This document shows, piece by piece, positions 1 to 64,000 of a DNA stretch of 64,000 nt. This DNA comes from Neodothiora populina. Taxonomy: Eukaryota. The position numbers and the translations under genes were made by a program. The DNA lies in contig NW_027191408.1 of the NCBI RefSeq assembly GCF_041146345.1, forward strand, positions 1,302,001-1,366,000, written 5' to 3'. A model generated the notes under the pieces. It did no database searches and had not been told where the DNA came from. It saw nothing but the letters and a program-made list of their open reading frames with translations. Position 1 is the first letter of the stretch, and each line of letters opens with the position of its first letter.

Positions 1-634
1 TTTCCCGGGCTGTACCGTAATGTTCCTTGTCGTCGGGCGGTTGATAGCTTGTAGGAAATGTATCCTGCCCATTCCTCACAGCGTGATCTACGCTTTCTGG
101 AGGAGGTGTCTCCTGCAACAGGGATCAGAATTTGCGGGTAAATTTCCTTAGCACGCATACTAATCTCTGTTTCTCCCTCCTGCGTCTCTGCGTGGTTCTG
201 CGCGATGCGTCCAGAGAGCATGAAAAGTTGAGAGAAATAAAACAAGAAAGTCAAACAGAGCTCATAGCACAATCAATTACCTCGGAATCAGCCGCGGCCA
301 GAATGGCACCCACGATACTATCATCGTCGCTATCACCCTGTCGATCCTCGCCCACACGACCTGCATCACCACCACCACTGAGTCTCTGCTTCGCCTTGGA
401 CTTGTGGGTCTGGCGATATCGCCTTTTGGCCTCTGCGAAATCAGCCTCAGTGTGGTATTTTCTAGGTCTGCCTCGTGGCTTTTTCACCGCAGATGATGAC
501 TCAGACGGTGGTTGCACAGCGTCGACATCGGATTTTCGAGGACGACCACGTTTACGGTTCGGTGTCGCCGTCGTCGTTAGCGTCGTCGTCGCTGGTGATT
601 CGTTACCTTCTGGTGATATTGCTGAGTCTGCCAT
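1..634 (-). CDS. AT-hook DNA-binding protein (partial, runs off the window start)
   Basis: ORF 634-251 has two AT-hook motifs (RKRGRPRK, KKPRGRPRK) followed by a basic helix. A GTAATT donor at 280 and CAG acceptor at 113 give an in-frame open exon 2 (ETPPPESVDH...) that runs to the window edge. Confidence 0.55.
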
Positions 635-1182
635 TTTTTTCCCGCAAGAAAAAAGAGAGACTTGGATGGAGATGAGAGGTGGGATCGGGACCTTGATAGA
701 AAAGGGAAAAACGGGGAGCGAGGTTTGTGTCGCCGGGGCTTGCTCCTACCCTCGATTAAAAAGGCAATAATTATTTCTTTATTTCTTTCTTGAGTTTATG
801 ATCGGGGAAAGTCCCTTTGTTGCACGTGATCGACATGATGTCATGCAACGATAACTTTCCGCAATCAGACTTACGGAATTTAGATTGCTCTAGATCCGAG
901 TGGAGATATGTTGTCTTTTTGTCCTGTTTGTTTTTTTGTTTTATCTTTGTCATTTGTTGCATTTACCACAGCGCCGGCCGTCCTTCCTTGAGAAAGCACG
1001 TGTTTTGTTCAAGCAGGCAAATCGATCTTGAAGGTCTGGATTGCCTTTTCTTTGGAAAGGCTTCTTCAGGTGCATGATCTGTTAGGACGAGAGAGGAGGG
1101 CACATCAAATGCCATGGATATGTTGTCTATACAACTCACTCGATGATTCTATTCGTAAGTTCCCAAGTGTGAACATGACCGT

Positions 1183-4100
1183 CTATGCTTTGCCCAGCTT
1201 CTTTTCAATCTCAGCAATCCTCTCTGCCTCTGCCGCCTCAAATTCTGCTCTCTTTCTCGTCTCTTCACGCTCAAGCTGATCAGGTCTTCTGATGGCGATG
1301 TCCTTTGGCCTGAAGTCACTGAAAGCATACTTGAGGACCTTTTCGATGACCCAGCAGCCAACGAAGTCTAAGATCATCATGCCAGTAAGTGTGACTTTAA
1401 AATCATAGGTGAATGGCACGAGCTTCAGTTGCTCGTTGATTTCGGGAACGAACTCAGTGGCGCAAGAAAAGGCAACACCGGCAACAAGAATGATGCCCCA
1501 GTACATGCCACGATTCTCCCTGATCGACTCGCGGAAGGGTCTGCCCTGGTAGTTGATGGCAAATGTGGAGATTTGCTGAATGAGCTGGAGCAGATAGATT
1601 GCCGAGTTCAGCAGAGAAGGCTCAAACTCGCCTTCAAGGTCGATTTCAGTCTTCTTTGGTTCAGTACGCTGGACATATTGCGAGATGTAGATCAAGGTAA
1701 CAATGTGGACAGCAAATTGGCCAAGGATTGAGCCGATGATGTAAGGATTGAAGATCTTTGGCTGAGGGCGCTCTTTCGACAACTCTTCGACAGGCTGTTG
1801 GAAAAATTAGCTAAGGTCAAGTAAACACAACAGGAAGCAACATACCTTTGCACGAGAAATGGACAGGAAGCAGACGCTCATGAGCATACCACTGATCGTG
1901 ACCTGCCCATCACCAAACTTAATACCATCGAGATAGAGGACACTCAGACTGTAGGCACTGATCAAACAATTGAGGGCCAAGATCTTGTACATCTGAATGG
2001 TGGCGACGAGAGTGCAACGTCCTTGACGGATGATGTTTGGAATGGCGATGACGTTGGACAGCTTGCTAGTGAACGGTGCCGCGACAGATGCATCACCGAG
2101 CTTGATAGTCGGAGGCTCATCGTCCGAGAGAGCGTCTTCCATCATTGACATGGACAACTTCTCGGCCATAGCACCAGCAGCATTCTGAGCTTTCTTCTTC
2201 TTCTCATCCGCCTCACTGGTTGCCTCGACAACAGCACCTTCATCTTTGGTTTCGGATGCAGCCTTGATCTCTTTGTACTGGTTAAGCGCCTTTAGCTGAT
2301 CGGGTGTCATCTTCTTGTTCGCGGCTTCACGTTCAATAGCCTTTTCATAGTGAGGGTTTGTGGGACCAGGAGGATAGAGGTGAGCAATATGAACAGGTAC
2401 AGGAGGCGAGGGCTGGTTGAAACGCTTCATGATGCCAACTTGTTTCTCATAGACCTCTTTCATCTTGGTTTCCCGGAAGTTGGTTGCAATTTTGTTCAGA
2501 TCATCCTGTGTGCCGTTGAGGAGGGCCACACCAATGTGGGCTTGCTTCAGAGCGCCCACATCGTTGGTGCCATCACCAGCCATGAGAGTGACATATCCAG
2601 CTTCCTTGAGGCCTAGTAAGATCTCTTCCTTCTGCTTGGGGGAGACACGAGCGTAAACCCAGGTGTGGCGCAGGAGTGAGGGCAATGCCTTTTGGTCCTT
2701 AAATTTGGCTAGAGCATAACCGGTCACACAGATGTCACAAGTGTTCAGGATGTCCTGGTCGAGATCGGCAGTTGGGTCAATGGGCTTGACGAACTTGTCG
2801 TCCACGCTTCTCCACACGAGTTGCTTGCCAGAATCGTCATTTTCAGGGGCGTCCATGATAAGAACCTCGCGATCGACGATCTCGACCTGCTTTGCGACAT
2901 GGACTGCGGTAAGAGGGTTGTCACCTGTAATCATGACGACACGGTGGCTACTCTCATTGAGCATGCGAACAGACTTGATGGCATCGTCCTTGAGAGGGCA
3001 TTGTAGGACTAGGAAACCGGCAAAGTTGAGATCACATTCAGCATCTTCGCGCTTCAGATCGTTGATCTTGCTTTGGCCAAGCTCGTCGGTGGAAGACATG
3101 TACTTGTAAGCAAGTGCAAGAACTCTAGCGCCGTTTCTGCTGAAGTATTTGAAGGTCTCTTCGTACTTGGGAGGGATGTCGACGAGCATTTTCCTGATGG
3201 TCTCGGGCGCACCCTTGACGCCAACGAAGGTAGCCCTGGTTTTCTTGCCAGACTCGCGACTGGACGTGATGACAGTGGCAACCGAGCTTTGACGCTTGAG
3301 GGCCGAAGAGAACTGGAACCTGCGCTTTATTTGAACCATGTCGGCCGTTCCAGAGCTGTGGGCCCTGGCGCCAGCACCAGTCTGAGGGCTAAGAGTGTCG
3401 TGAGCACCAAGCTTCCAGCCAAGCGACTTCAGCGTGGCCTTCTCCATGGGTTCTCCAACAATTTCTCCGTCATCGAGTTTGACAAGAGCGTGAGCGGTGG
3501 CGAGAACGAGAGTAGTCTGGACACCGGTCTCGTCGATCTTGATAAGACCACTCTGGGCGCCATCAGCCTCTACCTTGACGTTGGCGTTCTCGTGACCGAG
3601 AGAAAGACCAGCAACACCGTCAACGACCAGGTCCTCGCCGGTGAGAGTGCCGGTCTTGTCAAAACAGGCGATATCAACGCGACCAGCGAAAGGAATGCGG
3701 AAGGGTTCGGTACAGAAGATGGCGTACTTGCTGAGGGCGGCGAGGGAAGTGTTGACGGCAAGAGTGAGCTCCATAGGCAACTCAGGAGGCACAACGGAGG
3801 TGACGATGAGAACACAATCAAGCATGAGCTTGGAGCGCTTCCTGTCCCTAGCAACACCCTCCTTCCAGACGTACCAAGACGCGGCAATGGCGAAAACAGT
3901 GAGGAAAAGGATGAATAGAAGAGCCTCGACGTTGTTGCCAGACACACGTTCGGTGGAGTAGATCATGGTGCGCACAAGGCTACCCTGACTGGTCTCAAAC
4001 CCGGTCTTGATGACAACAGCCATGGCGCCCTTGTCAGGCGGGGGCGGGACACCAGAGGCAAGTTGAGATACGGTCTCGGGGGCATCTTCGGAGGCGGTGC

Positions 4101-5172
4101 TGTGGGCAACCTGGAGGACTTTGGTTCCACCATGGAGCAGTGCATTCTTGTCGAGACCCTCGGGGTCGATGTTGGCATCTGCTGGGCGAAGCTGAACAGA
4201 GTCTTTGAGCACAGGGGTGCTCTCTCCTGAAAGCATAGCCTCGTTGACGATAGCGGAACCCTCGACCAAAAGCATATCGCAAGCTACAGCACTGTCCTCC
4301 TTCGTCCTTCCTACGGAGACCAGGTCGCCAGGGAGAAGAGCATCACTCTGAAGCTCGATCCATTTCCTTTCACGATAGACCCAGATATCGTAGGGCTTGA
4401 TGCTCATGCCACGGAACTCCGTCAGAGTGCGTTGCCTCTGCCAGACGACAGTGCTCTCGAAGACGACCAACATGAAGAGAGTGAAAAGCGAGTAGTACCA
4501 GTATTCGTCGAGCATCCAGAGGCCGACACAGAAGATCTGGAATACGAAAAAGGGTGCAACAGCGTGTTCCTGAAAAAGCTCGGTGAACGAGGGGATGGGG
4601 ATGTCGAACGTGTTGCTGCCATAGTGCTGAGTGAGGCGCTCGATTTCCGAGGTAGAAGTGAGGCCTTGAGACTGCTGGTATTCCTGGAGAAGAGGCTTCG
4701 GTTCCTTGTCGAGAGAGTAGCTCAGCGGGGCGAAACTGTTGATCTCGGGAGTGTAGAGGAATCGCCGCTTCTGAAACAGGAAGGAAGTGACGAGTCTTCC
4801 GTTCAAGTTGTCTCTCTCGATCTTGCAGATATCGGCAGCGCCAGCATTCTCTGCCGGAATAACCTTGATCAATGTTGCATTCTCCACATTCTTAGCTTTG
4901 ACAGAGGTGAAGAGAGTGCGCAAGTTGATGTTCCAGAAAGTCGAGAGCCAGACGAGTGATTGAAGAGTCACAATACTTCCAGAATAGACAAAAGTCCACT
5001 CCTGGCCTCCAAAGTGCTGATCGTAACTTTCTTGGGGCAAGTAATACTTGAAGAATGCTGCCCATGCTATGACAAAAGGCCAGATATAGAGATGGAGGTA
5101 GAGTGGGAGAGGATTGTGGAGCGAGGCAGATTTGACCTGCGCATTGTCGACTAAGGGCGCCCTTTGCGACAT
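1183..5172 (-). CDS. SPF1: P5A-type ATPase (ER transmembrane helix dislocase), 2 exons, intron 1795-1845
   Basis: PPELP, DKTGT, TGDN and GDGTND motifs. Splicing joins ...SISRAK to PVEELSKERPQ in frame. Confidence 0.96.
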
Positions 5173-5685
5173 GTTAGTATGAAAACAGCCTGTGTGCTAG
5201 ATCAAGCTGCTTCTAGTGAGCAGGAAAGCATAGACATACATGATGGCGATGTGGTGTGAGAAGACTGCAACCAAAAAAGTTGGATACGTTGCAATCCAGT
5301 CGCCGCACGCTGCTTCTTTGGGACTTTGCCCCAGGAATGGAAGGCGCTGGACTCGGCGGGATCCTCCGCCATGGGCTGATAAGGTCGAGGTGCCGGTGGA
5401 GCGGTGTTGGCGGCGGAGCTCGTCCCGCCCATCGCTTGGCGGGATTCGCTGGTGGGGTGCGGCGGTGGTCCATAGCTCCGTCATGTTTTGACTCACCAAC
5501 TTTTTATGACGGCAAGGTAAGTGCATTCTCAGTTCACCGACCGTTGTTAATTGGACTTGTAATCTTGGAATCCTGATCTTCAGACCAAGTGAACATAATC
5601 TCTCAACATCATCGGTGAGCTTAGATCTGTGCAGCAGAGCAATCACTCCGCCTTCTTGAGCTCTCTGAGCCCCCACCACAGCAAC

Positions 5686-7845
5686 ATGTCCGACGCGCCG
5701 GTTGCCCCCCCCGGTGACGCGCCCCCCGCTGAGGGAGAGGAGCCAAAGATCTCCAAGGGCGCCGCTGCAAAGGCTGCTAAGAAGGCAGCCGCCAAAGCAG
5801 CCAAGGAAAAGGCGAAACTAGAAAATGCGGCCAAAGAAGCTGCTAACCCCAAACCCAAACAGCCCAAGGCCGCAGCTGCACCTGCCGCACCAGCAGACCC
5901 CAGTGCCAACTTCAAACAAGGATGGCTGAAGGGTGTCTACAACGAAAAGCCCGTCAAGGATGTCCAGACACGTTTCCCCCCAGAGCCCAATGGCTACCTG
6001 CACATTGGCCATGCAAAAGCCATCACCGTGAACTTCGGCTTTGCAAAAGCCTATGGAGGAAAGTGCAACCTGCGCTTCGACGACACCAACCCCGCCAAGG
6101 AGGAGGAGCGCTACTTCACCTCTATCAAAGACATGGTCAGCTGGCTAGGCTTCACTCCCAGCAAGATCACATACAGTAGTGACTGCTTCGACGACCTCTA
6201 TGCGCTTGCCGTGGAGCTCATCAGACGTGACAAGGCTTACGTCTGCCATTGCACTGCTGAGGAGGTCAAAGCTGGACGGGGAGGTCCCGATCATGGCCCT
6301 CGTTCAGTATGTAGCCACTGGAGCCGGCCAATCGACGAGTCACTCACTGGATTTCGTGCCATGCGTGACGGCAAGTACAAGCAGGGAGAAGCTGTTTTGA
6401 GAATGAAGCAGCTTCTCGCCACCAAGCCCGAGGAATATGAGATCAAGGAAGACGATTCTGCCGAAGCGAAGAAGGCCAAGTCGGAGCTCAAGAGTCTGGC
6501 AGAAAATCCTGCCATGTGGGATGTCGCAGCATATCGTGTCAAGGAGCAGAACTACCATCATCGAACAGGCAGCAAGTGGCGCATCTATCCCACCTATGAG
6601 TTTACGCATTGTCTGGTCGATAGCTTCGAGGGCATCACTCACTCGCTATGCACTGTCGAGTTCGAGACTCTCAGACCAGCCTATAACTGGCTGTTGGAGG
6701 CTCTCGACCACAAGATTCCGAAGTCGGATGAGAAAGGTCCCATGCAGCGAGAGTACGGCAGATTGAATGTCGAAGGAACCATTCTGTCCAAGCGCAGGAT
6801 TCAAATGCTCGCCGAGGGTTTCAAGGTCGGTGCAGCCAAGACGACTGCCGAGGACGAGGAGCTCGCAGATGCAACTGAAGAATTGCAACTCGCAGAGAGT
6901 GGCGAGCAGGAAGCCGCCGCAGATACAGCCACTTCCAAGCCAGTCTCGACGTCGGGTCCTCGAGATCTTCCCCCTGCCGTCCGTGGCTGGGATGACCCAC
7001 GTCTCTTCACACTCGTCGCTATACGCCGCCGCGGTGTGCCTCCTGGCGCTCTGAAGAAGTTTGTCCTCGACCTGGGTGTGACGAAAGCGAACGCAGATAC
7101 CAAGGGTCATATCCTTGACGCGTCGATCCGCACATATCTCGAGCGCACGGTCCCTCGCCTCATGCTTGTCCTGGATCCAATCAAGGTCATCATTGACAAT
7201 CTCCCCGTTGACTACCGCGAGGAAATCTCCGACATTGACTTCGATCCCAAAGATGCCTCCAAGGGAAAGCGCAATGTCGTCCTGACCAACACTATCTATA
7301 TTGACCGTGATGACTTCCGCGAGGTCGATGACCCTGACTTCTTCCGCCTCACTCCAGGAAAGCCTGTTGGACTTCTCTACGCAAAGCATCCTCTTGCCTG
7401 CAAGTCTTTCACCAAGGACGAGAACGGCAAAGTGAATGTCATTCATGCCGAGTACAGCGAGAGCGTCCCAGCTGGTAAGGCACGCATACACTGGGTCGCT
7501 GACGATCCCTCGACCGTCAGCGCCGAATGCCGTCTCTTCAATCCCTTATTCAAGAACCCGCGCCCGAACGAACTCGATTGGAAAAACGGTGGCTACTACG
7601 ACAACATCAACCCTGATTCGGAGATCATCTATTCCAACGCCAAGATTGAGGCGGGTTTCGAGGCTGTGCGCAAGAATGCACCTTGGCCAAAGGAGGAGGG
7701 CGAGGCGGAGGGTAATGTTGGACCTGAGGCCGTGCGCTTCCAAGGTCTGAGGACGGCATACTTCTGCATGGACAGAGACTCGAACGCCGACAAGGTGGTC
7801 CTCAACCGTATCGTCAGTTTGAAGGAAGATACTGGTAAGAAGTGA
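5686..7845 (+). CDS. GLN4: Glutaminyl-tRNA synthetase
   Basis: TRFPPEPNGYLHIGH (HIGH motif), RFDDTNP, YPTYEFTHC, LSKRR (KMSKS-like), GWDDPRL. First ATG at 5686. Divergent from SPF1. Confidence 0.95.
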   Translation: MSDAPVAPPGDAPPAEGEEPKISKGAAAKAAKKAAAKAAKEKAKLENAAKEAANPKPKQPKAAAAPAAPADPSANFKQGWLKGVYNEKPVKDVQTRFPPEPNGYLHIGHAKAITVNFGFAKAYGGKCNLRFDDTNPAKEEERYFTSIKDMVSWLGFTPSKITYSSDCFDDLYALAVELIRRDKAYVCHCTAEEVKAGRGGPDHGPRSVCSHWSRPIDESLTGFRAMRDGKYKQGEAVLRMKQLLATKPEEYEIKEDDSAEAKKAKSELKSLAENPAMWDVAAYRVKEQNYHHRTGSKWRIYPTYEFTHCLVDSFEGITHSLCTVEFETLRPAYNWLLEALDHKIPKSDEKGPMQREYGRLNVEGTILSKRRIQMLAEGFKVGAAKTTAEDEELADATEELQLAESGEQEAAADTATSKPVSTSGPRDLPPAVRGWDDPRLFTLVAIRRRGVPPGALKKFVLDLGVTKANADTKGHILDASIRTYLERTVPRLMLVLDPIKVIIDNLPVDYREEISDIDFDPKDASKGKRNVVLTNTIYIDRDDFREVDDPDFFRLTPGKPVGLLYAKHPLACKSFTKDENGKVNVIHAEYSESVPAGKARIHWVADDPSTVSAECRLFNPLFKNPRPNELDWKNGGYYDNINPDSEIIYSNAKIEAGFEAVRKNAPWPKEEGEAEGNVGPEAVRFQGLRTAYFCMDRDSNADKVVLNRIVSLKEDTGKK

Positions 7846-8509
7846 GGATCCCTATGACTGCTTGAAATCGAGCTAGCTCCTCTCGTTCGAATTGAGGCTT
7901 GATATTGGTCGTCCCGACAGTACCGTCGTGGACGGCGGGCGCACCAGACTCTGCGGAAACGATACCCATTTCCTTGACGGACAACAGTAGGCGCATGAGC
8001 GATGAAACATGATTAAGTTCCATAATCAACGGTGTTTTGTATAGAAGTACTCTTCTTAATGGTGGAATTTGACAAATACTTGATTTTAGCTTCGAGACGA
8101 TGCGCCGACTGAATTCGAGTGACCCTTGACACTAGTGAGTGACAATATCCTGTAGTGCCGAACAGCGATAACTGGAGGACCTTTTGACGAAGATGGAAAG
8201 AGCAGACCTGTAAGGTAGGTAGGTACTGTACCTTACTTGTAACAATATACATGACGTCTCTTGATCGAAGTTCTCTTCAGGTAAGTGAGAACGAGCCTGG
8301 TGACTTCCCAAACGGAAAATTGCCATCAACCGCCGTCCGCCAATCCCTTCACCTCATCTTTATCTACCAAAGTAGACAATTTCCAGTATTCTTCAACATT
8401 CTTGGTACGATCGCACATGAGTCTGGCTTACTATTTCCATTCACAAGTATCACTCCTTACCCCAAGATGAACCGCCCAATGTCAACATTCACTCTATCCC
8501 GCCGTCACA

Positions 8510-9778
8510 ATGCACCCAGTCCTGGAAGGCTCAGCTTCCTCTCGACATATTGCTGCGCTGATTCTGCCATACACTTACTTGGACACTGTTGTCAACATCA
8601 ATCTGGTCTTTGGCCGGGGATATATACATGTAGTCCTACCACAGCCATGGTGTGATGATCCTCTGCCCCCTGAAATGGACCGATTGGAGGTTAACCGCCT
8701 GCTTGGTTTCGAGCTCATTGCTCGGCATATCGATCGAGAAGATATCACGATAAAGTACATCATGCGGACATATGGATTCGGCATGCCAGAAGCTCGGCAA
8801 CGACGAGCGGGATCTGTGCGAAATATTGACCCGCAACGCCCCATGTCTCCTGAAGAATTTGACCCTAATACGGGGATGTGGCATAGTGCGAGCTTTCCAT
8901 TCGGGTTCTTCAGTCGCCCAAGCATTGCTCGACGCCATGGGGAATCACATCAGGATTATCTAGATCAGATGGCAAGTCGCATACAGGCGCGACAGGTGCA
9001 GAGGCCAGAGCGAGAGCCGCAATGTGTCGATGCACATGAAACAAGACCGAGAGCACCAGCAACGACAGCTGAAGCGCGACAATTGCAAGCTCGGCGGTTA
9101 CTATTCCGAAGCCGTAGCCATGACTCTGTCGACAAAAGACGAAATTCCAACGATATGGATCCAATTGTAACTCCAATGAATCAAAGCGGTTCCATAAGGA
9201 TCGGGGAGCCATGGGATTGGGTTACAGGACTTGATCTGTCCGGACCATTACCTGGTAGCCTGGCTTTCCAACAAGGCCTGTCCAAATCACCGAAGATCCC
9301 GGTGTCAGCAATACCCGACGGCACTCTGCCGAAAATGCCATTCAACTCAGTAACTCATCCCAGAACGTATATGGTCATATACAAGGCAATGAGGGATCGG
9401 CTTCGTGAACGGTCAGACTTTCTTGAGAAGCTGCAGGTATCTCATGATTGCTCGACAGTGGATTCAACATGGCCTGAAGGAGTCTTCCTCGATCACCAGC
9501 TCTCTGAAGCAATCACTCTTACTATCTCCAAGACGAGGGCAAAAATAGCTTCTGGTGACATCCGTGAAGATATCAACGACTTCCTTGAAGAGATTGAGTT
9601 TCTTCATGCAGCAGCCCGAACTGGACATGCTGTCCTCAGTAGACAAACATACGAAAAGAACGTCACTGAAGAAGACCCATGTTTGGAGAGTGACGTTCAA
9701 TCCTTGCTGATAGGAATGGTGGCGCCACTCGCAGATTTGCTCAAGTTGTCGAATGGGGATGAACGTGCCGATGACTAG
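8510..9778 (+). CDS. Hypothetical protein (422 aa, no recognisable domain)
   Basis: Long ATG-initiated ORF filling the space between GLN4 and the pirin gene; no motif recognised. Confidence 0.6.
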   Translation: MHPVLEGSASSRHIAALILPYTYLDTVVNINLVFGRGYIHVVLPQPWCDDPLPPEMDRLEVNRLLGFELIARHIDREDITIKYIMRTYGFGMPEARQRRAGSVRNIDPQRPMSPEEFDPNTGMWHSASFPFGFFSRPSIARRHGESHQDYLDQMASRIQARQVQRPEREPQCVDAHETRPRAPATTAEARQLQARRLLFRSRSHDSVDKRRNSNDMDPIVTPMNQSGSIRIGEPWDWVTGLDLSGPLPGSLAFQQGLSKSPKIPVSAIPDGTLPKMPFNSVTHPRTYMVIYKAMRDRLRERSDFLEKLQVSHDCSTVDSTWPEGVFLDHQLSEAITLTISKTRAKIASGDIREDINDFLEEIEFLHAAARTGHAVLSRQTYEKNVTEEDPCLESDVQSLLIGMVAPLADLLKLSNGDERADD

Positions 9779-9968
9779 GTAGTCGCTACCTCCCACTGTC
9801 ACTGCATCAAGATTTACAGCTTATCTACATCACAATGGCATGACTTCGATCTCTGCCAGAATCCTTGAAGCATTGGTCTGTGCGGGATATGTGGTCAGAG
9901 AGACTTCATTCACAGGAACAAGTCGCAGCTATATAAAGGTGAATATCAGGGTATCAAACAGAGAAGGC

Positions 9969-11006
9969 TCAGTTAGTGCCCATATCGAACAAAACAAACT
10001 CGGCGGGCTTGTCGCCAACGCTCTCGACTTCAATTTTACCAGGCCCCTCAGCACCGCGGACAAAGGCACCATCGCCTTCGCCAATAACGACATTGCCCAT
10101 CTTGATCTTCATTCCACCAGTCTTGGGCTGAGTCTTGCCAGTCATGACGACATGCAAGTAGATGTTCCGCTTGCCATCCTTGACAATCTCGTGCTCGACC
10201 TTGTGACCAGGCTCGAGAATGCTCGCGCTCATGCTAAGATCTGCATGTAGAGGAATTGGTTCGCCCTCTTCGTCCTTTCCGCTGTGTCTGCTGACGTCCT
10301 CCATGATTCTGCACAGCTTGTTTCGCTTCAATTCCTCTGGGAAGTTCCTCGTCTTGTAGCTTGGCTGCAGACCGCTCTTGTAGGGCTTGGCCCAAATCTG
10401 CAGGAAATGTGCATCCAGTTGCGGGTTTCTGTTGTATTCCGAGTGTCGAATGCCGGTTCCTGCGCTTGTGAATTGCACCTCGCCGCGCTTCAAGGTCTCG
10501 AGGTTGCCCATGGAATCCTTGTGCTCCATCTCGCCCTTGACGATGTAGGACCAGATGAGGAACTCGCGATGTGCGTGGGTACCAAAGCCGGTGCCTCGCT
10601 CTACGCGGTCCTCGTTGATGACGCGCAGAGGGCCAAAGGACTCGAACTCGGGTGAGTAGTAGTCGGCAAATGAAAAGGTGTGGAAGGTGTAGAGCCAGCC
10701 ATGATCAGCCACGCCACGGAGGTTCCAAGGCCGCTTCTGGACGCGGACATTGCTTCCCGAAGCGCTGGTCTCGTTGCTCATTATGGCGGTAGATGTTGCA
10801 GTGCTCATTGCAGCGCGTCTGACTGTCTGGGGCGCAGAATAAAAGACGCGTGAGACTGAAGCACGCAAGGGAGTCAAGAATGCCAGAGTGATTGCAAGGA
10901 GCGCTACAACGAAGGCAATAGATTTGTAGGAGGAGGTGGGAGCTGTGGGTCGTTGGATTGGTGCTGCAGTGTTTGCTGAGGGTGAAGAGGGGTTTTTGAA
11001 AGACAT
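9969..11006 (-). CDS. Pirin family (YhhW-like bicupin) protein with an N-terminal hydrophobic segment
   Basis: DHGWL.TFHTFSFADYY, FGPLRVINED, GFGTHAH, HKDSMGN, GTGIRHSEYN, FLQIW. First ATG at 11006 (the ORF-track start at 11033 is GTG). Confidence 0.9.
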   Translation of the reverse strand: MSFKNPSSPSANTAAPIQRPTAPTSSYKSIAFVVALLAITLAFLTPLRASVSRVFYSAPQTVRRAAMSTATSTAIMSNETSASGSNVRVQKRPWNLRGVADHGWLYTFHTFSFADYYSPEFESFGPLRVINEDRVERGTGFGTHAHREFLIWSYIVKGEMEHKDSMGNLETLKRGEVQFTSAGTGIRHSEYNRNPQLDAHFLQIWAKPYKSGLQPSYKTRNFPEELKRNKLCRIMEDVSRHSGKDEEGEPIPLHADLSMSASILEPGHKVEHEIVKDGKRNIYLHVVMTGKTQPKTGGMKIKMGNVVIGEGDGAFVRGAEGPGKIEVESVGDKPAEFVLFDMGTN

Positions 11007-11725
11007 GAAATCATGGAGAGGCCCGGATGACACGGAATACTTATAGCTACGACGACCTACGGCTAAGATAATAGCATTGACGGGTTTTGTTCTTTCTAGA
11101 AGGCCAGGGCTGGTGCTGACTGTGGCTAACGGGGGTCTTGATCAGATTCGAGGACATGAGGACGACATACGAGGACATTAACGGGCATCATCTCAGGTGT
11201 TCAGGGACTAGTGTCAGGTGCACAACCAATCATTGTCGAGCTGACTGCACTTACATCCCTTTAATTAATACTAATTCTCTGGGGCAGAAGCTAAGACGTC
11301 CACATTAGGAAACTACCATGAGTTTCTCCATCTTGAGGCTCCCTCCCTCACTGCGGGGCCGCCGATGATCTCATCACAGAGTTCAACACATCTTTTCGAT
11401 GTTTTGTGTTTACAGTCCACAGCTGCACGAAGTTGTATGATCTTGGTCATACTCACAATTGCAGAAATAGCGTTTCCCCGATTGCTGATATTCCTCATCC
11501 GTGTTGCCTCCATTCGTCAGCACGGTCTCGTTGACTCGACGTGGTTCTACAAACTAGAGACCCCACCATAGATGACAAGCCACCTTGAATCGTCCAGCAG
11601 ATCCAGCCTTGTCTATACAAGCATTTGTCATCAAAATTCAGACTCGCTGTACCATTGGGAAAATCATCCAGGCTTATCGTCTCTGTAACAGCATCGCTGG
11701 TTGAATTCATTGCCATCTTACCAAT

Positions 11726-13001
11726 ATGCCGCGCATTCCAGACAAGGCGCAGACCGAAGGTTCTTCATCCTTCGATCCAGACATGTATCTCGAAAATTGG
11801 GGTGACGAGGCTCTACAACCACTGTATAACAACAACTTCCGCGCATTCATCGGGACCACGTTTGGTTTAAAGCCATCAGATACCTATGGCTACAAGGCTA
11901 CATCAGAAGTGACTCTTCTTCAAGCACAAACTTATCTGGAGTATGGAGGACAAGGTGGCCTCCACGGCTGGTATAAGGACGCAGAAGGGCAACTTGTATG
12001 TTCCCTCTTCTTTGCTAGACGTCTAACAGCATGCTCATGTGCGCAGCACGTCTGATCAACAAGTAACATGCCGACCAACTCGTCTCTAGTTACCACCTCC
12101 TCCAGCTGTGGATATAGCTGCATACACTGACATGTTTCGTTCGACAACATCGACGCCTAAGGCCTTGACAGCACTAAAATCCAACGCCAAGAAGGGAGCG
12201 ATACGTGAATCCGTCGCTGAACATCTGAACTCACTCTACTCGCCTCCACCAGCGGACTTGAAGGTAGTCATCCCAAAGCTAAAAAAGGAGCACGTCAATC
12301 CATACCTTGATGTATGGGCCTGGACCAATCAGAATCTTGAATGGGCTGGCCCCGTGTCCGGTACCAAGGAGATCCGCATCTCGCACGCTCTGCTACCGGT
12401 TCTCTATCACCACTTTGGGTGTGTCGTACCTACTCACGAAGCATTGTGTGTCATCCAACAGATTAGCAATGGCCGCACGATACTAGACCTGGGCAGTGGC
12501 AATGGCTACTGGACCTTGATGATGCGAAACTTCGAAGGGCTTTCCGGAAAGAAGAAAATGACCGTGATTCCAGTTGACAATGGACTTAGCGAGTGGAGGA
12601 CCATGTGGATAGGGGATACCGTCACTAGTGATGGTGTCAAGTATCTCCAGCAAGACCAGGGAGCCAAGGACAAGGTTCTGCTACTTGTCTATCCGCAAGT
12701 CAGCGATGACTTCACGGGCAAGATTCTAAAGGCTTACAGTACGTTCCTCTGCTCCTCAGTGTCACATACTTTTCGTGTGCTGGCAAGTGCAACCGCTGAC
12801 TCAAGAATAGAGGGTGATACGATAATATGTGCGGGTACGCAAAATGCGAACGGCTTCACTGGCTTCGCCAAAGAGACAATCGCAGAATGGATGGCGAGAG
12901 AACAGCCGCAGTACAGCAAAACATGTCAGATACCCCTACCTAGTTTTGCTGCGAAGGACGAAGCGCTGTTCGTATTTCACAAGGACAGAGATACCGCATA
13001 G
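11726..13001 (+). CDS. Fungal class I SAM-dependent methyltransferase-like protein, 3 exons (introns 11996-12089, 12739-12810)
   Basis: Motif I ILDLGSGNGYW. Both introns are GT..AG and restore the frame. Confidence 0.8.
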
Positions 13002-13923
13002 TCCGATGATATAGAGCGTTCCGTAGCTTCGATATGAATATGTTTTAACTTGTGGGAAATGCCTCTTTTCTGAAGTCAGGGTCCATTTCGGCGCTTTGGA
13101 GGCATCACTCCTGCCGTCTGCATGTATAGCCTTCCCAGAAAGCCGCAGATCCCGATAACTTGATTATCCTGACACGGTAGCTCGACCTTGACAGACAGTG
13201 ACTTCTTACAATTTTGCCAGATTGTGTATATTGCGTTGAGCAAGGATCATGCATATTGACGTGCTTGACGATGTGTCCCTGGTCGGACCTAAGGCCATGT
13301 CCATCCAATGCGGGGTAGCTCCCTGTCAAGCAATTCTGCGCCAGGTCTACTTCACCTTGGCAAATGCTTATGGGGTGTGATCTTCAGTCAAGCAGGCGAT
13401 TGGGTTTTGTTCAATCAAGCCCATGAATGTATGCACGACAGAGAAGTATCCTATCCTCGTCATTATGCAGCAAGATAGACCATCTAGTGTCCTGCGTACC
13501 TGCTTTTTTCCAAAGGTCAATCGCACGCTGCTTCTGCATCGGGAATCGAGTTGAGGTCGCTTTAGATAATGCTGAAGTGAATCGTCAGGCCGGACCATCT
13601 CTGCATAGCACTCTATTCATCACCTCATCACAAGCAGTTGTCAGTCTACAGTTATTGCAGGGTTTCGCTCGTGTCCCATGCATCCATCTCGTATCCACTC
13701 CTTCGGCACTATATTGTCACATCCGTTAATCGCTATCAAGCAAGCTTCACCATTATCTCCGTTCCTTCGACAGCTTTAGGCAGGAGGTTCGAGTCCGCTG
13801 CAGATCTTTCGTGTCATGCATGAACCATGTTATTGAGGCGATAAAAGCCACGCGAGTGCCATGCCATACCACTGTGACCTGTTGCTTTCTTACTCCTCGG
13901 CAACTTAAGCAAAAGCATTCAAA

Positions 13924-16147
13924 ATGCTGTTCTGTGCCTTGCTCGCAGGCCTGGTAGCGACGACTTATGCCACTCCGTTGGACATACCTTCACTTCTCGA
14001 GAGAAGCAAGAATGGAGTGCAGCGTAGACAGAGTGCCGTGGCATATGATGCTCATATAATTGATATGCCAGTTCGTGTTCCGATTGGATCCAAGAACAAG
14101 ATCGTACTGAGATTTTTCTTCAGATAGACCATTTCCCGAACAGCCCGCAGTACAAGCCTCACGCCAACGGAACCTTCAAGCAACGGTACTATTTCGATAG
14201 TACATACTACAAGCCAGGTGGTCCTGTGTACCTGTACATAGGTGGTGAGACCAGCGGTCCTAGTCGATTCAGTAACTTGCAAACCGGAAGTATGACGATC
14301 TCGTCCTTGTGGTTTACATGTGAGCCAAGCTGATGATACGCCAGTCATCCAGATCCTCATGGAGGCTACCAATGGACTTGGCGTCATCCTCGAGAACAGA
14401 TACTATGGCGAAAGCTACCCCTTTAATATCAGTACTACTGATAATATGGTCTATCTCAGTAACGAACAGAGTGAGCATGTGTGCTATCTACTAGCAGTAC
14501 AGTGACTGATCATTTGTACAGCAATTGCCGACAATGCCTATTTTGCTCAGCACGCCGTGTTCCCTGGTGCCAATGCAAGTCTTAATGCGCCCGACACGCC
14601 CTGGATTTTGTACGGTGGAAGTCTGGCGGGCGCTCAGACTGCCTTCTCCATCAAGCAGTATCCGGATCTTTTGTATGGCGGAATCGCGAGTAGTGGCACC
14701 ACACATGCCGTGGTGACATATCCGGAATGGTATGTGTTCAAGTCCCTAGTCCTCAACTATGTAGCTAAGTGAAGACTCAGGTATAAACCAATCCAGAAAT
14801 ACGCGCCTCAGGACTGCGTCTCTAGCATTAATGCTATCGTCGACAAAATCGATCATGTCTTTGCTTCCAAAGATCGAGCGGCCATCAACAAGATGAAGGC
14901 GCTGTTCGGATTGGAAAGCTTGGTTGACGACAGAGACTTTGCACAGACGATTGCCTTCCCGCGTACGATAAACTCATCTACGATAGGAGAAAAGCATGCT
15001 GACCATCGGATAGTTGGTGGACCCATGTTCTACCCAACAAGCACATGGCAGGAATTGAACTGGTCTCCTCTATTTGGTTCAAACGACTTTTTCGATTTCT
15101 GCGGTAATGTCACTAAGATAGACGCACCTGCGAATGTCACAACAGTTGACAAGGTCCTTGCCAACTACACACAAGGCCAGGCCTGGACCAATCTGGGCAA
15201 CTACGCCAAGTATATCAAGGACACTCTTCTGCCTGGGTGTCCAGATGGAGACTACGCCAACACTGCCTGCTTTGGTACTCAGAATGGTGAGTAGATCAAT
15301 CACATCGATCTCTTGATGATCTTTGACTAGAACCACCTCACAGCTTCCTACTGGGCCGACACCTCAAACACAGACGATAGATCCTACATGTGGACCTGTA
15401 AGTCACACTCCAAAGTCCATGTGACGCATGCAACCACCCCACTGACACTTGAACTAGCTTGTACCGAACAAGGCACATGGATAGAAGCACCCAAGAGTGG
15501 CCCGTCGTTGATCTCCAGAGTCTTGCAAGCCAACTACACGTAAGACACAGATTCATTCAGGGAAATCTCGACTCAGCTAACCCAACCTCCAGACAGCAAT
15601 GGTGTACATGGAGTTTCCCACCAGGCAACTACAGCAGCATCCCGGCCTACCCAGACACATCGAAATGGAACAAGTTCGGCGGGTTAAGCGTCGAAGCGGA
15701 TAGACTGGCCCACATCGATGGAAGTTCGTAGCAAACCACCCCCTCTCACAGCATGCAAATCACCCACCTCACGCACAAGTTATACTAACAAATGACTCCA
15801 AAAAGACATCGACCCCTGGCTAGACATCTGCTACCATTCGACCTACGCGCCCCCACGCTACTCATCAGACCTGAAGCCGGAGTATCTCATCACGGGCGCA
15901 GGCCACCACTGGGACAGCTATGGCATTTTGGACGTCCCTGCCGAACCGCAGTTCATTCGCGAGACTCATCTGTTCGAGATCCGCACTGTTAAGAAGTGGT
16001 TGAGGGAGTTTCCTGGGTGGAAAGGTATGTGACTCCTTTTTTTTATCTCTGTTTTCTCTCCTCGGGTTGCGTATGGAAAGGTGTTTTCATGTGTGTGCTG
16101 ACTGCTTTTGCTTTCCAATAGCAAAGTCCAAACGGGATGAATTGTAA
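13924..16147 (+). CDS. Serine peptidase family S28 (secretory pathway), about 11 exons
   Basis: Signal peptide MLFCALLAGLVATTYA; IDHF, YKPGGPVYLYIGGE, LENRYYGES, nucleophile motif YGGSLAG, DPW, and GAGHHWD (His). About ten canonical introns; the terminal exon encodes KSKRDEL*. Confidence 0.9.
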
Positions 16148-16742
16148 CGCACGTGTATCGGCTTAAGGTGAATGATCGATACTAGTACAGTGTATCTTAC
16201 ATGCGGACAGCTAGACCAGAGTATATGTCGCTATGTCAGGGGAAGATAGAAAACTGTCCTATCGTACTTTCAACGACGTCTCGAGTCTCGAAGTGGTCTG
16301 TTATGTCCCATGTGACAGCTGACCAAGCTGTCTGTCCTATTAATGCTATATGAACAGCTCAGACAAGGGATTGTTCATCGATATATTGTGATACCGCCTA
16401 TATACCTGACGAGAAACAAATAAGAACTCCCCCTTAGCTATAGAATGCCATCGAAGTGACCTGAACACCAGAAACGCCACGCTATAAACAACGTCCAGAG
16501 GGGACATATATGGGGGGTAGTTAGAACAAAGAGAATAGAAACAAAAGAAAGTTGGAGAAAAAAAAAGAGCCCCGAGAAACTGCTCAGCAGCTTTCTTCAA
16601 TCCGCCCAAAAATGCCCCTCAGGTATGCAGCCCACCGCTCCTGTGCAAAGAAGCAATTGTGTCAGCCGCCCACTCTCTGGTCTCAAATGGAAAACAATTG
16701 CGCCTTCGGTTCGCCCAAGTCCACAATTTCCTTCCACCGCGG

Positions 16743-18818
16743 TCAATCCGTTCCATTTCCCACATAAGCTCCCCTGAAGTCCATTGCTTGAATCTGAGAC
16801 TGCAAGGAGTCAATTTCGCGATCCAAGTCCTCCACGTTCCCAGTTAATGCAGCCATCTCATCAAACTTCCGCCTTTTGTTCGCGTCAGCTATCATCTCCT
16901 GTACGAAGAACTTTTGCTCTTCTAACACGATCAACCGCTCATTCAATTCTTTCTCCTCCTTCTCCAAGGCAGTGATCTGCTGTGAGCTGGAAGCGCTGGA
17001 GGCACGGCTTGGTGAGTCTGGACGATTTGTACCTGCCCCTGCTTCTGCTTTGATTTGCGCAAGTGGGCTGCCACTGTTCGTTCGCGAAACCGAGCCGCTG
17101 CCGTTCGGTATTCGCGACGAAGGCAGCCCGTGTGGGGAAGCGTGCTTCATGATCTTCGGCAGTGATTTGAGGGGCAGCATATGTAGATGCAAGAAATTCG
17201 TGGCCTGTGCATATACGGCTTTTTGTAGTTTCTCCTGTGCCACGCAATCGTTGGTTGGTAAGTCTCGGATACGGCGAGCGGCAACGTCGTACTGAGTAAA
17301 AGCATCGATGAGCCTGCGGCGCACCTTCTGCGCATCGGCGAGTTGTGCCGAAGTTGGTGGTTTGTCCGGATCCTGGAGCGCGGCAAGAAGCCTTTGGAAC
17401 TTGGGTAGTAACAGTCGAATGCCACGTTCGAATTGAACAAGATTCTCGTATGCGCGTTGGTCGGCCGGCTTGACAGCCAGAGCCCGGTCAAAGTCAGACT
17501 TGCTGAAGATTGTGTGCTGACAGTCCTTGCACATGCGAACATCGACAGCGGCGTTACCAAGTTCCTTCTCTGAGCCATTGTCAGTCACTGTAGGCATTAG
17601 TATAATTGATGCGGGTACGAAATGACAAAGTAACATACCCGTCTTTACGTTGAGAGCAACTTCTGCTGAGCACGCGGTCATAGGATCTCCACAGACCACT
17701 CTACCACAGGTGCGGCAATGATGTCGTCTGAATGAATATTGAGAAAAAGACTGCTGGCAGAACGGGCAGTGTGAAACATGAGAATCATCCTCCCATGTTA
17801 CTATAGACTGTTCCAGACTTCGAATGCGATCTTTCGAGCCTGCAAGTGACCATAGATAGCTGCGTGCACTTTGATCTGGTGGCGGGGGCGGGGGGTTGGC
17901 CAATAATTGCGTGATTCTGGACAATCTCTTTTCGAGCCTACTGACTTCGAGGTATGCTTTGTCAACAGTGCGTCTGCGGACCTTTGTGAATTCGGCTGTA
18001 TGGTCTCGCTCAAAAGCATGATCATTGTAGCCTTCACGACTCTTGTAACACGTCTCGCACACCCTACACCAGTATCCTCGAACCGGCTCGTGTTGTGCCG
18101 ATCTCGACAATTTCATCTGGTACATGGTATGCTCCTCGCAGAAAAGCTTTCCACAATGCCGGCAATTCACATCTCCATTCACACCGCCGAGTCGCTTACC
18201 GCACAACGGATCTGAACAGGAATCATGTCCAGTGTGTCGTTGCCAATGAGACTTAGTCACGGCGTCGTCAGGATCGACAACCTTTGATTCTACATGCACC
18301 GGCGGTGCTTGGCTCTGTATGCCACTCCTGGATGGTGTAGAAGACAGGGGTGGCGGAGATGCATTAGACTCGAAAACGTCTAATCCTTTCAGTTTCTGGT
18401 TCAGCAGAGCTAGAGGTTGGAACTTCTTGGCCTTTTTGATTTGCTCTTCAAACCAGTCTTTGACTTCGTCCTGCTCAGCCTCTTGCAAGTTCTGATGATT
18501 ATCGTCGAGATGTCTGTTCAGCTGAAGAAGTGTCACCATTTCTTCGTTGCATATTGGACACATGAGCCTGGAGCTGGCCGAGGCAGCTGCGGAAGGGCCG
18601 TGATCATCTAGGGCGACTCGGGATGCGAGATCCTCGGTCTCGGAAGATATGGGTGTTGTCGACGTCTGTGAACTCAACGACACAGAGCTCTCGGATGGGG
18701 AAAGAAGGCTCGTATTTCGCGTATGGACGTTTCCGGCAGTTGCGACTGCCATGGAAGGAGACAGCGACTTGCCGCTTCCCAGAATCCGACCACCACCCAG
18801 TGACCTGCGCGACGCCAT
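16743..18818 (-). CDS. PEP7: Vacuolar segregation protein Pep7/Vac1 (rabenosyn-like: C2H2 finger, FYVE-type fingers, C-terminal coiled coil); probable in-frame intron 17588-17638
   Basis: CPICNEEMVTLLQLNRHLDDNH; FYVE motifs WEDD and RRHHCRTCGRVVC; C-terminal LEEQKFFV..MIADANKRRKFDE. Confidence 0.93.
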   Translation of the reverse strand: MASRRSLGGGRILGSGKSLSPSMAVATAGNVHTRNTSLLSPSESSVSLSSQTSTTPISSETEDLASRVALDDHGPSAAASASSRLMCPICNEEMVTLLQLNRHLDDNHQNLQEAEQDEVKDWFEEQIKKAKKFQPLALLNQKLKGLDVFESNASPPPLSSTPSRSGIQSQAPPVHVESKVVDPDDAVTKSHWQRHTGHDSCSDPLCGKRLGGVNGDVNCRHCGKLFCEEHTMYQMKLSRSAQHEPVRGYWCRVCETCYKSREGYNDHAFERDHTAEFTKVRRRTVDKAYLEVSRLEKRLSRITQLLANPPPPPPDQSARSYLWSLAGSKDRIRSLEQSIVTWEDDSHVSHCPFCQQSFSQYSFRRHHCRTCGRVVCGDPMTACSAEVALNVKTGMLLCHFVPASIILMPTVTDNGSEKELGNAAVDVRMCKDCQHTIFSKSDFDRALAVKPADQRAYENLVQFERGIRLLLPKFQRLLAALQDPDKPPTSAQLADAQKVRRRLIDAFTQYDVAARRIRDLPTNDCVAQEKLQKAVYAQATNFLHLHMLPLKSLPKIMKHASPHGLPSSRIPNGSGSVSRTNSGSPLAQIKAEAGAGTNRPDSPSRASSASSSQQITALEKEEKELNERLIVLEEQKFFVQEMIADANKRRKFDEMAALTGNVEDLDREIDSLQSQIQAMDFRGAYVGNGTD

Positions 18819-19391
18819 GTTGACTTCGGTTTCTCTCTAAATAATGGTCGTGTTTATTGTTTTAAGCTCTGTCGGCAATAAGCCGACTGGCTCTTTGGTC
18901 AAAACGAAAAGACACAGAAGGCGGATCATGTGCGTAGTCTCATTTGTGTGATCGGCGGTCGGTCAGCTACACAGTATGGACTCCGTCTGCCTTCGAGTGG
19001 GAGAGAAGACCGAGGGGCTTCGATGTCACCACCGGAGATTTGCTTGGCATCACCGAGCGCGCCACTTATCTGAACATGAATCACGATCGCTGTGGTTGCC
19101 TGGAAATGACATGACAGATCCGCTCGTCAGCGCATGCTTCAGTATGTAACCGTTCAATATATGGACTTAAGTGATGTGCTCTAACTAAATACAAATTATT
19201 CTTCGGTCTACCTTGAGTTTCTTGATGGAAAGGCCGCCAAGATGGCAGCCGCGGAGATAATCAATGACGTCCGAGCCCTCCATCTTCTGAGGAAATGTCA
19301 AGCTTATCGCAGATATGAATTACTCACATGTTGATATTTCGTATCATCCAGCGGACATTATCCATTCAAATCGTAGTGTGACCTGTGCGAT

Positions 19392-20283
19392 ATGGGTAAA
19401 TTCGAAGACATCGAGGGTGGCGGTTCTCTCATCCTCGCCTGGCAGATCCGGAACAAGAAGGTGCTACTCATTGGTGGAGGAGAGGTAAGTACGATCGTGG
19501 CCAATATCAATACATATTCTTCACCCATACCAACGTACGTTTCCAGGTCGCCGCCGGTCGCATTGTCAAGCTCCTCGTTGCAGATGCCAAGGTCACAGTC
19601 ATCTGTCCCAATGAGGGTCTCAATGAGGAGGTGCGGTATCGCATAGAGAAAGGTCAGACCGAATACCACGACCGTAAATTTGAGCCTTCCGACCTGGACG
19701 ATCCAGCAATTGCTATGGTTCTCACCGCAATTGACGATCCTGAAGCATCAACTCAAATCTGGAAATTGTGTAAAGAGAAAAGAATCAACGCCAACATTGC
19801 TGATGTCCCGCCTGAATGTGACTTCTACTTTGGAAGTGAGTTTCGAGATGGGCCATTGCAGATCATGGTCAGCACAAATGGAAATGGGCCCAAAATTGCA
19901 AACATCATCAGGAGAAAAATCGAAGCAACTCTGCCGGCTAACATCGGCGACACCATCAAAAAGGTTGGAGCTTTACGGAAGAAGTTGCGACAGGTCGCCC
20001 CAGGCAATGAGGAGGGTCCGAAGAGGATGAAGTGGTAAGATCTTGGTCTTGTCTGACACCATTTGACCTACACAACTAACCATTGTCAAATAGGATGATC
20101 GGAGTCTGCTCCAGCTGGAGCCTAGAAGAGCTTTGTTCGATGACCGATGACGATATGGACAACCTATTACGCTCATATGGCCCGAACATCACCCCCAGCT
20201 ATGAGCAGGTGCGGTCAATGGCTGGTGATGAAGACCCAAACGTGGTCTGGACGTTCGATGGATCCTTTGGATGGGCTATTTGA
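19392..20283 (+). CDS. MET8: Siroheme biosynthesis precorrin-2 dehydrogenase/ferrochelatase, 3 exons
   Basis: GGSLILAWQIRNKKVLLIGGGEVAAGR, NIADVPPECDFYF, STNGNGP. Introns at 19485-19546 and about 20035-20093. Confidence 0.93.
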
Positions 20284-20602
20284 GTGATATACATTTTTAC
20301 TTATCACTGCTTGGGTAGTTGGAGTTTGCTTGGTTGGGAGGCTATATATTCGGATTAAGATACCTTATCACATTGTAAACTTCATTAACATTTATGAGTA
20401 AAGTGAAGTGTAGTCCAAATAACACATCTGGAGTGTACTTTCACTTGCATGTCTTTCCTGGGGTGTAATTTTAGTAGGTGGATGTTGTGCCAATCGCAGG
20501 TTCATGTACAAAGCAATTACACTGCTTTCTCCAGACTTCACCACACTAATTTAAGCGCTCATTACGACAGTCACATCTCCCACCGTCCTGCACATTCGAA
20601 CT

Positions 20603-22397
20603 ATGGAATCACAGGACTATGATGGAGGTGTTGACTTCGCAGAGCTCGCACGCGTCGATCCAGCTTTCGCGAGAATTTATCACAAAGATAATAACAATGT
20701 CGATTTCCAAGATCCTCTTACACTGCAGTGAGCTTCTGACATACCCTGGAACCACTGCAACCATTACTGATGTATTCAGGGCATTGACGAAAGCAATCCT
20801 AAAGAGGGAATTTGATTTGTCTATTGAGCTTCCGTCTGATAGACTTTGTCCACCAGTAAGTCAGGTTGGTTGGTGTCAAGGTTGTTTGACGGAGCTGATT
20901 TTCTGCCTTACAGGTTCCAATCAGGTAAGAAAGACTCCAAGCCTTGTTATCTCCACTCCGACAGGATTTCTGATATACGCTCTCTCTTTGGCGTCCTGAG
21001 ATGGCGGCTAAGATCATCCATTGGGAGAGCGTTGTCTTCATTCCTGAGTAGCACAACTTTGCGTTATCGGACAGGTCATGCTCCTGCGCCACCGAAAGCG
21101 TTCTGTCGGCCAGACTTGTTTCTCACAGATTCTATAGATATAGCTATATTCGATGGATGCAGTCCCTCGTCGACTCTACTGGTACCAAGGTTTTGTCTGA
21201 TGAACATGATCCCAATCGAAAGGTCACGGGCCTCGATGTGTAAGGCATCCTCAAGTAGCTTTCTTTTCCACAAGTTTAACTAATCCTCCCCAGTGGCACC
21301 GGCGCCAGCGCTATATACGCGCTCCTGGCTACCTCTAGCCGTACAAACTGGGACATGCATGCCACAGACATTGACGACCATTCCTTGACTTACGCGGAAA
21401 AGAATATAGCACTTAACAACCTCCAAGCTCGGATCACTTTACATCGTATGGCACAAGATGATCCCTTGATTCCATTAGGTAAACTAAATGTCGAGACGAT
21501 TGACTTCACTATGTGCAATCCACCTTTCTACACTAGCGCGGACGATCTCTATAACTCTTTGAACAACAAGCAGGCAAGGCCTAGTGCTGTATGTACTGGT
21601 GCCGAGGTGGAGATGATTTGCGAGGGCGGCGATTTAGGATTCGTCATGCGTATGGTGGAAGAAAGTCTTGTGCTCAGATCTCGTGTGCAGTGGTACTCGA
21701 GCATGTTCGGCAAGAAAGAGTCACTCTTTGCTGTTGTCGATAGGCTCAAGGAAGTAGGTATCGACAACTGGGCTGTCTCTTGCCTCCAGGCGGGTAACAG
21801 AACTCGACGCTGGGCACTCGCATGGAGCTTCCGTGATCGCAGACCAAGTTGGGTAAGTTATGGTCGGCCCCTGTCAGCGCCTCTTTTTTGACGAGTGTAA
21901 AGAACGCGACCAAAAACAACACCATCTCTACCGTCCTGAACCCTAGGCCTACTGAGCAGACGATTCCTATTTTCAAATTATCAATTGAGCTGGCAGTCGA
22001 AATGCTTGACCAGATCCTCTTGCCTCTTGATGTTTCCTGGAAGTGGGACTCGAATATACGCAGTGGTCATGGTAGAACAACAGGTAATGTATGGTCTAGA
22101 GCGGCAAGACGTGGTTTGAAACGCAAGAGAAACCAAGATGATACTGGCAATACTGGACCGCAAGCCGCTCGAAGCACACACGATGAAGATAACACAGTCA
22201 GAGAAGGATTTCATGCAGTGGACGACGAGGTTGCTTTGGCTTTCCGGATCTCTGTTTCCGTTGAACCCAAAGGTCAGGAGTTCGTTCTTCGTTGGCTGCG
22301 TGGTCAAGATTGGACTCTATTCGAGAGCTTCACGGGCATGCTGAAACGATCATTGCGAGAAAAGGCGTCCAATAGGCGCATTTCACAAGATAATTAG
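20603..22397 (+). CDS. METTL16/RlmF-like (DUF890) RNA adenine-N6 methyltransferase, 6 exons including an 11-nt microexon (20914-20924)
   Basis: The spliced product reads VDFAELA...LTKAILKREFDL...DRLCPPVPIRYSYIRW...GLDVGTGASAIY...ATDID...FTMCNPPFY...GGDLGFV..WYSSMFGK...TRRWALAWSF, typical of the METTL16 family. Confidence 0.9.
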
Positions 22398-25300
22398 GCC
22401 CATGCGCGAAAGCATGATGAGTTACAGTTGCAGGATCATCGACATGGGCGAAGACAGAGCTAGGAAATTGTTCCTAAGTATCAAGACCACAGCACCAATA
22501 TACATACCCCTTCGCAAAAAGCATGTATAGCGCCACACCATATTGCAGGCCAGAAGACCTATTGGTAACGTGAACATGTCGAGATAGGGCAAAAGATTAG
22601 CCAAGTTCGGTCACATGCTGGCAACTGAGTAAGCAGCATGGAATGGTATGATCGGGGGAAACACGTCGAACAGGTCAGGATCATAAATCTTATTCTCAGG
22701 TACGGTAAATTCAGGAGTATGACGGCAGGTGTAATTTTCACCAGTCCAGGTCCCACAACCTTGAATCCATCAAAGCTGTGCAAAGGCAGAGCAGGGATGC
22801 CTACTGCAGATGGTGTCCGCTTTGAGTGGTTATTCGCCCTATACCAAAGAAGAGGCTGGTACTTTCTGCGGCCTTTAGATGACCATGGGGCTTAATTATC
22901 ACCAATCAAGTATAGAGCACTCCAAATAGTCTTTGCTTTTCACATGCAGGTTGGACGGAGCGGGGCCTGTGAGTGGAGGTCGTCTTCCGAAAGTCAATAT
23001 TTTGCTTGATCTGGAAAAAGATAAAAAGAAAAGTACCCTCACCCATGCATTCACCCCTTAGGGGCTTTGCATACTTCTTCACGCTTCAGGCATAAAACTG
23101 GGTTGTATAGTTCTTCACTAAACACAATACGTCGTTATACACCTACTGTAATTGTCAGGGTCCTCGCAGGTCTCGTACGATCAAGTGCAGATTTTGATGC
23201 TACAGGCTCGTTGTGTACAGCTGTACGTTCGACTGACTGGCCCATCATGTAATGAGCGTTCTTCCTGTCGCTGGTTCATCCAGATGTCACTGTGGATCCT
23301 TAGCTTCTTCAATGGTCATCGAGCATTGCTTTGACATCCGTGTATGGCTCTGTTCAGCAGTTGAGTAGGTTGTCGTCTTACTTTACCACATCTCAGCTCG
23401 ATATGCCCATCCTTGTCTCTTGGCGCAATCTCGGTCGAGATGGTATCTATGTACCTTACCCACCTGGTCAAGTCTCCATCCTTGAGAGACAAAAACCTGT
23501 CAGGAGTTTATCTGGGAAGTGACGGGCCGGGCTATTGACGCTTCTACGCCCTCACGCATTTGCAAGACCTCCTGTGATACGACGGTTCCGAATCCATCTA
23601 TTGAAACAGGCAGCAAGCACCAGCCAATGCCGCCGACCCACGGTGTGTTGGAAAGTGGTCCCTGGATACCACAACCCCGTCATTGCGGGTCAATACAGTG
23701 ATAAAGGCCATACTAGCGCGACACAATTTTCACAAGAGTGAGTTCGCTATTGCCGTTCGTCTCCGAGTCGAGCAAGCTTGCTTTGTGCAAACAATGTGGT
23801 TCATGGACGAGGTGCCGATTCGGGATCTGTGGAAGGTCCCCAATCCTTCCTTGCTGAGCATTGGAGATGCGGGTAGAAACAGAAGGTTTTGTACAAGTTA
23901 TACTGTGATTCGAGACTTAACTTTCATAGATACAGTATATTACCGGATAGTATTGTACGATACCTCAAGCCGTCAGATTGGTCATAACATTCATTTGTTA
24001 CAGCATCGCGCCTGCTCTACCGTTTTCAATAGTTCGTTGCACTGTACTTGGTAGATGTTCGGTAAAGAGCATCCAATGCACTATTACCGATAGCGAAGAG
24101 CTTGGTCCAGTGGCCACTACTGCTCGTGGTCCCTCCAGGTTGACGTACGAGGTCGGAGGTGCGAAGGACGAAAAAGCCGACGTGATTGGTTGACAATGGA
24201 TATCATCAGAGGCACAGACCAGAGTCAATCATTCAAAATCTGCAGCCTTTGGTAGTGACGCTCGATACATACAGTAGACCAGAAACTTCAGGCATGGTGT
24301 TGGTACTCTGACTAGCACAGTTCCACCTTGCCTCAGTCTGGACGATCGAAAAGCCACCTTCGCCTGCGCCCACGGCAGAGGCTCCAAGATCTGGTGGCAG
24401 GGATCAAGTGCTGGCGTCGGCTGAGCTTCTCCCGTCAGCCAAGATCCGGCTAGCATCTAGAACTACCGCACCGCAGATATGGTATGAGGGTATGTACTTC
24501 GACTTGCAACATGTGAACGTGACCGAAATACCGTTCGGGCCTCATCACATCTTGCGGACTTTCCCACGGAGACGGTCGTGTGTTTCCTTGGGCCGCAAAA
24601 CTGTCGACAATTTACTGTATCCCAAGGCTGCTTGCATGACCGTTGACTTCACCCAGAGCACCTCGAATAGTTGTCCACCACGCGAGTCGTTCGACGTTTC
24701 AAACCCCAGGAATCGGTTTCGTGCGGTACATACCGATTCATGAAGTGGTGAACATCCATCGGGGACGCCATTCTCCACACTGTCTCGGTTGATCTTGACT
24801 CGTTACCCGGAGACGTCGTCAATTCGGAAGCTCAAGATCAACAGAAATCAGGGATAATATAACGGTCATCAGATGGTATCTCTTTGTTGGTCGTGCGGCG
24901 TATCAGCAGTCTTGCTACCACACGATGTCTAGTATACGATTACTTCTTTAGATTCGCCCACACGCATTTGCCGCCGATCCTCTTGCTGCCTGCTTTCTCC
25001 GACAACGGGGTCAAATGCATAGGAGCACTTCTACTTGACTACCTACATATGAATGTGCTTGTGTGTCAATCATTAGTGGGGGTTTTTCCCTGCAAACCTA
25101 CCTCAACGTGGTCGCCCGCGTTGAGTTGCGGGAGGCGCACCGACGTATAGCCATCGGTCGGCGAAAACACAAAAGTACCTTACCTCTGTGCATGCTTCCC
25201 TGCACGGAAGCATTGCGAACCAGCAAATTGCCGATCGACGGTCCGCTAAGTAGCTGAGGCTGTGAGGCTTTCGATGGAAGGCCCTCTTCTTGTTCTGTGC

Positions 25301-25542
25301 ATAGCGGCAATTTCGATACTCGAGCATGAGATTCTGGGGATCCAGGATCCCCCAAGGATCTAGAGTTAACCAGAGCGGTACCCTGTAGCACTACGTGAGC
25401 CTATTCAACATGGGATTAGAATTGCTTCTGTGCAATCCGGCTATGTAGGTCTTTCTCATATAGTGTCCATTGCCTTGCGGTAGGTCGTTTCATTCCAGAT
25501 TTCATCCATTTCTCCTGCCAACGTCGTCTGGGACTCAGAACA

Positions 25543-27020
25543 ATGCGCGATCTACTTTCCCCCAGCTTCAAGCTCGAGCCGGTCAGTGTGAATGACCTGG
25601 TCGCGGCGACTCTGGTATGGGGCATTACGCTGGGTTTCGGTACGTTGACGGTATGGACAGCAGTCAAGCAGACTGTTGGGTTCTATCAACGGCGAAATAG
25701 GGAAAGCCAGCTCATCACCCCATATCTCATCATGATATGGTTTGAGATACTTGTTTGCCTAATCTTCAGTATAATTTGCTGGCTGTACCTGAAAGGCCTT
25801 ATTGCTCCAAGCTTCGCATACTATTTTTGCATCTGTAAGCAATCCCAAGATCCGGATCTGCCGTACACCAACTGACTCGAGACGTAGTAACTCTGTGGGC
25901 TCTCCAGGTTTGTCGTCATACTTTCTGTTGAAACATCACCATCTAAATTCCTCTAGGTACAATTCTTGTTGCAAATCATCATCAATCGTGTCTCTGTCCT
26001 GATGGTTGATCGCCGACGAGCAAAGCATCTCAAATGGGGCGTTGCAGCCCTTATCACTGCCATAAACATCAGTGTCTATTGCATCTGGATCCCAGCCAGG
26101 TTGCAGGTGTCTGAGAATTACATAAAAATCAACGACGTCTGGGATCGTTGTGAAAAAACGATTTACCTCGTCGTCGACGCACTGTTGAACATATTCTTCA
26201 TCCGGACGGTGCAGAGATCACTCGTCAAGCCAGGTCTCAGCAAGTACAGGCCTCTGGTCAAATTCAATACTCTTATCATTGGGTTCTCTCTGAGCATGGA
26301 TGTTCTTATTATAAGTATGTTGGATTATGGCAAGGCTGATAACCATGGACTGATGCTGACGGAATCTCTACAGGCACTATGTCGCTGCCGAATTCCTTTG
26401 TGTGAGTCGAGCCTCGTGTCTATAAGACATTTCCTTACAGCCGCTAATCCTGTCTCAGGTACATGCAATTCCACCCGTTGGCTTACATCGTCAAGCTAAA
26501 GATTGAGATGTCCATGGCCGACTTGATCTCGAGCGTTGCCCGCGCGCGCGATGAAGATTCTAACAATGTATTCCTTACTGGCAGCGATCCGGCTCAGACC
26601 AGGAAAGACAATGCCTCAGCGTTCAACCCCAAGACTGGCGCTGCTGCTGTGGTCAAGGCATTCCAGACCGACTCGACGAGTTCCGCAGAGAACCAACAAA
26701 AGCCTAACCGACAGCGACCTTACGGTGGAAGCAGGCACTCCGGCGCATATGAAATGCACAACATACCTGAGTCAAGCAATACTTCGAGCGAGTGGGCAGA
26801 TAATGATCACGTGCCCGCCGGACGGTTCGTTGTTCACAGACAAGACGAGGTGCGAATGGAGTTCGAGGACGTCCAGATTGCCGACGGCGGTAAAGACGAT
26901 ATAGGACACAACGAAGAGGGACGAAGGCCGCATGGTGGTGCACAGATTCGAAGAGGAAGCGATGAGACACCGTTCGTCGAGCAGGACAAGTCTTACACCC
27001 AAGTCTGGGGCAACAGATGA
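25543..27020 (+). CDS. Conserved fungal multi-pass integral membrane protein, about 5 exons
   Basis: Several hydrophobic helices; LLQIIINR, CIWIPARLQ, WDRCEK.IYL.VDA.LN, YMQFHPLAYIVKLKIEMSMA; polar C-terminal tail. Canonical introns restore the frame. Confidence 0.85.
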
Positions 27021-29077
27021 GGGCCGTGGGATCCAAGTCATTCCTAGCCATTGAGCGACATAATGCTCGCGACAATCCTCCCCTCTGACTCAAAAGCTAT
27101 ATTGGGGCCTTCCTTACATTTTTCTTTTGTACAGTAGCGGGTTAGCGACACAGGCGCAGATTTCCGCATTGATAGAGATGTTTAGATATTGACATGGCCA
27201 ATGTGTCAAAGCATTGTGTGACAGACATTTACATAATTAGCAGATGAAGCAAGGCATCACCAGCAGATGCATTCTCGGACACATGCATTCTTACAACGTA
27301 GCATGAGGTCTTGGCCACTGCACTTGCGAAATCATAGGCATTACCAAGGTCTTGGAGAAGTGTGGCCATCACTCTCAGATGAGCCAGGTGAATAACGTGC
27401 CCGCGTCACTTACCCGTGCTTGCAGTCCATTCCAGTGGAGGATTTCCACCGTAAACTTCAAATGATCTCCGTTCTCCGTTGATTGTCAAAAAGCAAAGTT
27501 TTTTCAGAGCACTCCACGTTCCCAACTAATTGGTATACAAGGCTAGAAGTCGGCTAAGAGGTACTTGCGACTATCAATGATGCCCAAGGACACGGAAACA
27601 TCCCCCAAGCGGTGAACCCTATCAGAAGAAGATGCGCACTGATACAGCTACGCTTCGTGTTGCGATGATCAAATTGATGCCCAGTCGAGTTTCATAAATA
27701 GACTCAAGAGGGTCAAAGTAGGCATTCTATTGCGAGAGTGAGAGATCCACCATTTTATACGAAGCGAAGCAGAAAAAGATAATCTTGATGGGGTTTCTGG
27801 AAAAAGGAAAAGCATAACTTACTTAAGGTGAGCCGCGTCGTCTGGTTAGTATTGCACGGTGGACCAAGACCAGGACGTTGGCACCATAAACAGTGTATGT
27901 CCTCGCTCCGAGGAAGTCTCGGTGGAGTCTAAGGATAAGCAGCGGAATGGTCCGAAACAACGTGGCCACAGAGCATCCCGGCGCTAGATCAATTGGCTTT
28001 GTGTATTTTGTCTGGTAGATTCAACGAAGAAGAGTCCCATCGCTCGCGAAACCGGTCGCAGTGTGCATAGAGACGGTATCGAGTGTCGGTGCGTCGTGTT
28101 TCAAGTGCATAATCTGGTCCCGACCGCTCGGGTCAGGGATCGGTTAATGACAGGCTTAGGATCAGACAAGGCAGCACAGCAGGCGAGTGGTAGGCGTGCC
28201 ATGTGTTACGCGTGTGCCTCCACTATTGCGTTTTGTGGAGTGAAGCCCTAAGGCTCTGTACCTTGCCTTATGCACTCGTATGCACGACAAATTTACCGAC
28301 TTCTTTGTAAATGAAATGGCTTATTCTTCGTATTCTTTCAATCGCTCTGTTCTAAGCATTGCCCTCAATTGGCGAGGCCCTTCGTTCGACCTTGGAACAC
28401 AAGATTTTTAATGGTTTGCTATGGAACATTGTACTTATCGTTCCGCCGTGGCTTCACTGGCTTTACTGTCATGGAAATTATGTTTTGTCTTTTGTAATGG
28501 CGATGCATTGTTATTGATTAGTGAACCAACATATCGCATAGTGCACTGTGTCGGGGACAAGCTTATTCTTGTTCAAAAAAAAGACCAGTCAATTGGTGAA
28601 GCAGGTATGCAATTTTTGAACGGCAGCAATTCACGTCGAGCTAAACAATACAATCATCTACCTCATGCATGATGAATCGTCACCAGGTCTGGTGCTTTTG
28701 TCTCCAGCAAAACATTAAATACATTGTCAACAACACTGACCTGTCCATCAATGCATTGTCTTCAATGAATCATGGTTGGTTCTGCCATCACAGCATACTC
28801 ACACAGTAACAGTGGAGAGAGAGGACACCGTACTTGCTGTGCTCAAATATTTACAGTGCTCAGCTATTCCCGCTCTATCACTCCACCAGGTGATCAAGGT
28901 ACAAGTATCTAAAATTATTATGAAGCCATCAATTACACTTCTTTCTCGTCAGTTCCATATTGCGCACCACCTCTCTCATCTACTAGATATGGATGCATAG
29001 AATCTGAAATCCCCAAGTTGAACCCGAAGTTATAGATACATACCTTGGTGGACGTCCCTGTTGGCTCCTTCCACAAG

Positions 29078-29662
29078 ATGAGCAGACTCCGGATGCTTGG
29101 GAATGCAGCTAAACCTGCCCTGTGGTGCCTCGCAACTGCCATAATCATCAACGACAAATTCTTCGAGATTGTTTCCGTCAATGGCCCGTCTATGAACCCA
29201 ACTCTCTCGCCGACTTTTCACGAAACAGGCGAGCGCGACTATCTGTTGATCGACAAATGGAATGCCACCGAGAACTTGAAGCGTGGAGATGTCATCAGCT
29301 TCTTCGCACCTCATGCTCCTGAGACGTTAGCGATCAAGCGTATCGTTGGCGTAGAAGGCGACTGGGTGTATAAGGACTCGCGGCGGAGGCCAGACATCGA
29401 TTTCAATGCGGAAGCATGGGATTCGATGGGAGAGATGCTTATGGTACCGTTCGGTCACGTCTGGATCGAGGGCGACAACTTCAGAAATAGCAGGGACAGC
29501 AATTGGTACGGTCCTATCAGTAAGAGTTTGGTGCATGGTAAAGCCGTTTGCATAGTCCTACCTTGGAAGAGGTTCGGCTTGAAACCTTGGGAAGGATTCA
29601 CCAGCCTCACTCCGGTCAAAAAGGGTCAACTTGTGCACTCGATAGCTTGGGAGGATCTATGA
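29078..29662 (+). CDS. IMP2: Mitochondrial inner membrane peptidase subunit (S26), Imp2-like
   Basis: GPSMNPTL (catalytic Ser), IKRIVG (catalytic Lys), VPFGHVWIEGDN..NSRDSNWYGP. ATG at 29078. Confidence 0.85.
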   Translation: MSRLRMLGNAAKPALWCLATAIIINDKFFEIVSVNGPSMNPTLSPTFHETGERDYLLIDKWNATENLKRGDVISFFAPHAPETLAIKRIVGVEGDWVYKDSRRRPDIDFNAEAWDSMGEMLMVPFGHVWIEGDNFRNSRDSNWYGPISKSLVHGKAVCIVLPWKRFGLKPWEGFTSLTPVKKGQLVHSIAWEDL

Positions 29663-29694
29663 TTTGCAGCGGCTCCTAAATGAGAGCCGGAGCA

Positions 29695-30951
29695 TCAGGC
29701 TTTGTGATCTACAAGCAAGCCGTCTAAGACGGCATCTCCAAGAGTCTTTTCGATCTCGCTGCAGATGGCGTCTGTTACCTCCTTTGTGTTGTTGCTGCCG
29801 CCCAAGTCCCTGGTTCTTATGCCCGCAGTAGCTACAGACTCCATCGCTTTCATGGCGCCATCAGCCACCGATTCCAGACTTCCTTTTCCAACCCACCGGA
29901 CCATCTCTATCGCGCTCCATATGGCACCTATGGGGTTTGCGACGCCCTTGCCTGCAATGTCGGGCGCACTGCCGCTAATGCTCTCGAACTGTGGCATATG
30001 GGTCAGATCTCAACAGCGACATGGGATTGCAAGTGCGGCAGGATCCTCAGCTTACCATGCTAGGGCACTCCCTCGTCGGGTTCAAGTTACTACTAGGTGC
30101 ATTACCAATACTTCCGCCCAAGGCAGATGCGAGATCGCTCAAGATGTCCGCATGTAGGTTGGTCGCGACGATAGTGTCCATGGATTGAGGCCTGTTGACC
30201 ATGCGGACAGTCATTGCATCGACGAGCATCCTGTCCCAGGTCACATCGGGATAGTCCTTTGCGACCTCGTAGAAAACGGTATCCCACAGTACCATTCCGT
30301 GTCTCTGAGCATTGCTCTTCGTCACCATGGTCAAGAGCTTACGCGGGCGCGATCGTGCTGTCTCGAAAGCAAAACGCATGATTCGTTCGATACCGGTACG
30401 CGTAAAGATCGCAACTTCTGTGGCAACTGCATGCGGCGTGTTCTCATGAGTTGTGCCTCCCTGGCCAGCGTATTCTCCCTCGCTGTTCTCGCGGATTATG
30501 ACCCAGTCGAGATCCTTTGGAGAGCGTTCACACTGGGAGAGTGGTGATTTTGTGCCAGGCAAGATACGCGTGGGCCGGACGTTGACGTATTGGCCCATGG
30601 CTTTACGGATGGGAAGGATGAGACTCCACAGACTGATATGGTCAGGGACGTCTGGGCCTATTGTGAGCATAGGATCAGATGTTATGATCAAGGACCATGG
30701 AGCGTACCAGGCCAGCCAACAGCGCCAAAATAGATGGCATCGTGCTTTTTCAGCTCCTTTATGCCGTCTGGAGGCACATACCACCCACGCTCCTTGTACT
30801 TCTTGCTGCTCCAGTCGTAATACTCGAGATCAAACTTGAAAGAGCCTACTGTTGCCGCCAGCTTCTCCAATACTTGAACAGCCGCCTCGGTGACCTCGAC
30901 TCCGATGCCATCACCTGGGATTGTCGCAATGTTGTAGGTTCTAACAGACAT
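29695..30951 (-). CDS. Tartrate/D-malate dehydrogenase-decarboxylase (isocitrate/isopropylmalate dehydrogenase family), 3 exons
   Basis: IPGDGIGVEV, FGAVGWPDVPDHISLW, RENSEGEY, TKSNAQRHGM, NLHADILSDL, GSAPDIAGKGVANP. Introns at about 30652-30707 and 29989-30055. Confidence 0.92.
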
Positions 30952-31763
30952 CTCGACAGATATGTTCTATGCTAGATGGGAATTATAATAGAAGATAACG
31001 GAGGTCGAGAGAACTGCTCTGAATTGGCTATTATATCTCAATGCCCCGCCCTACGAATGCTCCAACAGGTTAAGGTTGCCCTACCCCAAATAATGACATC
31101 CGGTAAATCGGCATAGCCTGCCGCGAGCCTCACGGTGTACACCAAGCATTGAGTCAAGCGGCAATGCATCGTGATATGCCGGGAATAATACTCGTAAGCA
31201 CTCTGTTAATCAGACGCTCTTCTGCCGGTTTTCACACCAGATGGCAAGGCCGAACACAGCTTCATCGACCGATTGTGCCCACCCACTTCGAATTAGTCGC
31301 ATGCATTCTGTTGTTCAATAGGTCCATCCTTAATTCCGAACTTTGGGGGAACAATTAATGAAGCTTGGCGGGATTCACAGATTTACAGAGACGCGTGCCC
31401 CTCACGGCCACTTGGCACTCAGGGACACTAAACATACAGCAGCACGATGGCAGAAGAGGCAAGAGCAAGAGCGCTGCCGCAGCTTTCGAAGCTTCCCCCG
31501 CATGGCGTGGTTGCCCCTGTCTAAAATTGACCAGCGGTGAAGGGACTGGACCCCTTGTTGACGCGGAAGGTGCTCTCAAATGCTCTCGAATGCTAGACAG
31601 TCCACGTTGCTCGGACCTCCTGAGCTCCTATTGACCATCTGTTCCCTCGTACCATTGATATTATTTCTAGAATTCAAGTCCCATAAATTCGTTCACCTTT
31701 CGTCTTCTTCCATACTTTTGTTCCCTCCTGTCATCTCAGTTAAATCAAAAGCTAATCATCAAA

Positions 31764-32582
31764 ATGTCTACCTTTTTCGATACCGCCGGCAAGTCCTTCA
31801 GTGACGTCCCAGTCGATGCCAGCAAGGACAATGCCATCGACACTACTCAATTCCTCGAGGCCGCCGAGTCCTTGACCAAGCTGTTCGGTATGTCTCACTG
31901 AGGTGGTACTGTCTGCCATGTCGCCCGTGCAGCTTCCAGGCTCTTGGGAATTGAGTCACTGATGATCATGGTAGATGTCTTGGGTTCAGCAGCTTTCAAG
32001 CCTGTCAAGAGCGACATGACCGGCAACATTGCCGTAAGTCTCCTGGTCCATTGCAGTGCATGTGTACATGAATGTGTTGGAGCATGTGATCTGATGCCCT
32101 CCTCTACAGAAAATCCGCACCCGTCAAACAGAAGCCCCCACTGAGTCTGAGACTCTTCAAGATCTCGTGAGAAACGAGCTCAAGACCAAGAAGCACACCG
32201 CCACCGAAGGTCTTGTCTGGCTGGTTCGGTATGGCGCTTTTGATTCATATATTGCTTGGAGGGGAGGAACTAACACAGCACCAACAGTGGACTTGACTTC
32301 ACTGCTCAAGCTCTCCGCAGAAACGTTTCCTCTACTGATGAGGAGCTGAGCGTTTCATTCCGCGACGCATACGGCAACACCCTCAAGCCCCACCACTCCA
32401 TGTTCATCAAGCCCATCTTCAGCGCCGCCATGAGCGCTACGCCCTACAGGAAGGACTTCTACGCCAAGCTCGGTGACGACCAGGCCAAGGTCAACCAGCA
32501 ATTGTCCGACTGGCTAAGTGGCCTTGAGAAGGATATTGGCATCCTCAACGAGTTTTTGGCCAGAAAGGAGGCTAAGTGGTAG
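31764..32582 (+). CDS. het-c2: Glycolipid transfer protein HET-C2, 4 exons
   Basis: The spliced product reads FLEAAESLTKLFDVLGSAAFKPVKSDMTGNI...ATEGLVWLVRGLDF...AYGNTLKPHHS...FSAAMSATPYRKDFYAKLG...KEAKW*. Confidence 0.93.
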
Positions 32583-33907
32583 TCGAACCATATATATCAT
32601 GACCAGCCTATGTGGCATTTACTGCATTAGATGGAGTTTTAATCCTTTGGAAACAAAGGTATTGGTTTCAAGCGAATGACAATTCTCCTACCATCATGAC
32701 CTGGCGCACTTTTCACGGTCAGCAGGATAGAGCTAGACATGCTGAGTCTGGCGATCAATGACAACGTGCTGGTGCTTCAAGGACGAAAACATCGCAATGT
32801 TGCACAGGATTCCTAGCGGTCAACTCAACTGAAGGCACGGCAAGGTTGAGCATGCTTCTCTTGACAGAATGGTAATATAACATTGCACCAGCGTGTACAA
32901 TGGTGAACCTGTGTGTACCTGCAGGCAGCCGCTTCTCGATATTATTACGCTGCACATACAGCGCGATAAAGTGTCAACTTGATTGATCTGCGCATGGTGG
33001 ATCGTGTCTACTTTAGCCGCGAAGATCGGCTCACCCCTGCTTTTCCATACACATTTGCCGTCCACATAGTAAAGCTAGAACAAAACCACTGCATCGATAT
33101 CTACCATATTAAGCATTGTCCAGAGGCCACGTCCTAACATCGTACGGTATAAGGTGTCGTTCTCAGATCAGGGGCCTGCAAAAGTACAGGTTTCCCATAT
33201 CAACAAATCCTCCCAAGTCTCATGATGTCATGGCCGGCACGACCCCCCTTTCGCACACACAGCGGCGTGTCGCTGCCTCTGTGATGATAAATCACTCCGT
33301 ACAAGTATCCTTATCTGTAACGCGTCCCTATTCAAGATGATGACAACAACAGCATCATGAACGTCGTTTCCTGCCTGGCCGTTCAGTCTCACTGTGATGG
33401 AGCTTCTCCCTTTGTTACATTGTTGTATACCAGCTGCGATGACTACTGTCTTAGCTGGGACTACCATGCGCTTTTGATGATCGCAAGGCTGTAGACGGTT
33501 CGACCTCGCTCTATGTCTAGGATCATGGATAGCTCTCGTTGTATTCAAGGAGCCTCTGGTGTTTGGCGGTGCTATTTTGCCAAGTAGCGACAGATGGACT
33601 TACATTGAAGACGCTGTAGCCCTCTGGCATATGTCAGTGTTTCGTCGCTGTTGCATTGCATGCTCTCTTCTCGCGGCGAGGTATTTTGCTGGATCGAACA
33701 ACATGTGACAAGAAGCTAGCGACCCTTCCGAGTGCCACTTCGGAGTACCAGACAGTCAGCTTGAGGTTTCCTGGACGGTCTTTACCAGCTTGGATCTCAC
33801 CTTGCCGACATGGCACGGGATCAAGTTCACTACCGCAGGCCTCAACATTTGTTTGCAATGACTGATGATATGGCAGAGCTGCACAGGATCAAAAGATCAA
33901 AAACAAT

Positions 33908-34026
33908 TCTCCCCTCTCAGAATCGAACTAAGGACCTTCCGATGCCATATATGGCGCGATCTCTTGGTGAACCAAGAGACGACTTCAATTACAGTCGGAC
34001 GCGATAACCAACTACACCAAGGGGAG
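33908..34026 (-). tRNA. tRNA-Tyr(GTA) with a 45-nt intron (33944-33988)
   Basis: Acceptor stem CTCCCCT/AGGGGAG, anticodon stem TCCGA/TCGGA, loop CT-GTA-A^A, T-loop TTCGATT, downstream T-run terminator. Confidence 0.93.
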
Positions 34027-34304
34027 GCTTGATGGGTGGCAACCCTTGCCCAGTAACCTTAACAATCTGAACTGTAGCGTCGTCGAAGTCGGAATGGTGC
34101 GTGGCATGCTGCTGAGCAGAAAATCCCGTATGCAGTTGTCATGCACTTCTGCTCCTGTAGTCCCACAATCGCACACGTCTGCCCAGCACGCTTCAATTCG
34201 CGCAGTGGCCGGCTACATGATAGTGCCGTCTCGCAACACTCGGTAGCCAGGATCGCTATGATGTAAAAGAAAACACGGCGACCATGGATGATCAGCAAAA
34301 ACAT

Positions 34305-34390
34305 TGATTCCGCCCGGGTTCGAACCGGGGACCGCCTGTGCACAAGCTCACTTGTTAGACAGAAGTGATAACCAACTACACCACAGAACC
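34305..34390 (-). tRNA. tRNA-Val(AAC) with a 12-nt intron
   Basis: GGTTCTG/CGGAATC acceptor stem, TCTGT-CT-AAC-A^C-ACAGG anticodon arm, GGTTCGAACC B-box, TTTTT terminator just downstream. Confidence 0.95.
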
Positions 34391-34741
34391 ATGCATGAAA
34401 GGAACTCGTGCTGGTTCTGGTCATGAGCGGACAGGCTTGGTCCAGCAAAACGACACCCGCACCATGACCAGAGTCTGTATGAAAGGAGCTGAGGAATAGA
34501 GGGAGTCGACTGGCGACGGCATTAGCCTGATCATTTCTAGGTTCGTCTATTGGTTGAAGTCGTCCAAGTCTTTGCCGAGCATGGCGAAGCGAAAGATGGA
34601 ACCAACAAGATCATGCTGCCAGACGTGCTACGGCATGGCTGTTGTGTCTTGACGACGCAACAAGACCAAGAATAGACCAAGTGGGTCAGACATCGTATAT
34701 CCAGTTTATCAACAAGCTAGCTTTCCGGAAATTCCATGGAA

Positions 34742-34813
34742 AGCTGAGTGGCGCAGCGGAAGCGCGCCGGGCTCATAACCCGGAGGGCCTTGGATCGAAA
34801 CCAAGCTTAGCTA
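34742..34813 (+). tRNA. Initiator tRNA-Met(CAT)
   Basis: A1-U72 pair (AGCTGAG/CTTAGCT), three G-C pairs at the end of the anticodon stem, ATCGAAA T-loop (A54), no intron, TTTTT terminator. Confidence 0.96.
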
Positions 34814-35226
34814 ATCTTTTTGCCTTTGACTGAGGGAATTGAGACGGTTTGTGTGCGCGCGATGACCAGCTTATATGTTCACTCATACCTAACTTCACCT
34901 TCAAGGTCTTGTCCATCCTTCGCCAAGTCATGCAGATTCTTCGGTAGAACTCCGGCAAATCAGCTCAACCCAAAGCCAAGCGAAGGCATCATACACAGCC
35001 CTCGATTGTAGAGTCGCTATGTCGCCATTTTGCCAGCCGAGGTCACCGATTGCCTCTGTACGGCTGCATGGCTGATCTAGCTTTGTTGCCAGCATGAGGA
35101 AAAGATGGTGGAGAAGCAATTTTTTTATTCGTTGTCCCATCCCAAGCCTAGCATACATATACTAGGTAGTCTGCCCAAACTTCCAGGTCCTGAATCCAGC
35201 CAACTGGTTTCAATCCCTCGAAAAGA

Positions 35227-35325
35227 GGTTGTGTGGTGTAATGGCAGCACGTAACGTTGTGGATAGTTCTTCAAGAACCAACCAACGATTCCGTTACAAT
35301 CCCGGTTCGATTCCGGGCACAGCCA
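35227..35325 (+). tRNA. tRNA-His(GTG) with a 28-nt intron (35263-35290)
   Basis: GGTTGTG/CACAGCC acceptor stem, TAACG-TT-GTG-G^C-CGTTA anticodon arm, GGTTCGATTCC B-box, T8 terminator. Confidence 0.95.
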
Positions 35326-35341
35326 GGATCTTTTTTTTGCT

Positions 35342-35437
35342 CTTTCCTCTTCTGTAACCAGGAGGACTCTTTGCTTTCCTCTTCTGTAACCAGGAGGACT
35401 CTTTGCTTTCCTCTTCTGTAACCAGGAGGACTCTTTG
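35342..35437. repeat. Perfect tandem repeat, 3 x 32 bp (CTTTCCTCTTCTGTAACCAGGAGGACTCTTTG)
   Basis: Identical units at 35342-35373, 35374-35405 and 35406-35437, with no spacers. Confidence 0.97.
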
Positions 35438-36923
35438 CTACCGGGAGCAAAATAATTCGGTGGTTTGCTTCAGTTCACAAGACTCGTCTCATGAGTTGTG
35501 TCATGCACATCGAGTTTTTCCCTTCAGGTCTGATGTTAGCACCCCTCTGTGTTGCCTCTAGGAGCTTTCAGCAACGGCAGTCCGCTTCCAAAACCAGCTC
35601 CCTTGGACAGTCATGAATGTATCGACTTTATCCAACATGTAGTGCGAGGATACAGAGCATGCCTTCAGTCATGTCGACCTAACAGTTTACTCATGACGTG
35701 CTTCGCAGCACAGCAGTGCGTTCATTGCTGGTAATTAGATGCACCCTGCATATCAGCGCGATGCTGACGGATCTGGCGATCAGAGTACGTCAAGCGACGT
35801 GATGCGAGATCAGTCTCGAGCCGAGGTATAAGGTGGGTCATTTGACACAATACTGCAGACTTTCGTACGCCGTGAAGGTGTGTCTGGAGAGAAGGGCTAG
35901 CAGCGCATTCTTGCTCTGTCTGATTGCACCAACACATACTTTTGAACTTATAATCCACTTCGGTGTCTTCATCCACCAACTGGGCAGCTTGACCGCCGAA
36001 TTCGTAAACATGGTACTCGTGCAGGAAGATAATTGCCTGTCGCAAGAGAAACGCAGGCATCAGACCTTATCAACCAAGCGACGTCGTATCGTGTGTATCT
36101 GAGAATTACTTGCAAACAAATGTCAGTGCTGAATTTGCGTGTACCAGAACCGGGGTTCCGGGTTTGTGGCTTACATCTCGGCGATCGATCTGGTGTTTTG
36201 ATGGCGTCTTCTGCGACGGCGGGATGCTTTTTGGGATCTTGTGGACTAGATCTGTGATATTGTGCATATAGAGGTATGCGGTGTTCAGTCATGGCATTTT
36301 GCGTCCATAAATTGTAAGCATGACGGGGATGTACATTGAGTGTGGCATTGCTTGCCGCGTCCAGTCGCCATAGGACGAAGCAGCAGATGTGACCCGAGAA
36401 TCTAGGGCAACCCTGTCCGCTCTTCCGCATTCGTCAGCATTATTGTATAATCAGCGATCACTCGGCATAGAGGCACGAGACATGGGGGCGACGGTCGTCC
36501 TTGACAGGAGATAGATTTCATGTATATAAAGTGGTTAAAGTCTTATGAACAAAGCACACGAATGCCCTCAGCTACGGGCCTATGTAGCAAAATGCTCAAG
36601 CTTACTTTCACGATTCGCGTATATGAAAGCCAGCCCAACACCACCTAACTCACTCGTGGTCGCATCATTTACTCTCCTGCCGTCTTGGTGGCATCAGACA
36701 TTTCCACAGTCACAGTTGTAATTTGGTCTAGGACTTGGAAAAGCAACTTTGTACATGACGGGACTAAACTACAGAGCGGCCATGGGATATGAACGCAAGA
36801 CTGACAGGCAAATTCCCGCCTCCCAATCGCTCGTCGCGTTGCACTCTTCTCATTCATTCGTTCCACGCACTCAGCCTCGAGAGATTCTACTCACGCAAGG
36901 CGGGTAAATTCCTCTCGCTCGAT

Positions 36924-38194
36924 CTAACAGCTAGCGCCGGTGGGGATACCCTCGCACTTGTCGCTCTTCTTGCCACCGGTGATAGAGACGCCCTCCCAGG
37001 TCCAGTCGCTGCAAGAAGCACAGAGAATGTAGATGGGGCTTGCGTCGTCTGCGACGGTTCCGGTGACGCCAGAGACAGTGACTTCGGTGACGGGGATGCC
37101 GTCGGTGGGGGTGCCAGTGGGGGAGCCGTTCTCGTAGTCCTGCTCGATGACAATGCCGTAGTCGGTGATGCCGCTGAGCTTGATCTCGGAGTAAGTGATG
37201 TTCTTAACAGTGCCAGTCTCGCCAGAGACGGTCTTGATGCGGACACCCTGTAATATCATTGTCAATCACCAAAAATCATCATATGACCTGCGAGAGAGTA
37301 CTTACGTTCATGCTGTTGACGATCTGGGAGTTCTCAATGACAATGTTTTCAACAGTGTTGTCACTGCGACCACCGACGGAGCCAATAGAAAGACCGTGGC
37401 CACCGGAGCAGTAGCCGCCAGTGAAGGTGATACCAGAACCCGAGTTGATAGCCAAGCAGTCATCTTGGTTGTAAACAGTACAACCACTGATAGTGACATC
37501 GGTACTGCTGCCCACGTCAAAAGCATCGGTGTTGTGGCCCAAGGCGTCGCCGTCAGAGTTGGTCTTGTCACCATCCTTGTTGTCTACAGTCACATTGGAA
37601 ACAGTGAGGCCTTGGGCACCGTTGATACTGAAGATCTGGACAGGGGAGTTCTTGATCGTAATGTCGGAGATGGAAGAGGAGATGAGCTTGTGCGCCTCGA
37701 AGAACTTAGGCTTGGTCTTGCCACCGTTACCTCCCTTGCCGTCCCACCAACGGCTGCCATCACCGTCGAGGATAGCACCATCGGCGCCCTGGACCTTGAT
37801 ACCAGTGCCAGCAACACTAACGAGAGGGCCCTCCCACTCGTCGTATCCGAAGGTGGTAGTTCCCTGGAAAATGACGGTAGTGTCATCGTTGAGATTCTGA
37901 TTGTTAGGTTAGCACTAGGCTGGGTACACACTCTGTGTTTTCAGAGCCACCCACAGTCAAGTCCAGAGTGGCACCAGAAGGCACGGCGACATTGTCAAGG
38001 ACGATAGTAGCGCATGATGCCTGCGAAGCACTGACAGCGGCGGCATCCGAGAAAGTGCAAGCACCGCCGGACGAAGAAGTGCTGGCGCGGAGGTTCAGAC
38101 GAGGCTTGGGGGTCACTGCAGGCGCGGCAGGAAGAGCCAAGGTGGAAACACCACTGGCCAAGAGAGCAAGTGCGACGGAAGAAATGCTAGGCAT
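36924..38194 (-). CDS. Endopolygalacturonase, glycoside hydrolase family 28, 3 exons (introns 37897-37954, 37248-37305)
   Basis: Signal peptide; catalytic motifs NTD, QDD, GHG and RIK; conserved Cys pattern. Confidence 0.96.
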
Positions 38195-38581
38195 GATTCC
38201 AAAAAGTAGATAGATTCAAAGAGTGAATATAGCTAAGGTAGTTGTACAGAGAAACGATTGACAGAAAGATACGAGACCGGCTCGAGAAGGAATGTGAATG
38301 ATGACAAGATAAGTCAAGTCTGCAGAGATGGAAGACCTACCTTATATACCCCCTTCACTTGACGGATGTCGACCGCCGTCGTTGAGTGACCCTCACTGAA
38401 TGACCTTCGCTGGAGGTGCACCGAGCAGGACCGTGAGGTTACAGATTGGACCCGCAGGCTCTCACTGGTCAAAGTCTTCCATGCTGTCCGTGCCGACGTC
38501 GGAACCACGGCGGTAGGACAATGTAGTCTGCTATACAGGAATGATTGCTTCGCCAACAGGTTGATGCTCTATCCTTGCTAG

Positions 38582-38590
38582 TCCCCCAAA
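38582..38590. promoter_or_regulatory. Possible galacturonic-acid-responsive element (CCNCCAA) upstream of the polygalacturonase
   Basis: TCCCCCAAA lies about 390 bp upstream of the GH28 ATG, with TATATAAG on the minus strand at 38341-38348. The motif is short and could be chance. Confidence 0.3.
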
Positions 38591-39155
38591 TGACGGCCAC
38601 GCACGCATGCGTCGGGATGTCGAGTAACGGAGCAATAAAGCAATATATCTGAGGGAGGAAAGCGGAGAGTTAAGCATCCCAATCGAAGGCTGCGGGAGCG
38701 GGTGGCGTGCCAAGGCCAATCTATTCTGTGCAGCGACCACTTACCTCCGCAAACAGGTCGATGGTGAAACTCGTACCGTTCAGGCCTAAGCAAGGATCGA
38801 TAAGATTGGTGCATACGCGTTTTAAGACACCATGACTTTGCCGGTGGTTGTTCCTGTCAGCTACTTCGTATCAAGCCCCAAGCGAGGGACCGGATGGAGA
38901 AATAGCTGTGCTGATCAACATCTGACGTGGTTCAGACTCTGCTATGACTTAACATATTCAGAAATATCGCTGCCGATCCGAGTGTGTAATTGTTGCAAGC
39001 GACTATATTTGTTGCGCTCTATTATCTCTGAAGTTTTGCTTACACCCCTCCCTGGTGCAATCTGGACAGAATATACCTGACATATTCCCCAAACGCCATG
39101 CGCAATCATCTGATGAAGAAAAAAACTCCGATCTCCTACAGAAGAGAAACATAAC

Positions 39156-40945
39156 TCAAAGTGTTGAGGCATCATAATCTCTGCTCATCAGTGTTCGTAG
39201 CGTCTCGCGACTACATCTAGGGCTCAAGTCTGGAACGCTACTATCCGGAGTGATTGCAGTATTCGCAGAGGAACCTGCAAGCGATGGGGTATACACTCTA
39301 TATCCATCAACGATGAAGACATCGTCATCTGGCTGAGATGAATAGTCTGGAAGCTTTTCCGATCCGTAGGAGGGCAGACTGTCCGATCGCGACCGCGAGT
39401 CTTCGTACTTTGCGTGCTGTGATGAGCGGTTGATCTCGGAATTGGAGGATAATCGTCCCTCCGAGATGACCGCCTGCCACGCTTGCTCGATGTCACTTGT
39501 ATCGACGTGATCGCCAGTCGCGAACGACGCAGCTTCAAGGACAAGCGCTTGCTTTTCTCCACAATCGAGTTGACGGCATGGGAGCCGAAACAAAGCCCTA
39601 AAAGCAACCCAGCGTTTGCGAATCGCTTCTTTGCGAGCAAGTCGCCGATACTCGCGAGCGCGCCTTCGTTCCTCGCGGTCTGCCAGTCTTTCCGTTCGTC
39701 GGCGGAAAGATCGACACTTTCGACGAATGCAGGAGAGCAACCCGGTCACGCCGAGTACGCCAGCGAGGACTTCGAGTACTAGTATAATGATACTCTGCTT
39801 GTCCGTATGTTCAGGGCTGGGGCGATGGGAAGTCGGATCGGTTCCGTAATTCAGATTCTTCTCATCGGCCACGATTGCTTGCCATTGACGTTCATCACTG
39901 ACCAATGGAGACTGCTGAAGTGATGATTTGATGGTGGCCATGAGATCCATGACAGCATGACGAATGTGCTGGCAAATGGCTTTGCCCGAACACTTCACGT
40001 CATGATTACACTCCTGAAGGTCGTCACTGAGTCTGGTACGACAGTCCATGGTCAATCTACGAATGAGCTCGCGCTCTTCCTCGAAGCGCTTGCGAAGTTC
40101 TTTAGCGGGTGGGTTCTCGGAGTCAGTGGACTCTTCGGAACTATTAGCTGCTGTCGATGCATGGCCGTCTGAGTCGGGCAGAGGCTCGCTCTCAGAAGGG
40201 AACAGGGCGGAAGCGATCTCGTGTTCGTTGTCCAGAGATAGACATGTAGTATCCGGATGGGGATGAGGGATCACGAGAGTGGCAGCTTGTAGAGTAGCGT
40301 TGAAGACAACAGTGAACGAAGGGAATGTATCGCGAGAAGCCCCGTCCAAAGGGTCTATGTCGAAGAAGAGAACCTGTCGAGGTGAGGGTAGTGATGACAG
40401 TGAGGTTGTGTCGCAAAAGCCTTGCACAGAAAGCGCGACGGTCTCATTAGCGGTCGTGATATTGAAGGATGATGCTTGGTCGACACCGCCTCGTAAATCA
40501 ACGTTGAATGATTGACCGTTCAAAGTCAAAGACACATTGTCGCATTCATGACTTTCTTCAAGATCATGTACAAGTTCAAAAGGCTAGAGTGAGTGAATAA
40601 AGTCAGATATATAGAATAACCGGTATGGAGCAACGCCGTATTCTTGGCTTACCAGGGCCGCGTCAGCTGGGCCATTAAAGCAGCCGGGACATGCGACCGC
40701 AAAGGCTACTGCATGCCGATATGCTGCTACACATCGACCATCAGTTTCATTTGATCCTTATTGCATGACGGAATCGGCCTACCCTGAGCTGGATCATCCT
40801 CTGCGTCGTGGAGAGGAGAGGATGGGACGATAATCGGATGTGGAACGGCGCTTATGAGTGGTGCGAGGATGATCGTGATGTAGAGAACGTTAAAGACACA
40901 AGGAGCACATAATAAGGAGATGATGGTAGTAATGAGAGAAGACAT
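39156..40945 (-). CDS. Hypothetical fungal single-pass membrane protein, 3 exons (introns 40727-40782, 40584-40652)
   Basis: Hydrophobic N-terminus, CPGC motif in exon 2, TM segment IIILVLEVLAGVLGVTGLLSCI followed by an Arg-rich stretch, LPSY/LPDY motifs and a C-terminal TPDSSV..SPR.SRET motif. Confidence 0.8.
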
Positions 40946-41602
40946 GTTGATTCGAACGTATCGCGATAATCTACATTGGCCTTGTGGCCCGTCGAGTATA
41001 ACGTCGGCCCCTCCTCGATAGTTGAAGTATTGTAGATTAATGGCGCAGGTCTCTGAGGATAGAGCAGGTCCTTATGATGGGTTCAGGCAACAGGATGAAT
41101 GACTGATACGCCAAGCGGAGGCTCACGGCGGAGCACCTGAAGGATCAAGTCTTCTTTTGGTATTATTTACGAGAGTTTTGCCGTGTCCAAAAAACCCATG
41201 CCGCGACCATCCCTATTGAGGGACAAGTTGCGTCAAGGGTTTGAGGTCTGTGCTTCACATTTCGACCATGAGATTCCACCCCGTCACGTCGGACATATAA
41301 GGACCCGAGAACGCCGATAATCCGACCGGGCGTTTGTCCAGCATTTAGGGTTTGGCTCGTGCGGCTCTTGCCGCTTTGACGTCGCCGTGTCGCTGCTTCT
41401 CAGTGTCGTCGCCCTACAGAGGCAGGCGCGAAGCAGCGACTAAGCTCGAATGATGACAATGCGACAAAGCTATACCTCAATCTAGAAAGAGCTACCCTAC
41501 CTACCTTATCCAGTACGGCATATTGAATCACCATCGCGTGTATCCAGTCATTATTTATTGAATCTCGTCGTATCCTCTCTTTCTCTGCTTGATCTCCTCG
41601 AC

Positions 41603-42127
41603 ATGGTGGTGAGTTTCCGCGTCTACAACTCCTCAGCGATTATGTGCTCACCTCAGGCATCTAACACTCACATCTTGCATGACAGCTCCCACTTGGACTA
41701 CTCATCGCGGCGCAAGGCCATCCTATGCTGGTTGAACTCAAGAATGGCGAGACCTTGAACGGCCATCTTGTCAATTGTGACACATACATGAATCTCACTC
41801 TCAAGGAAGTCATTCAAACGAGTCCGGATGGCGATAAGTTCTTCCGGTTACCAGAATGCTACATAAGAGGAAACAACGTATGGCTATTTTTGGAATGGGA
41901 GTATACGATTGGGCGCGGGCTGACCTAAAGCGCCACAGATTAAATACCTACGAATGGAAGATGAAATCGTCGATCTGGTGAAGGACCAACAACAAAGTCA
42001 GCAATCATCAAGAGGCGGTAGAGGAGTAGGGGCTCAAGGCAGAGGAGACCACGGTGGAAGGGGAGATAGAGGTTCCGGAAGAGGTAGAGGAGGCAACCGT
42101 GGTAGAGGCAGAGGTCGCGGTCAATGA
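41603..42127 (+). CDS. LSM4: U6 snRNA-associated Sm-like protein LSm4, 3 exons
   Basis: [28 protein letters not shown]...YIRGNNIKYLR with an RG/RGG-rich tail; TGA at 42125-42127. Confidence 0.95.
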
Positions 42128-42601
42128 GAGGCGCTGTGCACGAAGGCGAAAGAAGGAGGATACCCATCACCCGACACTACCTAAACGCGATTGCACAGTT
42201 GGCGGTTATCACTCGAAAATTTTGCGAAGTGGCATGCTAATATGATCATGGTCACACATTATTGCTTTTCAGCGTGAGTTCTGAAAGCCATTGACGATAA
42301 ATTAATACCTGCTTCGCTGTCCTGAACTCGAAGGGATAGAGAATGTCTCAACTTCTCTTCTTCTCGATTGATCAGGTGGGCAAAGGTGGCAGTGAACTCA
42401 AGATACATTATAAACACAAAGGTTGTGGGCACTAAATGCTATTAAGAGTTCTCTAAACCAAAACCAAAACAATCAAAAAGAGCTTATCGACTCAGTATCT
42501 GAACGCCATATCTCGAAAGATTTGCCCCGAGGTATCGTGCAACCAAGAATCGCGAACCCGCACATCCAAAACGCCGCCACAAAACCCACTGATTCTGGTG
42601 A

Positions 42602-43755
42602 CTATGTGACCCTGCTGACTCTGACGTTGTCTACAGTCACTTGCGCTGTTTTCCCCGTCAGGCCGTTGCCGGTGAGGCACTGTAATGTGATGCAAATCAT
42701 GTCGTCCTGTTGTGTGGCTTCGAAGGTCTGACTCATTGTGCCCCATGTCGCTGCCGGAGTACCTGCACCGTCCTTTGCACCCGCACTGGCTGGGCCTGCT
42801 CTCGTTAGGAGCATCTCATCCCAACCGTAGTTATAGAGACTCAGGCTGCCACCAATGGAACCCGAGGACGGAAACTTGTATTTGAAGCTGACTTGGTACG
42901 TTTGGCCGGGGCAGATAGGGAGCCTGGGGCTGCATATAGAGCCATGCGAGTCTGCAGTCGATGCATACTTACACGCCAATATCGCTGCCGAACCTGAGCT
43001 ATCGAAGCTGGCCCCAGTTGCCACACTGGCATATGAGGCAGGATTGGCCGTTTTGGTCCAAGAGGCAAGGCCAGACACGAAATTGCCCGCTGCAGTAGTC
43101 AACGCATTATTTGAGCAAGTCGATGTTTTCGTAGAAGCAATGCTGGTCCGTGATGTCATCGTTGTTGTTCTAGTTACTACTTGGGAGGTTGTGGATGTAC
43201 CAGACAAGCATTTGCAAGCTTTTTTGAGGTCATTCACGCTGATGCCTGGAATAGTAGACCTCGTGCGATCCCTAGCCATTCATTAGCATAACAGCGAAGT
43301 CGTGAATACTGGACGAGATGTTCGAGGACTGACTGATACATATAGAACGAACAGAATGCCGACGGACTCGGATACTCATTGGACAATACTTTGGTGTATA
43401 CACTACAGCTGGATCCTGCTTTCGGCGCGAACATTGTGTTGTATCTGCGTGGTGTTCTTGCAGAAGCGGTGATACATTTGCATGCCGCCCAAGTGTCCGA
43501 TGCTCCTAGCAATTGGAAGGGGGAATTCGTGCGCGGACTGTCAGAACTCGTGTCAGTCGGTGTTTCCAATCTCTCGTATTGATCTTATACATACTATGAG
43601 AGGTAGAAGTCACAGAAGAAGATGGCATGTTTTGAACTGCGATTCACATAGGCCACATTCTTCGAGTTGCATGTAGCAGCTCGCCCCTCAACCACTGCGC
43701 ATATTACACACGACACGAAGGCGAGGAGGTTAAATGTGACAGACAAGAGGCGCAT
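42602..43755 (-). CDS. Secreted Cys-rich protein with two N-terminal repeats, a Thr/Ser linker and a putative carbohydrate-binding (galactose-binding-like) C-terminal domain; 3 exons
   Basis: Signal peptide MRLLSVTFNLLAFVSCVICA; repeats FCxFY...ACKC; C-terminal PGQTYQVSFKYK...WGTMSQTFEAT...VDNVRV. Introns at 43538-43594 and 43272-43333. Confidence 0.75.
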
Positions 43756-44190
43756 GGTGTTACGAACGGTGGAGGTACTGCTGAAGTAAAGAGGTGGCTT
43801 GAGAAGAAACACCTACCTGAGCCCACCCATATATATTCATGGACCCATGGGGTAAGTACTGTTATATGTTCATCGACTTTCCACATATATGTCATGGCCG
43901 ACGACATTTCGACGTTCAGATTCTGCATTCCCAGCCACGAGGACTATGAATTGTATAGAAGAAGTTGTCAACATTAGAACGGTATACGGTTGATATCTAA
44001 CGGCGAATCGTGGTTACCCGCCACAATTGACCGGCAGTGAGGGATGCTTTCGCAAGTATATTGCACTCAACGTGATCGTCCAGAATCATACAGTCGTCTC
44101 TTCAGAAGCATGAATTACAAGTCATATGGATCAGTACAGTGCGTTGCTGGTGTACAGTGAGTTGTCGATACATTGAGAGATCAGAGTAAA

Positions 44191-44232
44191 GTAAGGTAAG
44201 GTGAAGTGAATAGGGCAGGCTAAGGTAAGGTA
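44191..44232. repeat. Imperfect (GTAAG)n low-complexity microsatellite
   Basis: gtaaggtaaggtgaagtgaa...taaggtaaggta. Confidence 0.5.
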
Positions 44233-45226
44233 GACATGCTGTTCAAGCCAAGACCGTTAAAACGCTTTCCTCACGCGTGCCGGCTTTCAGCCACCTAGGT
44301 ACCCAACACATGAGCTCTCGGCATTATTCTACAGTCCCTATCGAACACTTTTCGGGACTTGTAGGGACCATGTCGTCGAGTCGCGGGAGATCAGACAGTT
44401 CGTGTGATGACTTTGCATGTGCCGAGCTCTCACAATGAAACCATCAAACGCTTGACCGAACGTAGCATCAGCATGTAGCCGAAATGCGAAAATATGATTA
44501 ATGACCTGGGCAGACCGCAATGCATGAAGAGTACGGTATATTGATTAATAGGTGCTGCGACCTTGCCTTGAGCACTTCTCTCAAACTGGCCTCGACTTGA
44601 TCGCATCGAGTAGGATGTCATCAACGAAACCAATTTGAGCTTGTGATCATGCAAGAATCTCAGGTCCTAATTTCACAAGCTTAGCAAGATGTACGGTCAA
44701 CGCCATTAGAGACTGCAGCGATGAGCGACAACCATCATATATTAAATACGATTCGAGGCAATGTACAGTCACAGGTCATCCTTAAGTTCAGACTTCCCTC
44801 GGATGTGCTACAATCATACTTCAGGCAAGATCTGCGGAGTGCAGCTCCAAAGCTACTCCACTATTTCACTTTGTTATAGCGATACCCGCTCCGCTGGCCA
44901 GCAGGATTGTTAGCGCGATTCCGCCATCTGGACTCCATTGTCGCCATCTGGTGGTCACTTAGGATTGGACAAATGTTATTGGTCGGAATAGTGTCATGGT
45001 CCACCAAAGGTCTTGCTCAACAAGCATGTTCAATATCTGGTCGCAGGATCGAGGGTACTATGATGAAAGTACTGCATTAATTACGCGATGCAGGGAGGGA
45101 GGTGTGATACTGGCGATGCTCATCATCCCAGGGGGACAGACAACCGTCATGGTCGAAATGGATATTTAAAAAGGCTTAGACCTCAGCCTGGTCTGCCATT
45201 CTCATGTGCTACCTATCTCGAGCACT

Positions 45227-46921
45227 ATGGAGGATATCACCACCAATGCCAATGCGGGCGCCTCTGCTACATCTGACGCAAGTAACAAGAAGGTGCAATC
45301 TGTAGTGTCTGAAAGTCGGACATTCGATACAGGTGGAATAACTACACCAACAAGTGATTCTCTCGCGATATCACATGATACCAATCGAACAAGTCCCACC
45401 CCCGGCAATCTGAAGCACAAGCTACGAACGGTGCAACGCTACATCTGGGATGACCCGGATAAGTCTTCTGAAGAGAAGAAATTCTTACTCAAACTTGACT
45501 TCTTCCTCCTCAGCTACTCTTGTCTCGGCTACTTCTGCAAAAATTTGGATCAACAGAACGTGAGCAATGCATACGTTTCTGGAATGAAGGAGGACCTACA
45601 TATGGGAGGCAATCAACTATCGTACCTAAGCAATGTCTTCACTGCTGGCTACGTCGTGAGCCAGCTTCCAGCGGTCATTCTGGTGACCAGAGTCCGGCCA
45701 TCGTACCTGGTATCAACGTTGGAGGTCCTGTGGTCGATCTTGACCTTCTGCAGCGCTGCTGCGAAGAATGTCTCACATCTATACGCTCTACGATTCCTCA
45801 TTGGAGTCTGTGAAGGCGCGTTCTTCCCTTGCATGGTGAGTTTATATTGAAATTAGTTAGGAGACGGGAGCTGATACAACATTAAGGTATACGTGATCAA
45901 CTCTTGGTATCAGAAAGACGAACGGGCCAAGCGTATGACTCTGTTCTACGCCACGGCAAGTCTGTCACATATGTTCTCAGGCTATCTGCAAGCCGGCGCA
46001 TACAACGGACTGAATGGGGCTCTCGGACACACTGGCTGGCAATGGCTCTTTATCATCTGCGGCGTCATCAGTCTGCCTGTGGGCATCGTAGGGTATTTCT
46101 TCAACCCCGACTTTCCAGATAATACCCGTGCCTTCTACCTTAATAAAGGCGAGATTGAATTTGCGAGACAGCGCCTGAGGAAAAGCGGATACAAAGCATT
46201 GGGCACGTCAGCCTGGGATAAAAAGAAGATCTTCCGCATCGTAGCCTCATGGCAGTTTTGGGTGCTGTCCTTCGGATATTTCTTTGTCCAGTCAAGTTAC
46301 CCATCCCAGCAGCCCTTCTACTCTCTATGGCTCAAGGCGGAGCACCACTCGGTATACCAGATCAACGTATGGCCAACTGGACAGAGTGCGATTGGCGTCG
46401 TCACACAGGTGGTGGCAGGCATGCTGTCAGATTCGCCTTTACTGAATGGTCGACGTTGGCAGGCCATCATTGTGATGCAAGGCGGGACAATCTTCTCGAC
46501 AACTGTGCTAGCCGTCTGGAACGTGCCTATTGGACTGAAGTACGCTGCCTTTTACATATCCTACATGGCTGCGGGAGTTCCAGCCCTGTACTTTTCCTGG
46601 TTTCCTGATCTCATGCCAGACGATCATGAGATGGGAGGATTCATGACTGCTTTCGCGAACATGTTCTCATACATCAATGTTATTTGGTACACAGACGCGG
46701 TGTGGCGAACATCAGAAGCACCCAGGTTCAAGGCTGGATTCATCGCTGCAGCTTGCTTAGGTGTAGCGCTTATTCTGACATCGCTTGGTATGCGCTTCCT
46801 TGAGCTAAGAGACGGGAAGATTCGCGAAAAACATACGAACGGGCTCGGGGATGTGGAAACGCCAGTGATTGTCGGAGAGGAAGAAGAGCCTCGGGAGGAC
46901 TCAAGTCGAAAATCGCATTGA
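45227..46921 (+). CDS. MFS transporter, anion:cation symporter family (Liz1/Fen2 pantothenate-transporter-like), intron 45836-45886
   Basis: YIWDDPDKS.EEK.FLLKLD, KNLDQQNVSNAYVSGMKEDL, LRFLIGVCEG, SWY..DERAKR, GWQWLFIICG. ATG at 45227. Confidence 0.92.
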
Positions 46922-47572
46922 AATAGTTGACTTGGACGCTTTCGGGTAGGATAATGTAGAGGGCTCAGCTCATTCTAGATACTTGGTAACTAAATACCTA
47001 TTCACCACGACACCTAGGTTGATTGCGCTGATATCACCGAGCTTGATAACCGAACCTAGTTTTGCCATTCAAGTCAGTCAAATGTATGTCCGACTGCAAC
47101 AGAAGTTGATCATATACGCACAGTAAGCCTCCGCATATTTGGACACTACAAAGAGAACAAACCTGACCACGAGATACCATTTAGTGGCGGCAACCTCCAC
47201 TGTCAAGGACCTCAGCCATCCACTGTACAGTAGAGTAGTGTCCATTGGCTGTACCTTCCCAATATGGACAGACGAGTTCCTACCGCGTTTCTCAAACACA
47301 AAGCTCGAAGTACTATTGATCCAAGCCTTACATATTATGTACAGTAAGCTACCTTAAGTTCCGGTTCATAGTAGAGATAAGACCGTCCTTTTGCTTGCCG
47401 TCACGTATTTCAAGATAAGCGTTCCTGTGCTCAATTGTCATTTGAGCGTCTAGCAGCTTGCGGCCGCCATTATTGGCCTTGAACCTTCTTCTTCGGCTGG
47501 ACATCCCGAATAGGGTATAGCGTCGCTAGAGGCACATCACCATCGCTCTATTGTAAGACCATCACCTGGTAG

Positions 47573-47580
47573 TATATAAA
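47573..47580 (+). promoter_or_regulatory. TATA box of the copper amine oxidase gene
   Basis: TATATAAA about 110 bp upstream of the ATG at 47691. Confidence 0.55.
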
Positions 47581-47690
47581 CACCGAGATGCACTCCGTGG
47601 TCTCTGTTCACCTTAATTCTCGCATCAGACAAGTCCAACTATTCTCATTACTTCACTAGACGGCTGATTGATAGTTGGTGTGTTAGTAAC

Positions 47691-49757
47691 ATGTCTCCGG
47701 TCCATCCTTTAACGAATCTCTCCATCGAGGAGACCAAGCAAGCTCGAGATATTGTTCTGAGCCATCACCCAGATGAAGTCATTGATTTCAGGGAAATCTT
47801 TCTCAAGGAGCCTGCTAAATCAGAGCTGATCGAGTTTCTCGACCTGGAGCATTCTGGTAGCCTAACAGCATCATCTCCTCGACCTGCTCGCTTGGCTAAA
47901 TGCCAGTACGATGTCATTGGCGCGGACAGAATACCTTATTACCACGAGTCCATCGTAGACGTGGCGAAGGGTGATCGAGTCAAGCATGAAATCATTGGTA
48001 AAGAGCACCAGGCAGCCCTTACGCTTGATGAATTCGACGTCCTAGTGGATGCCTGTAAGCAATCCAAGATGTTCCAAGATGCTCTCTCGGAGTTCGAGCT
48101 CCCACAAGGCTTCGAAGTGGTCATCGAGCCGTGGCCTTATGGAGGTCTTGATACCACCGATGAGCACAGGCGATACTTTCAAGGCCTCATCTTTGCTCAG
48201 GATCTTCGCAATGGAAATCCGGACTCGAATTTCTACGCATTTCCTTTGCCGTTGATCCCAATCATGGACGCCCATAAGCGAGAAATCATCCGAATTGATA
48301 GACTGGCTACAGGAGGTAAAGGAGATAGCCTCGACGGCAAAACGAACTCCAAGAAGATTCTGGAGCACTGCACGAATGCCGAGTACGTCCCTGAGCTTCT
48401 TCCCAACGGGACCAGAAACGATCTAAAGACTCTCAACGTCATCCAACCTGATGGTCCCTCATTCACCGTGTCAGACGATTCTTTGATAGAATGGCAGAGA
48501 TGGCGATTCAGAGTGTCATTCAACCCTCGCGAAGGAGCTGTCCTGCATGACATCCATTACGATGGCCGAAGCATTATGTATCGACTCGCCATTAGTGAAA
48601 TGACCGTCCCATATGCAGATGCTCGTGCTCCCTTCCACAGGAAACAGGCTTTCGACTTTGGTGACGGCGGCGCGGGTAATTGTGCCAACAATCTCTCTCT
48701 CGGATGTGATTGCCTTGGTGTGATCAAGTATTTCGATGCTTGTCTCATCGATGGCAAAGGCGATGTCAAAGAGCACCCCAACGTGATCTGTCTTCACGAG
48801 CAAGACGAAGGTATCTTGTTCAAGCACACCAATTGGAGGACAGGCCGCGCTGTTGTGACGAGAAGCAGGGTACTGGTTGTCCAATTTATCATCACACTGG
48901 CCAACTACGAGTATATTTTCGCCTACAAATTCGATCAAGCTGGCGGCATTGACATCGAGACAAGAGCGACTGGTATCGTCAGCTGCGTGAACATCGATCC
49001 AGGCAAGACGAGTGACTACGGCAACGTGGTCAACCCCGGCGTTCTTGCCCAGAACCATCAGCACATCTTCGCCATCAGACTAGATCCCGCTGTTGATGGC
49101 CACAAAAACACAGTCATGATGGAGGAGTCACATAGAGTCCCCATAAACCCACGAACGAACCCTAAGGGCAACTATTATGAAGTTCACAAGACTCCTATCA
49201 CGCAGTCTTCCTATGCGGATGCTGAACCCATGAACAACCGGGTCTTCAAAATTATCAACTCATCAAAGCAGAACAAGATCAGTGGTAACCCTGTGGGATA
49301 CAAGCTTACGCCTCCCGCCACGCAGTTACTGCTTGCAGATCCCGAGTCAGTACAGTCTAAGCGTGCATCTTTCGCTCAACACCATGTGTGGGTGACGAAA
49401 TACAAAGACGATGAGCTGTACGCAGGCGGCCGATTCACTCTGCAATCAACAGAAGAGATCGACGGTGTAGCCGACGCCGTGGCCCGCGGAGACAACGTCG
49501 AGAACGAGGATGTCGTGGTCTGGTCCGTCTTTGGACTTACACATAACCCTCGAGTCGAGGTACGTATCAATGTTGTGAATGAACGCTGAACACTGGACTG
49601 ACCATGCGAATTATAGGACTGGCCAGTCATGCCAGTCGAGATCCACCAGATTCACCTTAGACCTGCAGACTTCTTCGAGGCGAATCCATCCTTAGATGTT
49701 CCGAGCAATAAGAATCTCGCGAGCCAGGAGGTTTACAAAGATTCGTGCTGTGAGTAG
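47691..49757 (+). CDS. Copper/TPQ amine oxidase, intron 49560-49616
   Basis: TPQ consensus ANYEY, Cu ligands NHQH and LTH, KQAFDFGD (catalytic Asp), LGCDCLG. Exon 2 reads DWPVMP...PADFF..NP.LDVP. Confidence 0.96.
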
Positions 49758-50015
49758 AGTATGCGTAAGACTAGACTCCGGGTCGAGGAATGAGATTGCG
49801 CGAGGGGACTTCATGATACAAGATACGACAATGAATCTAAATTTAACGTCATGTGTTGAGAAAATCGTCTGCAATGATTTACCACAGCAAGTCCAAGAAC
49901 GACAACTCGCATAGTGCAATGATACTTCGATGTATATTTTAACGATTTGACCAAGTGAAACATAACGACAGCAACATAAAACATAAAAGTCATACATGGC
50001 ACAAAGATGACAACA

Positions 50016-51756
50016 TCAGGCCTTGGTCTCGACATCTTCCTTCGTCAGATCCTTCTCGAAGTCCTCTGAGACACCGACATCCTGTCCTTCGAAGACGACA
50101 TTATCAACTTCGCCAGCCTGATACTCAAACGGCAGCGCCCTGGCCTCCGCGACATTTGGTGGAGGGCTGATCTTACAGATGGTCGTATAAACAGTCATTG
50201 CCACAACAAAAGCAGTGAGATAACCAATATCGTAGATATGATACGCCGGGCCCGTGACGTCTTTCACACCTTTGACACCGAGACTGCCTAAGAATCCGGG
50301 AAAGGGCAGCGCAATACCACAGACGTATGCGGCGTATGCTCGCCAATGGAAACCTCCGGTGTACCAGTAACGGCCATTTGGATTGGTCGTGTACATATCG
50401 CTGACCCAGTAGTTGCCCTTACGCACGAAGAAGTAGTCGCTGAGCATGATACCAACCAAGGTAGACATAAAGATGCCGATGCCCGTAATGGCGGTGAGGA
50501 AGCTGGAGCCCGAGGTCATGATCTCCCAGGGCACCAAAGCCCAGCCGCCCACGAAGGCGCATAGCACAGCGGCACGGATGAAGTTCAGATGGCGCGGAGC
50601 CATAATGGTTGCATCCACTCCGAAGGGAAGAATGTTTGAGACATAATTTGTTCCCATGAGACCGATGACGAAGGTACATGAGCACAGAAAGACTGCGAAT
50701 TTGGTCTTGGGGGAGTTGTCCTCGACTAGGATCTGGTCGAGGATGAGGGCAGGCTCCCAGTATGCCTCACCGTATATCCTTTGAGTACAAGCAGCGGCAA
50801 CAATGCCGAGGAGCGCGACTACAGTGGCGGACCACGGCGCTACGAGGAGCTGTCCGATGACCTGGTCACGGTTGCGACGCGCGTAACGAGTGATGTCGGG
50901 TTCGGAAGCAATCAAAGGTCCAAACTAGAAGGGTAAAGTCAGCGAAACATCGTGTTGGACTGGGCAATCATCGACATACCTCGCCGTTGATGGCGGAGTT
51001 CATAGCAGCCATGAAGGTCCAGCCAAGGACACTGCTAGAGCTTGCAGATTCACTGAGAGCAATTGTGCCTGGGCCTCCTGAGCGGACAAGACACCATATG
51101 AACAAGCCGAACATTGCAATGGGCATCGTTATGGCCTTGAAGTAGAACAGCGGCTTCATCTCATGCGGCCGGAAAAAAGTGACAATCAGTTGAAAGGTCC
51201 AGAATAGAGCATAAGCAGCCATTTCCCTGGTTGTGGTTCCCGACGACTTGGGTAAGCTGTTGTGGATATTCCTCCATGAGTGGCCGAAGATGCACTGGAA
51301 CATGATGTCTAAGAATTGGCCTCCGAAGTACGACTGCACAGCAAACCACACGAGATCAAGTACCACACGGACAAAAACCGGGAAGTAAGCTCCTCGGATG
51401 CCGAACGTGGCACGAATCATCGTGGGAAAGTTGATGTGATACGTCGCGCCGGAACGACCATTCCATACAGTGATTCCAGAAGCGATGCCATGCCCAACGA
51501 GAACGGCCAGGAATGCCTGCCACCAGAGGAGCCCCCCTGCGACAAGAGAAGATCCGACAGCCCACGTGGATGCACCCCAGGACTCGCTGATCCACCAAGA
51601 TGCAAACGTCTGCCATTTCCATACCCTCTCCTCGAGAGGTACAGGCCGCAGGTCCTCGTTGATCAGTGAAGTTTTGTCGTAATCACCGATGTCCTTCATG
51701 CGAAGGCCATCAATGAAGCGGCTACGCAGCCTGTGCTTGATATTGAGTTGTACCAT
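50016..51756 (-). CDS. NCS1 nucleobase:cation symporter (Fur4/Dal4-like), intron 50925-50979
   Basis: NEDLRPVP..ERVWKW, WISES, YHINFP..RATFG..G, WFAVQ, DITRYAR, VPW, DYFFVRKG, YWYTGGFHWRA. Confidence 0.93.
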
Positions 51757-51906
51757 ATCGACTACCTAAACCTAGAGAAGTAGAGGAATCACAGAGTAGC
51801 CGTAGGACGGACGACAGCTGTTAAAAATATCAACGACCCGATGCCATCCCCATGATACTGGGGATCTTGTGCATATGTATGCACAAAGAACCAGCCTAGA
51901 ACATCA

Positions 51907-52117
51907 TGATAGGATAATGTTATCTTCAAGAGCAATGCAGAGCCTGTCTGCTCTGGGACTGATCCGATCCTGGCGAGATGATTGTGGATGCCCGCGTGGC
52001 GTCGGTGCAAAGATAGGAGCTCCGAAGGTGTGAGATAAGGTCTGCGGGACCCTGGAAATACGCCACTTGTAGTACACGTCCGTAAGCTTGGGTCGTAAAA
52101 CCCGTCCCAGCTTATCG
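51907..52117. promoter_or_regulatory. Cluster of HGATAR (AreA/Nit2-type) sites upstream of the NCS1 permease
   Basis: TGATAG 51907, TTATCT 51920, AGATAG 52011, AGATAA 52033, TTATCG 52112: five sites in about 210 bp. Confidence 0.6.
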
Positions 52118-52274
52118 GTTCGCACGTGGGAAAACGTGGGACATCCCACTAATGCGATGCTGGGACCTAGCAGGGTTCGTACAATGGTCGGTCTGCATAG
52201 AGGATGCGACTAAGCGCGCATGAGGAAGCGTACAGCGATTACTTCGATTTCATACAAAAGCTGAGCTGGTAATT

Positions 52275-53685
52275 CTAGATCTCGACTCTCTGACTAGCCG
52301 CTTCCGCGCAGCTCTCCATATCCGAAGAGTAAGGATAGTCTGTATATCCAACTTCCCGATCATCTGGAAATGGACCATAGAAGCGACTCCTGTCATACTT
52401 GTTCATAGGCTTTCCATCTTTCAACCTGAGACACAGTCAGTCGTAATATTCTCATAACAGACCTTGGATGGGACGGAATCGCACTCACCTCTCGACAAAA
52501 TCGGGATTCGCTAAGAAATGCCTTCCATAAGCAATCGCATCGTACTTGCCGGACTCGATGACACCCCAGCTGTTATCTTGATTCCAGCCGCCTGCGGTGA
52601 AGAAGGGTGTATCTCCCATGATCTCCCGGAACAAGTCCAAACTGATGCTATCAGGCGCCAACCCCCACGACTTGATGAATTCGTCTTTCTCCGCGTAGCT
52701 GTGGAATTGCTCGAAGCGAGGCTCAATGAAGTGGATATAACTCAGGTTGGGGATAGTCCTCTTCAGTTCCCTGCAGAGATATGACCACGTTTCAATCCTT
52801 TGCGTGCCTCTGGTCTGGTTGAACAACCCGAAAGGCGAAAGACGAATAGCACACTTTTCGGGTCCAATTGCTTCGGCAAGAGCAGTCATCAATTCCAGAG
52901 GAAATCTGCAGCGCTTCTCTGGAGTACCTCCATAAGCATCCGTTCTTTTGTTGATATTGTCATTGAGAAATTGTTCCGGGAGGTAGCCATTCCCTCCATG
53001 AACCTCAATACCGTCGAAACCAGCGTCAAGAGCCATCTTTGCAGCAGCAACGAATTCGCCTATAGTATCCTTGATACCCTGCTCGCTGAGCTCTTCCGGT
53101 GGGAAGTCTCTGTATAGAACTGGCGTTGACGAGAAAGGCGGCGGATGATGACTATACACATCACCCTCGATTGGCGAGACGCTCGCTGATACAGTGGGAG
53201 ATCCAGTGAGTTGCTGCACAGTCGTCCGTCCAGCGTGCCAAAGTTGTGCGTAGAAGATACCTCCTTTATCGTGGACCGCTTTTACCACTTTTTCCCAACC
53301 TTTCAAGTGCTCGGGAGCGAAAAGACCTGGTACGCCAGGCATTCCATTGGACTGAGACTGTTGTTTAGCTATACACTTTATATTCGCCAGTCGTAGAAAC
53401 ACGGACTTTTAGACTTGGAGGTATCCCCTCGGAGATCAGAAGCCCACCATCTGTTGTCCTCTGACTGTAATATTCAGTAACCAGCTCATCAGGCACCCAT
53501 ATGCGATTTGGATCCTCTGGCGTACTCTCTTTCAAGGGCACGCCTCGGTTCCGGGTCAGAGGCGCGTGGACCACCCGATGCTTCAAAGTCATCTTCCCAT
53601 TTGCAATACTCAATGGTTCAAAAAGCTTAGACTGCGCTCCCTTAGGTGCTTCAGAAGGCTTCAGGGTGAGGTTGGGTGCATCCAT
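52275..53685 (-). CDS. Old yellow enzyme / NADH:flavin oxidoreductase, 3 exons
   Basis: HRVVHAPLTRNRG, EYYSQR..GGLLISEG, QLWHAGR, GFDGIEVHGGNGYL (His/Asn/Tyr active site), NKRTDAYGG, YGRHFLANPD, GYTDYP. Introns about 53352/53358-53406 and 52426-52488. Confidence 0.94.
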
Positions 53686-54394
53686 AGTCTCAGCGTGTGA
53701 GTGAAAACGGTGATGCTAGGTGAAGTTGAGACAGAAAGAGTGCATACAGATGACCTACCGCATTTACTCGTCGACGTCGCGCGCATATTAATACAACCTT
53801 TGCCATAGTCAGCCGATTAAGCTGGTGGGATCTTCTTCTGCCCGCTCTTTCGCCGAGAACATTTTGTGGTATCGGTGCGGGCACGAATGATCTGCCATGA
53901 TCTACATTTCAATCGCTTTGCGCCGTCGGCCAAGCAAATATCAAGCTGATGCGGATCGGGCGTCATAACTGCCCCTCCTCCTTCACGGCAGCAGTGGCTC
54001 ATTCAGCGTCGCTTATCGCTGCCTGCAGCATAAGATTCCAGATAAGAGCTGAACTCTGGCGCCGATATTTATACATCAAGGTGTTCTTGCCATGCGATAG
54101 GCGTATGTACAGTACCTTAGGTAAGCGGCTCACATCGCAGATGCCGTCTAGCGTAAGGGAGCTGTGTCGCGTGAGATACTGTCGAACGAGTCAGATTGAG
54201 GTTATACCCCGCAGTCGGAAGCACGAACAGCGTCCTGCCTGTTTCTGGTCATTATTGATCATTTCTTGGTGAATCCTTTTACAATTTATCAGGTACCTAC
54301 CTAGTCATTAACCATTTCATCGGGGCGCCACGAATCCTCTGTGAATTACCATATTTATTGTCCAATGCATTTACTTTGTATGAACGTCCAAGGC

Positions 54395-56087
54395 CTATGC
54401 TTTCCAATCAAAATGCTCCTGCCATGCATGTCCAGCTCGCAAAACTTTCTCGTCCTGCCACATACCACTGATGATCTGCATACCGACCGGTAACATCACG
54501 CCAGCGTCGTCCGCTGCGGGTAAGAATCCTATAGGTATCGACATTGCGGGCTGGCCTGTCGCATCGAATTGAACAGTATTGGCTGTCAGACCCACGGTCG
54601 GAGCAATTGTTGCCAGAGGTGTAGTCTTGCTTCCATGTTTCGGTGCCACAAACGGGGTGGTTGGCGTGATCAGCACGTCGTAAGTCTCGAGTGCTTTTTC
54701 ATACTCGTGACGCAATTTGAGGCACAGATTCGTGCCTTTTGCGTATAGCGTCGGGAACTTGTCGACAAGATACTTGCCGTTCAGAAAGATGTTCTGAGTA
54801 GTCGGAAAGCCTGAAATCAATGATGAGCGTAAATCATGCTTAGGGATCAGTAACACCTACACTTCTCAAACTTGTCTTGGGTCCAAGGCAATTTCGCGTC
54901 CTCGAGACCAGTAAGGTGATATTGTCTTCTGCCATGCTGCAGTCCCATCAATGCAAGGTAACATGAAACTCGCTGTTGAATCGTCCAAAAAGCGTTCCCA
55001 GTAGGATGGAGAGGGATGGAGACCTCTTCTACAATGGCGCCAATGTCTCTGAACTTCTCCGCAGCTTGGAGGACCATTTTCTTGTAGCCAGCATCGAGTA
55101 AGCTCAACTCGAACGCCTCTTTAAGGATGCCCACTCTCAAGCCGCTGGCGCCGTTTTTGCCCTGTTTCTTAAGGTCTAAGGCAAATGTAGTACTGCCGTG
55201 CTTGGGCGCTCCAAGACTACGATCGTCGATTCCATCGTATCCAGATACAGCATCCAGGCACTGAGCGACTTCGAAGACTGTTCGTGCTAACGGTCCAGCA
55301 TGATCATCGATTGTATCATTACTTGCAATGCCAGTGTACGGGATGAGTCCATGCGAAGGCTTCAGTCCAACGCACCCACAAAGTGAAGCCGGTACTCGAA
55401 TACTGCCTCCTTGATCTGCGCCAATGCCGATATCCACAAGTCCAGCACCCACGAGGGCTGCTGCACCAGATGTACTTCCTCCAGCAGAGTAACCTTTTCC
55501 AAATGGATTGTCGACGATGCCCTGTGCACTGGAGAAGGAACTAGTGGATTGACACCAATTCTCACAGTGCGCGGTTCCAACAATCTCAGCACCGCTTTCC
55601 AATACCCATCGAACGACGGTCGCATCCGCTTCAGGAATCCAAGGATCGATGATGCTTGTACCGAGTAACTGCGGCACACCCTTCACGCAGATGCAGTCTT
55701 TGAGACATGCGGTTTTACCTGACAGTAGGCCATTGTTCTCCATACTGTCCTTTATCGTGAATGTATGCGCCCATGCATGTCCAAGTACGTTTTCGTCGGC
55801 TGTAGGGCGATGGACCTTGACACGAGGGAATCTCTCAATATCAGTAGGCGGGTGGAAGTCATCAAGAGCGGCCACACTTTCAGCGCAATCGTGTAGGGCT
55901 GCGAGCAGAGTGGTGTAGTCCTGTTCATGTTCCTTTGGTACACTGAAACCCAACTCCCCAAATGTATTGGTTACATCATTCGTGGATACGGTGTTAGTGC
56001 TGACAAGTTGATATCAGCTACCTGTGTTATTGTTCCACAAATGTATGCGGACACTTACTCGGAAATAGAAGTAAAAAGAACGGACAT
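54395..56087 (-). CDS. Amidase-signature family enzyme, 3 exons (introns 56000-56058, 54811-54860)
   Basis: Catalytic Lys in LKD, GGSTSG, GADQGGSIRVPA, GLKPSHGL, DHAGPLAR, TGQPAMSIP, LPVGMQI. Confidence 0.94.
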
Positions 56088-56818
56088 GATTAATGGGCTT
56101 TGATGTGTATGGAAGAACAACGCCTACCTGGAGATGCAGCTTTCTTTGAATAATTCTTTCTCATAGTCACAATACATGAGCCGCATTGAGATGGCCTACC
56201 CTGAACGGCGCCGACGATCGGCGCCGACAACTTGCTTTGAGATTACATACTTGATAAAGTATGGGAAGGATACCTTATGATATCTGGTGGGGGTGGTATC
56301 AGTGATCCCCGCCGTGGATGCTTCAACGAGGCGTGGGCCGGCTATAAGTTGGCCGTAGCCGGCCATACATCGGGTGCTCGACACGGGCTTATCAGTTGCT
56401 CTTCCTCGGACATCCGACAAGAGCTCAACGACTCGTCGGGCTCTCCAGTCATATCGTATGCATAATTAAGCAACCGATACAGATTTGATGTCCCTTGTAC
56501 AAATCACCCTCTATCTAATCGGATTCTAGGTCCATGAACAACATCTTGCCATGTGAGACGACTATGTACCTTCTTCATTCGGTCGAGTATCGGGTCACTT
56601 CGCCGCAGCTAGGCCACCATCCCATGGTTCATGGGAGGAGAGGAGCTGGCCATCATGGTCAGATCGCTGCCGAAAGCGGCGTGTTTGTCTGGTGTCCCGG
56701 TGAATCTCGAGGTAGTAACCATACTTGTATATAGTGTTCAGCTGCGGTGCACAGGTCGGTGGTCTGTCTCATTCTGTCTCCTAATATCTCTTCATATAAC
56801 GCTATTTGATCTCAAACC

Positions 56819-57929
56819 ATGTCTACTCCCGCACAACTTTCCGTAGACCCCAATACAGTCGCTGATTGGGAATGGAACGACAAATACGATTTCCCTAGAG
56901 ATCTCGTTGGCTATGGAGAGCAGTCGCATAACCCCCAGTGGCCAGGAAATGCTAAGATTGCTGTGTCGTTTGTCATCAATTATGAAGAGGTAAGAGCAGC
57001 TCCATTCCTTACAGGGTGGCCGTGATATGTTCTCATTGTGAATGCTTCTCTTATACTAACTTTGCTGGCAACCTTAGGGTGCGGAGAATACCGTCTTGAA
57101 CGGCGATATCCATAGCGAGAACCACCTGTGGGAAGCCCCTGGTGGACCCCCACATGTCAAGGAGCGCGCTGTGAACATTGAGTCCGAGTATGACTACGGC
57201 GCTAGAGCAGGAGTCTGGCGGCTCTTTCGTCTTTTCAACAAGCACAACATGAAGTTCACATTGTATGGAGTCGGTAAAGCCCTCGAGGGCAACCCTGCAG
57301 TGGCGAAATCATGTGTCGATAATGGGCACGACGTGGCTTCTCATGCTTATCGATGGATTGACTACCACAATTTCCCGCCTGAGAAGGAGAAGGAATACAT
57401 TCGCAAGGGCATCGAAAGTATCCAGAAGCTGACTGGAGAAGCACCAAAAGGATGGTATTACGGACGTCTGTCGCCACGATCACACGCCTTGGTCTGGGAG
57501 GTCTACAAGGAAATGAACCTGCCTCTGTTGTGGATGTCAGACTCATACGCCGACGATGTCCCTTACTGGAAAGACGTCCCTGCCGAGAAGGACGATCCTA
57601 ACCCAGAAGGCATGCTCATGGTACCATACTCATATGACTGCAATGACTACAAGTTCAACGTGCCGACTGGTTTCGGTGCGCCCATGGACTTCTACGACCA
57701 TGTCAAGGGCGCTTTCGACGTACTGTACGAAGAGGGCCAGGAAGGCAGCCCCAAGATGATGACCATCGGATTGCACTGCAGGTGCATTGGCAAACCTGCA
57801 AGGTTCGCAGCGCTGAAGAACTTCGTCGAGTATATTGAAAAGAAAGATGGTGTGTGGGTCACTACAAGAACAGCTATTGCCGGGCACTTCAGGAAAGAGT
57901 TCCCGTACAAGAAGGGCCAGCTCGCGTAA
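56819..57929 (+). CDS. PuuE-type (polysaccharide deacetylase fold) allantoinase/cyclic-amide-hydrolase-like protein, intron 56990-57077
   Basis: PRDLVGYG, WPGNAKIAVSFVINYEEG, ESEYDYGARAGVWR, SHAYRW (Glu/His/Trp in place of the Asp/His/His metal site), DSYADDVPYW, FDVLYEEG..PKMMTIGLH. No signal peptide. Confidence 0.9.
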
Positions 57930-58230
57930 AAAAATGGGAATGTAATACCATAATTTCATTGCTCCAACAGACATATAATGTACGCCCACTCAGAGACTTC
58001 CAATAGTCGTATAAAAGAATGCATCGTGGCACCATCAGTGAACTATGATCTCAAGACGAACCACAAGATAAACAAGATTCCCAATGTGTACAACGCTGGG
58101 GTAAAGTGGGGAAGGCGCCAAGCAGCAATCTCGACCACTTTGAGCAAGACGCGTGCTGAGGCGTGATACTAGTGACCAGTACGAGTGACGCGTTTGTTCG
58201 CCGCTTACATCGATGGATTGAAGTAGTAGA

Positions 58231-61200
58231 ATGGCCACAATCAAGGCCATACATCAAAAGTCTGTCCATCAGATCCAGTCGGGACAGGTGATTGTCGACC
58301 TCAACTCGGTGGTCAAAGAATTGGTGGAAAACAGCGTCGACGCTGGAGCTACATCGATTGAAGTGCGATTTCGTAACCATGGCCTTGATGCAATCGAGGT
58401 CGTCGACAATGGCTCAGGAATATCTCGGGATGACTATGAGTCTGTCGGTGAGTGTTCGAAGATACTACCTTGTCGGATTTGATGAAAAGCTGACTTGTCA
58501 TTTCAGCGCTCAAGCACCATACTTCGAAGCTGAGTACCTATGATGATCTTGAATCTCTAAGTACGTTTGGCTTCCGAGGCGAGGCTCTGGCATCGCTATG
58601 CGCTCTATCTAAATTACACGTGATAACCGCCCGTGATGTTGATGCGCCGAAAGGAAGCAGACTGGAGTTTGAATTCTCGGGTAAGCTTAGGAGTACGGCC
58701 ATCGTTGCAGCCCAGAAAGGAACCAGAGTGGTCGTGGAGAATCTGTTTCACAATCTCCCAGTCCGTAAGAAGGAGCTTGAGAAGAACATCAAACGGGAAT
58801 ATGGCAAAGTACTCGCCCTGCTGCAAGCTTATGCCTGTATCAGCACCGGCATCAGATTTGTTGTAAGCAATCAAATGCCCAAGGCCGGAAAGAACGTTGC
58901 GTTTTCTACCAACATGAATACCAACACGAAAGACAACATCACCAATGTGTTTGGCGTTAAGACTTCGCATGCATTAATCAGACTGGATCTCAGGCTAGCA
59001 CTGCGGCCCAGCAGGCCTGGTTTCTCATTCCAGCCGCATGCTACCACCGAAGCGAAGTCAGACTCTACTTCACAAGATGTGATTGTTCAGGGACATGTCT
59101 CGCGTCCGGTGTTTGGTGAGGGGCGTCAAGCTCCTGATCGTCAATTCTTCTTCGTCAATTCCCGTCCATGTGGCTTGCCCCAAGTTGCGAAGGCCTTCAA
59201 CGAGGCCTACAAGTCTTTCAATGTTTCGCAATCGCCTTTCATATTTGCCAATCTCGTCATGGACACATATGCATACGACGTCAACGTGTCTCCCGATAAG
59301 CGGACGATACTACTGCACGATCAAACAGAACTCCTCGAAAGTCTGGAGACGGCTCTGCTTCAGCTGTTCGAGGAACAAGAGCAGAGCGTGCCACAGTCAA
59401 AACTGGCAGCTGCTGCTCCGACCAGACTGCCCTCGTACAGGCCTTTAACAATTATGGACAATGCTATGGACCGGACTGGCAGCGGCAGTCCAGAAGCCTC
59501 TAGCCAACCTGCTACGGAAGACGATGGCGATGACGCTTCTCAGGATCCTTTGCCACAGCGAGCACCTCATAACTTGATTCACGAATGGATGGGCCGAGAC
59601 ACTGTCGATCGCACCACTGTGGGCTCATCTAGATCAGCAAAGCAGGAACAGGCGCCGGCCCTAGTTCAGAATGCGTTTGATCGTATGCGACCTTTACGCA
59701 CTCCTAAACAGGTTGCTGAGATTACTGTCGGTGGAACGACCACCAGGACAGTCATAGGCACTGGTGGTCCGTATAAGAAAAGAAGAATACACACTATAAT
59801 CACACCTTCGTCAGCATCGAGTCTCCACGTCTTCGCCATGCCGGGCTCCCAACTGGAGCATGACAACGACGATGGAGATGTTGAAGCCACAGACGAGGAG
59901 AATTACCATCGTGTGACAGAAGACGAAGAGGATTGCCCGAGCGACCTGACAAGCGCAGATGATGAGGAGTCTCATGCACGGCATGACGATGATGTATCTC
60001 CATCTCACAAGGAAAGCAGCCCTCAACGGGTCGGACAAGCTCAAGGTGTGGACAACGATGTGGGATCACGACAGACACGTGCTCCAGGCAAGGTACAAAT
60101 CGAGACTTCTGAATACAACAGGCAAGTGTCCACGACTGAGCCTGTCTCTACTCAATCGACCGCATGCCCATTCCTGCATGATCATACAGACGATGAAGAA
60201 GAAAACGAGCCAGAATGGTCACCTCGGGAGGAAGAAGCTGTGGTCTCACCCAGCCATCACCACGCACACTCGGAAGACTCCGATGGTGATTACGACGATG
60301 AAGATGCAAGGGCAAATGGAGACACCGAGGAAGTAGCTCGCTTGATACGTGACGCCGAGGTGACGGCTTTGCAGCAGCCATCAAGTGACAACACGAAGCG
60401 TGCCCACCAGGCGATGAGAGGATCTATTGGGTCCAGGTACAGTGTGTTGAATCTTACGACTTCGTCCCTAATTGATTTACACGAAATCAAGCAACAGGCT
60501 CTTTTGCTTGGTGACATCAATCCCAATAGGAACACAAGAGCAGTAGGAAGACCAAATCTTGATCTCGCGGATTATTTCGATAAGGCTGATGCCGAGAGTC
60601 GATTGTCACTCACTGTGTCTAAAGCCGATTTCAGATCTATGTCAGTCGCAGGACAGTTCAATTTAGGATTTATTATCGCCATGCGTCCCAGTGTCGAGGC
60701 GGCCAACGATGATTTGTTCATCATAGATCAACACGCGGCCGACGAGAAGTTCAATTTTGAGCGCTTCACGCACAGCCTAGAACTGGATTCACAGCGTCTT
60801 GCTCAACCAAAAAAGCTATACCTTACTGCTGTAGAAGAGGAAATCATACTGAATCATTCGGAAGCTTTGACAGCCAATGGTTTCATCATCGAGACAGACA
60901 CGTCCGGCACCTCACTGGTTGGCGAGCGCTGCAAGCTCATCTGCCTGCCAATGAGCAGAGACACGACTTTCGATCTCTCTGATCTCGAGGAGCTGCTGCA
61001 CTTCCTGTCTGATCACTCGGCGACGGCTTCAGCCCACACAATTCCGCGACCCACCAAAGTTCGCAAGATGCTAGCCATGAGAGCGTGTAGGAGCAGCATA
61101 ATGGTCGGCAAGACGCTCAACCAGCCTCAGATGCAGAGAGTAGTTGGGAACTTGGGCGAGATGGACAAGCCATGGAACTGTCCGCACGGCAGACCGACCA

Positions 61201-61337
61201 TGAGACACTTGGCTGGCTTAGGCAGTTGGGAAGCCTGGGACGAGCAGCAGGAATATCAACGTGGAGACGGCGACGTTGGAGGAGGACCAACAAAATGGCG
61301 CGACTGGGTTAGAAAAGTAAAGATGCGCGACGATTAA
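58231..61337 (+). CDS. PMS1: DNA mismatch repair endonuclease, MutL family (Pms1/PMS2), intron 58448-58506
   Basis: VKELVENSVDAG, DNGSG, TFGFRGEAL, GQFNLGF, DQHAADEKFNFE endonuclease motif, ACRSSIM, CPHGRP. Confidence 0.96.
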
Positions 61338-62093
61338 AGCGCATAAGCAAAGCATGTTCGCTTGCTGCCATACTGTAGCATAATGTGTGACCGGTGTTGG
61401 CGCAGGGGTGATGATGCAAGGCAAAAAGCAGGAAATTGTAGTATGATGATGGATATCTAGGAATGATGAAGGAGTGGAGAAAAGCCCCACTATATAGATG
61501 CAGGACAGTACCGGTGTTGTGTCATTTGTCTCCCGCATCGAGGCAGGTGCTTTCCTGACACCGGTGATGCTTTGCGCTACACTGCGTGCTCTTTGTTCCG
61601 TGCACGATACCCTAGCATAGCGCAACAATCCTTCTCGTATGTATCGAATCTGCAAACTCCGAACCGATGTGGTGAATCTGCAGATGTAATCAATCATCTA
61701 TGGGGTTCAGTGCGATCAATTGCGTGCTGGTGCCTTAATTGGTAAAACACGAGATCTGCGTTACTCGAATCCTTCGGTATAGCGCTGTGGGTCTTGGAGG
61801 ATTATTAACGCCGATTGTCGATTGTCGACCGACTCCCGGTACTTCCTTCAGCCTCAATAAGGAGTCAACAACGTCCTCCTGTAAAACACATTTGTAGTGC
61901 GCTGTCAACCATTGCTTTTATTGAAAATGCTGGAGGCCGTCAATGACCCGTCGTGTTGATGAAAAAAGGCTGAGATGATGTTTACATGTGGTACTGTGAT
62001 TCAAATATGTGAAAGAGAAGAAAAAGGGTATCATTGGGTTTATGCTAGCGACAAGAAAGGGGTAGAATTTGGACAAAGAAGAGGAAGTGAGAA

Positions 62094-63894
62094 TCAGACC
62101 AGCGACTGCATCTTCAGCGGGCTGTATTTCCACCGAGGCGTGCCCAAACTCGGCCAGCCCCTCGAGCGCACGTATCGCATGCAAAGGAAATGCGCGCCTC
62201 CCAGAACGAGCACCAGAGGTATCAGCCATAGAATGATCTCCAGCATTCTGTGTTCGGTTACCTTCTCGAACTCCGCCGTGTAGCCAAGGACATTGCCAGC
62301 TTGATCGCGCCCTGCTACACGATAGCGCGTGTATTTCCAACTGTCATCGAGCGCGAAAACACTTTCAAAGTTCCTCTCCTTCTTCACCACATCCAGAGAC
62401 TCGAACTTGTCGCCGTCGGTGGCACCCTGCAGCTCCCATGATTGAATCTCAGTCGCGCCGTTCCAGCTGGCATATACGCTGGAGTGCTTCATCTGTGCCT
62501 GAGGAGGATAGTCTGGCTTGCCGACCCAGCTTTGCACTTTTTGCGTTCGGTAGGAGACGATACGGCCCCAGAAGTCCAGCCACGAAGCGCCAAAGTGAGT
62601 CTCACATACAAGCGACCCGTCGACCTCGAACTCGCTGTACGCGGGAGAGTGGCCCCAGCCGATCACGACAAGTCCACCGTCCGGTCCGACCTGTAACGAA
62701 CCTTGAGATGGGGCACGCGTCCCTTGCATCGACACGTATGAGTGGAGAAGTTTGACGGTGCGATTGGCAACATCAAGTTGCAGCATCATACCCTTGCTAT
62801 GGGATGCTTCGATATGCAGGATTCCGGCTTCCTCGTTGTCGAAGAGAGTCAAGATACCCTCGGCCTCGGACACCCATCGCGCATCATGTTGCCATTTGAA
62901 GTCGGTCGCCGCACCGTCTGAAAGGTCCTTGAATTGGTTGCGTTCTCCGCCCAGAGCCCAGAGTATTTCACCAGTCTCGTGACTGACGGTAGCGATCAAA
63001 TGCAAGTGCCGCGAGGAGATGAGGTAGTCGCCTGCAGCGTCCTTGTCGATGCTGTTGATATGGAAAAAGTCGAAAGGACTGGCTTCCTTGTAGCCAGCAA
63101 AGGGGTTGGTCATATGCGATTCACCTGCGTCGAAATGATCGGAGGCCCTCCATTCGAACAATAAGTCGCCGGTCGCAATGTCAATTTCCTGGAAGATGCT
63201 GTCGGTGATCCATCCGTCGACGGGCCTGCCCATCCCAGAGAGATCGGCGACAGTCTTCTTGTAACTGGTCACGAGCGCCGTGTTGTTTTCTGTTATCTTG
63301 AACTCGTGCAAGTCGCCATGCATGTTGTCGCCTACGACGTGGACCTGATGACTAATTTGGTACGTTTCGTCCAACTTTGAACAAAAATCAACATTAAGCG
63401 CTTAGCCGGTCGCAGATAAATCATCGACATACCATGTAATAAGCACCTTGCCCGGAGCTTGCATCACGATGTCCACCCCAGAAAGTCAGGTAATTCTTGC
63501 CTTGGTATTGTTGACTCTTTAGGTTCATGACGGCACCAAACTGATCCGACATCCAGACGAGATTGCCTTCGCCATCGAGTATCATTGGTCCGGGGTTGGC
63601 GACAGAGTCGCCGGATGGAGTAAGGAGAACAAATCCATCACCACACCTCGCAGAGTCCCATTTCACGTGGGACGTAAGGGGCGAAGACAGGTTGAAAGAA
63701 ACATAACTTTGGGCGCGATATGGACCGTAAACCCCGAGATCATAAAAGGGTGTTTGCAGTGCAGGGAATAACCATCCCACGACCGGAAGAAACAACTGAT
63801 GAAACCCCAGAAGCACAAGCCCGGTGCCTGCAAGCGCCAGCAAAGAGAGAGCGACAACACGCAACCTGCTACACCAATTCATGAGTAAGTACAT
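62094..63894 (-). CDS. Arylsulfotransferase (ASST)-like membrane-anchored protein, intron 63375-63432
   Basis: GPMILDGEGNLVW, YLTFWGG, DLHEF, FQEIDIATG..LFEW, DFFHINS, YLISSRH, WQHDAR, SQGS, SWNGATE; hydrophobic segments at both ends. Start codon uncertain. Confidence 0.88.
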
Positions 63895-64000
63895 CTGTCG
63901 AGAAGAATCAACATCTTCCCCAATCGAAGACAAGAAGTACTGTTCCCCTCAATTAAAACATAAGCGAACCACCACATCTTATCGGTTTCTTGATTGTGGC

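Follow-up and report, generated by a model that had tools for sequence, protein, structure and literature searches.

A putative module for cyclic-amide breakdown, comprising a PuuE-type hydrolase, an amidase and an old yellow enzyme, in a six-gene island of Neodothiora populina

In the aspen-canker fungus Neodothiora populina, six intact genes lie side by side, with none intervening, at positions 45227–57929 of the window, the 64-kb stretch of DNA analysed here. On balance, we take these genes to be a lineage-specific nitrogen-scavenging island, whose core is a conserved fungal module of a PuuE-type hydrolase and an amidase, with or without an old yellow enzyme (OYE). Three of the six genes, for ring reduction, ring opening and deamidation, occur together again in other fungi; they mark a small putative breakdown module and do not establish a pathway of all six genes.

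In the mechanism proposed here, a clade-specific PuuE-type hydrolase would open the ring of a small cyclic amide, imide or ureide by hydrolysis. The amidase, of the short-chain/nitrile-pathway type and expressed from the shared divergent promoter, would then act on the open-chain amide and release ammonia. In several lineages, Neodothiora among them, the OYE ene-reductase may first saturate an activated C=C bond of the ring. We infer the order of these steps, the substrate class and nitrogen salvage as their purpose.

Gene content and transcription of the island

The island extends from the ATG of the MFS gene (45227) to the stop codon of the PuuE-type gene (57929), and comprises, in order, a putative ACS/Dal5-type MFS transporter, a copper amine oxidase (CuAO), a Fur-type NCS1 permease, an OYE, an amidase and the PuuE-type hydrolase (Table 1). 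Spliced models were built from GT..AG introns, and the intergenic gaps measure 258–769 bp. For the interval from 42.6 to 61.3 kb, 16 stop-to-stop translations of ORFs were scanned against Pfam. The ten pieces of the six genes all matched their families (MFS_1 twice, Cu_amine_oxid, Transp_cyt_pur twice, Oxidored_FMN twice, Amidase twice and Polysacc_deac_1), and four small ORFs of this interval had no Pfam match. Neither of the two scanned ORFs inside intergenic gaps (119 and 123 aa) matched a Pfam family.

Table 1 Features of the Neodothiora populina island (window coordinates)
Feature	Position	Strand	Exons and remarks
MFS transporter (547 aa), putative member of the anion:cation symporter family (Dal5/Liz1/Tna1-type)	45227..46921	+	45227-45835, 45887-46921
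Copper (TPQ) primary-amine oxidase, 669 aa	47691..49757	+	47691-49559, 49617-49757
NCS1 (Fur/Dal4-type) permease, 542 aa	50016..51699	-	51699-50980, 50924-50016; start codon provisional
Old yellow enzyme (OPR/NemA-like ene-reductase), 430 aa	52275..53685	-	53685-53407, 53351-52489, 52425-52275
Amidase-signature amidase, 527 aa	54395..56087	-	56087-56059, 55999-54861, 54810-54395
Divergent amidase/PuuE promoter, 731 bp	56088..56818	.	tandem CGGCGCCG pair at 56206-56213, 56219-56226
PuuE-type hydrolase (340 aa) of the metal-independent NodB fold, putatively acting on cyclic amides/ureides	56819..57929	+	56819-56989, 57078-57929

Contigs of run X2, from the same sample as the genome run X1, were compared with the gene models. 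They lie on the MFS (45448–45654 and 45886–46891), CuAO, NCS1 (50016–50716), amidase and PuuE-type genes; five of the six island genes are transcribed. Three predicted introns are skipped exactly, confirming the splicing of three genes. The CuAO contig omits 57 bases at 49557/49615, which with the cut moved by +2 is the intron 49560–49616; the amidase contig omits 59 bases at 55999/56059 (intron 1), and the PuuE contig omits the 88 bases of the intron 56990–57077. A contig for the PuuE gene begins at 56543, within the divergent promoter. The genes are intact and their family assignments firm.

A preliminary description of this DNA had reported six adjacent genes uninterrupted by any housekeeping gene, a divergent promoter shared by the last two, and no visible pathway-specific transcription factor, and had named the six families. 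Each point was borne out. Gene models and Pfam place a housekeeping gene, of the MutL mismatch-repair type, only outside the island, as its right neighbour; the two ATGs, at 56087 (-) and 56819 (+), are 731 bp apart; and every family call is correct at family level, ‘PuuE-type’ included (PDB 3cl6, E 2.6e-70). No Zn2Cys6 or C2H2 motif occurs in the six frames of the window, and Pfam gave no transcription-factor family for the 29 ORFs with at least 150 aa that lie outside the cluster.

The motif CGGCGCCG occurs twice in the 64 kb, both times in the divergent promoter. The island promoters have no common k-mer beyond shuffles, and the excess of GATA sites is not significant (18 observed versus 13.9 expected, P 0.14).

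The outer genes

Both exons of the MFS gene match Pfam MFS_1. Its best NCBIfam match, to TIGR00893, is weak (73 and 55 bits against a cut-off of 395), and an atlas look-up returned generic MFS names only. The CuAO matches Pfam Cu_amine_oxid (PF01179) with 506 bits and the NCBIfam primary-amine oxidase model with 510 bits (cut-off 651); its translation holds ANYEY, fitting the N-Y-D/E-Y motif, which we take to be the TPQ precursor. The NCS1 gene has one frame-keeping intron, and its exons match Transp_cyt_pur over profile positions 1–211 and 216–437 of 440. It matches the NCBIfam ncs1 and allantoin-permease models below their cut-offs, the two halves reaching E 2e-25 and 3e-22 against the latter.

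The NCS1 permease is a plausible importer for the pathway. The amine oxidase and MFS genes most probably serve the use of nitrogen sources and are co-located here without necessarily belonging to the same pathway. An amidase yields an acid and ammonia, and nothing ties the amine oxidase chemically to these products.

The PuuE-type hydrolase

Beyond its Polysacc_deac_1 match, the hydrolase aligns best with PDB 3s6o (E 5.7e-80) and with PuuE itself, 3cl6 (278 residues, E as above), against only 86 residues and E 2.9e-13 for 3qbu. Scored by its 283-aa second exon only, it gave 298.9 bits with NCBIfam TIGR03212 over model positions 34–297 of 297 (cut-off 424.6). According to the legend of Fig. 9 in PMC10967932, the hallmarks of PuuE are the loss of Asp-Asp in NodB motif 1, the replacement of the second His of motif 2 by Trp, and the retention of the motif 5 His. 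In the window protein, E56/E57 (NYEEG), H146 and W150 (SHAYRW) and H290 (LHCR) fit these hallmarks and fall in columns with 100% conservation across 80 bacterial PuuE-like proteins. Of 100 columns that are ≥95% conserved in these 80 proteins, 86 are kept, those of E56/E57, H146, W150 and H290 among them, which speaks for catalytic capacity; the 14 altered positions include T242S, L243Y, M248Y, Y209W and D268G.

The nearest bacterial relatives (80 loci) are 44–50% identical to the window protein. Of the four loci that were annotated, L018 has OHCU decarboxylase and allantoicase, L020 has xanthine dehydrogenase and a bicupin, and L003 and L011 have M20 amidohydrolases. Bacterial PuuE allantoinases (TIGR03212; 3cl6, 1z7a, 3s6o) have in common with the window protein its fold and metal-independent signature. 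The annotated bacterial loci, however, have purine-catabolism neighbours, whereas the window has none: its 64 kb contain neither uricase nor OHCU decarboxylase, neither allantoicase nor an M20 amidohydrolase, and the conserved partners of the window protein are instead an amidase and an OYE.

These data bear on whether the locus is a ureide (allantoin) utilisation island resembling the yeast DAL cluster, in which the hydrolase would be a metal-independent allantoinase, the NCS1 protein an allantoin permease, the MFS protein an allantoate-type permease and the other genes bystanders. The purine/ureide genes beside the bacterial relatives, the 86 retained columns and the matches of both NCS1 halves to allantoin-permease models all speak for this. 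We nevertheless consider it unlikely. The TIGR03212 score, obtained with 283 of 340 residues, lies below the cut-off, the 14 bacterial near-invariant positions have changed, and uricase, OHCU decarboxylase and allantoicase are absent from the window. Our tree shows at least three fungal PuuE-like clades, and linkage to the amidase and the OYE, two enzymes that play no part in allantoin breakdown, is confined to clade A, which is patchily distributed. Moreover, fungi normally use a DAL1-type allantoinase.

In the Saccharomyces DAL cluster, DAL4 is an NCS1 protein and DAL5 an ACS-family MFS protein, so that both loci would combine an NCS1 permease, a Dal5-family transporter and a ring-opening hydrolase, that of the fungal nitrogen-catabolic DAL cluster acting on a ureide. 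DAL1, however, is an allantoinase of the amidohydrolase superfamily, whereas the window hydrolase has a NodB fold, and the window lacks allantoicase, ureidoglycolate lyase and malate synthase, carrying OYE, amidase and amine oxidase genes instead. The DAL (allantoin) cluster is mentioned in a passage of PMC13751858.

The amidase and the old yellow enzyme

The amidase model is letter-identical to the deposited Neodothiora populina protein AAFC00_002369 (P0121). It matches Pfam Amidase (PF01425) with 211 and 59 bits on two exons, and NCBIfam PRK07235 with 416 bits (cut-off 545). The sequence contains GGSTSG and GGSIRVPA, presumably parts of the Gly/Ser-rich signature with the catalytic Ser-cisSer-Lys triad. 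Among solved structures, 3a1k, a Rhodococcus amidase, is nearest (E 1.8e-76), and FAAH matches at E 3e-24.

Its bacterial relatives (33–39% identity, full length) lie beside aldoxime dehydratase and nitrile hydratase in three of 12 annotated loci, and beside Liv-type amide/amino-acid ABC systems in six of the 12, one of which also has AmiR. These nitrile and amide settings indicate that the enzymes act on open-chain amides. Among bacterial systems, the aldoxime-nitrile and short-chain amide operons hold the nearest family, the PRK07235-type amidases, which perform the terminal step from amide to acid and ammonia; the window differs in having neither nitrile hydratase nor aldoxime dehydratase. 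Within 7 kb at 18 bacterial amidase loci, there was no relative of the PuuE-type, OYE, NCS1, CuAO or Dal5-type MFS proteins.

The OYE model is likewise letter-identical to a deposited Neodothiora populina protein, AAFC00_002368 (P0241), and matches Oxidored_FMN (PF00724) with 194 bits. OPR1, OPR3 and OYE are its nearest solved structures (E 1e-72 to 1e-57). The sequence includes HGGNGY, and we assume the usual residue roles, namely the His/Asn pair of the FMN TIM barrel and a Tyr proton donor. His191/Asn194 of OYE1 are named as the ligand-binding pair in a passage of PMC9304392. In our tree, the OYE orthogroup is broadly distributed and for the most part tracks taxonomy. The member from A. nidulans, AN2682 (P0255), is 65% identical to the window OYE. 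AN2682 appears in a list of NapA-dependent genes in part of PMC5371717, so the OYE could be a generic detoxification enzyme.

Conservation in other fungi

Two linkages recur in other fungi, most adjacencies being read from consecutive accession numbers rather than from DNA. Amidase and PuuE genes adjoin in nine named species from four orders. On the evidence of consecutive locus tags or accessions, they are neighbours in A. pullulans (four assemblies), Helicocarpus griseus, Fonsecaea erecta, Diplodia seriata, Neofusicoccum parvum, N. ribis, Rhinocladiella similis and Cladophialophora carrionii. The adjacency was read on DNA in the window and in the Aureobasidium contigs L001 and L002, where the two genes are divergent as well. 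The accession numbers are 3–9 apart in four further A. pullulans assemblies and 12 apart in A. subglaciale.

An OYE lies beside a clade-A PuuE gene, or at most three genes away, in eight species from three classes. The two genes adjoin in Hymenoscyphus fraxineus and Thermoascus crustaceus, are separated by one gene in Glarea lozoyensis, Diplocarpon coronariae, Leptodophora sp., Cadophora sp. MPI-SDFR-AT-0126 and Neodothiora populina, and differ by three accession numbers in Lachnellula subtilissima. No such linkage is seen for the OYE orthologues of Helicocarpus (AJ79_05297 versus 02016) and Emmonsiellopsis sp. PD_5. In two close relatives, OYE and amidase lie on a contig of the same size, of 27451 bases in one (P0122/P0242) and 10231 in the other (P0129/P0243).

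Phylogenetic analysis placed all 14 linked PuuE rows, the window included, in one clade of 20 among 52 fungal rows (SH-aLRT 98). All ten linked amidase rows likewise fell in one clade, of 15 among 44 fungal rows (support 100, stem length 0.47). The recurrence of the pair and the trio in other lineages shows that their arrangement is not random.

Aureobasidium, the nearest named genus and of the same order, has the pair only: no OYE, NCS1, CuAO or MFS gene lies within 10 kb of it on the L001 and L002 DNA, where the neighbours are amino-acid permease, GNAT, BCS1-like AAA and PDR-type ABC genes. No Aureobasidium protein is among the best 120 OYE matches.

This different context in Aureobasidium would fit a chance neighbourhood, in which the amidase/PuuE pair with its shared promoter is the sole unit and the other four genes, unrelated to it, lie alongside by accident, as would the breadth and mostly vertical inheritance of the OYE orthogroup and the lack of any cis-regulatory link in the GATA counts and k-mers. 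Yet the OYE/PuuE linkage is seen again in Helotiales, Thermoascus and Neodothiora, which makes chance hard to accept for two specific genes, and we regard a chance neighbourhood as improbable.

At the other extreme, all six genes could form one dedicated pathway of NCS1/MFS import, OYE reduction, PuuE ring opening, deamidation and CuAO oxidation of the released amine. Six compatible functions within 12.7 kb, with none intervening and the MutL housekeeping gene at the right, are consistent with this, as are the X2 contigs on five of the six genes and the OYE and amidase on same-size contigs in the two close relatives. It is quite unlikely, however, given the Aureobasidium DNA around the pair, the lack of a shared promoter motif or a transcription factor in the window, and the missing chemical link from the amine oxidase to the amidase products.

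The preliminary description had proposed a full route from import to amine oxidation. Its reduction, opening and deamidation steps gain comparative support from the two linkages (nine and eight species); the six genes are not supported as a unit, Aureobasidium having the pair only.

Relation to the nicotinate pathway

The closest known parallel is the hxnT/hxnM/hxnN set of the A. nidulans nicotinate regulon, described in parts of PMC8478523 and PMC9304392. As in the window, an OYE-type reductase, a NodB-fold cyclic-imide hydrolase and an ammonia-releasing amidase-signature enzyme serve together, in this case in a fungal nitrogen-source pathway, and the hydrolase and amidase genes are divergently arranged. 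Passages of PMC9304392 indicate, through HxnT, HxnM and HxnN, that a route of reduction, opening and deamidation exists in fungi, and a divergent hxnN-hxnM minicluster is known in Aspergillus and Lipomyces from part of PMC8478523.

The families nevertheless differ. HxnM (AN6518) is described in portions of PMC8478523 and PMC9304392 as CE4_HpPgdA-like, with 3qbu as its nearest structure, and in the latter as >60% identical to the Pseudomonas putida cyclic imide hydrolase, whereas the window hydrolase is PuuE-type and its A. nidulans relative is AN9327. The nearest solved relative of HxnN is FAAH1 (PMC9304392, in part), against a Rhodococcus/PRK07235-type amidase in the window. HxnT is AN9177 (PMC8478523, in part), and the window OYE belongs to the AN2682 group. 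That the window trio are hxnT, hxnN and hxnM orthologues of the lower nicotinate pathway is therefore very improbable, with Hxn sequences compared by description: the three enzyme classes and the divergent minicluster agree, and the window OYE shares 61% identity with two Penicillium proteins that carry the label ‘hxnT’, but the structure matches (hydrolase, 3qbu E 2.9e-13 versus PuuE 2.6e-70; amidase, 3a1k 1.8e-76 versus FAAH 3e-24) and the A. nidulans member AN2682 (AN9177 itself lying outside the tree) disfavour it, and no HxnR, HxnS, HxnV, HxnW, HxnX or HxnY family is present in the window.

Discussion

The reading favoured here, a Neodothiora island around a conserved PuuE/amidase core, goes no further than a class of substrates, and we agree with the preliminary description that the substrate itself cannot be read from sequence. 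The accompanying statement that no fungal cluster of this kind has been described holds for the composition in our literature searches, although it overlooks the analogous hxnT/hxnM/hxnN of A. nidulans.

A bolder possibility, which we hold only tentatively, is that clade-A PuuE, amidase and OYE constitute an undescribed, patchy and possibly horizontally mobile route for nitrogen in unsaturated cyclic imide-, hydantoin- or pyrimidine-like compounds, in six-gene form in Neodothiora. If so, the ring opened by the clade-A enzymes would be five- or six-membered and the pathway would salvage its nitrogen; alongside the nicotinate pathway, it would represent another route of the ‘reduce, open, deamidate’ kind, recruited independently; and the Neodothiora version would have expanded to six genes, among them an NCS1 importer of its own.

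PuuE-like proteins of fungi commonly bear the annotation ‘chitin deacetylase 1’ or are passed over; a passage of PMC8092297 gives Ustilago PuuE1 as ‘not analyzed’. The conserved pairing with an amidase and the recurrent link to an ene-reductase give these proteins a testable catabolic role. The metal-independent ring-opening hydrolase, amidase and ene-reductase also form a possible biocatalytic set. The module suggests that fungi have a second way to open nitrogen heterocycles, and bears on which plant- and microbe-derived nitrogen sources may be usable by Dothideomycetes, Chaetothyriales and Helotiales.

Gene content and transcript evidence

The window DNA is fungal, and the six adjacent genes of the island were modelled from the stop-to-stop ORFs of the 45.2-57.9 kb interval, with introns placed at GT..AG pairs that keep the reading frame open. 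The amidase and old yellow enzyme (OYE) models agree letter for letter with the deposited Neodothiora populina proteins AAFC00_002369 and AAFC00_002368, respectively; a taxonomy check places the species in Dothideales, Dothioraceae. The amidase and PuuE-type start codons stand back to back across 731 bp, the divergent promoter noted in the preliminary description. The base composition of the island is unexceptional, and inspection by eye revealed no apparent PTS1 at any of the six C-termini.

Gene models of the Neodothiora island (window positions)
Gene	Coordinates	Strand	Model
MFS transporter	45227-46921	+	547 aa, 1 intron
Copper amine oxidase (CuAO)	47691-49757	+	669 aa, 1 intron
NCS1 permease	51699-50016	-	542 aa, 1 intron
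Old yellow enzyme	53685-52275	-	430 aa, 2 introns
Amidase	56087-54395	-	527 aa, 2 introns
PuuE-type hydrolase	56819-57929	+	340 aa, 1 intron

The sample behind the genome run also yielded run X2, whose contigs pass over three of the modelled introns at exactly the modelled boundaries: the CuAO intron, the first amidase intron and the PuuE intron. The loss of these three introns is the sole ground on which X2, labelled ‘DNA?’, was read as cDNA. X2 contigs lie on MFS, CuAO, amidase and PuuE, and on NCS1 in its 3' part; none falls on positions 51505-54306, where OYE and the 5' portion of NCS1 are located, and this absence carries no information on expression. A further run, X3, gave short scattered contigs only. 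One X2 contig (47643-50716) extends from the CuAO 5' end across the spliced intron and into the 3' part of NCS1. CuAO and NCS1 are convergent, with 258 bp between their stop codons, and this contig therefore indicates that the two transcripts probably overlap at their 3' ends.

The right neighbour of the island is a MutL-type gene by Pfam. Elsewhere in the window, 10 of the 29 ORFs with a length of 150 aa or more gave Pfam matches: P5A-ATPase, Glu/Gln-tRNA synthetase, pirin, rabenosyn, sirohaem synthase, RNA methyltransferase, signal peptidase, isocitrate/isopropylmalate dehydrogenase, a weak CBM and arylsulfotransferase. No enzyme of the type found in hxn, the Aspergillus nidulans nicotinate regulon, was detected by Pfam among these 29 ORFs. 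The arylsulfotransferase (ASST)-like ORF (62094-63401, minus strand; PF14269, 192 bits) and the pirin/quercetinase-like ORF (9969-11141, minus strand) both lie in otherwise housekeeping surroundings. In the left flank (39156-45226), ORFs of 475 aa (39156-40583) and 113 aa (43636-43977) have no Pfam match, and a weak CBM_4_9 match at 42602-43279 falls under its cut-off; the left border is therefore less defined than the right.

Subfamily assignment of the island proteins

The PuuE-type designation of the hydrolase in the preliminary description was borne out, with the solved PuuE-like structures 3s6o, 1z7a and 3cl6 matched at E values of 6e-80 to 3e-70, against only 3e-13 for 3qbu, which is of the HpPgdA/cyclic-imidase type. 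In the hydrolase, the NodB Asp-Asp is replaced by E-E and the second metal His by Trp, while the motif-5 His is present; according to a figure legend of PMC10967932, these features mark metal-independent PuuE. Of 100 near-invariant columns (at least 95% in 80 bacterial PuuE-like proteins), 86 are kept, and the 14 that differ are mostly fixed across fungal clades (T242S, L243Y, M248Y, Y209W, F207L, S286T and others). The TIGR03212 cut-off was not reached, with the main exon alone scored. Fungal PuuE-like proteins (among P0001-P0120, the set of PuuE-like proteins) are often annotated ‘chitin deacetylase 1’, and some species carry at least two copies (Mytilinidion resinicola, Thozetella, Aspergillus karnatakaensis, Zasmidium cellare).

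The bacterial PuuE-like context sheds no light on the fungal module. Within 8 kb on each side, none of 80 bacterial loci contains an OYE, CuAO or MFS gene; a distant NCS1 (21.5% identity) occurs at one and a weak amidase (26-28%) at two. An initial bacterial scan of this context with a single protein as query gave no match.

The nearest structure to the amidase is the Rhodococcus amidase 3a1k, and its nearest NCBIfam is PRK07235, at 416 bits and thus under the cut-off of 545; identity to true bacterial members is 33-39%. This family was found in 17 of 401 sampled genomes, and none of the 18 loci examined contains relatives of the other five island genes within 7 kb. Three of the 12 annotated loci place the amidase in aldoxime dehydratase/nitrile hydratase operons, and six adjoin Liv-type ABC systems (one of them also with AmiR), contexts which argue that the bacterial enzymes are terminal amidases for open-chain amides. 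At three loci (L090, L091, L096), the amidase is flanked on one side by aldoxime dehydratase and a MetA-like outer-membrane channel, and on the other by nitrile hydratase alpha/beta and a CobW-like or CbiM-like accessory gene, a predicted complete aldoxime-nitrile-amide operon.

The OYE is a classical OPR/OYE1-like ene-reductase. NCS1 is Fur/allantoin-permease-like, and the MFS protein comes closest to the anion:cation symporter group; the two assignments hold at family level only. Further look-ups gave only generic names.

Comparison with the nicotinate regulon

Orthology of the OYE, amidase and hydrolase with hxnT, hxnN and hxnM was the first idea considered, because of the same enzyme order and a divergent hxnN-hxnM minicluster. 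PMC8478523 and PMC9304392 describe HxnT, an OYE, as acting ahead of the cyclic imide hydrolase HxnM and then the amidase HxnN, with hxnN-hxnM forming such a minicluster. The idea was dropped on subfamily evidence. Whereas HxnM (AN6518) is HpPgdA-like and HxnN has FAAH1 as its nearest structure, according to these papers, the window hydrolase is PuuE-like, with AN9327 as its A. nidulans relative, and the window amidase is nearest 3a1k. In A. nidulans, the OYE group is represented by AN2682 rather than by AN9177 (HxnT). Judged from these assignments, the island resembles the hxn lower pathway in its logic and does not belong to it. Apart from the hxn papers, we found no account of such a fungal module in the literature searched.

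Linkage in other fungi

The preliminary description proposed all six genes as one candidate catabolic cluster. Of this, the amidase/PuuE and OYE/PuuE linkages recur in other fungi, but in Aureobasidium DNA the amidase/PuuE pair stands alone. In two Aureobasidium metagenome contigs (L001, L002), the pair is adjacent and divergent at the DNA level, and exon-sized pieces match Aureobasidium pullulans proteins at 98-100%. No relatives of OYE, NCS1, CuAO or MFS lie within 10 kb of the pair in L002, or about 5-10 kb in L001; its neighbours are a GNAT, an amino-acid permease, a BCS1-like AAA protein and a PDR-type ABC transporter. Aureobasidium is also absent from the 120 best OYE matches.

The remaining amidase/PuuE adjacencies were read from consecutive locus tags or accession numbers. 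These are consecutive in four A. pullulans assemblies (3-9 apart in four others), in Helicocarpus griseus (Onygenales), in the Chaetothyriales Fonsecaea erecta (order checked), Rhinocladiella similis and Cladophialophora carrionii, and in the Botryosphaeriales Diplodia seriata (order checked), Neofusicoccum parvum and N. ribis; in A. subglaciale they are 12 apart on one contig. Hymenoscyphus fraxineus and Thermoascus crustaceus have OYE and PuuE next to each other, whereas a single gene separates the two in Glarea, Diplocarpon, Leptodophora, Cadophora sp. and Neodothiora; this intervening gene falls between EPE29737 and EPE29739 in Glarea and is PZA11_002705 in Diplocarpon. In Lachnellula subtilissima the two genes are three accession numbers apart, and in Helicocarpus and Emmonsiellopsis sp. 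PD_5 they are unlinked. Two close relatives (83-87% identity) carry OYE and amidase on equal-size contigs, which suggests that the trio is common to the Neodothiora lineage.

Quick IQ-TREE phylogenies, with SH-aLRT support only, resolve fungal PuuE-like proteins into at least three clades, and every copy with a linked amidase or OYE falls in one of them (20 of 52 fungal rows, support 98). Delphinella strobiligena has a PuuE of 91% identity. All linked amidases likewise form one clade (15 of 44 fungal rows, support 100). The OYE tree largely tracks taxonomy, and the window OYE adjoins a Helotiales group (support 91, not decisive), not Pleosporales. Branching within the linked clades departs from the species tree, with Helicocarpus and Thermoascus among Dothideomycetes, at moderate supports. 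A module history of patchy loss or horizontal transfer would fit these trees.

Regulation

In agreement with the preliminary description, no transcription factor was found, either by Pfam among the same 29 ORFs outside the island or as a Zn2Cys6 or C2H2 motif in six frames. The palindrome CGGCGCCG forms a tandem pair at 56206-56226, 13 bp apart, in the divergent promoter, some 120-130 bp before the amidase start codon; these are its only two copies in 64 kb. By resemblance, the pair is a candidate zinc-cluster factor site. Neither the other island promoters nor the corresponding Aureobasidium promoter contains the motif.

The Aureobasidium divergent promoter (L002, 9810-9890) contains dense GATA/TATC words (GCTTATCC, GATAAGCGATAAGAGCTGATAAGATAG, CTATCT), a hint that in Aureobasidium the pair may respond to nitrogen state through AreA-type control. 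Five island promoters hold 18 HGATAR sites versus 13.9 in dinucleotide shuffles (P 0.14), no significant excess; 7-9-mers common to the island promoters are within shuffle range, and the cluster contains no UaY-type site (TCGG-N6-CCGA).

Proposed function

A role of the island in allantoin use appears improbable; such a role leaves unexplained both the conserved amidase and OYE partners and the existence of several fungal PuuE-like clades. The best-supported reading is a conserved module of two to three enzymes that would salvage nitrogen from a small cyclic amide, imide or ureide. Where present, the ene-reductase would act first, followed by ring opening by the PuuE-type hydrolase and then by the amidase. 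In Neodothiora, this module would sit, on the same best-supported reading, within a lineage-specific island, with NCS1 as a plausible importer and two more nitrogen-source genes alongside.
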